From Minisyncoccota bacterium (GTDB lineage: Bacteria > Patescibacteriota > Minisyncoccia > Phycocordibacterales > VMEP01): a stretch of DNA of 64,000 nt. Position 1 is the first letter of the stretch; each line of letters starts with the position of its first letter. Below, piece after piece: positions 1 through 64,000 of the stretch. The notes below the pieces were generated by a model. The model worked only from the letters and a program-made list of their open reading frames with translations, ran no database searches and was not told the DNA's origin. Both the position numbers and the translations under genes were made by a program. The stretch lies in NCBI GenBank assembly GCA_041659085.1, contig JBAZYZ010000001.1:4884-68883 (forward strand). The letters run 5' to 3'.

Positions 1-2
1 CA

Positions 3-287
3 TTGGCCCTGCAGATGGAAGCAATTCAGCCAATTGTGAATAAGGATACGGTGACGGAGGTGATTAGAGAAGAAAGTAGGGCGTTTGTTTGTATTGGAGA
101 TATTGTTTCTAGGGAAGATTTAAAAAAGTTTGATGAACAGACTGATTTACTTACTAAGTTCGTTAAGGAAAGACAATTAAATACGCAAGAAAGAAAAGAA
201 TTTAGGACAGCTTTTTATGAAAAAGTTGGAAGCTACGCCTCGTTGGAGAGGTTATGCGATCTTGATTATTCAACGTTACCTAACTAG
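3..287 (+). CDS. hypothetical protein, C-terminal fragment (5' end outside window)
   Basis: ORF open at the window edge with stop at 285-287; no recognisable motifs. Confidence 0.3.
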   Translation: MALQMEAIQPIVNKDTVTEVIREESRAFVCIGDIVSREDLKKFDEQTDLLTKFVKERQLNTQERKEFRTAFYEKVGSYASLERLCDLDYSTLPN

Positions 288-293
288 AAAATT

Positions 294-3200
294 ATGAATT
301 TGTTTTCAACAAGAAATAAAGTATTCTTGTTCGTAGCAATAACAGCATTGTCTCCATTTTTTGTTTTTGCTCAATCCCAAAATCCTATTTGTTCACGCAC
401 AGGATATACGATTGAGGCACTCAATGGAGTATTCACCAATAGGGAAGGGGCAGTTGAAAACAGTAGTGCTTTACAACGTAAGTTACCGCCCACATACCAC
501 AACGAGCCTTTAACAGTTGACTATATTCTTAACCCCTCCCACCTAGGCGGCTTGGGGGACATTGCTAAGGCTGTGGAGCAAAAAGTTTTTGATTATGAAA
601 CGGTAGAGGACTATGACCTTACGAACATGCTCATTGACGCGAGTCAAAAAGTAAAAACTCAAAAACTCCTGCTAATTGGCCATTCCCAGGGTAATTTTTA
701 TGCCAACTCCATCTATGATAAGTTGGCCGGGAAACAAGGAGGGGTTCCCAAAGAATCAATCCGTGTTTATTCCGTAGCCACGCCATCAGCGCGTGTGGCC
801 GGGGAAGGCAAATGGCTCACTTCCGATACAGACAAGATTATTTCCGGTCTCGTGGCTCGTGTTCTGGGGAGAGACATTAAAAAACCTAATATTCACATTG
901 ACCTTGGTCCTAATGGCGTAGGTCACAGTTTTTCCGAGGTGTATTTAAAGTACCAGCCCGGACGAATTATTTCCGACATTGAAGCTTCACTCCAGCAACT
1001 TAAGGAAAATGATGTTCAGAATGAAATCAGTCCGTGCTTTACTCCGCCAGATGTTACTTCCGCCTATAAAGTACAGGGAGCGTTGCTTACGGTCACGGAC
1101 TTTGCATCCGATAGAATCGCGTATGGAGTAACGTCCACCGCAAAAGTTGTTCGCGATACCGGCTTGGCGTTAGGCGGCATTGTGAATCAGACCGCATCAG
1201 CTGTACTGTCCATAACCACCGGTCGAAGCGAGAATTCCACGGACAATAACCAAAAACAAGTTGCTGCGGCGGCTGTTACTCAAAACAAAAATAACGACAC
1301 CACCGCTCCGTCCGGCGAAGACACGGCAATAGTTGATTCCGCTCTAATTTCTCCACCCGCTAACTTGGAAGCCGAACTCCCAAGTAGAGCAGGGTCGCCC
1401 AACTTGGAGGCTCAGCCTCCAAGCGTCGCGCAAACTAACAATCCTCCAACCCCGCAAATTAATTTCAGCATGTCGCCCGGGTTTGGGGGTGGTGGAGGGG
1501 GCACGCCTGCGATAGTGAATGATGTCCGGCAACAAATGGATAGTGGTGATACAGATGAGGCCACTACTGCAGCTTCCACAACTTGCGATGATTTATTGGC
1601 AACTAATTTCGGCGGTTCTTTACCATGCTTGTACCCGCCAGAAGCTCCGCTTAAACCCACAATAATTTCCCCCACAGATTTTTCCGCGCCGTTTGCCACG
1701 ACTACGCTCACGTTTGTCGGCACATCTTCGCCAGGTTTTATTATTTCAAACACTCTAACCAGCGCCACTACGACCGCAGATGGCGCAGGCGGTTGGACTC
1801 TAGTTTTTAGTAATCTTTCCGAAGGCGACATGAATATAAATTTTATCGCCACCGATTTATCCGGCGCGACTTCTACCCCAAGTCAAATTTCTTTTAATAT
1901 AGTTTTGCCGCGCCCCAATCCTCCTTTAATTTCTTCACCCACATTCCCGCTTCAGATTATGAACTCCCAATCAATTACTTTCATGGGCTCTACCACCCCC
2001 GGCTTTTCCGTATCTAACAATTACACAGACGCTACCACTACCGCCGATTCTTCCGGTTCTTGGTCTTTTTCTTTTATTAATCTTTCTGAAGGCACAACTA
2101 CAATAAGTTTTTACGCAACAGACATGACCACAAACGTGTGGCCAGCCGGACTCCAATCGGAGGCAAGAACAGTTTCGTTTAATGTTTTTAACTATTCACC
2201 CCAAGCGAGCGGTCCATCAGTCGGTGAGTGCGCGTATTCCCTGACACCCTACCCTGACTGCTATCTTCCTGCCGGACAGGCCACTCTTTCGTGGGCAGTA
2301 AATTCCCCAAATTATAGATATTTTGAAATCATGCGGGGCACTTTTAGCTTTACCACGGGGCGGACAGCCTATTCTCTTTTTGCCACGACTACCGCGACTT
2401 CAACGGTAATACAAACAACAGAGACGGATTCCTCGTATGTTTTTCAGGTACGTAGTGTTGATATTTTCGGGACGATTCAAGACGCGAATAGTCAGGTTAC
2501 TTTTTATATGGCCCATTCCCCGCCAGTTTCCATAACTGAAGTCGCCTGGGCTGGTACAGCCGCCTCACCGGGAGACCGGTGGATTGAATTGAAAAACAAT
2601 TTTGACTTTGGCATTGACCTTTCTCTTTTCCGGCTTACTTCCGACTCAGGCTTAAACAGAGTTCTTTCTGGAATCATACCCGGACTCGGCTACGCAATCA
2701 TTGATTTGAGCCAGGATGGGCGCGCCTTAACGGGCGTTTCTACCGCTTCAACTTCCGTACCGTATTTTCTCTCTGCAAGCGGCGATGTCCTCTACTTGAT
2801 ATACGACGGGGGAGTTTCCACTACAACTATTGATCAAACACCACCGGTCGCAGGTTGTGGCGGCTGGTGCGGCGGTTCCACTTCCAACTACATGACCATG
2901 GAAAGACGGCAGGTGGAAACCGCCGGCTCAGATAAAAATAATTGGCTGTCAAACAACGCCACTACTGTAAATGGTGGAGATAGAAACGGTGCCGCCATAA
3001 ACGGCACGCCTGGCACGCAAAATAGCGTGTCAATGGGAGGAGTCGGTTTCTATTGCTCACCCTACAGGACGAGTTTTGTGGAAGGAGGAATTTATTTGCC
3101 AAACGTGTCCTCGTCTGGTTATGCGGACTGCTTCTTTTTGTCTCCGGGTTTGTCCGGTCTTCGGGTCGGAGGTCTCTATAAGGGAGTATTGGGGAACTCA

Positions 3201-3437
3201 ACATACCTTGATGGGTGGTATAACAATGGTGATCAAAATGCATCCCGCCATCAAAGTTTAAATATTGGCCAGCCTAATTTAGGCGACAATTATTTCTCTG
3301 TCGTCAGAGAGCTCCATAATCCTTCTATCAGCGCCGAGGAAAGAGCGTCCTTTGATGATTTCTTTACCGGGTCAAACGGTGTTGTTTCTCCGCCGTACTC
3401 AAATTACGAAATCATAAATTGGAAGTACGGGTTGTAG
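294..3437 (+). CDS. large secreted multidomain surface protein: signal peptide, alpha/beta-hydrolase (lipase/esterase-like, GHSQG nucleophile elbow), S/T/P/G-rich linker, two tandem ~80-aa Ig-like repeats, C-terminal lamin-tail domain (LTD)
   Basis: ATG at 294; 1047-aa ORF; N-terminal hydrophobic signal peptide; 'LLLIGHSQGNF' GXSXG motif; internal repeats PTDFSAPFATTTLTFVGTSSPGFIISN... / PTFPLQIMNSQSITFMGSTTPGFSVSN...; 'ITEVAWAGTAASPGDRWIELKNN' LTD-like motif. Confidence 0.8.
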   Translation: MNLFSTRNKVFLFVAITALSPFFVFAQSQNPICSRTGYTIEALNGVFTNREGAVENSSALQRKLPPTYHNEPLTVDYILNPSHLGGLGDIAKAVEQKVFDYETVEDYDLTNMLIDASQKVKTQKLLLIGHSQGNFYANSIYDKLAGKQGGVPKESIRVYSVATPSARVAGEGKWLTSDTDKIISGLVARVLGRDIKKPNIHIDLGPNGVGHSFSEVYLKYQPGRIISDIEASLQQLKENDVQNEISPCFTPPDVTSAYKVQGALLTVTDFASDRIAYGVTSTAKVVRDTGLALGGIVNQTASAVLSITTGRSENSTDNNQKQVAAAAVTQNKNNDTTAPSGEDTAIVDSALISPPANLEAELPSRAGSPNLEAQPPSVAQTNNPPTPQINFSMSPGFGGGGGGTPAIVNDVRQQMDSGDTDEATTAASTTCDDLLATNFGGSLPCLYPPEAPLKPTIISPTDFSAPFATTTLTFVGTSSPGFIISNTLTSATTTADGAGGWTLVFSNLSEGDMNINFIATDLSGATSTPSQISFNIVLPRPNPPLISSPTFPLQIMNSQSITFMGSTTPGFSVSNNYTDATTTADSSGSWSFSFINLSEGTTTISFYATDMTTNVWPAGLQSEARTVSFNVFNYSPQASGPSVGECAYSLTPYPDCYLPAGQATLSWAVNSPNYRYFEIMRGTFSFTTGRTAYSLFATTTATSTVIQTTETDSSYVFQVRSVDIFGTIQDANSQVTFYMAHSPPVSITEVAWAGTAASPGDRWIELKNNFDFGIDLSLFRLTSDSGLNRVLSGIIPGLGYAIIDLSQDGRALTGVSTASTSVPYFLSASGDVLYLIYDGGVSTTTIDQTPPVAGCGGWCGGSTSNYMTMERRQVETAGSDKNNWLSNNATTVNGGDRNGAAINGTPGTQNSVSMGGVGFYCSPYRTSFVEGGIYLPNVSSSGYADCFFLSPGLSGLRVGGLYKGVLGNSTYLDGWYNNGDQNASRHQSLNIGQPNLGDNYFSVVRELHNPSISAEERASFDDFFTGSNGVVSPPYSNYEIINWKYGL

Positions 3438-3515
3438 CGGCAGGCTTCACTTTTCCCGGCATGGGAGTAGAATAAAAACAGAGTTTGCCGCGTAACTTTA
3501 ACAGGGGGATAAGAG

Positions 3516-4007
3516 ATGAGTTTTCCCAGGGATGGCAAGAAAGAACCGCTCCTTTTGCGGAATTACCACTGTCCGCCGGTTTTTTGCGGCAGCGATTTCA
3601 GACCGCTTGCTTACAGCTCAATATGGTTCTTTAACCCGAGTGAGGTGAGGGATTGCATACGCAGGAATCCCCTCTGGCGCGATTTTTGCCTGGAGTCCAA
3701 GCCAAACTATTTCAATGTCCTCGTCACGATGCTTACCATCGTGTCTGCCATGGTTGACACGAGAAATCAAAGAAAGAAGAAGTGGGCGGGGCAGGGGGTT
3801 TGCTTCCTGGCGAGAGAATTTGCTCTTAAGCCGAATGAAGGCGGCCAGTTCATTTTGTTGCGGAACTTCCTAACAGGAGAGCGTTCCGGTGAAATAATTC
3901 CTTCTGTTATTCCGCTTATTCTGCCGCAGGCGATTCTCGCTGAGACGAAGGATGACGGGAGCAAGGTTGTCCTCGAATCCATCAACCCAAAGATAACCGG
4001 TAGATAA
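3516..4007 (+). CDS. hypothetical protein (doubtful; region may be non-coding)
   Basis: ATG with upstream GGGGGA; Cys/Trp/Arg-rich composition atypical for the neighbouring proteins; ends just before the terminator at 4024-4056. Confidence 0.25.
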   Translation: MSFPRDGKKEPLLLRNYHCPPVFCGSDFRPLAYSSIWFFNPSEVRDCIRRNPLWRDFCLESKPNYFNVLVTMLTIVSAMVDTRNQRKKKWAGQGVCFLAREFALKPNEGGQFILLRNFLTGERSGEIIPSVIPLILPQAILAETKDDGSKVVLESINPKITGR

Positions 4008-4023
4008 CTTGTTCCGGATAATC

Positions 4024-4056
4024 AAAAAGCCCCGCCAGGAACGGGGCTTTTTTATT
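4024..4056 (+). terminator. rho-independent terminator
   Basis: aaaaagccccgccaggaacggggcttttttatt: GC stem plus T-tract. Confidence 0.7.
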
Positions 4057-4123
4057 TGAGTTTGTTGTAATCAGATTTAAAGGTCTTGTTTTACTAGAAA
4101 TCGCTGGCCAAAAAACTAATTTT

Positions 4124-4630
4124 ATGGAGGGAATACAAGAACGCAATAATCAGGGTGTTTGGAATTTTATTTTCGCGCTATTATATCTGGCGGTTTTTGG
4201 CTTGGGGTTGTGGTGGCTTACGCGGGTAAACGGCAAACTGCCGACCTCAATCAATCTTTTTGATTTCACACTTATTGTTCTGGCGACTTTCCGTCTGACC
4301 CGTCTTTTTGTTTATGACAAGATTACAAAATTTGTCCGCGACTGGTTTCTGGATGGGCGGGAGCTAACAACAAGCGCCGGCGATGTCTTGTTTTTGAGAG
4401 AAAAGCCCTTGGACGGTCCGCGTCGGACAATGGCTGATTTGCTCTCATGTCCGTGGTGCGCGGGTGCCTGGTTCGCGCCGCTTGTAGCTTTCTTTTATTT
4501 CCTGACCCCGTCGGCTTGGTTTGTAATTTTAGTCCTGGCAATCGCTGGCGCTGCTTCATTTATCCAGGTTCTTTCCAATATGCTCGGCTGGAGGGCGGAG
4601 TATCTGAAGCGGGAGGTAAACAAAGAATAG
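4124..4630 (+). CDS. integral membrane protein (DUF1360-like)
   Basis: 168-aa ORF with ATG start; 3-4 predicted TM helices; 'RLTRLFVYDKIT' and 'CPWCAGAW' motifs. Confidence 0.6.
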   Translation: MEGIQERNNQGVWNFIFALLYLAVFGLGLWWLTRVNGKLPTSINLFDFTLIVLATFRLTRLFVYDKITKFVRDWFLDGRELTTSAGDVLFLREKPLDGPRRTMADLLSCPWCAGAWFAPLVAFFYFLTPSAWFVILVLAIAGAASFIQVLSNMLGWRAEYLKREVNKE

Positions 4631-4639
4631 ATTTGACAG

Positions 4640-4920
4640 TAAGCCGGTGTTTTAGTATCTTTGTATTTACAAGCTCGTAGAAAGCAGGCGGTCCGCAAGA
4701 CCTTAATCAAAGCCTGCCTAGGGTCGATACTCAACCCCGGCATTAAGCCGGGTGCTTGTACGACTCCATCCGGAGTCGTTTCAAATTTTTGGTAAATTAA
4801 CGAGTGTAAACGAGTATAATTTAGCAACCCTGTTAAATAATTTTGTTACCGCAAAATTAGACCAAGGGTCTATTTAACAGGGTGATGATTTTAATAGTCG
4901 TTTCACTCCTTAAAAATCAA
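4640..4920 (+). promoter_or_regulatory. structured 5' leader upstream of rplJ (possible L10 autoregulatory leader)
   Basis: ~280 nt non-coding with several GC stems (ggcggtccgcaagacc; ccggcattaagccggg; ggagtcg...) directly upstream of rplJ. Confidence 0.3.
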
Positions 4921-4922
4921 TC

Positions 4923-5423
4923 ATGGCCATTACAAAACAAAAGAAAGTAGAAATCGTGGACAAGTTCAGGAAAGCCGTTTCAGGTGCTGTCTCTTTGGTG
5001 TTTGTTAATTTCCACGGCCTTACCGTGGTTGATTCAACGAAACTTAGGAAGGTTCTTAAGTCCAAATCAATCGGCTATACGGTCGGCAAAAAAACACTCA
5101 TCAAGAGAGCTTTGGATGAAACCAAAACTGAAGGCGAACTGCCGGAGCTTGGCGGAGAAGTAGCCCTAGTTTACGGGAATGACCCTATAGAACCCGCGCG
5201 CGAAATATATTCTTTCTTGAGGGAGCACAAAGACAAGATGAAAATCTTGGGTGGTGTTTTTGAAGGAAAGTATATGAACGCCGTTGCGATGACAGAAATC
5301 GCAACCATACCGTCCAGGGAAGTTCTTTACGGCAAGTTGGTTTACATGTTCGCAAGCCCGGTTCGCGGTTTGGCAATAGCTTTAAGTGAAATAGCCAAGT
5401 CAAAAGAGGGTAACGCCGCATAG
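4923..5423 (+). CDS. rplJ: 50S ribosomal protein L10
   Basis: MAITKQKKVEIVDKFRK... typical L10 N-terminus; followed by rplL. Confidence 0.9.
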   Translation: MAITKQKKVEIVDKFRKAVSGAVSLVFVNFHGLTVVDSTKLRKVLKSKSIGYTVGKKTLIKRALDETKTEGELPELGGEVALVYGNDPIEPAREIYSFLREHKDKMKILGGVFEGKYMNAVAMTEIATIPSREVLYGKLVYMFASPVRGLAIALSEIAKSKEGNAA

Positions 5424-5464
5424 GCAAAAAAGGAGACAATATTTAACAAATAATAATTAAAATT

Positions 5465-5854
5465 ATGTCAGAAGAAACAAAAGTTGAAGTTCCTGCAAAG
5501 TTCAAGAAACTTGTTGAGGAAATTGAAACTATGTCGGTTCTTGATTTGCACGAGTTGGTTAAAGTTCTTGAAAATAAGTTTGGCGTGTCGGCGGTTGCCT
5601 CAGCCGCTCCGGCAGCAGGCGCAGGCGAAGCGGTAGAAGAGAAAGACTCCTTTACTGTGGAGCTTACGGCCCCGGGCGAGCAGAAGATTGCCGTTATGAA
5701 GGTAGTCAAGGAAGCCCTAGGTCTTGGCCTCAAGGAAGCCAAAGATTTGGTGGATGGCGTTCCCTCGGTCCTTAAGGAAGGATTGAAGAAGGCCGAAGCA
5801 GAGGAGCTCAAGAAAAAGATTGAGGATGCCGGCGGCAAGGTTACCCTTAAGTAA
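5465..5854 (+). CDS. rplL: 50S ribosomal protein L7/L12
   Basis: Ala-rich hinge plus C-terminal '[20 protein letters not shown]...[22 protein letters not shown]' L7/L12 signature. Confidence 0.92.
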
Positions 5855-5861
5855 CCCGCGA

Positions 5862-5900
5862 TAACCCAAACAAAAAACCGCGTTTATGGCGGTTTTTTGT
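5862..5900 (+). terminator. rho-independent terminator after rplL
   Basis: ccaaacaaaaaaccgcgtttatggcggttttttgtttgg palindrome with T-tract. Confidence 0.7.
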
Positions 5901-5977
5901 TTGGGTTATTCTTTTGTGATATATTTTGTTCAGTCGTTTTTTTTGAATTTGTTTTGTTCTTATGTGGGAGAAAAAAA

Positions 5978-6175
5978 TTGAAAAAAAGATGTCCTTGCGC
6001 AACATTCAAGCCGGTTAAGGTTACGGTTTCGGGCAAAGACGGAGTTTTTACATACAACAAGTGCAGTCTTTGCGGAGACGTGTGGGGTAAGCGCCCGCTT
6101 GTGAGCGATGAAGGCAGGGTGACGCTCCCTGCCGGTTATACGAGATATTTACAGAGCCACTCTTCCGGCGGGTAG
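5978..6175 (+). CDS. small zinc-ribbon-like protein (CxC...CxxC), hypothetical
   Basis: TTG start 7 nt after GGGAG; 65 aa; Cys pairs CPC / CSLC; the listed ORF start (5897) lies inside the rplL terminator so it was trimmed. Confidence 0.35.
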   Translation: MKKRCPCATFKPVKVTVSGKDGVFTYNKCSLCGDVWGKRPLVSDEGRVTLPAGYTRYLQSHSSGG

Positions 6176-6370
6176 ATTTTGGGCATTTTAGACCAACAAA
6201 ACGGCGCGATTTTGTTCAAAAATCGCACCGTTTTTTATTAGCGCCGCGGGGTCGATGGGGTAAGTATCCTTTCGCGCCATAGAATCAAGGGGAGAATATA
6301 AAATCACGTCATTAAAGCGGCTATTTGGAAAAACCTTTATATTTCCCCCGTTGCGTATATAATAAAAGGC

Positions 6371-7003
6371 ATGGAAATCCTGGGTAAATTATTCGGCAGC
6401 GAGGCGCGTGTGCGTATGCTCCGGCTCTTCTTTTTGAATCCCGATACCATTTTTGACGCGGGGGATATTGCGCAAAAAACAAAAACAAAACCGGCTGTTG
6501 TCCGCCGCGAGATTTCAGTCATCCAGTCAGTCGGTATTATCAGGCGCTGCTCCTTTCCAAAAGAAATTAACAGGGTCGGTAAAATCACAAAATCCAATAA
6601 GGGCAAGAAGAAAATAACGGCGGGCTGGTGTCTCGATAAGACATTTAGTCACGGCGACCATTTAAGGAATCTGCTTGTAAGCGCAAGCTTTTTTAAAAAG
6701 AACGATATTCTCAGCAAATTTAAGAATGCCGGCAGGATAAAACTTCTGGTTATTTCCGGAATCTTTATCAAAGATGAAAACAGTCGAATTGACATTTTTA
6801 TAGTCGGAGACGGGCTGAAGAAGGGGGCGATTGACAGCATACTACGTTCTTTTGAGGCGGAGGCGGGCAAGGAACTGCGTTATTCGGTTTTGGATACCAA
6901 GGAGTTTAAATACCGTCTGGATATGTACGACAAATTTGTCCGTGATATTTTGGATTACCCGCACGAGACTATAATTGACCGCTTGGGTACCGGGATTTTC
7001 TAG
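6371..7003 (+). CDS. hypothetical protein with N-terminal winged-helix-like segment (possible regulator)
   Basis: 210-aa ORF with ATG start; basic N-terminal region resembling wHTH; no firm family assignment. Confidence 0.5.
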   Translation: MEILGKLFGSEARVRMLRLFFLNPDTIFDAGDIAQKTKTKPAVVRREISVIQSVGIIRRCSFPKEINRVGKITKSNKGKKKITAGWCLDKTFSHGDHLRNLLVSASFFKKNDILSKFKNAGRIKLLVISGIFIKDENSRIDIFIVGDGLKKGAIDSILRSFEAEAGKELRYSVLDTKEFKYRLDMYDKFVRDILDYPHETIIDRLGTGIF

Positions 7004-7029
7004 GGTTAAAAAACCCTTCTCCAGCCGTG

Positions 7030-7060
7030 CCCCGACAGTAAGTAATACTTACTGTCGGGG
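7030..7060 (+). terminator. perfect 14-bp-stem hairpin terminator
   Basis: ccccgacagtaagtaatacttactgtcgggg perfect inverted repeat immediately after the 6371-7003 CDS. Confidence 0.6.
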
Positions 7061-7143
7061 TAGAGTGAATTTGGTCTGCCTGTGAATACACGTAGACAGG
7101 CGATTTTTACGCTTTAGCGCGCTGCCAAAATCTGTTACGGGAT
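7058..7143. repeat. intergenic palindromic repeat element, copy A (family CCCyGTrGyAGATTTTGGCA)
   Basis: arms gtagagtgaatttggtctgcc / gctgccaaaatctgttacggg; related to copies at 8215, 23941, 24886 and 37518. Confidence 0.55.
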
Positions 7144-7384
7144 ATCCACATGTTTCCTTTCAAAAACGCTTGCAAATGTTAAAATATAAGTAACTTTAAG
7201 GGTCGAACTTAAAGTTGTTACGCGTAGGAACTTTGGCGCTATTTGCCATTTTGGAAGGCGCGCGGTGTAAAATTCACCTAGCTTTTGCCGGACAAAAACA
7301 AAAAAGCCCCAAGACTCTTTATTAGGTAATAATAGTGTTAGCTATCCGTTTTTATTCGTTGTCTATAGCATTTGAATTTAAACG

Positions 7385-7399
7385 GTGGTTGTATAATTT
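7385..7399 (+). promoter_or_regulatory. extended -10 promoter (TGtTATAAT) abutting the start codon: candidate leaderless mRNA
   Basis: ggttgtataatttATG; -10 hexamer ends 2 nt before the ATG at 7400; no SD. Confidence 0.4.
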
Positions 7400-8092
7400 A
7401 TGTCTTTATTGGAAGTTTCGAGCAATGCGCTCGGTGGAGCGTTCTATAATCTTTGGGATGGAGTTATCAGTTCTGCCGTCAGCATAATTGTGGCAGTTAT
7501 TATTTTTGTTTTGGGCTGGGTCGTCGCATCCCTTGTTGAGAAGCTGATTGAGCAGCTTTTCAAGGCCATTATGGTCGATAAGGCTCTAAAAAGCGCCGGT
7601 GTTGAGGAAGCCCTCTCAAAGGGCGGAGTCAATTTGAATTCAGGAGCTTTCTTTGGAGGACTTGTTAAGTGGTTCCTCATCGTCGTGGTTTTGATGGCCT
7701 CGCTCCAGGTAGTCGGATTGACTCAGGTCAACGACTTCCTACGCGCGGTTGTAGGATATTTGCCGAACGTTATTGTAGCGGCGTTTATCTTGCTTGTTGC
7801 GGCAGTTGTTTCAAACGTTGTCGCACACATCGTCACGTCATCGTCCAAATCGGCCGGGGTTTCATCAGCCGGTTTCTTGGGCGGCATATCAAGGTGGGCT
7901 ATCTGGGTCTTTGCTTTCATGGCCGCGCTTGCGCAGCTTGGCATTGCCGGACAGCTTATGTTTATCCTCCTTCAGGGTATCGTAGCGATGCTTGCCATTG
8001 CCGGCGGTCTCGCTTTTGGTCTGGGAGGAAAAGAAGCGGCAGCCCGTTATATAGAAAAATTGCGCGAGGAGATTTCCAACAAAAGAGGCTAA
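7400..8092 (+). CDS. polytopic membrane protein with two internal TM-helix repeats, hypothetical
   Basis: 230 aa; 5-6 hydrophobic helices; two halves are similar (…IIVAVIIFVLGWVVASLVEK… / …VIVAAFILLVAAVVSNVVAH…). Confidence 0.65.
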   Translation: MSLLEVSSNALGGAFYNLWDGVISSAVSIIVAVIIFVLGWVVASLVEKLIEQLFKAIMVDKALKSAGVEEALSKGGVNLNSGAFFGGLVKWFLIVVVLMASLQVVGLTQVNDFLRAVVGYLPNVIVAAFILLVAAVVSNVVAHIVTSSSKSAGVSSAGFLGGISRWAIWVFAFMAALAQLGIAGQLMFILLQGIVAMLAIAGGLAFGLGGKEAAARYIEKLREEISNKRG

Positions 8093-8120
8093 CAGTTCGA
8101 CTGAGTTGGATATGTTTTAA

Positions 8121-8158
8121 TAAGAAAAACGCCCCGATTGGGGCGTTTTTCTTATTAA
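8121..8158. terminator. bidirectional hairpin terminator
   Basis: taagaaaaacgccccgattggggcgtttttcttatt: palindromic with A/T tracts on both sides. Confidence 0.65.
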
Positions 8159-8214
8159 AAAGAGGCAAGGTGACCCCTCTGTTTCTTGGTATTTTACGGT
8201 CTGGGGACATAAAA

Positions 8215-8377
8215 CGCTCTCTGTTTGACCCTGTGGCAGATTTTGGCGATGCGCCATGATGGTGTTGTTGATTTAGCGGTATTTATCTGTGAGTTTTACT
8301 ACCTTGTTTTTGGACATATTTCCGAGTGTTTTAAAGCCTTTCCGCCAAAGTTTACCGCGGGGTTGACATCGCTTTTC
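8215..8377. repeat. intergenic palindromic repeat element, copy B
   Basis: TTGAC-ccctgtggcagattttggcgatgcgcc ... ccgccaaagtttaccgcgggg-TTGAC; arms inverted; flanking TTGAC pentamers as in copy C. Confidence 0.5.
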
Positions 8378-8469
8378 TTTCATATATACTGTTCAAATCT
8401 AAGTATGTTTATTAACGAAAAACTAACCAACCGGCGTTTCAAATAAAGCCTTTTGTTAGGTTTTGTCTG

Positions 8470-8492
8470 AAACCGCCACAAGGCGGTTTTTT
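8470..8492 (+). terminator. hairpin with T-tract upstream of the 23S leader
   Basis: aaaccgccacaaggcggtttttt. Confidence 0.45.
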
Positions 8493-8704
8493 AGTTGTAA
8501 ACGTCTTAGCGTGTTCGTTGAAAATCGAATCCTGTTACCCGGTATATCCCAATTGTTATCTGGGGTCTGATTACCGGAGTAAACAGAATGTGAGACCTCG
8601 TTTCCCTGATTGTAGGGGAAATGAGATGGCGTGACTGAAGGAAGCGGTTCCGGATGTCGCGCAGCTTGCCCGAATTAATTTATTTAAGGCGGGTGAGTGC
8701 AATG

Positions 8705-12378
<3,674 letters not shown>

Positions 12379-12473
12379 CATTGCAAAAATACAATTAAAA
12401 AGAGTCGCGGAAAAAATTCCGCGCCTCGCACAAGCGCGTGACGCGCGTTTATGCGAGGCGCGAAAGTGTTTTG

Positions 12474-12549
12474 GGGTCTGTAGCTCAGTTGGGAGAGCGC
12501 TACGATGGCATCGTAGAGGTCACCGGTTCGATCCCGGTCGGGTCCACCA
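12474..12549 (+). tRNA. tRNA-Ala (anticodon GGC), CCA encoded
   Basis: Manual cloverleaf: acceptor gggtctg/cgggtcc with G3:U70; anticodon loop atGGCat; T-loop ttcgatc. Confidence 0.8.
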
Positions 12550-12593
12550 AAACATTTTTCGCCTCAAAGTTCGTCCCCGGCGAAAGTCGGCGA

Positions 12594-12666
12594 GTGGCCA
12601 TAGCTCAGCCTGGCAGAGCATCGGGCTCATACCCCAATGTCCTTGGTTCAAATCCAAGTGGCTACT
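12594..12666 (+). tRNA. tRNA-Met (anticodon CAU; elongator Met or Ile-lysidine type)
   Basis: acceptor gtggcca/tggctac; anticodon loop ctCATac; T-arm cttgg-ttcaaat-ccaag; one C-A mismatch in the anticodon stem; no encoded CCA. Confidence 0.65.
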
Positions 12667-12698
12667 CGGTTTAGATTTTTAAAAAAGTCGGGGTGTAG

Positions 12699-12772
12699 CT
12701 CAGCCCGGTAGAGCGTCTCCTCGGGGAGGAGAATGTCGGGGGTTCGAATCCCTTCACCGCGACCCGCCCGAA
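12699..12772 (+). tRNA. tRNA-Pro (anticodon GGG)
   Basis: C1-G72 pair typical of tRNA-Pro; anticodon stem tctcc/ggaga with loop tcGGGga; T-loop ttcgaat; one acceptor mismatch at 3:70. Confidence 0.6.
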
Positions 12773-12852
12773 CGGATTCATCCGGTAGGGCCACAGTTCT
12801 TTGTTTTATTTTTTTAACTCATTTTCGCGCAACTTAGCGCGTGATTGAGTGT

Positions 12853-12970
12853 CTTGTTCTGGTGATTTAATACAAGGGTCACACCTCTTCCCATTCCGAA
12901 CAGAGTCGTTAAGCCTTGCTATCGCGATGATACTCCTTGCGGGGAAAGTAGCTATCGCCAGAACAAGATA
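12853..12970 (+). rRNA. rrf: 5S ribosomal RNA
   Basis: helix I tcttgttctggtg / cgccagaacaaga; conserved cccattccgaacagag and gcggggaaagtag blocks. Confidence 0.75.
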
Positions 12971-12979
12971 CTCAAAAGT

Positions 12980-13007
12980 AAAAAACGCCCAAGAGGGCGT
13001 TTTTTAC
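12980..13007 (+). terminator. rho-independent terminator closing the 23S-tRNA-5S unit
   Basis: aaaaaacgcccaagagggcgttttttac. Confidence 0.75.
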
Positions 13008-13043
13008 TTGCCTACAAAGGTCAAAAGCTATAAGCTGGAAGTT

Positions 13044-13817
13044 ATGGATTGGTCCACGAAGAGAAAACTTACATACCTTTCAATTTTATTGCTCGTCATT
13101 TTGGTGGTCGCCGCTTATTTTCTGTACCCATTGTTTATAGAAAATCCGACCTGCTCCGACGGGAAACAAAATGGCGATGAAGTCGGAGTAGACTGCGGCG
13201 GTATATGCAACAATTTTTGCGCTTCCCAGGTCCGCCCCCTTAGTATTATTTGGCAGCGTTCGTTTGAGGTTGCGCCCGGCATTTATGACGTTCTCGGATA
13301 CGTGGAAAATCAAAACGCTGACGCCGGGGTGTCATCCCTTCTTTACAGGTTCAAACTCTACGATGATAAAAATGTTCTTATTGCCGAGCGCGATGGAAAA
13401 ACTTTCATTGGACCTAATCAGTCCGGGGCAATATTTAGCGGCGGCATAAATACGGGAGAGAGGATTCCTAAGCTCGTTTATTTGGAATTTGAAGATTATC
13501 AATGGACAAAGATAGACCCGCGTTTTTTGAAAATAAATTTTTCAGTTAAAAATCAGCAACTACTCAATGCTTCAACCAGCCCGCGATTGGCTGTTTCCGT
13601 GGGAAACGAATCTCTTACTGATTTAAGAAATGTTGAGGCAGCCGCGATTTTGCGCGACCAGGATGACAATGCCATCGCGGTAAGCAATACGGTTATAGAA
13701 AGTCTGCCCAAACAAAGTTCCAAGGATATTTTTTTCACCTGGCTGACTCCGCTCGAATTGCCTGTCGCAAGGATTGAGATAATTCCGCGTGTTAACCCCT
13801 TTACGGTTTCTTATTAG
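13044..13817 (+). CDS. membrane-anchored extracytoplasmic protein, hypothetical
   Basis: ATG at 13044 (the listed ORF start at 12849 overlaps the 5S rRNA); N-terminal TM helix, then 'CSDGKQNGDEVGVDCGGICNNFC' Cys-rich segment. Confidence 0.6.
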   Translation: MDWSTKRKLTYLSILLLVILVVAAYFLYPLFIENPTCSDGKQNGDEVGVDCGGICNNFCASQVRPLSIIWQRSFEVAPGIYDVLGYVENQNADAGVSSLLYRFKLYDDKNVLIAERDGKTFIGPNQSGAIFSGGINTGERIPKLVYLEFEDYQWTKIDPRFLKINFSVKNQQLLNASTSPRLAVSVGNESLTDLRNVEAAAILRDQDDNAIAVSNTVIESLPKQSSKDIFFTWLTPLELPVARIEIIPRVNPFTVSY

Positions 13818-13839
13818 ATATTTTTGGTATATTGAGGAC

Positions 13840-14976
13840 ATGGTTTTACCGGTATTCGCTCGAAGAATAATAAGCGGTGTTGATTGGATTTTATTTTTTG
13901 CGGTTTTACCGCTTCTGTTTTTTGGCCTGGTGACGATGAGTTCGTTTACTGACGCCAATATGTTTTTTGAAAAACAGCTTATCTGGATTGCTGTCGGGCT
14001 GTTTTTCTTTTTTCTGTTTGCTTCTATAGACGCGGGACCGCTTAAAAAAACCGGATTTTTGGTTTCTCTCTTTGCTTTTGCCTTGGCGCTCCTTCTCCTG
14101 GTGGCTTTTACGGGCAGCGCCGTTAAAGGCGCCAGAAGCTGGTTTAACCTCGGGTTTTTTTCGTTTGAGCCGGCCGATCCGGTAAAACTCTTGATTATAC
14201 TGATGCTTGCCAAGTATTTTTCCAGGCGCCATGTTGAAATAGCCCACTATAAGCATATTCTAATTTCCGGTTTGTATGCCTTCATACCGTTCATTCTCAT
14301 AATGCTTCAGCCCGATTTTGGTTCCGGGTTGATTATTTTTCTTATTTGGCTCGGCATGGTTATGGTTTCCGGGGTTTCCAAAAAACACCTTTTTATAATC
14401 TTTTCCATAGGTGTTATTTCTTTTGGGATGCTTTGGATGTTTGTGTTCAAGCCGTATCAAAAAAACCGCATTTTGACTTTCATACATCCGTTAACCGACA
14501 TTCGCGGCGCCGGGTACAATGCTTACCAGTCCACTATTGCCGTAGGCTCCGGAGAGATTTGGGGAAAGGGGATAGGGTATGGCACCCAATCCCGCCTCAA
14601 GTTCTTGCCCGAGTACGAGACTGATTTCGTATTCGCGGCTTTTGCCGAGGAGTGGGGTTTTGCGGGGATATTTCTTTTTTTTCTGCTTATCGGCATTGTC
14701 ATTTGGCGTATTTTGACTAATGCGCTGATTGGGGCGACCAATTTTGAAATGCTTTTTGGCATGGGCCTCGCGATATTTTTTATGAGCCACATAATCGTTA
14801 ATGTCGGCATGAACATAGGCCTTCTTCCCGTAACGGGAATTCCGCTGCCATTTATGAGTTACGGCGGTTCACACTTGGTAACCGAATTTATCGGGTTGGG
14901 AGTGCTTATGAGCATGCGTCGCAACAGCAGGGCCGCTCATCGCGATGCCATGAAGAATGAATTCTTGGGGATTTAG
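13840..14976 (+). CDS. ftsW: SEDS-family peptidoglycan glycosyltransferase (FtsW/RodA)
   Basis: 10-TM protein; C-terminal 'GLLPVTGIPLPFMSYGGSHLV' FtsW/RodA signature; ATG at 13840 chosen over the in-frame GTG at 13789. Confidence 0.85.
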   Translation: MVLPVFARRIISGVDWILFFAVLPLLFFGLVTMSSFTDANMFFEKQLIWIAVGLFFFFLFASIDAGPLKKTGFLVSLFAFALALLLLVAFTGSAVKGARSWFNLGFFSFEPADPVKLLIILMLAKYFSRRHVEIAHYKHILISGLYAFIPFILIMLQPDFGSGLIIFLIWLGMVMVSGVSKKHLFIIFSIGVISFGMLWMFVFKPYQKNRILTFIHPLTDIRGAGYNAYQSTIAVGSGEIWGKGIGYGTQSRLKFLPEYETDFVFAAFAEEWGFAGIFLFFLLIGIVIWRILTNALIGATNFEMLFGMGLAIFFMSHIIVNVGMNIGLLPVTGIPLPFMSYGGSHLVTEFIGLGVLMSMRRNSRAAHRDAMKNEFLGI

Positions 14977-16178
14977 GCCCCGTACAGTTCTTCGGTTTTT
15001 TTCATCATTTCGCCCAATGAAAATCTATCGGCTATTTTACGGGAAAGATTCTCTCCAAATTCTGAGGCGCGTTCCGGATTCTCAGACATGAATAAAATAG
15101 CCATAGCAAGTTCCTTGGGTTGCCGTGGGCGGACCAGTATTCCGGTTTTCATATCTTCAATAATCTCCGGCACGCCCCCCACTGAGGTGGCGACAACAGG
15201 CATACCGGCGGCTCCCGCTTCCAATATTGAAATGCTCAACGCCTCGGTGATTGAAGGCAGCAGGAAAATGTCAAAAGCCTTTAGAAGCCTGGAGGCTTCA
15301 TCCACAAAGCCCGCCAATTTAACAACTTTGGAAAGATTGTGCCTGGATACGAGTTTTTCCAGGCGTTTTTTTTCCTCACCTTCTCCAAATATGGTGTAGG
15401 AAATATTCCTCTTCTCTTTCTTTATTATCGACATGGCTTCTATTGCGTAAGACAGCCCTTTATTCTTGTGCAGTTCCGCGATTGTCACTACGCGGAGTGT
15501 TTTTTCTTCCCCGATATTTTTTAATTTTCCTCCAAGCGCCGCGATAGCTTCGTCTTTAGGCAGCGCGGGAGACAGAGATACTCCGTTCCAGATAACGCGC
15601 ATTTTTTTATCCGGCAGGAACAGTTTAGGAGCCGTGTCGGCTATGTTTTTTGAAACGGCTATTGTCTCGTGGGACAATATGATAGTCAGCCATGCCAGCA
15701 ATTTTATTACTATCTTTGAAAAGAAAGAGCGTTCTTCGTTGAAGGCCCAACCATGTGCCGTGAAGATAATTTTGGTTTTTAGTCCGTATTCTCCGCTTTT
15801 CAGGAAAAGATTTAAAAAGGAAACCGATAAATTATAAGTTCGTCCGGCGAGAGCGCCCAGTCCGCCTATTTTGGAACTGTTTAAATGCACGATGTCAGGC
15901 CGCTCTTTCCCGTAGAGGCGGAGTAGGCGATAGAATACGTAAAATTCATCAAAAAACTTTATATCCCGGTCAAGTCTCGGGATAGTGACTACCCTCACGT
16001 TTGATTTTTGCAGCTTGTCTTTTAGAGCCCCCTTTCCGCCAAGCGCCACCATGGTCTCAAACTCCGCCCGGGGAATGCCTGTGGCCAAGTCGTAAAGATA
16101 GCGCTGCGCGCCGCCCCAATTTGACTTGGTTATGACGTATAAAACTTTCCTTTTCCCGTGTCTTTTCCCTGTACCCAT
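14973..16178 (-). CDS. glycosyltransferase family 4 (GT4)
   Basis: C-terminal 'FLLPSITEALSISILEAGAAGMPVVATSVGGVPEIIEDMKTGILV' GT4 E-x7-E-type motif; start trimmed to the ATG at 16178 (MGTGKRHGKRKVLYVITKS). Confidence 0.8.
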   Translation of the reverse strand: MGTGKRHGKRKVLYVITKSNWGGAQRYLYDLATGIPRAEFETMVALGGKGALKDKLQKSNVRVVTIPRLDRDIKFFDEFYVFYRLLRLYGKERPDIVHLNSSKIGGLGALAGRTYNLSVSFLNLFLKSGEYGLKTKIIFTAHGWAFNEERSFFSKIVIKLLAWLTIILSHETIAVSKNIADTAPKLFLPDKKMRVIWNGVSLSPALPKDEAIAALGGKLKNIGEEKTLRVVTIAELHKNKGLSYAIEAMSIIKKEKRNISYTIFGEGEEKKRLEKLVSRHNLSKVVKLAGFVDEASRLLKAFDIFLLPSITEALSISILEAGAAGMPVVATSVGGVPEIIEDMKTGILVRPRQPKELAMAILFMSENPERASEFGENLSRKIADRFSLGEMMKKTEELYGA

Positions 16179-16263
16179 ATATTTATGAGATTGTAACGCT
16201 ATTTCAGTTATTGCGAAAGGATGACCTTGTCTAAGGCATATTTTGCGGTAGTATTGTGTGGTA

Positions 16264-17604
16264 ATGACCATATCCAACAAAAGTGAGCCATTTATCCTGT
16301 TTTTGGGCGATATCGCCGTTTTTGTAGTGGCTCTGTGGCTGACGCTGTTTGTGCGTTATGGCGAAGTGCCGTCGGGGAATCTTTTTTTCAGCCATTTGGA
16401 GCCGTTCTCCATACTTTTTGTTTTGTGGTCCCTGGTCTTTTTTATTGCCGGTCTTTACGACAAACACACATCTATTTTAAAAAGCCGTTTGCCCGGCATT
16501 CTCTTGAACTCCCAGGTAACCAACAGCGCCGTCGCGGTTATCTTTTTTTATCTTTTCCCGTATTTCGGCATAAACCCGAAAACAAATCTTCTCATATATC
16601 TGGTTATATCGTTTGCCCTGATCCTCCTTTGGAGGATATACGGAGTCGGATTATTTGGTTCCCACCGTCGCGAAAAAGCTGTGCTCATAGGAAGCGGAGA
16701 AGAGATGAGGGACCTTCGTGACGAAATAAACGGAAACGACAGATACAGCATTAAGTTTGTTTCCTCTGTCGATTTGAGCAGTCTGGAAAGCTTTGATTTC
16801 AAATCTGAAGTTCTGGATGTTATTTACGCTGAGGGGATTTCTGCCGTTGTAATTGATTTAAAAAACGAAAAAGTCGGACCGATTTTGCCCAATCTTTATA
16901 ATCTGATTTTCTCCAACGTTAAATTTATAGACATGTACAAAGTTTATGAAGACACATTTGACCGTATCCCGCTGTCACTCTTGAATTACAATTGGTTTTT
17001 GGAAAACATTTCCCTGTCGGTTCATGCCGGATATGACGTCCTGAAGCGTTTGATGGACTTGGCAATATCTCTTATTCTTGGGATTATCTCACTTGTATTT
17101 TATCCTTTTGTTTTTTTGGCGATTAAGCTTGAGGATGGGGGTCCGGTATTTATCGCGCAGGAGCGCATAGGCGAAGGCAATATACCGGTTAGGCTTATTA
17201 AATTCCGCAGTATGAAAAAAAATGACTCGGGGGTTTGGCCGACGGATGGGGACGGTCGGATTACCGGTGTAGGCAAGTTTTTGCGCAGGACGCGCATTGA
17301 TGAATTGCCTCAGCTTTGGAGCGTAGTCACCGGAGACTTGTCTCTTATAGGTCCGCGGCCGGATATAATAGACCTTGGGCGCAAATTGGCCGGAGAAATT
17401 CCTTATTATACGGTCAGGAATCTTATCAAACCCGGTCTTTCCGGGTGGGCGCAAATAAAACAGGATTTGCCGCCGCACTCCGTCGAAGAAACAAAACTCC
17501 GTTTGTCGTACGATTTATATTACATAAAGAATCGCTCTTTTATGTTAGACTTGCGTATAGCGCTGCAGACTATAAAAACGCTTTTGTCGCGTTCAGGCAA
17601 ATAA
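16264..17604 (+). CDS. polyprenyl-phosphate glycosyl-1-phosphate transferase (WbaP/CpsE-like initiating sugar transferase)
   Basis: N-terminal TM helices; C-terminal bacterial sugar transferase domain 'PVFIAQERIGEGNIPVRLIKFRSM...DELPQLWSVVTGDLSLIGPRP'. Confidence 0.85.
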   Translation: MTISNKSEPFILFLGDIAVFVVALWLTLFVRYGEVPSGNLFFSHLEPFSILFVLWSLVFFIAGLYDKHTSILKSRLPGILLNSQVTNSAVAVIFFYLFPYFGINPKTNLLIYLVISFALILLWRIYGVGLFGSHRREKAVLIGSGEEMRDLRDEINGNDRYSIKFVSSVDLSSLESFDFKSEVLDVIYAEGISAVVIDLKNEKVGPILPNLYNLIFSNVKFIDMYKVYEDTFDRIPLSLLNYNWFLENISLSVHAGYDVLKRLMDLAISLILGIISLVFYPFVFLAIKLEDGGPVFIAQERIGEGNIPVRLIKFRSMKKNDSGVWPTDGDGRITGVGKFLRRTRIDELPQLWSVVTGDLSLIGPRPDIIDLGRKLAGEIPYYTVRNLIKPGLSGWAQIKQDLPPHSVEETKLRLSYDLYYIKNRSFMLDLRIALQTIKTLLSRSGK

Positions 17605-17704
17605 AGGGTTATCAGACCCTTTATTCCGACTTCGCTCAGATGCTGTGTAAGGGTATTTGCCCACAAGCTCTTCGTTCGTCGGAATAAAAACAAAAAATAT
17701 AAAG

Positions 17705-18784
17705 ATGACAGAAATAAATAAACATACAATTTTTATTACCGGCGCGGCCGGTTATGTCGGAGCGATGCTGGCCGATCAATTTTCCAAACGACCGGATGTG
17801 GGAGAAGTTGTCGCCCTTGATATGGAACCTCAGCCTAAAATTCTTGAAAAGAACCCGAAGATTTTTTGGATTACCGCCAACACCTCGGATGACTCCTGGC
17901 AGGAAATCGCGCGTTCAAAAAACCCCGACATAGTTATCCATACCGCCTGGCAGATTCGCGAACTCTACGGCAATCGCGAGCTTGAGTGGAAGTGGAACGT
18001 TGGCGGCTCAATAAATATTTTTAACTTCGCCTTTGAAACACCGGAGGTTAAAAAGCTGGTTCATTTTTCCACAGTGTCTTCTTATGGCGCGTTTCCGGAA
18101 AATTCCACAGACCATTTTTTTACCGAAGACGAACCGTTCAGAAAGAGTGAATATTTATACGCGGAGGAAAAGAGAATAGTGGAAGAGAAACTTGAGGAGA
18201 CCTACAGGAAACGTTTTGGGAAACTTAGAGTGCCGGAGATTGCCATAATACGCCCTGCCGCCATAACCGGCCCGCGCGGCAGATACGCGCGCATCAGATT
18301 CGGTCTTCAGTCCGCCCTTTCCGGTTCGCTCAGGCAGCAGGGTTCTTTCCTCTATGATTTTATTTCGCTCTGGGTGTCTTGGGTTCCGGTAACGCCAAAG
18401 TGGCTCCGCCAATACGTGCATGAAGACGATATTACCGATATTGTGGCGTTACTCTCATTCTCTCCGCTTAAGCGCGGTTATGAAGTGTTGAACGCCGCCC
18501 CGCCGGGGGAAGCTGTGTTCGGCAAAGACATGGCGGAAGCTGTGGGGAAGAAGACGCTTCCCATACAACCCTGGATGGTACGCCTGGCTTTCTTTTGGAT
18601 GTGGCATTTGACCAGAGGTCGTGTTCCCACAGCTCCCGGAAGTTGGAGAGGATATTCATATCCTATCGCCGTTGACGGTTCCAAGATAAGCAAAGAATAC
18701 GGCTACTCTTACAAGCTTGAATCAAAAGACGCCTTTACCAAGAAAGAAGGCAGATATGCGGCGGATGCTCTTGCCCAAGACTGA
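17705..18784 (+). CDS. NAD-dependent epimerase/dehydratase family protein
   Basis: 'IFITGAAGYVGAMLADQF' Rossmann motif; extended SDR fold; ATG at 17705. Confidence 0.7.
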   Translation: MTEINKHTIFITGAAGYVGAMLADQFSKRPDVGEVVALDMEPQPKILEKNPKIFWITANTSDDSWQEIARSKNPDIVIHTAWQIRELYGNRELEWKWNVGGSINIFNFAFETPEVKKLVHFSTVSSYGAFPENSTDHFFTEDEPFRKSEYLYAEEKRIVEEKLEETYRKRFGKLRVPEIAIIRPAAITGPRGRYARIRFGLQSALSGSLRQQGSFLYDFISLWVSWVPVTPKWLRQYVHEDDITDIVALLSFSPLKRGYEVLNAAPPGEAVFGKDMAEAVGKKTLPIQPWMVRLAFFWMWHLTRGRVPTAPGSWRGYSYPIAVDGSKISKEYGYSYKLESKDAFTKKEGRYAADALAQD

Positions 18785-18787
18785 TAA

Positions 18788-19324
18788 ATGAATTTTTTAA
18801 TTTTTAACTTCCTAAACGGCATAGCGGTTAAGTACCCCGATCTTGACCGGTTATTTGTATTTATGGCGAACAACTTGGGGTACATTGCTGTTGCCGCTCT
18901 TGTTTATTATTTGTTTTCACACGACGAAAGAAAGAAGGGGATGCAGGAAGTTGCAATGATTGTTGCCATAGCCGGCCTCGCCTGGGTTGCGGCTCATTTC
19001 TTGAAAGATGTTTTTCATACAGCCCGGCCGTTCATCGCATTATCCGATGTTAAGAATTTGTTTCCCGGAGAATCGGGTTATGCGTTTCCTTCAGGTCATG
19101 CCACGTTTTATTCCGCGCTTGCCATGATGATGTATTTTTACCACAAGCGTATTGGGTTAGGACTCGGACTCATCGCCCTTATAATCGGAATTTCGCGCAT
19201 TATTTCCGGCGTCCATTGGCCGATTGACATATTGGGCGGTTTTATTTTGGGACCGGTGATTGCGATATTGGCCTACTTTTTTATCAAAAAATACCTGTTT
19301 GCAAATCTGCCTCAAAACCGCTAG
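18788..19324 (+). CDS. PAP2-family phosphatase (undecaprenyl-diphosphate/phosphatidate phosphatase-like)
   Basis: PAP2 motifs 'PSGHATF' and 'SRIISGVHWPIDIL'; polytopic. Confidence 0.8.
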   Translation: MNFLIFNFLNGIAVKYPDLDRLFVFMANNLGYIAVAALVYYLFSHDERKKGMQEVAMIVAIAGLAWVAAHFLKDVFHTARPFIALSDVKNLFPGESGYAFPSGHATFYSALAMMMYFYHKRIGLGLGLIALIIGISRIISGVHWPIDILGGFILGPVIAILAYFFIKKYLFANLPQNR

Positions 19325-19341
19325 AATAGCCCAATATTATT

Positions 19342-20748
19342 ATGCTGAAAACACGGATATTCGCTCTCGCCATACTCTTGGCCGGTCTCTCTATTGGCTA
19401 CTTTTTATACGCTTCCGAGGCGAAGCTTCATGGCGCGTCAAAGCCGTGGGGGAGTTCGGCTCTCTCCGGGTTTTCGTTTAAGCTCGGACTTGACCTTTCG
19501 GGCGGCACACATCTCATTTATCGCGCCGATGTTTCCAAAGTTGCCGGGAGCGAAGTTAAAAATGCGATGGACGCGCTGCGCGATGTCATAGAACGCCGTG
19601 TGAATCTTTTTGGAGTGTCCGAACCACTGGTCCAGTTGGAATCGGGCGGTTTTGCCGGCAATGAGCAAAGGCTCATAATTCAGCTTCCCGGCGTTACTGA
19701 TGTTAATCAGGCGGTGACCATGATTGGGCAGACGCCTCTTCTTGAATTCAAGACCGAACGTCCGAATGGCGCAGAAAAAGATTCTATAATAAAAGCCATT
19801 GAGGCGTATCAGAAAGCCAAAAAAGACGGGAAAGAACCCGCCTTTGACCCTCTTCTTCTCCAGGATCCAGGCTACATCTCCACTGAACTGACCGGACGTT
19901 TTCTTGAGAAGGCCACTCTTGATTTTGACCAGCAGACCGGAGAACCGACGGTGGGATTGCAGTTCAACAGCGAAGGCACGAAACTTTTTGCCGATATAAC
20001 CAAATCAAACGTCGGTAAGACAGTGGCGATTTATTTGGATAATGCCCCAATCTCGTCTCCCGTAGTCCGCGAGGAAATCGCGAGTGGCAAGGCGCAGATT
20101 TCCGGCAACTTCACGCCACAGGAAGCAAAGACTCTGGTTGGGCGTTTGAATTCCGGGGCCCTTCCCGTGCCGATTGAACTTATTTCCACTCAAACTATCG
20201 GCGCTCCGCTTGGAGAGAAGGCGTTAAACGGGGGAGTGAAAGCAGGCTTGCTGGGACTCTTGGCCGTCGCAATCTTCCTGATTGCCTGGTACCGTTTGCC
20301 GGGACTTGTTGCTGTAATAGCGCTTGGTGTCTATGTGGTCATTATGCTCGCCGTGTTTAAGCTTATCCCGATAACGCTTACCGCCGCCGGTATTGCCGGA
20401 TTTATTTTGTCGGTGGGTATGGCGGTTGACGCCAACATATTGGTTGCCGAACGGACCAAGGAAGAGCTTCGCAATGGACGCGACGTTATCGACGCCATAA
20501 AAGAAGGATTTTCGCGCGCCTGGTCTTCTATTCGCGACTCAAATATTTCAAGCATGATAACCGGCGTTATGTTGTTTTGGTTCGGGACGAGCCTTATACA
20601 AGGATTTGCGCTCACTTTCCTTCTTGGCGTCCTTATATCAATGTTCTCCGCCATTACCGTAACCCGCACATTCCTGTTTTCGCTCGGAGTTACGAAGCGT
20701 ACCAAACTTGCTTCTTTCTTATTCAGCAGCGGATTTAATCTGAAATAA
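19342..20748 (+). CDS. secD: protein translocase subunit SecD
   Basis: 'LGLDLSGGTHLIYRAD' periplasmic-domain motif; C-terminal 6-TM block; followed by secF. Confidence 0.88.
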   Translation: MLKTRIFALAILLAGLSIGYFLYASEAKLHGASKPWGSSALSGFSFKLGLDLSGGTHLIYRADVSKVAGSEVKNAMDALRDVIERRVNLFGVSEPLVQLESGGFAGNEQRLIIQLPGVTDVNQAVTMIGQTPLLEFKTERPNGAEKDSIIKAIEAYQKAKKDGKEPAFDPLLLQDPGYISTELTGRFLEKATLDFDQQTGEPTVGLQFNSEGTKLFADITKSNVGKTVAIYLDNAPISSPVVREEIASGKAQISGNFTPQEAKTLVGRLNSGALPVPIELISTQTIGAPLGEKALNGGVKAGLLGLLAVAIFLIAWYRLPGLVAVIALGVYVVIMLAVFKLIPITLTAAGIAGFILSVGMAVDANILVAERTKEELRNGRDVIDAIKEGFSRAWSSIRDSNISSMITGVMLFWFGTSLIQGFALTFLLGVLISMFSAITVTRTFLFSLGVTKRTKLASFLFSSGFNLK

Positions 20749-20752
20749 ATTT

Positions 20753-21643
20753 ATGTTTATCGTAAAGTATAAAAACTTGTTTTTCGCCATCTCGGCCGTT
20801 CTCGTGGCCGCCGCTTTGGGCGCGATGGTTGTAAAAGGGTTCAATGTCGGCATTGATTTTAAAGGTGGTTCAATGATTGAGGTTAGCTACACCGATGCCC
20901 GGCCTGATATTGCGGCGCTAGAGGAATCAATCAAGGACAAATTCCCCGGTTCCCATATGCAGCTTGCGGGGGAGAAAGACCTCATTGTCCGTACCAAAGA
21001 CCTGAGCGATAAAGAACACACGGACATAATTGAAGAACTCTCGCTTAGCGGCGCAAACCATCTTACGGAAAAGCAGTTTAGTTCGGTTGGACCGACCATA
21101 GGCAAAGAACTCCGTTCCCGCGCCTGGGCTGCAATGATTGCGGTCTTGCTCGGCATTGTTCTCTTCATCGCTTTTGCCTTCAGGAAGGTTTCTTTACCCG
21201 TTTCTTCCTGGAAGTACGGTTTGATTACTTTGGTGTCTTTGGTGCACGACGTAATCATTCCCGCCGGTATTTTCGCTTACCTCGGCAAAGAAGTTAATTC
21301 TCTTTTTGTGGTGGCGCTGCTTTCTATACTCGGCATTTCCGTGCACGATAAAATTGTCGTGTTTGACCGCATCCGCGAGAACTTGAAGCTTCATACGGCC
21401 AAAGAGTTTAGTGATACTGTAGGGAAGAGTTTGGAGCAAACTTTCGCCCGTTCTATAAACACCTCTCTCACCATCCTTATCGTCTTAGGCGCGCTCTGGT
21501 ACCTCGGTCCCGATTCAACCCGCGATTTCTCAATGCTCCTGTTTGCCGGTGTCGCCATCGGTACCTACTCGTCAATTTTCTTTGCCAGTCCATTGGTTGT
21601 TCTTGCCGAGAAACTACAGATAAAGAATAGAAGTAAAAAATAG
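20753..21643 (+). CDS. secF: protein translocase subunit SecF
   Basis: 'GIDFKGGSMIEVSY' motif; 6 TM helices. Confidence 0.88.
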   Translation: MFIVKYKNLFFAISAVLVAAALGAMVVKGFNVGIDFKGGSMIEVSYTDARPDIAALEESIKDKFPGSHMQLAGEKDLIVRTKDLSDKEHTDIIEELSLSGANHLTEKQFSSVGPTIGKELRSRAWAAMIAVLLGIVLFIAFAFRKVSLPVSSWKYGLITLVSLVHDVIIPAGIFAYLGKEVNSLFVVALLSILGISVHDKIVVFDRIRENLKLHTAKEFSDTVGKSLEQTFARSINTSLTILIVLGALWYLGPDSTRDFSMLLFAGVAIGTYSSIFFASPLVVLAEKLQIKNRSKK

Positions 21644-21740
21644 AGAAGCGACAGTCCCGTAGTGAACCGGGCTTGTAGAGGTTCTACTACTTTGATTTCA
21701 AGGGGGGGGGGTAGGGTTGATTTTCTCAATAAATAAGCTT

Positions 21741-21766
21741 AAAAAAGGCCTAAAAAGGCCTTTTTT
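21741..21766 (+). terminator. rho-independent terminator after secF
   Basis: aaaaaggcctaaaaaggccttttttg. Confidence 0.7.
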
Positions 21767-21773
21767 GCTGCCC

Positions 21774-21801
21774 TTGACTTACGTTTCTCACCGAGTATAC
21801 T
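21774..21801 (+). promoter_or_regulatory. sigma70-type promoter for the stand-alone 16S rRNA gene
   Basis: TTGACT (21774-21779), 16-nt spacer, TATACT (21796-21801); ~320 nt upstream of the 16S 5' end. Confidence 0.5.
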
Positions 21802-22123
21802 AGTGAAGCGTCTAGAGGTAGACGGCTTTTAATTTGTAATTGCCCGATACTTTCTGGAACGTGTGAACTTTGACAAGATCCATAGTGCCCGATGGCTTGA
21901 ATAACCGTCGGGTAGAAAGGATCCACATAGTTAGTGCAAAATCACAACTCCGCCGGAGACAGCCTGTCTCTGGTGGTTAAAAAAATTCCAGTTTTAATCG
22001 AGTAGATTAAATTGGGACAAAGAAACCCGCCTCGTTTTTTACAAAACGATTCGGGCAGGTATTTTTTCTTTTGTTCCGCCTAATAATTTTTCGAAATTTT
22101 AATTTCACAAAATTTTCATTTAG

Positions 22124-23650
<1,527 letters not shown>

Positions 23651-23884
23651 ATTGAAAATGTTCGAGATTTATTTCGAATTCTTGGCCGGTGTTTATGCTT
23701 CACAAGGGCATAAATGGGTAATTATTGCCAAAACCCTAATTCGCAATACATTGCTCTGGATGTACCAGAGCAGAAAACCTAGCGTGGGAACGCAAAGGTT
23801 GGACGGAACAAAAGAAAGAATATTAACCCGCCTAAATTTTTGCGAACAAAAATTTTGGTGGGTAAGCACTAACTATAAGTCATC

Positions 23885-23915
23885 AAAAAAACGCCCTAAA
23901 TGGGGCGTTTTTTGA
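23885..23915 (+). terminator. rho-independent terminator ~240 nt after 16S
   Basis: aaaaaaacgccctaaatggggcgttttttg. Confidence 0.7.
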
Positions 23916-23940
23916 TGGGTGGATAGTGGTATTGACCCTG

Positions 23941-24017
23941 TAGTAGATTTTGGCACTGCGCCAAGAGGCGCGGGCATAGCCAGTGCCAAAATTCACTACG
24001 GGGTTGACTTTTTAGCC
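23941..24017. repeat. intergenic palindromic repeat element, copy C (best-preserved copy)
   Basis: TTGAC-cctgtagtagattttggcactgcgcc ...25 nt... cagtgccaaaattcactacgggg-TTGAC; ~23-bp inverted arms with identical flanking TTGAC pentamers. Confidence 0.6.
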
Positions 24018-24060
24018 GAAAGGTGCTTTAATTAAGGAAGGTCAACAACAGGAGATTGAT

Positions 24061-24325
24061 TATGATGTATCAAGGTCATCCGTTTACACAAGGGTTGCCG
24101 ACTGGCGTACAGCGAGTCATACAGAGCCTGATGGGGGTCGTCAGCCTGGTCGTCGTCGTTGTCCTTGTCGTCTTTATGGTCAAGGACTTAAAGAGCAAGC
24201 TCGATGCTCCCCAAGTCTACGTCTCCAATTCAACGGGGGAATGCGTGAAAGTTGTTTCGCCAAAGGGCGAGCAGCCATGCAAGCCAGGAGACGAAAGGAA
24301 ATATGAGCGTGTCTGGGTGAAGTAG
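24061..24325 (+). CDS. small membrane protein (one TM helix, Cys-containing C-terminal ectodomain), hypothetical
   Basis: caggag SD 8 nt upstream of the ATG at 24061; 'VVSLVVVVVLVVFMV' TM helix; C-terminal '...GECVKVVSPKGEQPCKPG'; GC elevated (~50%) relative to neighbours. Confidence 0.5.
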
Positions 24326-24346
24326 CTCACCTACGCTCAAGCAACA

Positions 24347-24373
24347 AAATGGGCCGGGTTCGTAATGAACCCG
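24347..24373. terminator. bidirectional hairpin terminator shared by convergent genes
   Basis: gggccgggttcgtaatgaacccggccc. Confidence 0.65.
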
Positions 24374-24381
24374 GCCCTTTC

Positions 24382-24741
24382 CTATTGTCTCGGCGCTCTT
24401 TGCAGCCGGTCGTTCAAAATCTCGTTTAGGACGCCGCGTAATTTGCGTCCCAGGCGGCCGCTTTCGAATTTCGTTTCCAGGTGCGCCAGAACGCTAGACA
24501 GCGTTTGGAGCCTGGTTGTCCCGAGTCTGCCCGCTTGGCGCAGCTTTTCCAGCTTCTTCAGTTCCAATATGAATCGTTCCTGGTCGGATGATTTGAGAGA
24601 TATCATCCAGTGGGTGTCCTTCTGCACCCTTTCTTTGTCTGATAATCTGCCGGCCCTGACTTCGCCGCGCTTCGTGTTCCTTGTGGTCATTTGCCCCATA
24701 CGCGCCGGAACCGCAGATTTCATTACCAGTATTCTGCACAT
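24382..24741 (-). CDS. small basic protein (119 aa, Arg/Lys-rich), hypothetical
   Basis: strong GGAGGA SD 9 nt upstream of the ATG on the minus strand; the opposite-strand ORF is S/P/R/L-rich junk; stop abuts the hairpin terminator. Confidence 0.55.
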   Translation of the reverse strand: MCRILVMKSAVPARMGQMTTRNTKRGEVRAGRLSDKERVQKDTHWMISLKSSDQERFILELKKLEKLRQAGRLGTTRLQTLSSVLAHLETKFESGRLGRKLRGVLNEILNDRLQRAPRQ

Positions 24742-24885
24742 TGTTTGTTATCCTCCGTTAGTTGAACATATTGCACCCGTACTGCCTGTTTAAGATGCTA
24801 GCATAACCCGAAAAGTTTAAGCAATACATTGCTGAAAGACCGGTTTTTTGCTACATTTGCATTGTTCTATAGGGTTTCGAGGGTG

Positions 24886-24925
24886 TAGTTCCCCTGTGGC
24901 AGGGCAAAGCTCACTACGGGGCAGG
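24886..24925. repeat. degenerate palindromic repeat element, copy D
   Basis: cccctgtggcagggcaaagctcactacgggg; shares the CCCyGTrG / CACTACGGGG termini of the family. Confidence 0.4.
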
Positions 24926-24962
24926 CAGTACGATGAAACATCATATATAATTTATTTCCTGC

Positions 24963-25036
24963 GCGCGCGTGTAGTTCAGTGGTAGAACGCTGTCCTGATA
25001 AGACAGAGGTCGAAAGTCCGATTCTTTCCACGCGCA
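24963..25036 (+). tRNA. tRNA-Ile (anticodon GAU)
   Basis: acceptor gcgcgtg/cacgcgc; D-arm gttc-agtggta-gaac; anticodon stem ctgtc/gacag with loop ctGATaa; no encoded CCA. Confidence 0.8.
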
Positions 25037-25107
25037 CACAGGATGTAAGTTGTTGAAGGGCGTTTTGAATGCCTTGAAATAGAAGAGGATAGTAGTAAAA
25101 TGAAGTT

Positions 25108-25704
25108 ATGAAAAACAAAAAATTCACAATCTGGGAGGCGATTGATTTTGGCTGGAAGTCCGCGGAAAAGAACCTTTGGTTCCTGGTTGGGCTGTTTCTT
25201 TTGGTGTTTATGTTATCTTCGGGAACAGGCTGGTTCCCGGGCAGTTCTTTCGTCATTTCTATTTTGGGCGGCATCTCAATCCTGACCGCGGTGCTTGATA
25301 TTTACGCCGGCAAAAAAGCCGCCGTGGAAAATCTTTTTTCAAAATACAACCTGATACTCCAATACCTTGTGACATCCGTGCTTTACTTGGCTATGGTTTT
25401 TGTCGGGTTGGTCCTGTTTATCATCCCCGGGATATACGTTATGCTTAGGTTCCAATTCTATAAATTCCTTATTGTTGACAAGGAAATGGAACCGATTGAG
25501 GCGTTGCGCGGAAGCGCTCAAATGACAAGAGGTCATGTCTGGCAGCTTTTCGGTTTGCTCTGCATTTCTGTGGCGTTAAATATCTTGGGACTTCTTGCCC
25601 TGGGTGTCGGGTTGCTCGTGACGGTTCCCGTGACGTTGCTTGCATATACTTTTGTCTACAAAAAACTCCTTGCCGAAGAACATCATTCTACGGTAGCATC
25701 GTAG
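25108..25704 (+). CDS. polytopic membrane protein (DUF975-like), hypothetical
   Basis: 198 aa; 4-5 TM helices; ATG preceded by a 3-codon uORF (atgaagttatga). Confidence 0.6.
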   Translation: MKNKKFTIWEAIDFGWKSAEKNLWFLVGLFLLVFMLSSGTGWFPGSSFVISILGGISILTAVLDIYAGKKAAVENLFSKYNLILQYLVTSVLYLAMVFVGLVLFIIPGIYVMLRFQFYKFLIVDKEMEPIEALRGSAQMTRGHVWQLFGLLCISVALNILGLLALGVGLLVTVPVTLLAYTFVYKKLLAEEHHSTVAS

Positions 25705-25770
25705 AGAACAGCAAAATAGTGGAATAACCGAATATTCAAATATTTTATTATTTGATTATTTTGATATATG

Positions 25771-25854
25771 CCGAGGTGGTGAAATTGGTAGACACGTACG
25801 CTTCAGAAGCGTATGTCGAAAGACATGGGAGTTCAAGTCTCCCCCTCGGCACCA
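25771..25854 (+). tRNA. tRNA-Leu (anticodon CAG), type II with long variable arm
   Basis: acceptor gccgagg/cctcggc; anticodon loop ttCAGaa; variable arm tgtcgaaagacatg; 3' ...cctcggcacca. Confidence 0.8.
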
Positions 25855-26258
25855 TGAGAATAAAAGTATATTTGGCTGGCCAGGCTGACGAATACGAAAA
25901 CAATTGGAAGAAAAAATTTGGCGACATAGGTGTGTGTGATTTTCACGACTGGGAAATACACTCAGATCAAACGTCACCAGACACATATTTCCCAGATGAT
26001 TTAAGCGGAGTTAAAAATTCCGAATATCTTATAGCAAACCCAGGAGTAGTTTCATCAGAAGGCACATGGATAGAGGTAGGCGCTTTCTACGCTTACAAGA
26101 CTAAATCACCAGGAGAGTTTTGTGACAGTTTAATTATTATTTGGAGCGAGAATAGGAATCCTAAATGGTCTCTTGATTTTGTTAAGAAAACTGGACATGT
26201 TGTTTTAACGGTTGAAGAAGCTAAAGAAAAATTGCTTGAGTTATTAAGTAAAAGATAA
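25854..26258 (+). CDS. nucleoside 2-deoxyribosyltransferase-like (YtoQ-family-like) protein
   Basis: ATG overlaps the last nucleotide of tRNA-Leu; 'RIKVYLAGQ...W...DFHDWE' resembles the N-deoxyribosyltransferase-like fold; assignment tentative. Confidence 0.45.
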   Translation: MRIKVYLAGQADEYENNWKKKFGDIGVCDFHDWEIHSDQTSPDTYFPDDLSGVKNSEYLIANPGVVSSEGTWIEVGAFYAYKTKSPGEFCDSLIIIWSENRNPKWSLDFVKKTGHVVLTVEEAKEKLLELLSKR

Positions 26259-26265
26259 CTGATTT

Positions 26266-27099
26266 ATGAAACTCCTATACGGCAAACCGACCGCCGAAAA
26301 GATACTCGGCGATGTAAAAAAGAAAATTGCGGAGTCCGGGGTTACGCCGGGGCTTGCTGTTATTTTGGTTGGAGACGATAGGGCTTCGCATATTTATGTT
26401 TCTCTCAAGGAAAAAAAAGCCAAAGAAAACGGTTTTTATTTCGAGAAGCATGTTTTTCTTGCCGACGTTAAGACGTCCGAGATAACGGGTCTCATTGAAG
26501 AGCTGAACGATAAGCCGAATATTCACGGTATTCTGGTACAGCTGCCTTTGCCTACGCACACGGACACGGAGGCTGTTATTGCCGCTATTGCTCCCGTAAA
26601 AGATGCTGACGGATTTCATAAAGAGACAATCAGGAAATTTCTGGACGCCGACGTGGAATCAGCGCCGGTATTCCCGCAGGCGATTATTGAAATTATAAAA
26701 GAAAGCGGTGTCTCCCTCTCAAACAAAAAAGTCGCGATTGTTGTAAATTCCGCATTGTTTGGAGGAGTGCTTCAAAAAGCACTAGAGAACATCGGTCTTG
26801 CGGTTCGGATAATTCAGCTTGCCGAGCTGTCTCAAAACATCAGCGCGTTGAAAGAAGCGGATATTATTGTGACGGCTTGCGGCAAGCCGAAACTTATAAC
26901 GGGGGGTATGGTCAAAGGTAACTGTCTGGTCGTTGATGGAGGAACCTGCGAGCTCCATGGCAAGACTGTCGGTGATGTTGATGTGCAAAGTATGGAAAAT
27001 ACGGATGTTGTTTTGACCTCTGTCCCGGGCGGGGTCGGACCACTTACAGTGGCTTGCCTGTTGCGCCGCGCGGCAAGGCTTGCAGGGGTGGCGGTCTAG
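26266..27099 (+). CDS. folD: bifunctional methylenetetrahydrofolate dehydrogenase/cyclohydrolase
   Basis: 'ILVQLPLPTH' and 'TPGGVGPLTVACLL' FolD signatures. Confidence 0.88.
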   Translation: MKLLYGKPTAEKILGDVKKKIAESGVTPGLAVILVGDDRASHIYVSLKEKKAKENGFYFEKHVFLADVKTSEITGLIEELNDKPNIHGILVQLPLPTHTDTEAVIAAIAPVKDADGFHKETIRKFLDADVESAPVFPQAIIEIIKESGVSLSNKKVAIVVNSALFGGVLQKALENIGLAVRIIQLAELSQNISALKEADIIVTACGKPKLITGGMVKGNCLVVDGGTCELHGKTVGDVDVQSMENTDVVLTSVPGGVGPLTVACLLRRAARLAGVAV

Positions 27100-27114
27100 C
27101 GGGTATTCTGGTGA

Positions 27115-28458
27115 ATGCGTATGGATTATAAGAATTATTTCAAAAACAAGAAAATAACCGTAATGGGCCTCGGTCTTTTAGGCCGTGGGGTGGGGGACGC
27201 GATTTTTTTGGCCGGGTGCGGGGCGAAACTTACGGTAACCGACTTTAAGACCAAAGAGCAGTTGGCGACATCAATCAAGAAGCTCTCAAAATGCAAAAAT
27301 ATAAAATTTTCTTTAGGTGGGCATAAGCTGAGGGATTTTAACGGTAAAGATTTTGTACTGAAAGCCGCCGGTGTGCCGATTGATTCGCCGTATATAAAAG
27401 AAGCGAGAAAAAACAAAATTCCGGTGGAAATGAGCTCGTCTCTTTTTGTCAAACTGGCGGGGATACCCATAATCGGCGTGACGGGCACGCGTGGTAAATC
27501 TACAGTCGCTTACCTTATACATCACATACTAAAATCAGCCGGCAAAAAAGTTTTTCTGGGGGGTAATGTTCTTGGTGTTTCCACACTGTCTTTTTTGCCT
27601 AAAGCCAAGCAGTATGATTACGCCGTGCTCGAACTTGATTCCTGGCAGCTGCAGGGGTTTGGCGAAAGCAAGTTGTCTCCGGACATATCGGTGTTCACGA
27701 CGTTCTTGGACGATCACCTTAATTACTATGCTTCGACTTCGCTCAGCACAAGCCGCAAGAAATATTTTACGGATAAGGCCGGTATTTTTAAGTATCAAAA
27801 AGGTGACGATTTATTGATTGCCGGCAAACAGGCGTATCCGTTTATAAAGAAATGGGGCAGTAAAGTTCGCGGGGAGTTGGTTGTGCCCGAAGAGTCTTTG
27901 CCTCGGGGATGGAAAATAAGTTTGCCGGGCAAACACAACGAATACAACGCGCGGTTAGCCGTTGAAGTCGCGCGTTCTCTCTGGATTCCTGACGCGGTAA
28001 TCAAAAAATCCCTGGCCACATTTTCTTCCGTGCCCGGACGGCTTGAATTAATCCGCATGGTGAAAGGTGTGCGAATCTACAACGATACCAACTCCACAAC
28101 GCCAGATGCCACTATCGTCGCCCTCCGCGCACTTGGCGGTTCAACCGCCAAGTTGAAGAAGATAGTATTGATAGCAGGCGGGGCGGACAAGGGGCTTGAA
28201 ATGAGCGCGCTCGTAAAAGAAATTCCAAAATACTGCAAAGAGGTGGTATTACTTAAGGGGAGTGGTACAGAAAAAATTAAGAATAAAATTAAAGGAAAAG
28301 AATTTGATAATTTTAAAAAAGCTGTTCAATATGCTTTTGGCAAAGCAAAAAGGGGAGATGTATTATTGCTCAGCCCCGCCTTTGCTTCATTTGGTATGTT
28401 TAAGAATGAATACGACAGGGGGGAACAGTTTGTTAGATTAGTAAAGAAGTTGAAGTGA
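27115..28458 (+). CDS. murD: UDP-N-acetylmuramoylalanine--D-glutamate ligase
   Basis: N-terminal 'KKITVMGLGLLGRG' Rossmann-like domain; 'IGVTGTRGKSTV' Mur-ligase P-loop. Confidence 0.8.
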   Translation: MRMDYKNYFKNKKITVMGLGLLGRGVGDAIFLAGCGAKLTVTDFKTKEQLATSIKKLSKCKNIKFSLGGHKLRDFNGKDFVLKAAGVPIDSPYIKEARKNKIPVEMSSSLFVKLAGIPIIGVTGTRGKSTVAYLIHHILKSAGKKVFLGGNVLGVSTLSFLPKAKQYDYAVLELDSWQLQGFGESKLSPDISVFTTFLDDHLNYYASTSLSTSRKKYFTDKAGIFKYQKGDDLLIAGKQAYPFIKKWGSKVRGELVVPEESLPRGWKISLPGKHNEYNARLAVEVARSLWIPDAVIKKSLATFSSVPGRLELIRMVKGVRIYNDTNSTTPDATIVALRALGGSTAKLKKIVLIAGGADKGLEMSALVKEIPKYCKEVVLLKGSGTEKIKNKIKGKEFDNFKKAVQYAFGKAKRGDVLLLSPAFASFGMFKNEYDRGEQFVRLVKKLK

Positions 28459-29513
28459 TGGAAGAGAAAATAAAAAATATTTTAGAAGAAGCTATTCAGG
28501 GCCGTGTATTCCCCGGAGCTACGGTCGGTATACTTCATAAAGACTTGTCGCGGAAGTTTGTTAGCGCCGGGAGATTTGAATATGACAGCTCTTCTCCGCC
28601 GGTATTGGACAGTACCATTTATGACACAGCTTCTATCACAAAATCAATTCCCATTGCCCTGACTGCGCTCATGTTTATTGAAAAAGGATTGCTGTCACTA
28701 GAAGATAGAATAATCAAATATATACCCGAAATTATCATAGAAAATGCTGAAAAGGCTTTAATAAGACATCTGCTGACTTATACGTATGTTTTAAAAAAGA
28801 ATTCTGACCCCAATTTTTCCTACGAGCATTCAAAGGCTGAAGATATTTTTGGTTTCCTTTTCAAAAGAGAATTTGAATTTTTACCTGGGACTCGTTATCA
28901 ATACAGCAATACTCCTTTAAATCTTTTGGGAATAATTCTTGAAAGAATATCGGGAGAAAAGCTTTATAGTTTGGCGGGGAAAATTGTTTTTGGTCCGCTT
29001 GAGATGAAAACTTCCACTTTTTTAATAAAAGACAAACAAAAAATTCCTCCGACCGAAATTGTCTCGTGGAGAGGAAAGATTCAGGGCGTAGTACACGATG
29101 AAACCGCTTATATTCTAGGGAAAGAGGGTTTCAATCCCGGCTGTGCCGGACTGTTCTCTACCACGGAAGATATCCTAAATGTGGCAGAAATGATTCTGAA
29201 CAATGGTTCTTTTAGGGGAATTAAAATTTTTGGTTCGAAAACTATTGGATTAATGAAGGCAAACGCTCTTGGTGACATTGGTGAGTGGTGTGGTATAGGA
29301 TGGGAGCTAAATCAGCTTAGGTTTATGGGGGACTACTCGCATGAGCAGATGATTGGTAAAACTGGGTTCACGGGCACATGTTGTATTATTGACCCTAAGC
29401 AGTCTAAGGCGCTGGTTATCTTATCAAACCGAACTTATCCAAAACGCCCCATAAATGGAGATGCTATCAATGAAATAAGACGCAGCATTTCAAATGTGGT
29501 ATTTAAATCATGA
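28458..29513 (+). CDS. serine hydrolase of the beta-lactamase/PBP family
   Basis: 'ASITKSIP' S-x-x-K active-site motif; ATG overlaps the murD stop (TGATG). Confidence 0.75.
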   Translation: MEEKIKNILEEAIQGRVFPGATVGILHKDLSRKFVSAGRFEYDSSSPPVLDSTIYDTASITKSIPIALTALMFIEKGLLSLEDRIIKYIPEIIIENAEKALIRHLLTYTYVLKKNSDPNFSYEHSKAEDIFGFLFKREFEFLPGTRYQYSNTPLNLLGIILERISGEKLYSLAGKIVFGPLEMKTSTFLIKDKQKIPPTEIVSWRGKIQGVVHDETAYILGKEGFNPGCAGLFSTTEDILNVAEMILNNGSFRGIKIFGSKTIGLMKANALGDIGEWCGIGWELNQLRFMGDYSHEQMIGKTGFTGTCCIIDPKQSKALVILSNRTYPKRPINGDAINEIRRSISNVVFKS

Positions 29514-30841
29514 ATGAAATTAACTTAGATAAAATTAAGCACGTGCACTTTATAGGCATCGGCGGAATCGGTGTTTCAGCTGTGGCTAGGATGATGCTCG
29601 TCCAAGGTAAAAATGTTTCCGGTTCGGATGTGTCCGAGTCTAGGGTCACCAAGGAACTCATGGAACTCGGCGCGCATATTTCTATCGGACATAAAGCGGG
29701 AAATATTCCAAGGGAAGCTGATTTGATGATCCATACCATCGCCGTCTCGCCGAATAATCCTGAGTTTGAAGAAGCTACGCGCCGCGATATTCCGGCTTTT
29801 TCATACCCGGAATTCCTCGGAATAATTTCTGAGAATATGTTTACTATTGCCGTTTCCGGAACGCACGGGAAGACTACCACTACGGCGATGCTCGCGGATG
29901 TTCTTTGGAGTGAGGGGATAAACCCCACGGTAATTGTGGGTAGTCTGTTAAAAAATGCCGGGAGCAATTTTATTGCCGGAGATTTTCCGGCTCATATTTT
30001 AGGCGAGGAATATGATAAGGGGGTGTTGGTTGTTGAAGCCTGCGAATACCGACGCTCGTTCATAAATTTGAATCCGCGCGTTCTTATTATTACAAACATT
30101 GATAACGACCACCTTGATTACTATAAGGATATTGGCGATATAATTTCGGCTTTTAATGAGGTTGCCTGCAAAGTTCCGGAGAATGGTTTTATTATCGCCA
30201 ATACCCAAAATTCTTACATTAAGAGGGCTTTAAAAGGAGTGAAGGCGCAGATTATAGATTATTCCGTTTATGACGCTTCGGACCTTAGTTTAAAGGTTCC
30301 CGGAACCCATAACAGAGAAAATGCCAAAGCTGTCTTGGCTCTGGTATCGGTGCTTAGATCTGACCCGGCTAAAGCCGAAGAGGCTCTCGATGACTTCTCT
30401 GGCACTTGGCGGAGATTTGAATTCAAGGGCGGGACGAAAGGTGGTGCTATTATTTATGATGACTATGGACATCACCCGACAGAAGTTAAGGCTACGCTTT
30501 CCGGCGCGCGGGAGAAATTCCCGGACCGCAAAATTACCGTTGTTTTTCAGCCCCATCTTTATTCCCGCACCAAACTTCTGCTTGACGATTTTGCCCGCGC
30601 TTTCGGCGATGCCGACAATGTCATTCTTGCTCCGATTTACGCAGCTCGGGAAGAATTTGACCCGAACATAAATAGCGAGATGTTGGCCGAAAAAATACGC
30701 ATGTTGAATGGCAGCGTCAGCTCCTTTACTGATTTAAAAAATATCGTTGAGTATTTGAAGCATAGCCTTAAACACGGCGACATATTGATCACTATGGGCG
30801 CTGGAGATGTTTACAAAGTGGGGGAAGCATTGACAGAATAG
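29510..30841 (+). CDS. murC: UDP-N-acetylmuramate--L-alanine ligase
   Basis: 'VHFIGIGGIGVSAVARMM' plus 'IAVSGTHGKTTTTAML'; ATGA overlap with the upstream gene. Confidence 0.88.
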   Translation: MNEINLDKIKHVHFIGIGGIGVSAVARMMLVQGKNVSGSDVSESRVTKELMELGAHISIGHKAGNIPREADLMIHTIAVSPNNPEFEEATRRDIPAFSYPEFLGIISENMFTIAVSGTHGKTTTTAMLADVLWSEGINPTVIVGSLLKNAGSNFIAGDFPAHILGEEYDKGVLVVEACEYRRSFINLNPRVLIITNIDNDHLDYYKDIGDIISAFNEVACKVPENGFIIANTQNSYIKRALKGVKAQIIDYSVYDASDLSLKVPGTHNRENAKAVLALVSVLRSDPAKAEEALDDFSGTWRRFEFKGGTKGGAIIYDDYGHHPTEVKATLSGAREKFPDRKITVVFQPHLYSRTKLLLDDFARAFGDADNVILAPIYAAREEFDPNINSEMLAEKIRMLNGSVSSFTDLKNIVEYLKHSLKHGDILITMGAGDVYKVGEALTE

Positions 30842-30919
30842 TATTTTTATTACATACTACGAAGTAGTGTTCTCAAAATGTTTTTGGGCTTGTCGGATAA
30901 ATATCAACCGGAGAGGAAG

Positions 30920-31102
30920 ATGAAGGAATCAAGAAATCCGTTTAGGCACACTAGGCTGTGCGCCGGGTGCGGCAGGCCAACAGCGCTCCTTGTTCACGAC
31001 GGCTGCGCGGAAAGGTTTGCGAAGAAGGCCAAAAATAAGCCCGCAAGAAAGGCCAGGAAGAAAACATCCTATCCTGAGGGGTTTATAAAAACCCTAGAAT
31101 GA
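30920..31102 (+). CDS. small basic Cys-containing protein (CAGCG...DGC), hypothetical
   Basis: GGAGAGGAAG 2 nt before the ATG; 60 aa; Lys/Arg-rich C-terminus; followed by a terminator. Confidence 0.45.
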   Translation: MKESRNPFRHTRLCAGCGRPTALLVHDGCAERFAKKAKNKPARKARKKTSYPEGFIKTLE

Positions 31103-31120
31103 GTTTCCAGATTTTTGATT

Positions 31121-31150
31121 GAGCCCCGCTTTACGCGGGGCTTCGTTTTG
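31121..31150 (+). terminator. rho-independent terminator
   Basis: gagccccgctttacgcggggcttcgttttg. Confidence 0.65.
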
Positions 31151-31164
31151 TGTACGTTATTCAT

Positions 31165-31860
31165 ATGTCCACTCTATATATCGTCGCCACTCCAATCGGA
31201 AATCTTGAAGACATTACTCTCCGGGCTATCCGAATTTTGAAGGAAGTTGAGTTGATACTCTGCGAGGATACGCGGATGACTAAGAGGCTTTTGAATAAGT
31301 ATGAAATCAGCACACCGACTATGAGTTATCACGCCCAGTCCAAACTTTCAAAGGTCGGAAAAATTTTTGAACTTTTGGAAGAAGGGAAAAATCTGGCGCT
31401 TGTGTCTGACGCCGGCACTCCGACTATTTCCGACCCCGGGGTTCTGCTCGTTTCTCAGGTAAAGGAAAAATTCGGCAGTGAGACAAAAATAGTGCCCGTC
31501 CCGGGGGCCTCAGCTGTCATTTCCGCCCTGTCGGCTTCAGGCGTACTATCCTCAGAATTTACTTTCTTGGGCTTCTTACCGCACAAGAAAGGAAGAGAGA
31601 CTTTATTTAAAGAGATCGCTGAGGCGAAAAGAACAACGGTTTTTTATGAGTCTCCGCATCGCATAATGAAGACACTCGCATCTCTTTCATCCCATTTGGA
31701 AGCCTCGCTTCCAAGCAAAAGAAAAATAGTGGTTGCGCGGGAATTGACTAAAATACATGAAGAGTTTCCGGAAGGAACCCCTGCGGAACTATTGGAATAT
31801 TTCAATAAAAATAAGGAGAGAGTTCGCGGGGAATTTGTGGTCATCGTATCCGGAAAGTAG
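31165..31860 (+). CDS. rsmI: 16S rRNA (cytidine1402-2'-O)-methyltransferase
   Basis: 'LYIVATPIGNLEDITLRAIRILKEVELILCEDTR' RsmI/tetrapyrrole-methylase-fold signature; ATG at 31165 preferred over GTG 31150, which lies inside the terminator. Confidence 0.85.
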   Translation: MSTLYIVATPIGNLEDITLRAIRILKEVELILCEDTRMTKRLLNKYEISTPTMSYHAQSKLSKVGKIFELLEEGKNLALVSDAGTPTISDPGVLLVSQVKEKFGSETKIVPVPGASAVISALSASGVLSSEFTFLGFLPHKKGRETLFKEIAEAKRTTVFYESPHRIMKTLASLSSHLEASLPSKRKIVVARELTKIHEEFPEGTPAELLEYFNKNKERVRGEFVVIVSGK

Positions 31861-31896
31861 GTTTTAAAGATGTCTTAGGTTTGCTATAATCCTCCC

Positions 31897-32139
31897 ATGT
31901 CAAAAAAGCGAACGATTATAATCTTGGGTTTATTGGTGGCGCTTTTGCCGTTTTCCGGCATTCCAAGGGGAATACGCGAATCACTTTCGGCTTTAGCGGG
32001 TCTTGTTATAGCGGTGCTGGCTTTTCTTTTGAAGCGTAAGATTGAGCGGATGGCTATGGGGGAGAGCAATGACACTTTTTCACAAAACAGCGTTTACTCG
32101 GTTCCTCAGGAGGGAGGAGAAAAAGAAGCAAAAAGCTAA
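31897..32139 (+). CDS. small membrane protein (two TM helices), hypothetical
   Basis: preceded by an extended -10 (tgctataat) 6 nt upstream of the ATG: leaderless candidate. Confidence 0.5.
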   Translation: MSKKRTIIILGLLVALLPFSGIPRGIRESLSALAGLVIAVLAFLLKRKIERMAMGESNDTFSQNSVYSVPQEGGEKEAKS

Positions 32140-32163
32140 AGCCCCGCTTAATCCGGTCCAATA

Positions 32164-33438
32164 ATGAAAAGAATTTTTAAGGGGAAACATTTTTTTGTCG
32201 GAGCGTCCCTCGGCGTTTTTGCCGTGGCTGGTTATTTGGGACTGTCATTTATACCAGGCGAAACATACAGTTCGGAAGGCGGGTTGGAGGCGCTTGCGAC
32301 TAGCTCTGCAGACAAAATTGTTGAAGTAAAAAACACGGATGGTAAAAGCGCTAATTTCCAGGCAGTTGCGCATATGGAGACACCAGAACCGCTCAAGGCG
32401 ATTTATATGACCGCCTGTGTCGCAGGTACTCCGTCCTGGCGCGAACGTATGGCAAAATTGGTTGAGACGACGGAATTAAACTCAATCATTATTGATATCA
32501 AAGATTATAGCGGCGCCATCTCAATTGAAACAAATAACCCTATCTTTAAGGATAATGTCGGCAAAGGTTGCCGGGTAAAAGATATGCGGGAATTCGTGTC
32601 GTTTCTGCACGACAAAGGCATATATGTAATAGGGCGTATTACCGTTTTTCAGGACCCATATTACACAAAAGCTCACCCGGAACTGGCGGTGAAAAAAATG
32701 TCCAACAAGGAAGTTGTATGGAAAGACCGCAAAGGACTTTCTTTTATAGATGTCGGAGCCAAGCCTTATTGGGATTATATCGTAGAGCTTGGCAAAGAAT
32801 CTTACGATATGGGTTTTGATGAACTGAATTTTGACTACATCCGTTTCCCGTCCGATGGCGATATGAGGGACATCTACTTCTCTTACGGCGTGGGAAAAAC
32901 AAAAGCTGAGGCGCTGGAAGAGTTCTTTATATACCTTAATGACCAACTGAAGCCAATTGGCGCTGTTTTGTCCGCCGATTTGTTTGGCATGACAGCGACC
33001 AATAATGACGACCTCAATATCGGGCAGGTTCTTGAACGCGCTCTCCCGCATTTTGATTACGTGTCGCCGATGGTTTATCCGTCGCATTACCCGACCGGTT
33101 TCAACGGCTGGAAAAACGTTAATGCCCATCCGTATGACATTGTTAAGTTCTCGCTTGCTCGCGCGGTGGAGAGGACCGAGGCAACCACGACGGCGGTTAA
33201 CTTTTTGGGAGCGGCAATCATATCCTCGGGAACTACCACGAAGAGTGTTATATACGCGAAGGAGCCTTACCCTAGGGGGAAAATCCGCCCGTGGCTGCAG
33301 GATTTCAGCTATCCCGTAACATATACGCCGGAGATGGTGAAAGCGCAGATACAAGCGACATATGATGTAGGCCTCACTAGTTGGATGCTCTGGGACCCGG
33401 CCAATAAATATACTCCCAGTATTTTGCTGAAGGAGTAA
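32164..33438 (+). CDS. putative glycoside-hydrolase-like TIM-barrel protein (DUF4015/YngK-like), N-terminally membrane-anchored
   Basis: N-terminal TM helix; '...NSIIIDIKDYSG...GIYVIGRITVFQDP...GFDELNFDYIRFP' resembles GH-like (GHL) families. Confidence 0.5.
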   Translation: MKRIFKGKHFFVGASLGVFAVAGYLGLSFIPGETYSSEGGLEALATSSADKIVEVKNTDGKSANFQAVAHMETPEPLKAIYMTACVAGTPSWRERMAKLVETTELNSIIIDIKDYSGAISIETNNPIFKDNVGKGCRVKDMREFVSFLHDKGIYVIGRITVFQDPYYTKAHPELAVKKMSNKEVVWKDRKGLSFIDVGAKPYWDYIVELGKESYDMGFDELNFDYIRFPSDGDMRDIYFSYGVGKTKAEALEEFFIYLNDQLKPIGAVLSADLFGMTATNNDDLNIGQVLERALPHFDYVSPMVYPSHYPTGFNGWKNVNAHPYDIVKFSLARAVERTEATTTAVNFLGAAIISSGTTTKSVIYAKEPYPRGKIRPWLQDFSYPVTYTPEMVKAQIQATYDVGLTSWMLWDPANKYTPSILLKE

Positions 33439-33584
33439 CTTTTTGGTTTATCCCCAAAAACTATTGACCGCCATTACCCGTGTGGTAACATTTAAATAGT
33501 CGCTGCTTCACGATATTAAGCGGCTAAACGCTCTTCCCCTCGGCATTTTTGTGAGGGACAAACTCAATAGAAGAAGGAGACTAT

Positions 33585-33986
33585 ATGAAACGCAACAAAC
33601 TGTTGTCCCTCGCGTTGGTAGCTCTGGCAATCAGCGTCGGCGCCTCCAGCGTATTCGCAGCCTCGAATCCGACCGTCGGCGGCGTCGATCAAGCGACCAC
33701 CACCAAGACTTTCACCAACCCGGCGCCCGTGGCTGCGGGTACCAACACCGGCGCGCGCGAGGCCGTGGCCAGTCCGACCGTCAACGTGAAGCCGGCAGCA
33801 GCGACCATCAGCGCGCAGAAAGCGACCACCGCCAGCGCCAAGGACCAGATCGCCGCCAAGGCCGTCTCGCTCGATTCGGCAACCGCCACCGCCACCGCTG
33901 CGGTCAATGCCGGCCTCGTTCTCGCCGTCGCGCATACGGTCGACGCCTCCGCCAACCCGGCAGCAATGGTACCGCTGCTGAACTGA
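33585..33986 (+). CDS. secreted Ala/Thr-rich low-complexity protein encoded in a GC-rich (~64%) segment
   Basis: AAGGAG SD 6 nt before the ATG; signal peptide MKRNKLLSLALVALAISVGASSVFA|A; GC3-rich codons (gcc/acc/ggc/gtc) contrast with flanking ~40% GC. Confidence 0.65.
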   Translation: MKRNKLLSLALVALAISVGASSVFAASNPTVGGVDQATTTKTFTNPAPVAAGTNTGAREAVASPTVNVKPAAATISAQKATTASAKDQIAAKAVSLDSATATATAAVNAGLVLAVAHTVDASANPAAMVPLLN

Positions 33987-34014
33987 GCTTTCTGTTCTAG
34001 GGTCTTACGGCCCA

Positions 34015-34038
34015 ACCCCCCTCTTCGGAGGGGATTTT
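34015..34038 (+). terminator. rho-independent terminator
   Basis: cccccctcttcggaggggattttt. Confidence 0.7.
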
Positions 34039-34145
34039 TGTTTTGTGCTAACAATATTTTCATATATACTTTTAAAATAGACGCGAGGAGCTAGAAATCA
34101 GAAGTTGGGTAATCTAACTTCCGATTTCTAACCTCTAATTTCCAA

Positions 34146-36032
34146 ATGTCAGACCAGGATAAAATCACATATATCGGGGAGACCGATTTTCGCAATAAAA
34201 AAATAAAATTTGGCATCAAGGCCAAAGATCGGACGCGCCATGTTTACATCATCGGTAAGACGGGCATGGGTAAGTCCACGCTTCTTGAAAATATGGCGGT
34301 GCAGGATATTGTGAACGGCGAAGGCATGGCTTTCATAGACCCTCACGGTGGCACAGCGGAAAAGCTTCTGGACTATATCCCCGAGAGCCGCGTCAAAGAT
34401 GTTATTTATTTTGCCCCGTTTGACGCGGATTACCCGGTTTCTTTCAATGTGATGGAAGACGTCGGCGCCGATAAGCGGCATCTGGTGGCAAACGGACTCA
34501 TGAACGCTTTCAAAAAAATCTGGGTGGATGCCTGGAGCGCCCGCATGGAATATATTTTAAACAATGTCCTCTTGGCTCTTCTTGAATACCCCGATTCCAC
34601 GATTCTAGGCGTCAACCGCATGCTCTCCGACAAGGATTACCGCAATCTGGTGGTGGCAAATGTTACCGATGCTTCGGTAAAGTCTTTCTGGGTGGATGAG
34701 TTCGCCAAATATGGCGACAAATATATGCAGGAAGCCGGCGCGGCGATTCAGAATAAAATAGGACAGTTTATCTCCAACCCGCTTATAAGAAACATAATCG
34801 GCCAGCCTAAATCTTCCTTTGATATAAGGAAGATAATGGATGAGAAAAAAATTCTCATCATGAACCTTTCCAAAGGAAGGATGGGTATTGAGAACTCTAC
34901 GCTCTTGGGCAACATGCTGGTAACCAAAATTTACCTCGGGGCAATGTCGCGCGCGGACGCGTCCGCTTCTCTGTTGCAAAAACTCCCAAATTTTTACTTC
35001 TATGTTGACGAATTTCAATCTTTTGCCAACGAATCGTTTGCCGATATTTTGTCTGAGGCGCGCAAATATAAGTTGTCGCTTACCATAGCGCACCAGTATG
35101 TGAATCAGATGCCGGAAGAGGTAAGAGACGCGGTTTTCGGCAACGTGGGTTCTATGGTTACTTTTCGCATCGGTCCGGAGGATGCCGAATTATTCGAAAA
35201 AGAATTTGCCCCTGAATTCATAGCGGATGATTTGGTTAATCTGGGGTTTTCTCAGATATATCTCCGTCTTATGATAGACGGGATAGGTTCCAAGCCGTTT
35301 TCCGCCACGACATTGCCTCCGATCGCGCAGGAGAGAGAGTCCCATAAAGACGAGGTCATAGATGGGACCAGAAAAATTTACGCGACTCCGCGAACGAAGG
35401 TTGAAGGATTCATAAACAAATGGTATGAGTCGGTTGCGCCGCCCAAAGCGCCAAGGGAAAGGAAAGATAAAGACGCCCCGGAGCAACCCGCTTCTCCGCG
35501 CGAATTCAAAAACGATGTGGCCGGATCCGGGTCAAGGCCGGCTCCGGATAAAAAACCGGTCGACCACATTATCCGGGAAGAAATTAAAGTCGGACATACG
35601 ACACCAGTTGCTCCTCGGGAAATCCCGCATGAGGCCCAAAAATGGCCCACGATGAATGATAAAGCGGGTGTGAGTAATGTCGATAGAACGCCCAAAAACA
35701 GGCCGTTTATAGCTAAAATAGAGCCCAAGCCGATAACACCTGTTTCTTTGAGTCAGCTTAAGCCTGAGGCTGTAAAAGGGCAGTCAAGGAACTCAATGGC
35801 CTTAAAGGAGGCGTTGGCTGCCGCTCTCAAAGAAAAAGTTGCCGTCCCGTTTTCATCCGAACCAAAAAAAGAAGTTCCAACAAGCAGTGTTCCCCAAAAT
35901 ATACCTGAGGCTACGGATGGCGGACTAAGACAGGAAGAAAAAAAGTGGGAAGAGATGAAAAAACATCACGATACCCCAAAAGCTCCAAAGGAAATTCCGG
36001 AAGATGTTTTGAGAAAAATATTAAACGAATAA
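34146..36032 (+). CDS. TraG/VirD4/HerA-superfamily P-loop ATPase (type IV coupling-protein-like, no N-terminal TM segment) with ~230-aa disordered K/P/E-rich C-terminal tail
   Basis: Walker A 'IIGKTGMGKSTLL'; 'AFIDPHGG'; Walker B 'FYFYVDEFQSF'; 'SLTIAHQYVNQMPEEVRDAVFGNVGSMVTFRIG' resembling T4CP motifs; low-complexity tail. Confidence 0.65.
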   Translation: MSDQDKITYIGETDFRNKKIKFGIKAKDRTRHVYIIGKTGMGKSTLLENMAVQDIVNGEGMAFIDPHGGTAEKLLDYIPESRVKDVIYFAPFDADYPVSFNVMEDVGADKRHLVANGLMNAFKKIWVDAWSARMEYILNNVLLALLEYPDSTILGVNRMLSDKDYRNLVVANVTDASVKSFWVDEFAKYGDKYMQEAGAAIQNKIGQFISNPLIRNIIGQPKSSFDIRKIMDEKKILIMNLSKGRMGIENSTLLGNMLVTKIYLGAMSRADASASLLQKLPNFYFYVDEFQSFANESFADILSEARKYKLSLTIAHQYVNQMPEEVRDAVFGNVGSMVTFRIGPEDAELFEKEFAPEFIADDLVNLGFSQIYLRLMIDGIGSKPFSATTLPPIAQERESHKDEVIDGTRKIYATPRTKVEGFINKWYESVAPPKAPRERKDKDAPEQPASPREFKNDVAGSGSRPAPDKKPVDHIIREEIKVGHTTPVAPREIPHEAQKWPTMNDKAGVSNVDRTPKNRPFIAKIEPKPITPVSLSQLKPEAVKGQSRNSMALKEALAAALKEKVAVPFSSEPKKEVPTSSVPQNIPEATDGGLRQEEKKWEEMKKHHDTPKAPKEIPEDVLRKILNE

Positions 36033-36048
36033 AAATAAGTGTTCTGTC

Positions 36049-37491
36049 GTGAACTACAGAAGCATAATAATTTTTTTATGTTTTGTTCAGTTGATTGCGC
36101 CGTCTCCGGTGCGCGCTGGTATTATATTTTCGGAAATAATGTACGACTTGGACGGTTCTGACACCGGCCGCGAGTGGGTGGAAATTTTCAACGATAGTGG
36201 CAGCAGTATTGATTTAACCGGTTGGAAGTTTAATGACGGATCCAATCACGTACTTAACATTCCGCCCAAAAATGGAAGCTCGGGTTCCATGGTGGTTCCT
36301 TCCGGCGGATACGCTGTCTTTGCGGGCGATGCCGTCGTATTTTTGAGCGAATACCGCGGATTTGCGGGAACTGTTATCGACACGGCGATGAGTCTCGGTA
36401 ACTCAAGCTCAACGCTCTCGATTATTGATTCAAACGGCTCTGTTGTTGATTCTGTTTTATACGATAAATCCGCCGGCGCGAACGGAGACGGAAACTCTTT
36501 GCAAAAAAATATAAACGGCGCGTGGGTTGCCGCCGCGCCGGTCCCTGGCGCGGGGTCGTTTGTTATTTCCGGTCAAAACGAGACAAGTTCTCCTCCCGAT
36601 AATGATATTTCTCCAGCGCCGGTATCTTCGGGGGGAGGGGATACAAGATGGTTGGTGGAGCCGCAGGTATTTGCCGACGCCGGCAAGGATAGGGCGGTTA
36701 TTGTAGGCGCTTCAGCTGTGTTTGAAGCCAAGGCATTCGGTCTCAAGAAGGAGCCGCTTGATAACGCCAGATATCTTTGGAATTTTGGCGATGGGGCTAT
36801 CGGGGAAGGAAAAATGGCCGAACACACATATCGGCACCCCGGGGATTATTTGGTTGTGGTGGAAGTTGCCTCAGGCTATTACTCGGGTGAAGACCAGCTT
36901 AAGGTGCGGGCGGAAGCTTCGCCGCTTTCGGTTTCGGCGATTACTGACGGCTCGGGTTATTTTGTGGAACTTTCCAATCCCTCAAACACCGACATCAACA
37001 TTTCGCACTGGGGGCTCGCGCTCGCGGATAAAGTTTTTGCCATCCCCAAGAACACTTTCGTGATGGCGGGCAAAAAACTTATTTTCCCGAATGAAGTAAC
37101 CGGACTTTTGGTCGGGGCGGGAAGCGCGCCGGAGCTTCGTTATCCGAATGGGACTTTGGCAAGCAGGTTTGGCGAAGTAAAAAATAAATCGGCTGAGGTG
37201 GCTGTTCAAATGACGCCAAAATCGGAGCAGCAGGGGATTTCCAATAGAGATATGCCGGCGGATAATGGAGTGAGAATTGCTCAGGCGGAAGAAAACGATT
37301 CAGGGAAGGAGAACATGGCCGCCGTATCAGAGAGTTTGCCGAAAAAATCTTCAACAAAATACATTTGGCTTTTCGGGGTAGTTGGTATTTCCGCCCTGGC
37401 TCTCTCGGGGGTGTTTTTGGCGCGCAGGCTTGAACAACCGAATGACAGGCTTAAAAAACTCGCGGATGAAATAGAAATTATTGAAGAATAG
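36049..37491 (+). CDS. cell-surface protein: signal peptide - lamin tail domain - PKD domain - second LTD - C-terminal TM anchor
   Basis: GTG start 16 nt after the upstream stop; 'GIIFSEIMYD...GREWVEIFNDSGSSIDLTGWKF' LTD; 'YLWNFGDGAIGEGKMAEHTYRHPGDYLVVVEV' PKD; 'GYFVELSNPSNTDINISHWGLA' second LTD; C-terminal 'IWLFGVVGISALALSGVFLA'. Confidence 0.75.
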   Translation: MNYRSIIIFLCFVQLIAPSPVRAGIIFSEIMYDLDGSDTGREWVEIFNDSGSSIDLTGWKFNDGSNHVLNIPPKNGSSGSMVVPSGGYAVFAGDAVVFLSEYRGFAGTVIDTAMSLGNSSSTLSIIDSNGSVVDSVLYDKSAGANGDGNSLQKNINGAWVAAAPVPGAGSFVISGQNETSSPPDNDISPAPVSSGGGDTRWLVEPQVFADAGKDRAVIVGASAVFEAKAFGLKKEPLDNARYLWNFGDGAIGEGKMAEHTYRHPGDYLVVVEVASGYYSGEDQLKVRAEASPLSVSAITDGSGYFVELSNPSNTDINISHWGLALADKVFAIPKNTFVMAGKKLIFPNEVTGLLVGAGSAPELRYPNGTLASRFGEVKNKSAEVAVQMTPKSEQQGISNRDMPADNGVRIAQAEENDSGKENMAAVSESLPKKSSTKYIWLFGVVGISALALSGVFLARRLEQPNDRLKKLADEIEIIEE

Positions 37492-37517
37492 CCCCGGTAG
37501 TACCTGCCTGCCGACAA

Positions 37518-37591
37518 GTAGGTAGGGAATTTGGCAAAGCAGGCCGTAGTCACGGCCTGCGCATTACTCAATTGCCAAATTCACCACAGGG
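37518..37591. repeat. intergenic palindromic repeat element, copy E
   Basis: ggtagggaatttggcaaagc-aggccgtagtcacggcct-...caattgccaaattcaccacaggg. Confidence 0.5.
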
Positions 37592-37635
37592 TTCGGTTGG
37601 AAAAGAAGGAATTTTAGTATATTGTCATCTTGTAT

Positions 37636-38484
37636 ATGGGAAATACAAAAGGAAAAGTTTGCTTGATTACCGGCGCCACTTCGGGTATTGGCAAAGAGGC
37701 GGCTATCGCTTTGGCCAGGTCCGGCATGAGGGTGGTTTTTACCGCGCGCGCTGAAAGCCCCGGCGAATCAACCAGAAAAGAAATAAAAGAAAAGACCGGC
37801 GCGGATGCGGATTATTTATTGTGCGATTTATCGTCTTTGGATGAAGTAAGAAAACTCACGGAAGAGTTTCAGAAAAAATATAACCGTCTTGATGTCCTGA
37901 TTAACAATGCCGGAGTGGGTGAGACAGAGCTTAAATTTTCCAAAGATAATATTGAAATGGATATGGCGGTGAATTATTTCGCGCCGTTCCTTCTTACCGG
38001 GCTGCTTCTGCCGGCGCTTAAAAAAAGCGCCCCATCACGCATCATTAACGTTTCTTCCATGATGCACGCGGAGGGTCATATTGATTTTGATAATTTGACC
38101 GAGGGTAAAAATTTTGAACGGTACGACACATATGCTCAATCCAAACTTGCCCTTCTATTATTTACACGCAAACTCGCGGCTGATTTGAAGGGGACAGACG
38201 TTACGGTCAATGCCATGCACCCGGGAATAATAAACACGAAGATTACGAAGGAGTTAATGAATGAAACCAACTTTATCGTTAAATCTTTTTTCCGTTTAAA
38301 AATGATAAGCGAAGAAAAAGCCGGAGATGGTATCGCGTATCTGGCGACTAACCCTAACGTTGAGGGGATGACTGGGGAGTATTTTGACAGGACGACAAGA
38401 AAGCGTTCGTCTGATGAATCTTATGACATGGAGATTGCAGAGAGGCTTTGGGCTGAAACGGAGCGTATTTTGAGACATTATTGA
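37636..38484 (+). CDS. short-chain dehydrogenase/reductase (SDR) family oxidoreductase
   Basis: 'KVCLITGATSGIGKEAA' TGxxxGxG motif; 'NNAG'; catalytic Y-x3-K region 'YAQSK'. Confidence 0.8.
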   Translation: MGNTKGKVCLITGATSGIGKEAAIALARSGMRVVFTARAESPGESTRKEIKEKTGADADYLLCDLSSLDEVRKLTEEFQKKYNRLDVLINNAGVGETELKFSKDNIEMDMAVNYFAPFLLTGLLLPALKKSAPSRIINVSSMMHAEGHIDFDNLTEGKNFERYDTYAQSKLALLLFTRKLAADLKGTDVTVNAMHPGIINTKITKELMNETNFIVKSFFRLKMISEEKAGDGIAYLATNPNVEGMTGEYFDRTTRKRSSDESYDMEIAERLWAETERILRHY

Positions 38485-38555
38485 CTTTTATTTTAGGAAA
38501 AACTATCTTAATTACGGAAACACCCCGTCAACCAGGATTAAAGAGGTAGCCAGAT

Positions 38556-38780
38556 ATGACAGTCGCCATCATTGATTTGCCGGATGGAGTTACCAAGATT
38601 TTGCACAGGGACAGCCACCGCATCGTCCTTCAGTTCCAGACCGCTAAAGACCTGGACGATTTCAACAGGGGGCTAAACGAAGCTCAGAAGTCTGAAGAGC
38701 AGCGCTATCAGGAAAGCCTGGAGAGAAACCCGGAGTTGGTCGGGCTAGGAGATTCCCCGGAGCCTTCCCGCGCGGAATAG
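38556..38780 (+). CDS. hypothetical small acidic protein
   Basis: 74-aa ORF; agagg 7 nt upstream; followed by a terminator. Confidence 0.4.
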   Translation: MTVAIIDLPDGVTKILHRDSHRIVLQFQTAKDLDDFNRGLNEAQKSEEQRYQESLERNPELVGLGDSPEPSRAE

Positions 38781-38793
38781 CGCGTATGCGGCA

Positions 38794-38821
38794 AAAAGCC
38801 GGGTCTGACCCGGTTTTTTTA
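38794..38821 (+). terminator. rho-independent terminator
   Basis: aaaaagccgggtctgacccggttttttt. Confidence 0.7.
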
Positions 38822-38858
38822 TTGGTCAACAAAGCTGTTTTTTGTTAGAGTATGGGGT

Positions 38859-39911
38859 ATGAAAAAAGTCCTTATTTTAGGCATAAACGGCTTCATTGGG
38901 CACCATCTTTCAAAGCGCATTTTGGACACCACCGATTGGGAAGTTTACGGCATGGATATGCAAAGCGACCGGGTGTCGGAATTTTCTTCAAATCCAAGGT
39001 TCCATTTTTTTGAGGGTGATATTCTCGTAAACAAAGAGTGGATTGAGTACCACATAATCAAATGCGATGTTGTTTTGCCTCTTGTGGCCATCGCCACCCC
39101 CATGAGTTACGTGAAGTCTCCGCTAAAGACGTTTGAGCTTGATTTTGAGGCAAACTTGCCTATTGTACGCGCAGCAGTCAAATACAAGAAACGCCTGATT
39201 TTTCCGTCCACTTCCGAAGTGTACGGCATGAGCGATGACGCGGAATTTCATCCTTACGAATCAAATCTTGTATTGGGTCCGATAGATAAGCAGCGCTGGA
39301 TATATTCCTGTTCCAAACAAATGCTCGACCGCGTTATCTGGGCATATGGGCAGGAGCAGGGGTTTGATTTTACCTTGTTCCGTCCGTTCAACTGGATTGG
39401 AACCGGACTGGACCGGCTTTCCGCCAACAAGGAAGGCAACTCGCGCGTTATTACCCAATTTTTGGGAAACATTGTCCGCGGTCAGAGTATCCACCTGGTT
39501 GACGGCGGTTTGCAGAAGAGAGCTTTTACTTACATTGATGACGGTATTGACGCGCTTATGAAGATTATAGAGAACAAGGACAGCATCGCGACCGGCAAGA
39601 TTTACAACATTGGACACCCCGGCAACAACTGGTCCATAAAAGAACTTGCGGAGAAGATGATTGCTTTAGCGAATGAATATCCGGAATATCAAAAATATGC
39701 ACATGAGGCAAAAATTACAGACACTACCGCCGAAGGATATTACGGTAAGGGTTACCAAGATGTAAAAAATCGCGTGCCTTTTATCGAAAATACCAAGGGT
39801 GAACTTGGATGGGAGCCGAAGGTCGGGATGGAAGATGCCCTGCGCATGATTTTTGACGGTTATCGCAATCAAGTAGAGGAAGCGAGAGGGCTTGCTGATC
39901 TCGGTGTTTAA
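38859..39911 (+). CDS. UDP-glucuronic acid oxidative decarboxylase, ArnA C-terminal (dehydrogenase) domain homologue (forms UDP-4-keto-pentose)
   Basis: long colinear similarity to the E. coli ArnA decarboxylase domain recalled from memory: 'VLILGINGFIGHHL', 'HFFEGDI', 'EWIEYHIIKCDVVLPLVAIATP', 'FELDFEANL', 'FPSTSEVYGM', 'RWIYSCSKQMLDRVIWAYG', 'FTLFRPFNWIG'. Confidence 0.85.
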   Translation: MKKVLILGINGFIGHHLSKRILDTTDWEVYGMDMQSDRVSEFSSNPRFHFFEGDILVNKEWIEYHIIKCDVVLPLVAIATPMSYVKSPLKTFELDFEANLPIVRAAVKYKKRLIFPSTSEVYGMSDDAEFHPYESNLVLGPIDKQRWIYSCSKQMLDRVIWAYGQEQGFDFTLFRPFNWIGTGLDRLSANKEGNSRVITQFLGNIVRGQSIHLVDGGLQKRAFTYIDDGIDALMKIIENKDSIATGKIYNIGHPGNNWSIKELAEKMIALANEYPEYQKYAHEAKITDTTAEGYYGKGYQDVKNRVPFIENTKGELGWEPKVGMEDALRMIFDGYRNQVEEARGLADLGV

Positions 39912-39932
39912 TTTTTTCACCTCTTAATATTT

Positions 39933-41132
39933 ATGGCACAGCCAAAACGCATACTATTTTTTTCTTTGACCTACTATCCTTTTATTGGCGGAGCGGAGGT
40001 GGCCATAAAAGAAGTTACGGACCGTATCCCGGAAGAGAAATACAGTTTTGACATGATTACGCTCCGTTTTAACAGCGATCTGCCCCGGTTTGAGAGGTTT
40101 GGTAGCATAGATATTTTTCGTATTGGTTTCGGACAAAAAGGCGCCAAGATACAGGATTTCAATAAATTCCCGTTGTTTATAATGAAATATTTGTATCCGT
40201 TCTGGGCTTTGGCGGCAGCCGTTGTCCTCCATAGGCGAAAACCGTATGATGCCATTGCGACGGTCATGACTAGCTATGCTTCTTTTGCGGCGCTTTTCTT
40301 TAAGTTTTTATTCCCGGGAGTTCCTTATATTGTGCGTCTGGACGACGGCGACCCGTTTGAACATTATCGCAAGAAAGCAAGAATCACAGGCCCTCTTTTT
40401 GGGAAACTTTTTACCAAAGCGGATTTTGCGGTTACCGCCTCGACGTATCTTTCAAAAATGGCCAGGGAAATGGGATATAAAAAAGAAATCGCCATTGTGC
40501 CCAACGGAGTAAACGCCGAGCTTTTTTCAAAAGAGTATTCTGCGGAAGAACTTAATAAGCTTAAGAAAAAGCTCGGCAAAAAAGATGACGATTTTTATCT
40601 TATAACCACGTCGCGATTGGTCAAGAAGAATGCCTCTGATGACGTTATCAGGGCAATGCCGCTCTTGCCTCAAAATGTTAAATTTTTGATACTTGGCGTT
40701 GGTCCGGACGAAGGAATACTACATGAGCTTGCCGGTAACTTAAACGTGTCTGACCGGGTTATATTCCTTGGACAGATAGGGCGCGATGAAATCCCTAAAT
40801 ACTTGAAGATATCGGATATTTTCATTCGCCCTTCTCTTTCGGAGGGATTCGGCATTTCATTCGTTGAAGCGATGATTGCGGGGTTGCCTGTCATCGCGAC
40901 TTCGGTCGGCGGTATCACCGATTTTTTGGTTGATAAAGAAACTGGATTATTTTGCGAAGTCCGGAGTCCGGCGAGCATAGCGGAAAAAGTTAAGTTAATT
41001 ATTTCCAGTCCGGATTTAAGAGAACACATCGTGAAGACTGGCGCGCGCATGGCCCGCGAGCGGTATGATTGGAATTTGGTAGCCAAAATGATGAAAGAAA
41101 GTGTTTTTGACAGGGTGTTTAATGAAGAATAA
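39933..41132 (+). CDS. glycosyltransferase family 4
   Basis: 'RPSLSEGFGISFVEAMIAGLPVIATSVGGITDFLVDKETGLF' GT4 C-terminal motif. Confidence 0.8.
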   Translation: MAQPKRILFFSLTYYPFIGGAEVAIKEVTDRIPEEKYSFDMITLRFNSDLPRFERFGSIDIFRIGFGQKGAKIQDFNKFPLFIMKYLYPFWALAAAVVLHRRKPYDAIATVMTSYASFAALFFKFLFPGVPYIVRLDDGDPFEHYRKKARITGPLFGKLFTKADFAVTASTYLSKMAREMGYKKEIAIVPNGVNAELFSKEYSAEELNKLKKKLGKKDDDFYLITTSRLVKKNASDDVIRAMPLLPQNVKFLILGVGPDEGILHELAGNLNVSDRVIFLGQIGRDEIPKYLKISDIFIRPSLSEGFGISFVEAMIAGLPVIATSVGGITDFLVDKETGLFCEVRSPASIAEKVKLIISSPDLREHIVKTGARMARERYDWNLVAKMMKESVFDRVFNEE

Positions 41133-41135
41133 AAC

Positions 41136-42239
41136 ATGAAAATCCTAATCGCGACCGGCATATATCCGCCGTCAATCGGTGGGCCGGCGACATATTCCAA
41201 GATACTTTTTGACGAGCTGCCGAAGCGGGGGATTGGCGCTGCGGTGTTTTCTTTTGACGAAGTCAGGCATTTGCCGAAAGTAATCAGCCATATCGCTTAT
41301 TTTTTCAAAGTTCTGGCGCACGGAGTTTCGTGCGACATTATTTATGCTCAGGATCCAATCTCTGTCGGTTTGCCGGCGCTTTTCGCCGCAAAAATTTTGA
41401 GAAAAAGGTTTTTCCTGAAAGTGGTCGGCGATTATGCCTGGGAACAGGGCGCCCAGCGCTTCGGGGTCACCGATTTGTTGGACGAGTTTTCAAAAGAGCC
41501 GTTATCGGGCTATTCCGCCCCGGTGCGGTTTTTACGCAAGGCGGAATCTTTTGTGGCCCGTAGAGCCGAGAGGGTGATAGTGCCGAGCAGATACTTGAAA
41601 AAAATTGTTACTAGGTGGGGGGTCCCGGAAGAAAGAATTTGTGTAATTTATAATGCCCTTGAGGGGGTTGCCGAGCCGGGCAATGAAGAGCATCCGAAGA
41701 TTCTTTTGAGCGGGAAATCGGTTGTTTCTGCCGGCAGACTGGTTCCGTGGAAAGGATTCCTGTCTTTGGTTGAGACGATGATTGAACTCACGAAAAAATT
41801 TCCTGATCTGAAACTCTATATCATCGGTGACGGTCCGGAACGCGAGACGATAGAGAGGAGAATAAAGCAACTGGAACTTGGCCGAAACGTTCATTTGGTC
41901 GGCGGCGTTCCGCAGAAAATGCTTTTTGAATACATAAGAGCGGGGAGTATTTTCGCTCTCAATACCGGCTACGAGGGATTTTCACACCAGCTTTTGGAGG
42001 TTATGGCGCTTGGAGTGCCGCTTGTGACAACGAACGTCGGCGGCAATCCGGAGATTGTAAGAGAAGGGGAGAATGGTCTCTTGGTTCCGTACGACGACAA
42101 GCGCGCGCTTGCCCAAGCTATTGAAAAAATGCTTCGCGACGAAGATTTTGCCGCGAAATGCGCCGCTTCGGGCAAGAGTACCGCCGCTTTGTTCACAAAG
42201 GAGAGAATGGTAGGCGATTTGGTCAAAATACTTGCATGA
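41136..42239 (+). CDS. glycosyltransferase family 4
   Basis: 'GYEGFSHQLLEVMALGVPLVTTNVGGNPEIVREGENGLLV'. Confidence 0.8.
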   Translation: MKILIATGIYPPSIGGPATYSKILFDELPKRGIGAAVFSFDEVRHLPKVISHIAYFFKVLAHGVSCDIIYAQDPISVGLPALFAAKILRKRFFLKVVGDYAWEQGAQRFGVTDLLDEFSKEPLSGYSAPVRFLRKAESFVARRAERVIVPSRYLKKIVTRWGVPEERICVIYNALEGVAEPGNEEHPKILLSGKSVVSAGRLVPWKGFLSLVETMIELTKKFPDLKLYIIGDGPERETIERRIKQLELGRNVHLVGGVPQKMLFEYIRAGSIFALNTGYEGFSHQLLEVMALGVPLVTTNVGGNPEIVREGENGLLVPYDDKRALAQAIEKMLRDEDFAAKCAASGKSTAALFTKERMVGDLVKILA

Positions 42240-43348
42240 AAGTTTTAATGATTTCAACCGACAGGAAAATATTGGAAGAAGGAAGCGCTGTTCGGGCGCG
42301 TATGGTTTTATATGGGACGATTTGTGATGAACTTCATATAATTCTGGCTTCTGTCGGCGGTAGAAAAGAGACAGCATCAATCTCCGGAAATGTTTTTGTG
42401 CATCCTACGGCCTCTCTATGCGCCGCGTTTTCCAGACTGTCTTTATTTTTGTCATCAAACCTTATTTCTGCGGATCTGGTTACCGCGCAGGATCCTTTTG
42501 AGACCGGTTTTGCCGCTTGGTACATGTCAAAAAGGGTTGGTGCCAGGCTCGAGATTCAAATCCATACCGATTTTTTGAGCCCGTATTTTGGGCGGGGATC
42601 ATTTATAAATAAAATCCGCGTTTTAATCGCAGGAATTGTTTTGCCCAGAGCTGACGGAATTCGTGTCGTATCTGAACGTATCGCGAATTCACTCGGTACT
42701 TTGCGCTTGTTACCGGGCGCCAATATTACGGTTCTCCCCATTTACGTTGATATTGAAAAAATCAGGAATTCCCAAGTGATTTCCGATTTGCGCAAAAAAT
42801 ACCCGCAGTTTGATTTTATGATACTGATGACCTCACGCCTCACGAAAGAAAAAAACATTAGTCTGGCCATTGAGGCAATGCGCGAGATCATAAATAGGCA
42901 TCCCAAGGCCGGGCTTGTTATAGTCGGTTCAGGCCCTGAAGAAGTGGAACTTAAGCTGCTTGCTAAAAAATACAATCTGCAACCCAGTATTGTTTTTGAG
43001 TCATGGTCTGATGATGTCATCTCATATATGAAAACCGCGGACTGTTTTCTGTTAACTTCAAATTATGAAGGGTTCGGGCTCTCTCTTGTTGAAGCAGCCG
43101 CATCCGATTGCCCCATTATTTCAACGGAGGTGGGTATCATTGGCGAGCTTTTGCGTCCCGAGGAGGATATCTTGGCTTGCCCGGTTGGCGACGCCGGCTG
43201 TATCTTGGACAGGTTGGAACGCCTTATGAATTCTCCCGGTCTCGCCCACCAACTTTCTTTAAAAGCCCAATCTTCGTTTAAGCCACTTATAATGAGCAAG
43301 GAGGATTATTTAAAGAAGTTACGCACGGCTTGGGAAAAGTGTTTTTAG
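42236..43348 (+). CDS. glycosyltransferase family 4
   Basis: ATGA overlap with the upstream stop; 'SNYEGFGLSLVEAAASDCPIISTEVGIIGELL'. Confidence 0.75.
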   Translation: MKVLMISTDRKILEEGSAVRARMVLYGTICDELHIILASVGGRKETASISGNVFVHPTASLCAAFSRLSLFLSSNLISADLVTAQDPFETGFAAWYMSKRVGARLEIQIHTDFLSPYFGRGSFINKIRVLIAGIVLPRADGIRVVSERIANSLGTLRLLPGANITVLPIYVDIEKIRNSQVISDLRKKYPQFDFMILMTSRLTKEKNISLAIEAMREIINRHPKAGLVIVGSGPEEVELKLLAKKYNLQPSIVFESWSDDVISYMKTADCFLLTSNYEGFGLSLVEAAASDCPIISTEVGIIGELLRPEEDILACPVGDAGCILDRLERLMNSPGLAHQLSLKAQSSFKPLIMSKEDYLKKLRTAWEKCF

Positions 43349-43392
43349 TTTGTTATACTACCCGGGCTTATAAGGGTTTGTTTAGATGCTAT

Positions 43393-44403
43393 ATGCCAAA
43401 AACCGCAAAAAAATACAAAAAGATTTTAGTGACAGGGACGGCCGGTTTTATCGGATTTCACCTTGCCAAGGAGCTGCTTAGAGACAAGGACTGCGAGGTT
43501 GTTGGCATCGACAGCATAACCGACTATTACGATGTCCGTATGAAGCAAAAACGTAATGAGGTTTTGAAAAAATACTCCAATTACACATTCTATAAAGTTA
43601 ACCTGGCTGATTATAAAAAACTTGAAAATATAATCAAAAAAGAGAAGCCGGAGGCTATAATCCATCTGGCGGCCCAGGCAGGAGTCAGGTATTCTCTTAC
43701 CAACCCGTGGGCTTACGAACAGTCAAACTATTTAGGGACACTCAATATTTTTGAGGCATCGAAAAATTTCGGCATCAAACGTGTGCTGTTTGCTTCCTCA
43801 AGTTCGGTTTACGGTTCCAACAAAAAAGTTCCATTTAGTGAGAAAGACATAGTTGACCACCCTATTTCAATTTATGCCGCATCCAAAAAGGCCAACGAAG
43901 TTCTTGCCCATTCATACCACCATCTTTACGGCACAGAAACTGCCGGCATGAGATTCTTTACAGTCTATGGCGAATATGGCCGGCCGGACTTGGCTCTTTT
44001 CAAGTTCACTAAAAATATTCTGCTTGATAAGCCTATTGATGTCTATAACGGCGGCAAGATGATGAGGGACTTTACGTATGTTGACGATATTGTTGCCGGG
44101 ATTATCGGGATACTGAACAAGAGGGATTTAAAGTACGAGATTTACAATTTGGGAGGCGACAACCCCGTGTCTCTTATGGGGTTCATAAGACTGATTGAAA
44201 AATTTTTGGGAAAGAAAGCTAAAATCAATTTTATGCCGCTTCAGCCGGGGGATGTGACAAAAACGATGGCGGATATATCAAAAGCCAAAAAAGAAATAGG
44301 ATTTGAACCAAAAACGCGGATAGAGGATGGTACCGAGAAATTCATCCGCTGGTTTCTGGAGAATAAGAACTGGCTTCTTAAGCTGGAAGACCCCAAGCAG
44401 TAG
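43393..44403 (+). CDS. NAD-dependent epimerase/dehydratase (UDP-glucuronate/UDP-sugar 4-epimerase-like)
   Basis: 'ILVTGTAGFIGFHLAKELL'; 'YAASKKANE' Y-x3-K; extended SDR length. Confidence 0.75.
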   Translation: MPKTAKKYKKILVTGTAGFIGFHLAKELLRDKDCEVVGIDSITDYYDVRMKQKRNEVLKKYSNYTFYKVNLADYKKLENIIKKEKPEAIIHLAAQAGVRYSLTNPWAYEQSNYLGTLNIFEASKNFGIKRVLFASSSSVYGSNKKVPFSEKDIVDHPISIYAASKKANEVLAHSYHHLYGTETAGMRFFTVYGEYGRPDLALFKFTKNILLDKPIDVYNGGKMMRDFTYVDDIVAGIIGILNKRDLKYEIYNLGGDNPVSLMGFIRLIEKFLGKKAKINFMPLQPGDVTKTMADISKAKKEIGFEPKTRIEDGTEKFIRWFLENKNWLLKLEDPKQ

Positions 44404-44461
44404 GTTTTCTAAGGGAAATGCCGGTTTGGCAAAAACGTTTGATTTAATTACAATAGCCCCC

Positions 44462-45304
44462 ATGGATAAAAATAAAAAAATTGGTTTTATCGGTCAGGGA
44501 TATATAGGCAAAAACTACGCCGACGATTTTGAGAAACGCGGCTATTCGGTTGTGCGCTATGCTTTAGAAGAACCTCATATTTCAAACAAAGAGAAGATCG
44601 CGGAATGTGACATTGTGTTTATCGCCGTGCCGACCCCGACAACTCCGGAAGGATTTGACGACCATATCGTTGACGAGGCCATTAATCTTGTTGGCGCTGG
44701 CAAAATTGCCGTGATTAAGTCCACGGTTCTTCCGGGCACTACGGAGAAACTTCAAAGGGCGCATAGCGGTGTCTTGGTATTAAATTCGCCGGAATTTCTT
44801 TCGGAAGCGACAGCGGCGCATGATGCGGCTCATCCGGCGCAAAATATTATCGGCATTCCCGAGGACACGGCCGGGCATCGCGAAGCCGCGGAGCTTGTCT
44901 TGTCTATTTTGCCGGAAACACAGAGTTCGCTCGTGTGTAAAAGCGCCGAATCCGAGCTTTTCAAGTACGCGCATAACATGAGCGGCTATGTGCAGATTGT
45001 GCTGTTTAATATTATTTATGATTTGGCGCAAAAATTAGGCTGTGACTGGGAGCCTATTCAGAAAGCGATTGAAGCGGACCCGCTTATTTCCAACCGATAC
45101 GCGCGGCCGATTCACAAAAGCGGAAGGGGCGCAGGAGGTCACTGTTTTATAAAAGATTTTGAAGCTTTTTCGAGCCTTTATCACAGCAAGATTGCTGACC
45201 CGCTCGGGGACAAGGTAATGGCCGCTTTGAGGGAGAAAAATATTGATTTGCTGAAAAAGAGCGGCAAAGATTTGGATTTATTGAAAGGAGTTTATGGCAA
45301 TTAG
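44462..45304 (+). CDS. UDP-glucose/GDP-mannose dehydrogenase family protein (short form, 280 aa)
   Basis: N-terminal 'KIGFIGQGYIGKNYA' Rossmann motif; 'GRGAGGHCFIKDFEAF' resembling the UGDH catalytic Cys motif GFGGSCFPKD. Confidence 0.55.
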   Translation: MDKNKKIGFIGQGYIGKNYADDFEKRGYSVVRYALEEPHISNKEKIAECDIVFIAVPTPTTPEGFDDHIVDEAINLVGAGKIAVIKSTVLPGTTEKLQRAHSGVLVLNSPEFLSEATAAHDAAHPAQNIIGIPEDTAGHREAAELVLSILPETQSSLVCKSAESELFKYAHNMSGYVQIVLFNIIYDLAQKLGCDWEPIQKAIEADPLISNRYARPIHKSGRGAGGHCFIKDFEAFSSLYHSKIADPLGDKVMAALREKNIDLLKKSGKDLDLLKGVYGN

Positions 45305-46349
45305 ATTATTAATCATTACGCAAAAAGTCGATAGGAATGATCCTATATTGGGATTTTTTCACAGGTGGATAGAAGAATTTTCAAAGAGTTGCGAAAAAAT
45401 AACGGTAATTTGTTTGGGGGAAGGCGAGTACAGCCTGCCGGGTAATATAAAAGTTTTATCTCTGGGAAAAGAAGGAGGTGTGTCTGGCTTCGTATACCTG
45501 TTTCGTTTTTATAAATATATTTTCGAGGAGCGCAAAAATTATGATGTTGTTTTTGTGCACATGAATCAGGAGTACGTTTTACTGGGCGGGCTACCCTGGC
45601 AATTTATGGGAAAGAAAATAATGATGTGGAGAAACCATCCGGGTGGGGGTTTTTTAACGGATATGGCTGTGTTTTTGTCCAACAAGGTTTTCTGCACTTC
45701 AAATCAATCATATACTGCGCGTTTCAAGAAAACACAAATCATGCCGGTTGGTATAGACACATCATTTTTTACCGATAAAAAGGGTGAAAGAATTAAAAAT
45801 TCCCTACTTATTCTCGGCAGAATTGCCCCGGTAAAAAAACAGGAACTTATTATTGACGCGCTTAAAATATTGCGCGAGAAAGGAACCTCTTTTACTGCCC
45901 ATTTTATTGGGGACGCTCTTCCAAAGGACTCTGATTATTATGATATGCTCCAAAAGAAGGCGTCCGAGGCTAGCATGTCGGAATCGGTTTCTTTTAAGAA
46001 GTCTGTTTCAAACATGGAGACACCGGATATTTACAATAAGTTTGAAATATTTATCAATGCCACGCCAAGCGGCAGTTTGGACAAAACAATTTTTGAGGCA
46101 ATGGCCTGCGGGGCGTTACCCATGACTTCCAATAAAAGTCTCATTGGGGTTATTGACCAGCGGTCTATTTTTGAAGAAGACAACGCCAATGATCTGGCGG
46201 AAAAGATAAAAGAGTTATTTATTCTGAATGACGAGGAGAAAAATATTTACCGCATAAAGAACCGCGATTTTGTTGTTGACGATCATTCCCTGAAGAGTCT
46301 TGTGGAAAAAGTTGTTTTATACTGCGAAGAGAATGATTTACAAAAATAA
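45294..46349 (+). CDS. glycosyltransferase (GT4/GT1-like)
   Basis: C-terminal 'FINATPSGSLDKTIFEAMACGALPMTS' GT-B fold motif. Confidence 0.65.
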   Translation: MAIRLLIITQKVDRNDPILGFFHRWIEEFSKSCEKITVICLGEGEYSLPGNIKVLSLGKEGGVSGFVYLFRFYKYIFEERKNYDVVFVHMNQEYVLLGGLPWQFMGKKIMMWRNHPGGGFLTDMAVFLSNKVFCTSNQSYTARFKKTQIMPVGIDTSFFTDKKGERIKNSLLILGRIAPVKKQELIIDALKILREKGTSFTAHFIGDALPKDSDYYDMLQKKASEASMSESVSFKKSVSNMETPDIYNKFEIFINATPSGSLDKTIFEAMACGALPMTSNKSLIGVIDQRSIFEEDNANDLAEKIKELFILNDEEKNIYRIKNRDFVVDDHSLKSLVEKVVLYCEENDLQK

Positions 46350-46989
46350 AAAGGAACTGATAGGAACCCTGGTAAACTCAAAGGATACAATTCTTGATGT
46401 TGGGTTTTGGGGGCAGGGTCAGACTATTGATAATCCGAAATGGCCGCATCGTTTTATTTTGGAGAAAGCTGGAGGCGCATATACGTATGGTTTAGACGTG
46501 GATTTTGACGAAGGAAAGCTGGGGAAGATAAATGACATTTCTCATTACAAAAAGGGAAGTGCGGAAGATTTCCAAATAAGCCTAAAATTTGATGTTATTT
46601 TTGCTGCTGACCTAATTGAGCATTTGTCCAACCCCGGATTATTTCTCAAGTCTTGTCGCGATAATCTAAAGGATGGCGGCAGTTTGGTTATTACAACCCC
46701 GAATTGTTTTAGCCTTTTCAATATTGCCGAAAAACTGACAAAAACCGAGCCTACGGTTAATTCCGACCATACTATGTATTTCAATTCAAAAACACTAAGA
46801 ACTCTGTTCGCGAAAAATGACTGGAGTATTGTTTCGATGGATTACTTATACAGTCTTGATACAGGCTACGTGGAAAGTTGGAAAAAGAAATTTTTGAATG
46901 CTATTTACCACGCACTTTCTTGGTATACGCCCAAATATATTGAAACATTGGTTATTGTGGCTAAGCCGGATAATCTGGCTAAGGGGTAG
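46333..46989 (+). CDS. class I SAM-dependent methyltransferase
   Basis: 'ILDVGFWGQGQ' motif I variant; 'DVIFAADLIEHLSNP'; 'GGSLVITTPN'. Confidence 0.65.
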   Translation: MIYKNKKELIGTLVNSKDTILDVGFWGQGQTIDNPKWPHRFILEKAGGAYTYGLDVDFDEGKLGKINDISHYKKGSAEDFQISLKFDVIFAADLIEHLSNPGLFLKSCRDNLKDGGSLVITTPNCFSLFNIAEKLTKTEPTVNSDHTMYFNSKTLRTLFAKNDWSIVSMDYLYSLDTGYVESWKKKFLNAIYHALSWYTPKYIETLVIVAKPDNLAKG

Positions 46990-47034
46990 ACGATGGAGAT
47001 TCCTTGTTGGTCATTTTTTGAGTAAGATTATGTG

Positions 47035-47712
47035 ATGAATAGAACTGAAAAAAGATTTGAAAATGCTGTCATATCAAAAACATTCCGAAAGATTGTAAGT
47101 ACTTTTGAATTGGGACACAAAGAGGTGTTAGATCTCGGTTGCGGTTTTGGGGAACATCTGTCGTTATTTGGCGATGGTAGTATCGGCGTGACGACAAACA
47201 TGAAAGAAGTTAATGAAGGTAAGGATAGGGGATTATCAATTATTTATGGAAATATCGAGGAGCTTGAAAAACTTCATATTAAAGATAGTTTTGATATTAT
47301 TTGGGCTAATAACTTTTTTGAGCATATTTTGTCCCCGCACGCTTTTTTGGCAAAACTTAGGGGTGTTGCCGGAAGTGACACCAAATTAATTTTAGGTGTC
47401 CCGGTGATACCGCCACTCCAATCGCTGCTTATTTTCTCCAAATTCCGCGGAGCGCTCGCCAGTAATCATATAAATTTTTTCAACAGAAAAACTCTTTTGC
47501 TTACGGTATTGCGCGCGGGATGGCATATCAATGACGTCCGTCCGTTTATATCGGGCTTTGCTCCGCTCGACAGATTTCTTGGTTTATTTGCCCCCCATCT
47601 GTATATAGTCGCGCGTAAGAATGAATCATTTTTATATCCGGAAAAGAAATTGCAGGAATGGAAGGGGGTTGATTACTACGCCTCATTTCTTAAGGACACA
47701 GGACAATTATGA
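47035..47712 (+). CDS. class I SAM-dependent methyltransferase
   Basis: '[12 protein letters not shown]' motif I; '[13 protein letters not shown]'. Confidence 0.7.
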
Positions 47713-48845
47713 ATAGAAAGCTGATTTACATCGCCAATATAAGATTACCGACGGAAAAAGCGCACGGCATTCAGATAATGAAAACCTGCGAAGCTTTTGC
47801 TCGTGCGGGTTTACGGGTTGAACTTGTCGTACCGTGGCGGAATAATGAAATAAAAGACAGCCCGTTTGATTATTACGTAGTAGAAAAGATTTTTGGTATC
47901 CGCCGGATTTTTTCTCTTGACTTGGTTTCATTTGGGAAAATTGGTTTTTTGATACAGCTGGCGACTTTTTCCGTCGCGGTTCTTTGGAAAATCTATTTTG
48001 GGCGTGACAAAAATCAGCAGACGTTTTTTTATTCCCGCGACGAACTCCCTCTTTTCTTACTGTCGCTTTTCCCGTCGCTACGAAACCACATTGTTTGGGA
48101 AGCTCATATGGGACATATGAATATGTTTATATACACTCTTATCAAGCGTCATGTTCCGGTCGTGGCTATTTCCAATGGACTTATGGAATTGTATCGTTCT
48201 TGCGGGGCAAAAAATATTTTGGTTGCTCCTGACGGCGTGGATTTGGGGCAATTTAGTGTTAAGGAAAATAAAAAAGAAGCCAGGGCGGAGCTTGATTTAC
48301 CGGAAGACAAACATATTGTTTTGTACACAGGTCATCTTTATGTGCGGAAGGGGGTTGATACGCTGGCGCAGGCTGTTTCTAAGCTTAGCGATGACACCTG
48401 CGTTGTTTTTGTGGGAGGGACAAAAAAGGACACAGAATCATTCAAAAGTAAGTATGGAGATATAGAGAATATAATGATTCTGGGAGGTAAGCCCCATAGT
48501 GAAATTCCCATGTACCTTCGAGCCGCCGATGTATTGATTATCCCGAATAGCGCCAAAGAAGAAGACTCGCGACTCTATACTTCACCGATGAAGCTTTTTG
48601 AATATATGGCAAGCGGTGTTCCCATTGTTGCTTCTAATCTGCCGTCGCTTAGGGAGGTTTTGAATGAAGAAAATGCTATATTGGTGCAGCCGGATAGTCC
48701 GGCGGATTTAGCTGACGGCATAGTTTCTGTTTTTAGCGATGAAAAAAAATCTGCGATATTGGCAGAGAAAGCCCTAGAGGACGTCCTCCGATACAGTTGG
48801 GCAAAACGGGCGGAAGCGATTATAAGTTTCATATATACCAATTGA
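47709..48845 (+). CDS. glycosyltransferase family 4
   Basis: '[32 protein letters not shown]'. Confidence 0.8.
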
Positions 48846-48877
48846 ATTTAAAAATAAAAATCAAAAATTTTTTTCTT

Positions 48878-49258
48878 ATGCTCATGAGCTGGTATTTTCT
48901 GAAAAGTGTAATTTCAGGAGGAACCACGGCTCTTGTTGACCTATCTCTATTGTTTGTTTTTCGGGAGATACTACACGTGTCTTATTGGTTATCAGTCAAC
49001 ACTTCTTTTGCCGTTGCCATCGCAGTTAATTTTTCCCTTCAGAAATTCTGGACCTTTTCCAATAAAGATTTAGATTCTGCGCACAAACAATTTATTAAGT
49101 TTTTTCTGTTGGCGATGGGGAATATGGCTATGAATAGTTTGCTTATGTATGTGTTGTCAATCGTGTTTGGCCTTTGGTATCTCGGGGCGCAAGTTATTAC
49201 AATAGGTACGTTGGCAATAGTAAATTTTGTCTTGTACAGGAATTTTGTTTTCAAATAG
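48878..49258 (+). CDS. GtrA-family membrane protein (polyprenyl-P-sugar translocation)
   Basis: 126 aa; 4 TM helices; 'ISGGTTALVDLSLLFVF...VNFSLQKFWTFS' GtrA-like signature; immediately upstream of the GtrB/ArnC-like GT2. Confidence 0.7.
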   Translation: MLMSWYFLKSVISGGTTALVDLSLLFVFREILHVSYWLSVNTSFAVAIAVNFSLQKFWTFSNKDLDSAHKQFIKFFLLAMGNMAMNSLLMYVLSIVFGLWYLGAQVITIGTLAIVNFVLYRNFVFK

Positions 49259-49321
49259 ACATTTCCTCCGCTCCTATTTTTAGTTTTTGCCGTATTTCTC
49301 CGCTTCTGATAGAATTCTGCC

Positions 49322-50263
49322 ATGAAGCTATCGGTCATTATCCCCGTCTATAATGAAGAAGAGAACATAAAAAAGCTACACAGGGAGCTTGTTTCTGTCA
49401 TGGGTGACATCAAACTTTCTTATGAGATTATTTGGGTCAACGACGGTTCCAAAGACGCTAGTCTGGCGGTGCTTGAGGAAATAGCAAAGATTGATGCGAA
49501 TTCAAAGATTATAGATTTTGCGCGAAATTTCGGACAGACTGCCGCAATGTCGGCCGGTATTAAGCAGGCGACGGGAGACATTATTATACCGATGGACGCC
49601 GATTTGCAGAATGACCCGGTTGATATTCCTAAGTTTTTAAAAAAGATTGAAGAGGGCTACGACGTAGTTTCTGGCTGGCGCAAGAATCGCAAGGACGCCC
49701 TTCTCTTAAGAAAGGTTCCTTCATGGATTGCAAATTCAATTATCGCCGCCATTACCGGTGTGCGTATTCATGATTACGGATGTTCAATGAAAGCTTATAG
49801 GCGAGATATTATCCAGGGAATTATTCTTTATGGAGAGATGCATCGTTTTATTCCGGCATACGTGGGTTGGCATGGAGGCAAGGTGACCGAGATTGTGGTC
49901 AATCATCGCCCGCGTATTCACGGAGAGACTAAGTACGGAATTTCGCGTACCTTCCGCGTAATTCTTGACCTCATTTTAATAAAATTCCTTTCAAAGTATA
50001 TGAATCGCCCCATTCATTTTTTTGGGGGGATAGGTTTTATGTCTCTGGCTCTTGGCGGGATAGCCGCTATCGCCGCGGTTTACCTGAAGTTGTTTAATTC
50101 GATATCCTTTATCACGACTCCGTTGCCTATCTTTTCGGCAATGCTGGTGATCGTCGGCGTGCAGCTTATTGCCATGGGCGTTATAGCGGAAATGCTTATG
50201 CGCGTCTACTATGAGTCGCAGGGGAAACAGCCTTATTCCATTAAGAAGACCATGAACACCTAA
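49322..50263 (+). CDS. GT2 polyprenyl-phosphate glycosyltransferase (ArnC/GtrB/DPM1-like)
   Basis: 'LSVIIPVYNEEENI', 'WVNDGSKD', 'IIPMDADLQNDP' DxD; two C-terminal TM helices. Confidence 0.85.
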   Translation: MKLSVIIPVYNEEENIKKLHRELVSVMGDIKLSYEIIWVNDGSKDASLAVLEEIAKIDANSKIIDFARNFGQTAAMSAGIKQATGDIIIPMDADLQNDPVDIPKFLKKIEEGYDVVSGWRKNRKDALLLRKVPSWIANSIIAAITGVRIHDYGCSMKAYRRDIIQGIILYGEMHRFIPAYVGWHGGKVTEIVVNHRPRIHGETKYGISRTFRVILDLILIKFLSKYMNRPIHFFGGIGFMSLALGGIAAIAAVYLKLFNSISFITTPLPIFSAMLVIVGVQLIAMGVIAEMLMRVYYESQGKQPYSIKKTMNT

Positions 50264-50267
50264 AGGT

Positions 50268-52157
50268 ATGTGCGGTATAGCGGGATATTCAGGGGAGGGG
50301 GATACTCTTATTCTAAAGAAAATGGCGGATACGCTGCGCCATCGTGGGCCTGATGATGAGGGATACTACTCTGATGGACGCGTGGGGTTGGCTCACAGGC
50401 GTCTTTCCATTATAGATTTAAGCCCCGCCGGACATCAGCCGATGACGGTGGAAAAAGGAGATATCCAGGTTGTTTTCAATGGGGAGATTTATAATTTTGG
50501 GGATTTAAGGAAGGGCCTTGAGTCTCGACATAAGTTTACGGGCCATTCAGATACTGAAGTCATAGCTCATCTGTACGAAGAAACCGGCGAAAAAGTCTTT
50601 TCAAAAATAGACGGGATGTTCGCGATTGCCATTTATGACAAAACCCGCAGTAAACTTTTTTTGGCGCGAGACCGCATGGGCAAGAAGCCGCTTTATTACG
50701 GAATATTTGACGGTACCCTGATCTTTGGATCCGAATTGAAAGCTCTGATGGTTCATCCGAAATTTGAAAAAGAGCTTGATATAGTTTCCTTAAACAAATA
50801 TCTCCAATACGAATACATACCGACACCCCATACCATGTTTAAAAATGTCTGGAAGCTTGAGCCTGGACACTATGCTTCGTATGACGGCACAGTACTTACT
50901 AAGACTAAATTTTGGGAGATATCTTTCGTGGGGAAAGAAATAGAAGCTCCTTCGCTTAAGGATTCACTCGAGCGTCTGGACACGCTGCTTTATAATGCCG
51001 TGAAAAAACGCATGGTAAGCGATGTTCCGCTTGGCATTTTTCTGAGCGGCGGGATTGATTCAAGCACCATCGCTTATTACGCGCAAAGAATAGCCCGCGA
51101 AAACGGAGCAAAACCGGTTAAAACATTTTCCATAGGCTTCAGCGAAGGCAGTTTTGACGAATCCGCTTATGCTCGTCAGGTATCAAAATATTTGGGTACC
51201 GAGCACGAGGAGAAGATTCTAAGCGCCAAGGATTCACTCTCACTTATACCGGACATAGCGGATTTTCTGGACGAGCCCCTTGCCGACGCGTCTATTATTC
51301 CGACTTATTTGCTCTCGCGCTTTACGCGTGAACACGTGACGGTTGCTTTAGGCGGCGACGGGGGAGACGAGCTCTTGTGCGGTTACGATACGTTTCTTGC
51401 TCACAGGCTTGCGGATATTTACGAAAAAATTCCCGAGTTTATGCGAAAGGATATTTTTGAAAAACTGATTCCGCTTCTGCCGGTTTCGCAAAGAAATATG
51501 AGCTTTGATTTCAAGGCAAAGAAATTTATCGCCGGTTTTTACGGTGATAAAAAATATCGCAATCAGAGATGGCTGGGTGCTTTTGATAAGTCAGAGCGCG
51601 CAGAGCTTTTTTCGAGTGAGGTTTGGAGAGGGCTTGAGGGGGCTAATGAGTTTGATGACATAGATCGCTACTTGGCGGAATGTCCGAGCGATGATTACTA
51701 TAACCAGCTTATGTTTATGTATCTCCGCACCTATATGATGGACGATATTTTAGTGAAGGTTGACCGGGCCAGTATGTACAACTCTCTTGAGGTGCGCGCG
51801 CCGTTTCTGGACACGGAGGTTGTTAATTTTCTCGTCAAACAACCCCTGTCATTTAAGTTGCGCGGTCTTACTACCAAGTATCTTCTGAAGCAACTCATGG
51901 AAGATAAGTTACCTAGTGAAATAGTGTATCGCAATAAAAAAGGTTTTGGGATACCGCTTACAGAGTGGCTCAAAGGGGAGTTGAAACCTCTTGTTAAAGA
52001 GACATTAAGCGAGGAAAGCATTAAAAATCAAGGTTTGTTTAATATGGAGTATATTGATAAGCTTAAAAAAGAACACTTCTCCGGCCAGAAGGACAACAGG
52101 AAACAGTTATGGGCGCTCATGGTTTTCTCCTTATGGCACAAAAAGTGGATGGAATAA
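50268..52157 (+). CDS. asparagine synthetase B-family glutamine amidotransferase (possible sugar-uronate amidotransferase, WbpS-like)
   Basis: N-terminal 'MCGIAGY' Ntn nucleophile; 'SGGIDSS' PP-loop. Confidence 0.85.
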   Translation: MCGIAGYSGEGDTLILKKMADTLRHRGPDDEGYYSDGRVGLAHRRLSIIDLSPAGHQPMTVEKGDIQVVFNGEIYNFGDLRKGLESRHKFTGHSDTEVIAHLYEETGEKVFSKIDGMFAIAIYDKTRSKLFLARDRMGKKPLYYGIFDGTLIFGSELKALMVHPKFEKELDIVSLNKYLQYEYIPTPHTMFKNVWKLEPGHYASYDGTVLTKTKFWEISFVGKEIEAPSLKDSLERLDTLLYNAVKKRMVSDVPLGIFLSGGIDSSTIAYYAQRIARENGAKPVKTFSIGFSEGSFDESAYARQVSKYLGTEHEEKILSAKDSLSLIPDIADFLDEPLADASIIPTYLLSRFTREHVTVALGGDGGDELLCGYDTFLAHRLADIYEKIPEFMRKDIFEKLIPLLPVSQRNMSFDFKAKKFIAGFYGDKKYRNQRWLGAFDKSERAELFSSEVWRGLEGANEFDDIDRYLAECPSDDYYNQLMFMYLRTYMMDDILVKVDRASMYNSLEVRAPFLDTEVVNFLVKQPLSFKLRGLTTKYLLKQLMEDKLPSEIVYRNKKGFGIPLTEWLKGELKPLVKETLSEESIKNQGLFNMEYIDKLKKEHFSGQKDNRKQLWALMVFSLWHKKWME

Positions 52158-52168
52158 TTACGAACATT

Positions 52169-52741
52169 ATGAAAGAAAATATGAAAAAATTGAATCTCGG
52201 ATGCGGAGTTTCCAGAAAAGAAGGGTACGTAAATATTGATTGGCAAAAAGAGACCAATCCTGACGTTGTGCATAATTTGAATGTTTTCCCCTATCCTTTT
52301 CCTGACGATTTTTTTGATTCCATTGAGGCCTCTCATATACTTGAACATTTAAACAGTCCGTTTGATGTTATGAGGGAGTTGCGCAGGATTTTAAAAAAGG
52401 GAGGATCTTTGTATATTAAAGTTCCTCATTTCAGCCGCGGATTTACTCACGCGGAGCACACCCACGGATTTGATGTTACTTTTCCTCTTTATTTCAACAA
52501 AAATTTTACCAAATCGGGATTTTTCGGTGTCGAATTTGATTTAGACATGATGAAACTCCACTGGCTGGCGTTTTTCCATCTGATGCCGTATATGGGCTAT
52601 GGCAGTACCACTATATTTATATTGAGGATAATGAATTCCGTCGTCTCTTTTTTTGCGAATCTTTCCCCGGCCTTTGCGAGCAGAATTTGGTGCTTTTGGG
52701 TCGGCGGTTTTGATGAGGTGGAATTCTGGTTCCATAAGTAA
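52169..52741 (+). CDS. class I SAM-dependent methyltransferase (type 11-like)
   Basis: 'KLNLGCGVSRKEGYVNID'; 'GGSLYIKVPH'. Confidence 0.65.
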   Translation: MKENMKKLNLGCGVSRKEGYVNIDWQKETNPDVVHNLNVFPYPFPDDFFDSIEASHILEHLNSPFDVMRELRRILKKGGSLYIKVPHFSRGFTHAEHTHGFDVTFPLYFNKNFTKSGFFGVEFDLDMMKLHWLAFFHLMPYMGYGSTTIFILRIMNSVVSFFANLSPAFASRIWCFWVGGFDEVEFWFHK

Positions 52742-52750
52742 AATATCCCC

Positions 52751-54727
52751 ATGGTTTTTATTGCTGTAAAACTATTTCTGTTTTTATTTGCAGTCATTTC
52801 TTTTGGCTATTTGGCGAGTTTTCTTTTTTTGAAAGAAAGAAAAATTTCCACCCTTATTCCGTTCTCTGTCCTTATCGGCGTAAGCGGATATGTATTTTTC
52901 GTCAACACATTTTCTTATTTTGTCGGAGTTAAGGAGGTTGTGTGGCTGGTATTACTACTATTTGTACTGTTTATTTTTTATCAAATTTACGCAAAGGGGA
53001 TAGGGGGATTTCGTCCGGAAATTGATTTAACAGGGAAAGAGTCTAAAATTCTTTTTAGTCTGGCAATAATAATTTCAATAACATCGGGGATTGTCGCCTT
53101 AAGAGCCCTTGACCCGGACGGATACGTTCATTTGACATTTTCCTCAACTATAAGTGAAGGGAATTTCCCTCTTATGAATCCGGTAGATCCAGACACGCTT
53201 ATTCCGTATCACTACGCGCCGGATTTGCTTTCTGCCGCGATGCATAGAGTAACCGGCGTCTCGCTATTGTGGGGTTACAATATTCAGACTTTCTTCTTTA
53301 GCGGCCTGACTTTTTTACTCGCTTTTATTTTGGCTTTTTATGTGACCGGAAGATTTTACACTTCAATAATTGCGTCTTTGTTTTTCTTCTTTGGAGCGGG
53401 GGCTCTTTTTTTGAATATTACACACGGATTTTCTCCCCTCTATCACAAGTATATTTTGGGTGAAAACGCAGTTGGCGCATGGAAATTTGTGGCCGAGATG
53501 CTTTGGCCTAAGATAAATAATTTTTATACTTATGCAATTAGAAATTACACAACGGTTATGGGCACGCCGATAATGCTTTCTGTCATATACTTATATTTTA
53601 AATTCATTGATGAAGGCAAAACTCAAATCAAAAAAATAATTATTGCAGGACTCCTTCTCGGTTTTTTGGCATTAAGCCTGGAAACAAATTTTGTTATACT
53701 GTCGTTCGTTTTAGGGCTATCCCTGCTCTATAAAATCTATTTGTTGTCTTGCAATAAGAACGATGATTTGAGAGAAAGGTATCTCAATGGCGTAAAAGTA
53801 ATAGTCCTTGTTTTGTTCATAGGTTCGGCAGTTGCGTATATGCAGGGAGGGGTTATAACCGCTTCTTTGAAGAGCGATAAAGGTGTCGTTGCCGGCCAAA
53901 GCTCCGGAGTTGGTGGGCGGCAGAGTTTTGTCTTGAATGGCAACCCTTCAGAACTTATAATTTCGCGTCAGGGAGAAGACAAGGTTCCAATATTTAGTTT
54001 GACCTTTTTAAAAGAATTCGGCCTTACTCTTATTTTGTTTCCGTTGGCAGTTTTTGTTTTCAGGAGAGATAAAAAAATATTATTTTTATCGTCAGTCGGC
54101 CTGACAGCTTTTTTGATTCCAATTTTCGTTATCTACGCTTCTTGGCCAGGGGAATTGGCCAGGGTATTTGTTGTATCTACTACAATTTTTTCTTTTGTTT
54201 CCGCTCTTTTTATCTGTCTTCTCTACGGTAAGTATAAAGAAAACATAAAAATTAAATCTATTTTGATTACCATCTCTTTGATGGTAATATTTGGTGGACT
54301 TTCTTTCCAATTAGTTTCTATGGTTACCCCGTACAGTAATTTTGGCAAGATTAGAGTTCCTTTTGCGGCGAGTCTTCCCGCGCTTTCTGATACTGACAGC
54401 AGGGTTTATGAATGGGTACGCGCCAATACAGTCAATTCATCCAGGTTTTTCCCCTACAATCAAAGATTAATAATTGAGACGGGCAGAATGTCTCCAAGCG
54501 ATATCGTTGGATTTGTCCCGAAGTATAAAATTCCGATTTACAAAGATATTGCTGATAATTGCGGGACAGATTCAATAAAGAAACTGGGAATAAATTATTT
54601 TGTCTTGTCTCCGGGCGGTTTTTCCAAGGAAAGTTTTCTAGGCAAATGTTCCTCACTTAATTCCGGTTTAGTTTTTAGCGTTAAGGAGGGCGGGGATTAT
54701 CGGGAGATTTACCAGATAAAGAATTAA
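52751..54727 (+). CDS. large polytopic membrane protein (~13 TM plus extracytoplasmic C-terminal domain); candidate GT-C-type glycosyltransferase/polymerase
   Basis: 658 aa; many hydrophobic helices; soluble C-terminal ~130 aa; no firm family motif identified. Confidence 0.6.
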   Translation: MVFIAVKLFLFLFAVISFGYLASFLFLKERKISTLIPFSVLIGVSGYVFFVNTFSYFVGVKEVVWLVLLLFVLFIFYQIYAKGIGGFRPEIDLTGKESKILFSLAIIISITSGIVALRALDPDGYVHLTFSSTISEGNFPLMNPVDPDTLIPYHYAPDLLSAAMHRVTGVSLLWGYNIQTFFFSGLTFLLAFILAFYVTGRFYTSIIASLFFFFGAGALFLNITHGFSPLYHKYILGENAVGAWKFVAEMLWPKINNFYTYAIRNYTTVMGTPIMLSVIYLYFKFIDEGKTQIKKIIIAGLLLGFLALSLETNFVILSFVLGLSLLYKIYLLSCNKNDDLRERYLNGVKVIVLVLFIGSAVAYMQGGVITASLKSDKGVVAGQSSGVGGRQSFVLNGNPSELIISRQGEDKVPIFSLTFLKEFGLTLILFPLAVFVFRRDKKILFLSSVGLTAFLIPIFVIYASWPGELARVFVVSTTIFSFVSALFICLLYGKYKENIKIKSILITISLMVIFGGLSFQLVSMVTPYSNFGKIRVPFAASLPALSDTDSRVYEWVRANTVNSSRFFPYNQRLIIETGRMSPSDIVGFVPKYKIPIYKDIADNCGTDSIKKLGINYFVLSPGGFSKESFLGKCSSLNSGLVFSVKEGGDYREIYQIKN

Positions 54728-54736
54728 GTAATTGCT

Positions 54737-55576
54737 ATGAATAGCTCTAATGAAATAGTCCAGGACAAAAAAACGGCTGACGCCTTCGCCAACTCGTGGA
54801 ACAATTTACCGTCAGGTTCTATTTATACGGAAGATCAGTTTACCGACTGGATGATGCCCTTGGAAAGGAAAGACATTGAGGGTAAAAGAGTATTGGAGCT
54901 CGGTTGTGGTAATGGGAGCCTGATGTCTCATATGGTCAGTTGGAATCCCTCATACCTTGAAGGAGTTGATTTGGGGGATTCGGTCTTGTCCGCGGAAAGT
55001 AATTTGAGGAAAACAAATTATAAGAATTGGAAAGTTACTAAAGGTGACCTCACTGAATATAGAAGCGCGGGATTTGATGTAGTCTATTGCATCGGAGTTA
55101 TCCATCATCTGAAAGTCCCTGAGAAAGGTTTTGAGTCGGTTATTAAAAATACAAAAAGGGGAGGACGGTTTCATGTGTGGGTATATGCCAGAGAGGGGAA
55201 TAGCATTATTGTTTATTTTGTGGACCCAATCAGAAAGGTTGTGTCCCATCTGCCATGGTGGTTTACGAAATATTTTGTCGCAACCCCTCTCGTTGTTCCT
55301 TATTACTTATACGCTAAGTTCCTGTCGCTGTTTAAAAGGAATTCGTTGTTGGAGAAATTACCTCTTTACGAATACAGTCTGTGGATATCAAAGAGAGAAT
55401 TCGCTTTTTTTAGGCATGTCGCCTTTGACCAGCTTGTTACTCCGCAGACCGCTTATATAAAGAAAGAGGTAATAGAGAGTTGGCTCAATTCATGTTCGGG
55501 AATAGATAAGACAAGCACGTATATAATTATGAGAAATGGCAATTCATGGAAATTCGGTGGCAGAGTAAAAATATGA
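54737..55576 (+). CDS. class I SAM-dependent methyltransferase
   Basis: 'RVLELGCGNGSL' motif I; 'FDVVYCIGVIHHL'. Confidence 0.7.
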   Translation: MNSSNEIVQDKKTADAFANSWNNLPSGSIYTEDQFTDWMMPLERKDIEGKRVLELGCGNGSLMSHMVSWNPSYLEGVDLGDSVLSAESNLRKTNYKNWKVTKGDLTEYRSAGFDVVYCIGVIHHLKVPEKGFESVIKNTKRGGRFHVWVYAREGNSIIVYFVDPIRKVVSHLPWWFTKYFVATPLVVPYYLYAKFLSLFKRNSLLEKLPLYEYSLWISKREFAFFRHVAFDQLVTPQTAYIKKEVIESWLNSCSGIDKTSTYIIMRNGNSWKFGGRVKI

Positions 55577-56721
55577 AAATTTTACTTATAAATTATGAAT
55601 TTCCTCCGCTTGGAGGCGGCGCAGGTAATGCAACAAAAAATATTGCGCGGGAGATGTCTTCCCTAGGCCATTCCGTGTTTGTAATCTCAACTTGGTTCAG
55701 TGGATTACCGGAAGAAGAAGTGACAGATGGTTATACGATATTAAGAGTTCATTCCTTAAGAAAGAAAGAGGACAGGTCAAATATTTTTGAGATGTTTGAT
55801 TTTGTCCGGAAAGTTATCGGAGAGAAGGATAAATTCGTCAAAAATTTTAAGCCAGACGTAATTATATCCTTTTTTGCCATACCAACCGGAATCATCGCAT
55901 ACTATTTTAAAAAGAAGTATGGCATACCATATATTTTATCTTTGCGTGGAGGGGATGTTCCCGGTTTTTTACCCATAAATTTAAGGTATTACCATACTAT
56001 ATCTTATCCGATTACCAATTTAATTTGGGAAAATTCCTCCGGTATTGTTGCAAACAGTAAAGGATTGCAAAAATTGGCGGAGAAAACGTCGTTAAGGTTT
56101 AATAAAAAAGTGGAGTATATCTCAAATGGAGTTAATACTGAGGAATTCTTTCCGGATTTGAATAAAAAAGATCCAGAAACACTTAATGTTATTTTTGTCG
56201 GACGCCTGACGGAGCAGAAGGGAGTCATATTTTTGATCAAGGCCATCGAGCGGCTTATAAAGGAAGATAAAAGCCTGAGAGGGGTTTTAAAATGTGATAT
56301 CATTGGAGACGGTCCGCTGAGAAAAAGCCTTGAAATTGAAGCAGAGAATAGGGATTTACAGGATAACATTAAGTTTTACGGCTGGATTCATCGGGAAGAA
56401 TTGTTGTTTTATTATCAAAAAGCCGATGTTTTTGTTCTGCCTTCATATGATGAAGGGATGCCCAATGTGATACTGGAGGCAATTGCTTCCGGGTTGGCTA
56501 TTATCGCCACAGATATTGCCGGCAACGAGGAGTTGGTTTCAGACGGCGTAAACGGCTTTCTTTATAAGGAGCAATCTGATTTACAAGGTTTGATTGATAA
56601 ATTCATAAAGAATCATGGTTTAAAGCATCAATTCGGAGCCTCTTCTCTTGAAAAGGCTCGGGAGTTTTCTTGGAAGTCAGTATCTGAAAAGTACATAGAT
56701 ATATGTCAAAAAATAAAATAG
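55573..56721 (+). CDS. glycosyltransferase family 4
   Basis: ATGA overlap; 'MKILLINYEFPPLGGGAGNA'; 'PSYDEGMPNVILEAIASGLAIIATDIAGNEELVSDGVNGFL'. Confidence 0.8.
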   Translation: MKILLINYEFPPLGGGAGNATKNIAREMSSLGHSVFVISTWFSGLPEEEVTDGYTILRVHSLRKKEDRSNIFEMFDFVRKVIGEKDKFVKNFKPDVIISFFAIPTGIIAYYFKKKYGIPYILSLRGGDVPGFLPINLRYYHTISYPITNLIWENSSGIVANSKGLQKLAEKTSLRFNKKVEYISNGVNTEEFFPDLNKKDPETLNVIFVGRLTEQKGVIFLIKAIERLIKEDKSLRGVLKCDIIGDGPLRKSLEIEAENRDLQDNIKFYGWIHREELLFYYQKADVFVLPSYDEGMPNVILEAIASGLAIIATDIAGNEELVSDGVNGFLYKEQSDLQGLIDKFIKNHGLKHQFGASSLEKAREFSWKSVSEKYIDICQKIK

Positions 56722-57449
56722 ACAATAAAAAAATCTATGATGACAATTGGGCAGATTGGGTTGATATGAAAATTTATGGTCCGGCCAGCCGCTGGCTACG
56801 CGGGCTAATAGGAGAACATCTCTGTTTGATTAATACGGAAAATATAAGTTCCGTTTTGGATGTCGGGTCGGGAGAGGGGACCATTACATATTACATAGCT
56901 AAGCATTTTCCGGAAGCTGAGGTGACTGGCATAGATTTTTCCCAGTCTGGCATCAATTGTGCCTCCGAAGCTTATAATTTGCCGAATCTAGATTTTATCC
57001 AAGATGAAGACTCCACTCATCTGAAAAATAAATATGATTTAGTCGCAGCTTACGAAGTTTTAGAGCATGTTGAGGACTGGGAAGGTTTGTTGGGGAGGAT
57101 GGCAGACGCGTCGAATAAATATATAATGCTGTCGTTTCCGGTTGGAAGAATGAGGTCGTTTGAGAAGATAGTAGGTCATTTGAGAAACTTTAAAAAAGGA
57201 GAAGTGGAGAATTTTTTGAGCGGAAAAGGTTTCAGGCCGGTTAATATTTTTTATGCGGGATTCCCATTCTATAACCCTGTTTACAGAGAGCTTTGTAATT
57301 TGACAAACTCCGCCGGGAATTCGTTTACCAAGGGTAAATACGGCTGGGGTCAGAAAATAACTGCATCTGTTTTTTATTTTTTATTCAGGTATTGTTCAAC
57401 GAAATATTTTTTAGGCAACCAGTTTTGCGGCTTATTTGAGCGTATATGA
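56703..57449 (+). CDS. class I SAM-dependent methyltransferase
   Basis: 'VLDVGSGEGTITYYIA' motif I; 'YDLVAAYEVLEHVED'. Confidence 0.7.
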   Translation: MSKNKIDNKKIYDDNWADWVDMKIYGPASRWLRGLIGEHLCLINTENISSVLDVGSGEGTITYYIAKHFPEAEVTGIDFSQSGINCASEAYNLPNLDFIQDEDSTHLKNKYDLVAAYEVLEHVEDWEGLLGRMADASNKYIMLSFPVGRMRSFEKIVGHLRNFKKGEVENFLSGKGFRPVNIFYAGFPFYNPVYRELCNLTNSAGNSFTKGKYGWGQKITASVFYFLFRYCSTKYFLGNQFCGLFERI

Positions 57450-58321
57450 CAATAACACCGGAGATCTACAAACGTGTTCTGGATATTTACGGCAATTATT
57501 ATGAGCCCATTACTGGCATATTACCCCAGAAGTTAACAGACGACGTTCTCTCTTTTAAAAAACCAATCGAGCAGATTGCTGTCATAGAAAGATATTCGGG
57601 CTCCATTAAAGGTAAGAAATTATTGGAGGTCGGATCAGGCTTTGGAATATTTGTTGTTACCGCAAGGCAGAACGGTATTGAGGCTTACGGTGTAGAGCCC
57701 GATTCCGAGGGATTTAACGGATCATATGAATTATCCCAGGAGATACTCAGTTTGAACGAAATTGACCCAGGGGTGATAACAAGCGGTATCGGAGAGGCGT
57801 TACCGCTCCCGGACCATTCGTTTGACGTCGTTTACTCAACAAATGTCCTAGAGCATGTCTCAAACCCGAGAGCTTTTTTGGGAGAGGCTATTCGCGTCTG
57901 TAAACCCGGGGGGTTTATACAAATTGTTGTCCCTAACTATGGTTCGTTTTATGACGGACATTATTCATGTTTCTACGTTCCTTATCAGCCCAAATGGTTG
58001 TGGAAAATATTTATTAAGTTATTCCACAAAAAAGACATCTCGTATATTGATACCCTGCGCACGGAAATAAATTATTTCGCGATGCTAAAATGGCTGAAGC
58101 CGTACGTAAGGAGCGGGGCAGTATCTATTTTAGGTATGGGCGAAGATATTTTTAGAGAGAGGATGGATAGTGTAGATTTTTCCGCTTGGGCCGGGCTGGA
58201 AAAAGTAAAAAACTGGCTAGCTCTTGTCCATAAGTTCAGGATTACAGAATTAGTAATATGGTTGCTCTTGGCTACAAAATCGTACTCTCCCTTGATTGTT
58301 ACTATCCGCAAGAATAAATAG
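57446..58321 (+). CDS. class I SAM-dependent methyltransferase
   Basis: 'LLEVGSGFGIFVV'; 'FDVVYSTNVLEHV'; 'GGFIQIVVPN'. Confidence 0.7.
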   Translation: MTITPEIYKRVLDIYGNYYEPITGILPQKLTDDVLSFKKPIEQIAVIERYSGSIKGKKLLEVGSGFGIFVVTARQNGIEAYGVEPDSEGFNGSYELSQEILSLNEIDPGVITSGIGEALPLPDHSFDVVYSTNVLEHVSNPRAFLGEAIRVCKPGGFIQIVVPNYGSFYDGHYSCFYVPYQPKWLWKIFIKLFHKKDISYIDTLRTEINYFAMLKWLKPYVRSGAVSILGMGEDIFRERMDSVDFSAWAGLEKVKNWLALVHKFRITELVIWLLLATKSYSPLIVTIRKNK

Positions 58322-58335
58322 AAGTTCCAATACCT

Positions 58336-59298
58336 ATGGATAAAAATATTAAATGGCAAAAGACAGGCAAGATTCTTAAGATTTTATTTTCACTTTTTCT
58401 GTTTGTGTGCGTCATCCTCGTCTTAAAGATAAATCTGCCCTCCGTACTTGTCTTCATAAAGAATATTCCGGTTGTTTATATTTTTTCAGCGCTGTTGGTT
58501 TATTTGCTCGCCGTTTTTGTGGCATCAATTAAATGGAGGTTGTTCCTCCCCAATTATTCAATAAGGCGAATTCTAAGATATACATTTGTCGGACAATTCT
58601 ACTCTGTTATTTTACCCGGGCAGTTTGTTGGGGAGGCGGCTAAGGCCTATCGCCTTGGGGCCGTGAACAAAAATTTGGAAGAGGTTGGCGCGTCCGTCTT
58701 ATTGGATAAGGCCACAGGTATATTGGGCATACTTATCGTCGCTTTTGTAGGAATTGTCTTTACTGGATCGTTTCTTCCTCCAGCCTTGCTCTATATTATC
58801 TTGTTCGGATTAATTATATGTGTATTGGTTTTGTTATTGCTCCGCAGGGAAGAAGTATATGTGTTTGTACACCGAAAGATATTGTCAGCAGAAGACAGAC
58901 ATCTTGCGCTGAATAGTTTTTTGCGTTTCATTCGTATTTTTGTTGAACATTGGCACGAATATTCAAGAAGGACAGGCAGACTATTGCTTAGCGTATTTGC
59001 CGGGGTAATATACCAGCTCTTGATAGTTGCTTTAATTGCCATTCTGGCTTCAGGGTTAAATATTTATCTTTCGTTTTTTGACTGGTCGTGGATATTCGGC
59101 ATTGTGTCTGTCTCAGTTTTCATTCCGGTTACAATAGGGGGAATAGGCTTGAGAGAGGGGGTGTTTGTTGGTCTTCTGTCCCTGCTTCATGTGTCGCCGG
59201 AATTGGCGGTATCGCTCTCCCTAGCTTCCTTTGCTTTTCAACTACTGGGGGCTTTGATTGGCGGAACATTTGAGGCGATGGAGTTAAAAAACCGTTAG
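58336..59298 (+). CDS. flippase-like membrane protein (UPF0104/YbhN/MprF-N-terminal-like)
   Basis: 8 TM helices; 'RILRYTFVGQFYSVILPGQFVGEAAKAYRLG' typical of lysylphosphatidylglycerol-synthase-TM-region-like proteins. Confidence 0.65.
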   Translation: MDKNIKWQKTGKILKILFSLFLFVCVILVLKINLPSVLVFIKNIPVVYIFSALLVYLLAVFVASIKWRLFLPNYSIRRILRYTFVGQFYSVILPGQFVGEAAKAYRLGAVNKNLEEVGASVLLDKATGILGILIVAFVGIVFTGSFLPPALLYIILFGLIICVLVLLLLRREEVYVFVHRKILSAEDRHLALNSFLRFIRIFVEHWHEYSRRTGRLLLSVFAGVIYQLLIVALIAILASGLNIYLSFFDWSWIFGIVSVSVFIPVTIGGIGLREGVFVGLLSLLHVSPELAVSLSLASFAFQLLGALIGGTFEAMELKNR

Positions 59299-59313
59299 AA
59301 ATCCAATTTAAAA

Positions 59314-61041
59314 ATGGAGAAAATTACCAAAATAATTCAGGAATACCGCTTTGTTTTGCTTCTAGCCGTTTTTTGTGGCGCTGTCTATGTGGCACCCCAT
59401 TTGTTTTTTAAGATTACCCTTGGGAACTCCTTCCACGGCATTGAACTTACACCAAGGGATGCGGAGACACATTACCTGTCAATGCTGAATGAGGTCAAAC
59501 AGGGATACCTTACCCATAGCAGCACATATTTGTATGAATATAAGGATAGTAAAGTGTCCCCGATTGAATATTCCGAGACATTTTACGGGACGATAATAAA
59601 ACTTTTCAATCTTGGAGCTCCTGGATTTTATTTATTTTGCGAGTTCTTTTTTCCGGTAGTTATATTTTTACTTTGGTATTATTTTTCCTTGCTTGTTACC
59701 AAAAACAAAAGGAGCGCTATTTTGTCAGCTCTTTTTTTAATGTTCGGTACCTACATTTTAAGCAACGTAAGCATCATAAAACAATTTGATATTTTATTTT
59801 GGAAGACGGCAAACATACCTCTCCTTGCCTACGGCAGAATTATAAATCCATTACTTACATTCCCATTCTTTTTTGCCGGTCTAATCTTCGCTTATAAGCT
59901 GTTCTCTGAGAACACAAAAAAAATGGCGGTCTTTTCCGGCATAGCTCTGGGAATAATGTTTTATGTCTATTTTTACTTTTGGACATATTTTTTAGCCCTG
60001 AGTTTTTTAATGCTGGTGTTCGGAGTGTCGAAAAAAGAGTGGCAATTGGTGAAAAATATTTCTCTAAGTATTTCTATATCTCTGCTCATTGGTTCATATT
60101 TTATTGTCAGTATGATAAAGACGGTCGTTAGTTCAGTTGGGGTTCAATCCGGAGGCTCATTATCTCCATATGTTTTTGCCTTAAGCCATAATCCGTCCCT
60201 GCCGTCCTTGGTGGTTTTGGGAGTGGCGTTATTTTCTTTTTTTATTTATTTGAGGAGGAGAAAGGGGATACCATTGGAGAGAGGGGATGCATTCATCTTT
60301 CTCCTGTTATCTACTGCCGTAGTTGTTGTTAATCAGCAGATAATAACTGGACGGTCTGTTGAACCGGGACACTTTCATTGGTATGCGAATGTGCCGGTTT
60401 TCTTTTTAACTGTAAGTTATATCATTGTCGACTTGTTGGGAAAAATAAGAATAAGATATCTTGGCAAAACGTTATTTATAATTTTATGTTTATATCTAAT
60501 CACGTTTGGCATAGGTACACAGGTTTCCGGATATAAACAGAGGTTTGATAATTTTTCTTATATTCAGAAATACGGAGCTGTCTTCGACTGGTTCAATAGG
60601 AATACGGAAAAAGAATCGGTTATTTTTGGCGGAAACGGATTTTCGGATCTCACTCCTGCATATACCCAAAATAATGTCTATTTTGCAGCTTACGGGGCTT
60701 ACTACCCGTCTAATCCGCTCGAACGCAGAATTCATACCGCATACATTTATTATTTCTTGGATAATAAAAAGGAGGACATTTTGCAAAAGATTTATCCATC
60801 CTTAACTTCAAATGGCTGTGTCAGCGCCGGATGTGTTGATTCTGACATTTTTGCAAAAACTATGGCTAATTATGGAGAATTTTTAAAGACGCCATTTTAT
60901 GAAAATTTGAAAAAATATAGGGTAGACTATATGGTCTGGGACAAAAACACGAACCCTTCATGGAATTTGGATAAGTTTAGTTTCTTAAAACCAGTCTATA
61001 ATTATGATAATGTTCTGGTTTATAAAATTTTAAACAAATGA
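59314..61041 (+). CDS. large polytopic membrane protein with extracytoplasmic C-terminal domain; candidate GT-C glycosyltransferase/polymerase
   Basis: 575 aa; ~11 TM helices then ~170-aa soluble domain; no firm family motif. Confidence 0.55.
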   Translation: MEKITKIIQEYRFVLLLAVFCGAVYVAPHLFFKITLGNSFHGIELTPRDAETHYLSMLNEVKQGYLTHSSTYLYEYKDSKVSPIEYSETFYGTIIKLFNLGAPGFYLFCEFFFPVVIFLLWYYFSLLVTKNKRSAILSALFLMFGTYILSNVSIIKQFDILFWKTANIPLLAYGRIINPLLTFPFFFAGLIFAYKLFSENTKKMAVFSGIALGIMFYVYFYFWTYFLALSFLMLVFGVSKKEWQLVKNISLSISISLLIGSYFIVSMIKTVVSSVGVQSGGSLSPYVFALSHNPSLPSLVVLGVALFSFFIYLRRRKGIPLERGDAFIFLLLSTAVVVVNQQIITGRSVEPGHFHWYANVPVFFLTVSYIIVDLLGKIRIRYLGKTLFIILCLYLITFGIGTQVSGYKQRFDNFSYIQKYGAVFDWFNRNTEKESVIFGGNGFSDLTPAYTQNNVYFAAYGAYYPSNPLERRIHTAYIYYFLDNKKEDILQKIYPSLTSNGCVSAGCVDSDIFAKTMANYGEFLKTPFYENLKKYRVDYMVWDKNTNPSWNLDKFSFLKPVYNYDNVLVYKILNK

Positions 61042-62198
61042 TCGGCAAGCTCAATAACATTTATATCCTGATCCTCTGTTTCATCTACGCGATTTTTCGC
61101 GGGAAGGCGACACGCAAGGCGGTGAATCCGCGGAAGATTCTTATTCTCCAGATGGCAAAACTTGGGGATATGGTTTGCACTACACCCATGTTCCGGGCGG
61201 TAAAAGAAAAATATCCTAAGGCGAAACTGTATGTGGTCGGTAATTCAATCAATAAAGAAATTCTTCTTGGGAACAACGATGTGGACGAGTATATAGTATG
61301 GAACAAAAATAACTTTTGGGAATTGGTTAAGCGTTTACGCGGGGGAAAAATAGATTTCGCCTGTCAGACGGGGCCAATCTTTGATTTTCTGGCCATGTTT
61401 TATCTGGCCGGCATTCCATCCATAGCTACTCCGAAAATAGAAAATGGTTACTGTCCGTGGGAAACTAAGGCCTATAAACTCTTGCGACGATTCGCGACAC
61501 TTATACCGCACAGGATGGGTTCATATGCCCCGAGGGAATATTTACGCCTCCTTGAGCCCATAGACATATATACTGACAATACGACAAAGTATCTGGCCTT
61601 TTCCAAAGAAGCCGGAAAAAGGGTTGAAGATATTTTTATTGAGAACGGAGTCGGGAAAGAAGAGTTTTTGTTTTGTATTTCTCCCGCTGCCGGAAATAAG
61701 ATAAAGCAATGGCCGGCTGGGAGATTTGCGAAAGTGGCAGACCATATTTATGGAAAATACGAGACGAAAATATTTATCATTGGCGCCAAGAATGATCGGA
61801 CCGAGGTTCTTGAGATGGTTTATAACTTGAATAAGGAAACAAAAGTGATAAACCTTTTGGATAAATTAAGCCTAGAAGAGCTGAAGGCTCTTATGTCAAG
61901 AATGAATATGTTCGTAAGCGTTGATACCGGCCCGATTTATATTGCTGAAGCTTTTGGCATACCGACGGTTGATATAACAGGCCCCATAGACGAGAATGAA
62001 CAGCCGCCGATTAGCAAGCTAAACCGAATTGTTAATATAAAAAACAGGAAAAAGCCGGAGCTTTATGTAATGAATGCGAGAGTATATGATGAGGCTGAGG
62101 CGAGAAGGCAGACAGAGGAAATAACGATGGAAATGGTCACAGATGAAATTGATGATTTATACGGTCATATAAAGAAAAATGATAAAAAAATTAATTAA
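61038..62198 (+). CDS. glycosyltransferase family 9 (ADP-heptose:LPS heptosyltransferase-like)
   Basis: 'KILILQMAKLGDMVCTTPMFRAVKEKYPKAKLYVVG' GT9 N-terminal signature; '...CISPAAGNKIKQWPAGRFA...'. Confidence 0.7.
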   Translation: MIGKLNNIYILILCFIYAIFRGKATRKAVNPRKILILQMAKLGDMVCTTPMFRAVKEKYPKAKLYVVGNSINKEILLGNNDVDEYIVWNKNNFWELVKRLRGGKIDFACQTGPIFDFLAMFYLAGIPSIATPKIENGYCPWETKAYKLLRRFATLIPHRMGSYAPREYLRLLEPIDIYTDNTTKYLAFSKEAGKRVEDIFIENGVGKEEFLFCISPAAGNKIKQWPAGRFAKVADHIYGKYETKIFIIGAKNDRTEVLEMVYNLNKETKVINLLDKLSLEELKALMSRMNMFVSVDTGPIYIAEAFGIPTVDITGPIDENEQPPISKLNRIVNIKNRKKPELYVMNARVYDEAEARRQTEEITMEMVTDEIDDLYGHIKKNDKKIN

Positions 62199-62874
62199 GA
62201 AAGGTTTGTTAACTGCCGGTCTTGAGATTAAAAGAAAATTAAAAGGAGGCCCCGACCCAATACATCTGTGGGAAACGGAAGAGCATTTTAATTCTTTATA
62301 CAGCCAGGTTAACACGCACACTCTGGTCAGTCGGGTTCGTTGCTTCATACTCTATAAGTTTTTTAGCCATACGAGGACACTTCCTGGGGACGTGGCGGAG
62401 GTTGGCGTTTATCGCGGCGGTACGGCAAAGTTTCTGGCTTTGCTTAATGGAGAATATCAGTTAAATAAAAATATTTACCTTTTCGACACTTTTGGCGGAA
62501 TGCCTGAAACTTCCGCGGAGAAGGACCTTCATAAGGAAGGTGATTTCTCAGACACCTCATTAGAAGGCGTTTTGGCTTATCTAAAAGGATTACAGAGGAT
62601 TTCTCTTCATAGGGGATTGTTTCCTGGGACAGCCGGTCCGGTAAAAGATAAGAAATTTTCATTTGTCCATCTTGACGTTGATATATACAAATCAGTTCTT
62701 GATTGTTGCGATTTTTTCTATCCCAGGATGGTACAGGGAGGAATTATTATTTTTGACGATTACGGTTTTGTCTCTTGTCCGGGGGCCAAGCTTGCGGTTG
62801 ATGAATTTTTTAAAGACAAGAAAGAGACACCTGTTTATTTGCAGAGCGGCCAGTGTCTTATTATAAAACTATGA
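62179..62874 (+). CDS. TylF/MycF-family (macrocin O-methyltransferase-like) SAM-dependent O-methyltransferase
   Basis: 'GDVAEVGVYRGGTAKFLA'; 'LFDTFGGMPE'; 'VHLDVDIYKSVLDCCDFFYPRMVQGGIIIFDDYG'. Confidence 0.7.
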   Translation: MIKKLIKKGLLTAGLEIKRKLKGGPDPIHLWETEEHFNSLYSQVNTHTLVSRVRCFILYKFFSHTRTLPGDVAEVGVYRGGTAKFLALLNGEYQLNKNIYLFDTFGGMPETSAEKDLHKEGDFSDTSLEGVLAYLKGLQRISLHRGLFPGTAGPVKDKKFSFVHLDVDIYKSVLDCCDFFYPRMVQGGIIIFDDYGFVSCPGAKLAVDEFFKDKKETPVYLQSGQCLIIKL

Positions 62875-63773
62875 GCATGGCTAAACTTGATTGCATTGTT
62901 TGCGGAGCCCGCGGCCATGAAATTACGATAAATAATCTTCCGATGCTTATTTGTGATTCCTGCGGGCTGTTTTGGCGCGCCAGTTTTGATTTGCCGGAAA
63001 ATTTTTATGAAACGAGGGAGTTTGAGACGGAAAAAAGGGGTAAAATAGAGGCCCGTTATGCCAACTCGATTGGGAGAATTGAAACATTGCGAAGATATGC
63101 TGATGTGAATAATTTATGCGATGTGGGATGCGGAGAAGGGATTTTTCTGAAAGCCTTAAATGATTTGGGGTATAAAAATGTTTTTGGTTTAGAACCTAGC
63201 CTGGAGGCGCGTGATTTTGCCGTACTCAATAATTTAAAGATAGTTGCAGGCGGTATAGAAAATCTTAGCGAGTCATTTTTTACCAAGAACGATGTCCATA
63301 CTGTTACAATATTCCACGTTGTTGAACATCTGAAAGACCCGTATGCATCGCTTAAACTGATATACGACAACCTCGGTAAGGGCGACAAACTGGCTATTGA
63401 AACGCCGGATATGGACAGCTATGCCCTAAAGAAAAGTAATTATAAAAATGAACTCATAAATCCGGAGCATCTTCACTACTTTAACAAGACCAACTTGAAA
63501 AAGCTTCTTGAGAAAAGCGGTTTTACGGTTATTGCTTCCGGCAACAGGGATTTCAACGAAAAGAATATGAGCATTCGGGAATCTTTGTCCAGACTCGGAT
63601 TTATTAATGTTTCGCCAGACAAAAAAGACTCTGGCGCTAAATATGGAGAGGCAAGTTTGGGTGTTAAGGATGGTAATGATAGTATATTCAGAACAATAGT
63701 CAGAAGGACTCTTTCTTCCGTGGTGGGTTTTTTGGGACGCGGTAATTACCTTTGGATAGTTGCTCAAAAATAA
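62871..63773 (+). CDS. SAM-dependent methyltransferase with N-terminal zinc-ribbon (CxxC...CxxC)
   Basis: ATGA overlap; 'CIVCG...CDSCG'; 'LCDVGCGEGIFL' motif I. Confidence 0.7.
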   Translation: MSMAKLDCIVCGARGHEITINNLPMLICDSCGLFWRASFDLPENFYETREFETEKRGKIEARYANSIGRIETLRRYADVNNLCDVGCGEGIFLKALNDLGYKNVFGLEPSLEARDFAVLNNLKIVAGGIENLSESFFTKNDVHTVTIFHVVEHLKDPYASLKLIYDNLGKGDKLAIETPDMDSYALKKSNYKNELINPEHLHYFNKTNLKKLLEKSGFTVIASGNRDFNEKNMSIRESLSRLGFINVSPDKKDSGAKYGEASLGVKDGNDSIFRTIVRRTLSSVVGFLGRGNYLWIVAQK

Positions 63774-63795
63774 TGTTTACTCTAAAAATAAAAAA

Positions 63796-64000
63796 ATGAG
63801 AGAACCGAAAAGTTACACAAGAGAAGTCTTAAAAAATGTTTTGCCTAGGTATTGCAGAGGGAAGACCGTTGATGTCGGCGCCGGCCGGGCAAAGTACAAA
63901 AATTACATAAAGAAATACGCGGAAAGTTACATGACAGTAGACGACCTCTCCTCTGATTACCAGTTTGATGCTAAGGAGACAAAACCGGATGTAATTTCCA
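63796..64000 (+). CDS. SAM-dependent methyltransferase, N-terminal fragment (3' end outside window)
   Basis: ATG at 63796; 'KTVDVGAGRAKY' motif I; open to the window end. Confidence 0.5.
   Translation, partial: MREPKSYTREVLKNVLPRYCRGKTVDVGAGRAKYKNYIKKYAESYMTVDDLSSDYQFDAKETKPDVIS

Follow-up and report, generated by a model that had tools for sequence, protein, structure and literature searches.

In the 64-kb stretch of DNA analysed here (the window), which belongs to a 76.9-kb contig of a Candidatus Paceibacterota MAG of the Patescibacteria/CPR, a stand-alone UDP-glucuronic acid (UDP-GlcA) decarboxylase of the ArnA type is paired with a GT4 glycosyltransferase and, judging by the window and five Patescibacteria lineages, does not belong to an Arn pathway. 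The explanation that best fits the whole, and which we regard as fairly probable, is that this ArnA-type decarboxylase has been uncoupled from the Arn pathway and feeds a UDP-pentose to the adjacent GT4. The enzyme itself is known and already correctly annotated in public records; what is gained concerns its context more than any fundamental point, and the interest lies in the consistent coupling of decarboxylase and GT4 in Patescibacteria and in the implied co-option of an enzyme of the Ara4N pathway. Very little is known about the surface chemistry of Patescibacteria/CPR cells, although their life as episymbionts depends centrally on it. The group is not known as a classical LPS producer, which makes the corresponding suggestion of the initial annotation for this organism a reasonable one. 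The features discussed below are listed in Table 1.

Table 1. The decarboxylase gene and other features of the window (positions are those of the window)
Feature	Position	Strand	Evidence or remark
Classical SDR (adh_short)	37630..38484	+	Pfam adh_short, 155 bits
Small ORF, 74 aa	38556..38780	+	Between SDR and decarboxylase
GC-rich hairpin CCGGGTCTGACCCGG, then T-run; terminator-like	38799..38820		Read from the sequence; hairpin flagged by scan
ArnA-type UDP-GlcA decarboxylase	38859..39911	+	NCBIfam, PDB, catalytic residues, NCBI name
GT4 glycosyltransferase, conserved downstream partner	39933..41132	+	Pfam Glycos_transf_1/Glyco_transf_4
Two further GT4	41136..43348 (41136-42239, 42158-43348)	+	Pfam
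Extended SDR, probably UDP-GlcA 4-epimerase	43330..44403	+	PDB relatives
Short UGDH-like protein	44327..45304	+	Pfam/NCBIfam partial matches, translation, PDB alignment
GtrA-like small membrane protein, putative polyprenyl-phosphate-sugar flippase	48797..49258	+	Pfam GtrA_DPMS_TM, 78.6 bits
GT2 polyprenyl-phosphate glycosyltransferase (ArnC/GtrB/PgfS-like)	49322..50263	+	NCBIfam, PDB, TM segments
AsnB-type glutamine amidotransferase	50268..52157	+	Pfam Asn_synthase, 338 bits
ORF658, GT-C fold glycosyltransferase (658 aa)	52751..54727	+	No Pfam family
Flippase-like membrane protein (LPG_synthase_TM/TIGR00374)	58336..59298	+	Pfam, 117.6 bits; TIGR00374, 52.7 bits (above cutoff)
ORF575, polytopic membrane protein (575 aa), probable GT-C	59314..61041	+	hhalign, TM segments

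The decarboxylase and its phylogenetic position

The decarboxylase ORF (350 codons, ATG start codon) encodes a 350-aa extended SDR that was assigned by Pfam to the Epimerase and GDP_Man_Dehyd families. By every measure applicable here, the protein is a member of NCBIfam NF008872, which it matched with 617.5 bits (cutoff, 294) and over its full length, residues 1–346 being aligned with positions 1–346 of the 349-position model. The ArnA model NF005998 gave 491 bits, which is below the cutoff of this equivalog (777) because only half of the model was matched, namely the decarboxylase half (positions 316–647). The protein shares 53–55% identity over approximately 335 residues with the C-terminal domain of ArnA from E. 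coli MG1655, which served as the reference for the alignment. The NAD-binding GxxGxxG motif is present in the translation (G8-INGFIG-14), and residues T118, S119, E120, Y149, K153, and R305 correspond to T432, S433, E434, Y463, K467, and R619 of ArnA, respectively. The ArnA residues N492, R510, R535, Y398, and R460 are also kept, as are, in short, all of the catalytic and substrate-binding residues of ArnA that were checked. These data bear out the initial annotation, which had described a stand-alone homologue agreeing with the ArnA decarboxylase motif for motif. They do not make the enzyme unusual as such, since it is a full-length, above-cutoff NF008872 member whose exact sequence is recorded at NCBI as MFA5841381.1, already named as an enzyme of this type. 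Judged from its sequence, the protein lacks nothing that is needed to oxidize UDP-GlcA at C4 with NAD+ and to decarboxylate it, and it is predicted to be an NAD+-dependent UDP-GlcA C4-oxidase/C6-decarboxylase of the stand-alone ArnA-decarboxylase subfamily.

In a neighbour-joining tree (200 bootstraps), the Patescibacteria-type decarboxylases formed one clade (84% bootstrap support) and, together with the betaproteobacterial stand-alone enzymes, a joint clade supported at 99.5%, just outside of which the fused ArnA proteins were placed (E. coli and a 679-aa representative, 100%). The proposed assignment to the ArnA_DH lineage, as opposed to UXS, agrees with this tree, in which the protein does not cluster with UXS, and with the PDB searches, in which 3SLG ('PbgP3 protein') scored 555 bits and the ArnA C-terminal domain entries approximately 417 bits, as against 206 bits for plant UDP-apiose/xylose synthase (UAXS) and 89 bits for human UXS1. 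Clustering with UXS, which the initial annotation had named as part of a possible refutation, was thus not observed. The closest relatives outside Patescibacteria are the betaproteobacterial enzymes (69–74% identity), and the Patescibacteria-type relatives share 76–92% identity with the protein, plus one at 69%. The two clades are separated by eight positions only, including three consecutive ones (186–188, RLS versus SIH, equivalent to ArnA 500–502) and one that adjoins the equivalent of Y398.

The identity of approximately 70% between the Patescibacteria and betaproteobacterial decarboxylases, at a locus whose GT2 is only 31% identical to ArnC, points to a transfer between phyla, and an old inter-phylum transfer is most likely the reason why the two lineages have the enzyme in common. 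The GC content of the decarboxylase gene (45.9%) is like that of its neighbours (approximately 44%), which argues for an old transfer and against both contamination and recent import. Monophyly of the betaproteobacterial enzymes reached a bootstrap value of only 41%, so that sister and nested placements of the two groups are indistinguishable and the tree does not settle the direction of transfer. Because the family is overwhelmingly betaproteobacterial in our scan of species-representative genomes, a transfer into Patescibacteria is more economical, and we infer this direction.

Genomic context in Patescibacteria and Betaproteobacteria

Neither ArnB nor an ArnA formyltransferase domain had been noticed in the window at the outset, and Pfam and six-frame tblastn searches agree on their absence from it. 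The Pfam scan, which covered every ORF of the 64-kb window large enough for such enzymes, gave no match to DegT/aminotransferase, Formyl_trans, Polysacc_deac_1, PMT_2, Arnt_C, or EamA. When the Arn proteins of Ferrovum myxofaciens (locus L007) and E. coli were used as tblastn queries, only the decarboxylase (72 and 55% identity, respectively) and the GT2 (31 and 34% identity to ArnC, respectively) were matched in the window. For ArnB, PF01041 was absent from the window ORFs and the best tblastn match had an E-value of 0.53, the E. coli query giving no match at E ≤ 1. The best match in the window for a formyltransferase, fused or split, was a short noise match (E = 0.059), and no match below E = 0.3 was found there for ArnD, ArnT, or ArnE/F.

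The species-representative scan yielded 80 loci, the flanks of which were all searched by tblastn. Outside Patescibacteria, 58 loci had at least 5.5 kb of upstream sequence, and a formyltransferase and ArnC (≥55% identity) were encoded directly upstream of the decarboxylase in 57 of them, the single exception being a Noviherbaspirillum locus; ArnB and ArnT were found in 52 and 53 of these loci, respectively. In Ferrovum and a relative, the decarboxylase gene is the last one in the order arnT-arnE/F-arnB-arnC-formyltransferase-decarboxylase. The split ArnA arrangement (arnA1/arnA2) is known from Burkholderia (PMC4993015).

The context is different in Patescibacteria, where no Arn partner was found in any of the eight Patescibacteria-type loci (five lineages; flanks of up to 10 kb on each side) and where an orthologous GT4 gene (47–66% identity) is located directly downstream of the decarboxylase gene in all eight. 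Patescibacteria-type contigs syntenic with the window are L002, L003/L004, L005/L006, and L009, the last being the same as L021 (Patescibacteria group bacterium UBA6899). Upstream, an orthologue of the adh_short SDR (36–51% identity) is present in four of the five lineages, and an extended SDR occupies this place in L002. Genes of 62–78 aa were called at the position of the small ORF in L001, L002, L003, and L005, with weak sequence conservation. As the SDR, the small ORF, the decarboxylase, and the GT4 are the only glycan-related genes in the 13.7 kb of L005, the decarboxylase–GT4 pair is the conserved unit. Locus L053 ('Candidatus Levyibacteriota'), at first sight a complete arn operon in a CPR bacterium, was rejected as a misbinned betaproteobacterial contig (69% GC; 85–88% nucleotide identity to betaproteobacterial contigs). 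A literature search found no paper tying Patescibacteria to ArnA or UDP-xylose.

In the window, the decarboxylase and GT4 genes are separated by 21 nt. NCBIfam searches with the partner GT4s returned only generic sub-cutoff GT4 matches. The terminator-like hairpin lies between the small ORF and the decarboxylase gene, just upstream of the latter. This hairpin and the T-run after it suggest that the decarboxylase and GT4 genes form a transcript of their own, apart from the SDR and the small ORF.

Other genes of the glycan cluster

All genes of the window beyond 38.8 kb are located on the plus strand and are related to glycans. They include six to seven GT4 genes, one GT9 gene, eight genes for SAM-dependent methyltransferases, and the gene for the AsnB-type amidotransferase. 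The run of three GT4 genes that begins with the partner GT4 is also found in L003 and L004. The best solved relatives of the extended SDR encoded next are 5U4Q (353 bits), the 6ZL6 series, and MoeE5, which we take to be UDP-GlcA 4-epimerases. The UGDH-like ORF that follows probably starts near position 44462, giving a protein of approximately 280 aa in which the C-terminal UDP-binding domain is missing, whereas the N-terminal domain, the central domain, and the GGHCFIKD motif of the catalytic site are present. That this ORF is a frameshifted pseudogene was considered and rejected, because the next gene begins too soon to leave space for a C-terminal domain, and because the short form recurs in L009, where it is found twice. 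A canonical full-length UDP-glucose dehydrogenase was not detected in the 64-kb window, which encodes this short form only, and the lack of the UDP-binding domain makes the supply of UDP-GlcA uncertain.

The AsnB-type protein matched TIGR01536 above the cutoff (500 bits) and the model for XrtA/PEP-CTERM amidotransferases below it (603 bits; cutoff, 817). The initial annotation had pointed to this enzyme as being present instead of ArnB. Enzymes of the AsnB type act on carboxylates, which they amidate; the transamination of 4-keto sugars is not among their reactions, and the protein is thus chemically no functional substitute for ArnB. An amidation step acting on a uronic acid, together with the SDR resembling UDP-GlcA 4-epimerases, fits better.

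Approximately 9 kb from the decarboxylase gene, a GT2 with a C-terminal TM hairpin, a GtrA family protein, and a GT-C protein are encoded within one locus, as in the classical three-component set. The GT2 has two C-terminal TM helices (segments at 231–295) and scored 216 bits against the ArnC model (cutoff, 529) and 186 bits against PgfS (cutoff, 500). It shares 31–34% identity with ArnC, and the PDB entries of ArnC and GtrB gave 187 and 159 bits, respectively; with a score below the cutoff and GtrB scoring nearly as well, the protein does not qualify as an ArnC equivalog. Assigning its donor by ArnC-specific residues was attempted and abandoned, since only the ArnC-like DADLQN motif was readable, which is too weak. 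ORF658 has a GT-C membrane fold (Foldseek match to DPY19, E = 4e-8). In its alignment (A1), R118, D123, T133, and G137-N-F-P140, which follow TM helix 4, are invariant, and H127 and E136 are nearly so. ORF575, which contains multiple TM segments and a soluble C-terminal domain, is remotely paralogous to the ORF658 family (hhalign over 315 columns: probability 93.5%, E = 2.3e-7). No Pfam family covers the GT-C proteins, and their few homologues are all proteins without a name; the two for which a source is given derive from Patescibacteria MAGs.

In Magasanikbacteria, an ORF658 homologue is encoded directly after a GT2, and no decarboxylase was called within 8 kb on either side of this pair; conversely, gene calls in the flanks read for the decarboxylase-bearing relatives included neither a GT2 nor a GtrA. 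For these reasons, the module is not demonstrably linked to the decarboxylase. The ArnC-like GT2 and the GT-C candidates that had been listed beside the decarboxylase are real, as the ArnC-like scores and the fold of ORF658 indicate, but they form a separate module that is not conserved with the decarboxylase. The related proposal that the sugar made by the decarboxylase is carried on a polyprenyl phosphate is not supported by synteny, in which the GT4 is the conserved partner and the GT2, GtrA, and GT-C are not. ArnC accepts a formylated donor only (PMC12690121), which, with no formyltransferase encoded in the window, is a further argument against loading of the ArnC type.

Proposed role and comparison with known systems

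ArnA-type enzymes release UDP-4-keto-pentose and NADH (PMC12338863, PMC10338323), and ArnA reduces the keto product to UDP-Xyl once NADH accumulates (PMC12338863). In Patescibacteria, the decarboxylase would have been separated from all of the Arn partners and become fixed beside a cytoplasmic GT4, at the start of a large gene cluster for surface glycans. Because there would be no transaminase to drain the 4-keto intermediate, its output would be a UDP-pentose, probably UDP-xylose. A UDP-GlcA 4-epimerase has been reported to reduce the keto sugar stereospecifically to UDP-Xyl (PMC12338863), and the product of the UDP-GlcA 4-epimerase-like gene in the cluster is a candidate for this reaction. 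The adjacent and presumably co-transcribed GT4 would use the UDP-pentose as the donor for a surface glycan, and the GT2, GtrA, and GT-C proteins would constitute a separate module for a polyprenyl-phosphate-linked sugar. A fuller scenario, which we put forward only tentatively, is that Patescibacteria took the Ara4N decarboxylase from a transfer involving Betaproteobacteria and repurposed it, wired to the GT4, as a UDP-xylose synthase or a supplier of a sugar derived from the 4-keto-pentose.

Other explanations have been weighed against this role. The Ara4N pathway may be a standard one that is scattered, with genes for an ArnB-type aminotransferase, a formyltransferase, a deformylase, and an ArnT-like GT-C at other places in the genome; loading of the amino-pentose on undecaprenyl phosphate would then fall to the ArnC-like GT2, and one of the GT-C proteins would hand it on to a surface polymer that is not lipid A. 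We consider this unlikely, as Arn partners are lacking from the 64 kb and from the 10-kb flanks in five lineages, although proteobacterial loci are almost invariably clustered, and as neither a GT2 nor a GtrA was called beside the enzyme in the relatives. The low similarity of the GT2 to ArnC (31–34%, at less than the model cutoff), compared with the 72% identity between the decarboxylase and its Ferrovum counterpart, further indicates that the two were not inherited together, and the requirement of ArnC for a formylated donor speaks against the scattered pathway as well. An ArnA-type decarboxylase together with an ArnC-like GT2 should, in annotation, not be equated with an Ara4N pathway.

A different fate of the released UDP-4-keto-pentose, its stereospecific reduction by the neighbouring SDR to, e.g. 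UDP-β-L-arabinose, would provide a two-enzyme bypass of UXS and UDP-xylose 4-epimerase. An SDR is indeed encoded immediately upstream in all five lineages (in L002 an extended SDR of the RmlD/epimerase-like kind, in the other four adh_short), and characterized members of the decarboxylase family release the 4-keto product (PMC10338323). Set against this are the terminator-like hairpin that separates the SDR and the small ORF from the decarboxylase, the variation in SDR type between lineages, and the best matches of the adh_short protein, which are to generic oxidoreductase models (PRK06197, below cutoff) and carry no sugar-nucleotide signature. To our knowledge, no reductase converting UDP-4-keto-pentose to such a pentose nucleotide has been described, and we regard this reduction as quite improbable.

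That the gene comes from a proteobacterial fragment, through misbinning or contamination, or is the functionless remnant of a transfer in decay, was considered because 69–76% identity to betaproteobacterial enzymes is unusually high for a Patescibacteria protein and because L053 provides a precedent. The window itself is Patescibacteria-like: the 23S and 16S rRNA genes are unlinked, with protein-coding genes between them, and housekeeping genes are located on the same 64-kb stretch. The 23S match is approximately 700 nt longer than the model. The gene also matches its neighbours in GC content, its ORF is intact with every catalytic residue kept, and it belongs to a clade of its own (69–92% identity) with synteny kept in five lineages. 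Synteny and composition together in effect refute this explanation. Cell-wall and Sec genes were also observed in the window, on a common strand.

If the decarboxylase does feed a UDP-pentose to the GT4, wall-bearing, LPS-free, ultra-small bacteria would make a pentose-containing surface glycan by means of an ArnA-type enzyme and not UXS. The locus thus gives a testable prediction, namely that an enzyme which in Proteobacteria normally serves the chemistry of polymyxin resistance (Ara4N) is used by CPR bacteria, without its transaminase, to feed a pentose to a GT4-built glycan.

The known systems closest to the present enzyme are all NF008872 members as well, namely 3SLG, the Ralstonia solanacearum enzyme RsU4kpxs, and the decarboxylase of the split ArnA in Betaproteobacteria (called ArnA2 in Burkholderia). 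The present enzyme has the same length as the betaproteobacterial split enzyme, the same single-domain structure, and common catalytic residues, and it is about 70–74% identical to the betaproteobacterial members. In the betaproteobacterial operons, arnD usually follows the decarboxylase gene, whereas the Patescibacteria loci contain no Arn genes and have the GT4 as the fixed partner. The same chemistry, from UDP-GlcA to UDP-4-keto-pentose, is expected as for E. coli ArnA (PDB 1U9J, 2BLL, and 1Z7E), which differs in its fused N-terminal formyltransferase domain and its Ara4N context, both of which are missing here. With UXS, the enzyme shares the class of reaction and possibly the end product, UDP-xylose, but it lies outside the UXS clade and is nested in the ArnA_DH lineage; UXS does not give up its NADH, and UDP-Xyl is all that it releases, in contrast to the ArnA-type enzymes, which let the keto intermediate go (PMC10338323, PMC12338863). 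The separate module of the cluster matches the GtrA, GT2, and GT-C components of GtrA/GtrB/GtrC-type systems (also ArnC/ArnEF/ArnT, PgfS, and CsbB/YfhO), from which it differs in that genes for the AsnB-type enzyme and a methyltransferase are interleaved with its own and in that its GT-C belongs to no Pfam family.

Decarboxylase residues and the surrounding glycan genes

The Patescibacteria-type decarboxylases are distinguished from 111 betaproteobacterial decarboxylases at only eight positions (83, 91, 155-156, 186-188, and 260). Residues 186-188 (RLS versus SIH) are aligned to ArnA 500-502, which presumably reside in a loop that moves upon substrate binding. A VirD4/TraG-like coupling ATPase gene, followed by a gene for a secreted protein with LTD and PKD domains, is located directly upstream of the SDR-decarboxylase-GT4 module, and the same pair is conserved at this position in the syntenic relative loci L003, L004, and L009.

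Short UDP-glucose dehydrogenase (UGDH)-like proteins of ~280-300 aa are encoded in the window and in L009, a related Patescibacteria genome in which this form is conserved and a 165-aa ORF lies between its two copies. These proteins contain the N-terminal and central domains and the catalytic GGxCFxKD cysteine motif, and they lack the C-terminal UDP-binding domain. The glycosyltransferase genes of the window are interleaved with eight genes for SAM-dependent methyltransferases (one of them TylF-like), suggesting that the glycan is heavily methylated. The GT9 (heptosyltransferase-family) protein of this cluster scores under every LPS heptosyltransferase equivalog cutoff.

Coordinates of the features identified in the window and in two other loci
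Feature	Locus	Position	Remark
23S rRNA	window	8716-12368	
Three tRNAs	window	12474-12762	
ORF	window	12849-13817	322 aa, mechanical prediction
5S rRNA	window	12858-12963	
16S rRNA	window	22115-23652	
Coupling ATPase and LTD/PKD protein	window	34146-37491	ATPase, 628 aa
Short UGDH-like protein	window	44327-45304	probable start near 44462
SAM-dependent methyltransferases, first four	window	46300-46989, 47032-47712, 52109-52741, 54737-55576	
SAM-dependent methyltransferases, last four	window	56703-57449, 57446-58321, 62179-62874, 62853-63773	
GT9	window	61038-62198	
Short UGDH-like proteins	L009	17789-18697, 19213-20076	two copies
PMT_2 GT-C, Polysacc_deac_1, and Formyl_trans_N proteins	L091	1506-4802	

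Unlinked rRNA genes

The rRNA genes of the window are unlinked: the 23S rRNA gene, three tRNA genes, and the 5S rRNA gene are separated from the 16S rRNA gene by ~9 kb of protein genes (those for FtsW, GT4, a sugar transferase, SDR, PAP2, SecD, and SecF). Because the 23S match is 3653 nt long versus 2925 nt in the model, this gene contains ~700 nt of inserted sequence; no Rfam intron family was reported within the match. The mechanically predicted start of the 322-aa ORF falls within the 5S rRNA gene, and its true start must therefore be further downstream; the encoded protein matched no Pfam family.

Arn-related genes in other loci

A complete arn operon was found on L053 (JBLMVY010000008.1), a contig labelled Candidatus Levyibacteriota. 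This assignment was rejected on the basis of its GC content (69%) and its nucleotide identity of 85-88% over its length to the betaproteobacterial contigs L027, L057, and L075, and the contig is almost certainly misbinned. Among the 58 proteobacterial loci, only that of Noviherbaspirillum suwonense (L065; NZ_FXUL01000015.1) carries a stand-alone decarboxylase gene without any Arn partner within ±10 kb.

The Patescibacteria locus L091 (Candidatus Magasanikbacteria; LBYK01000001.1) encodes a full-length UGDH and radical-SAM/B12 enzymes. Three further genes adjoin a pair encoding a GT2 and a homologue of ORF658, the GT-C fold protein of the window. Their products are an ArnT-like GT-C of the PMT_2 family and two proteins with Polysacc_deac_1 and Formyl_trans_N domains, a trio similar to ArnT, ArnD, and the formyltransferase domain of ArnA, respectively.
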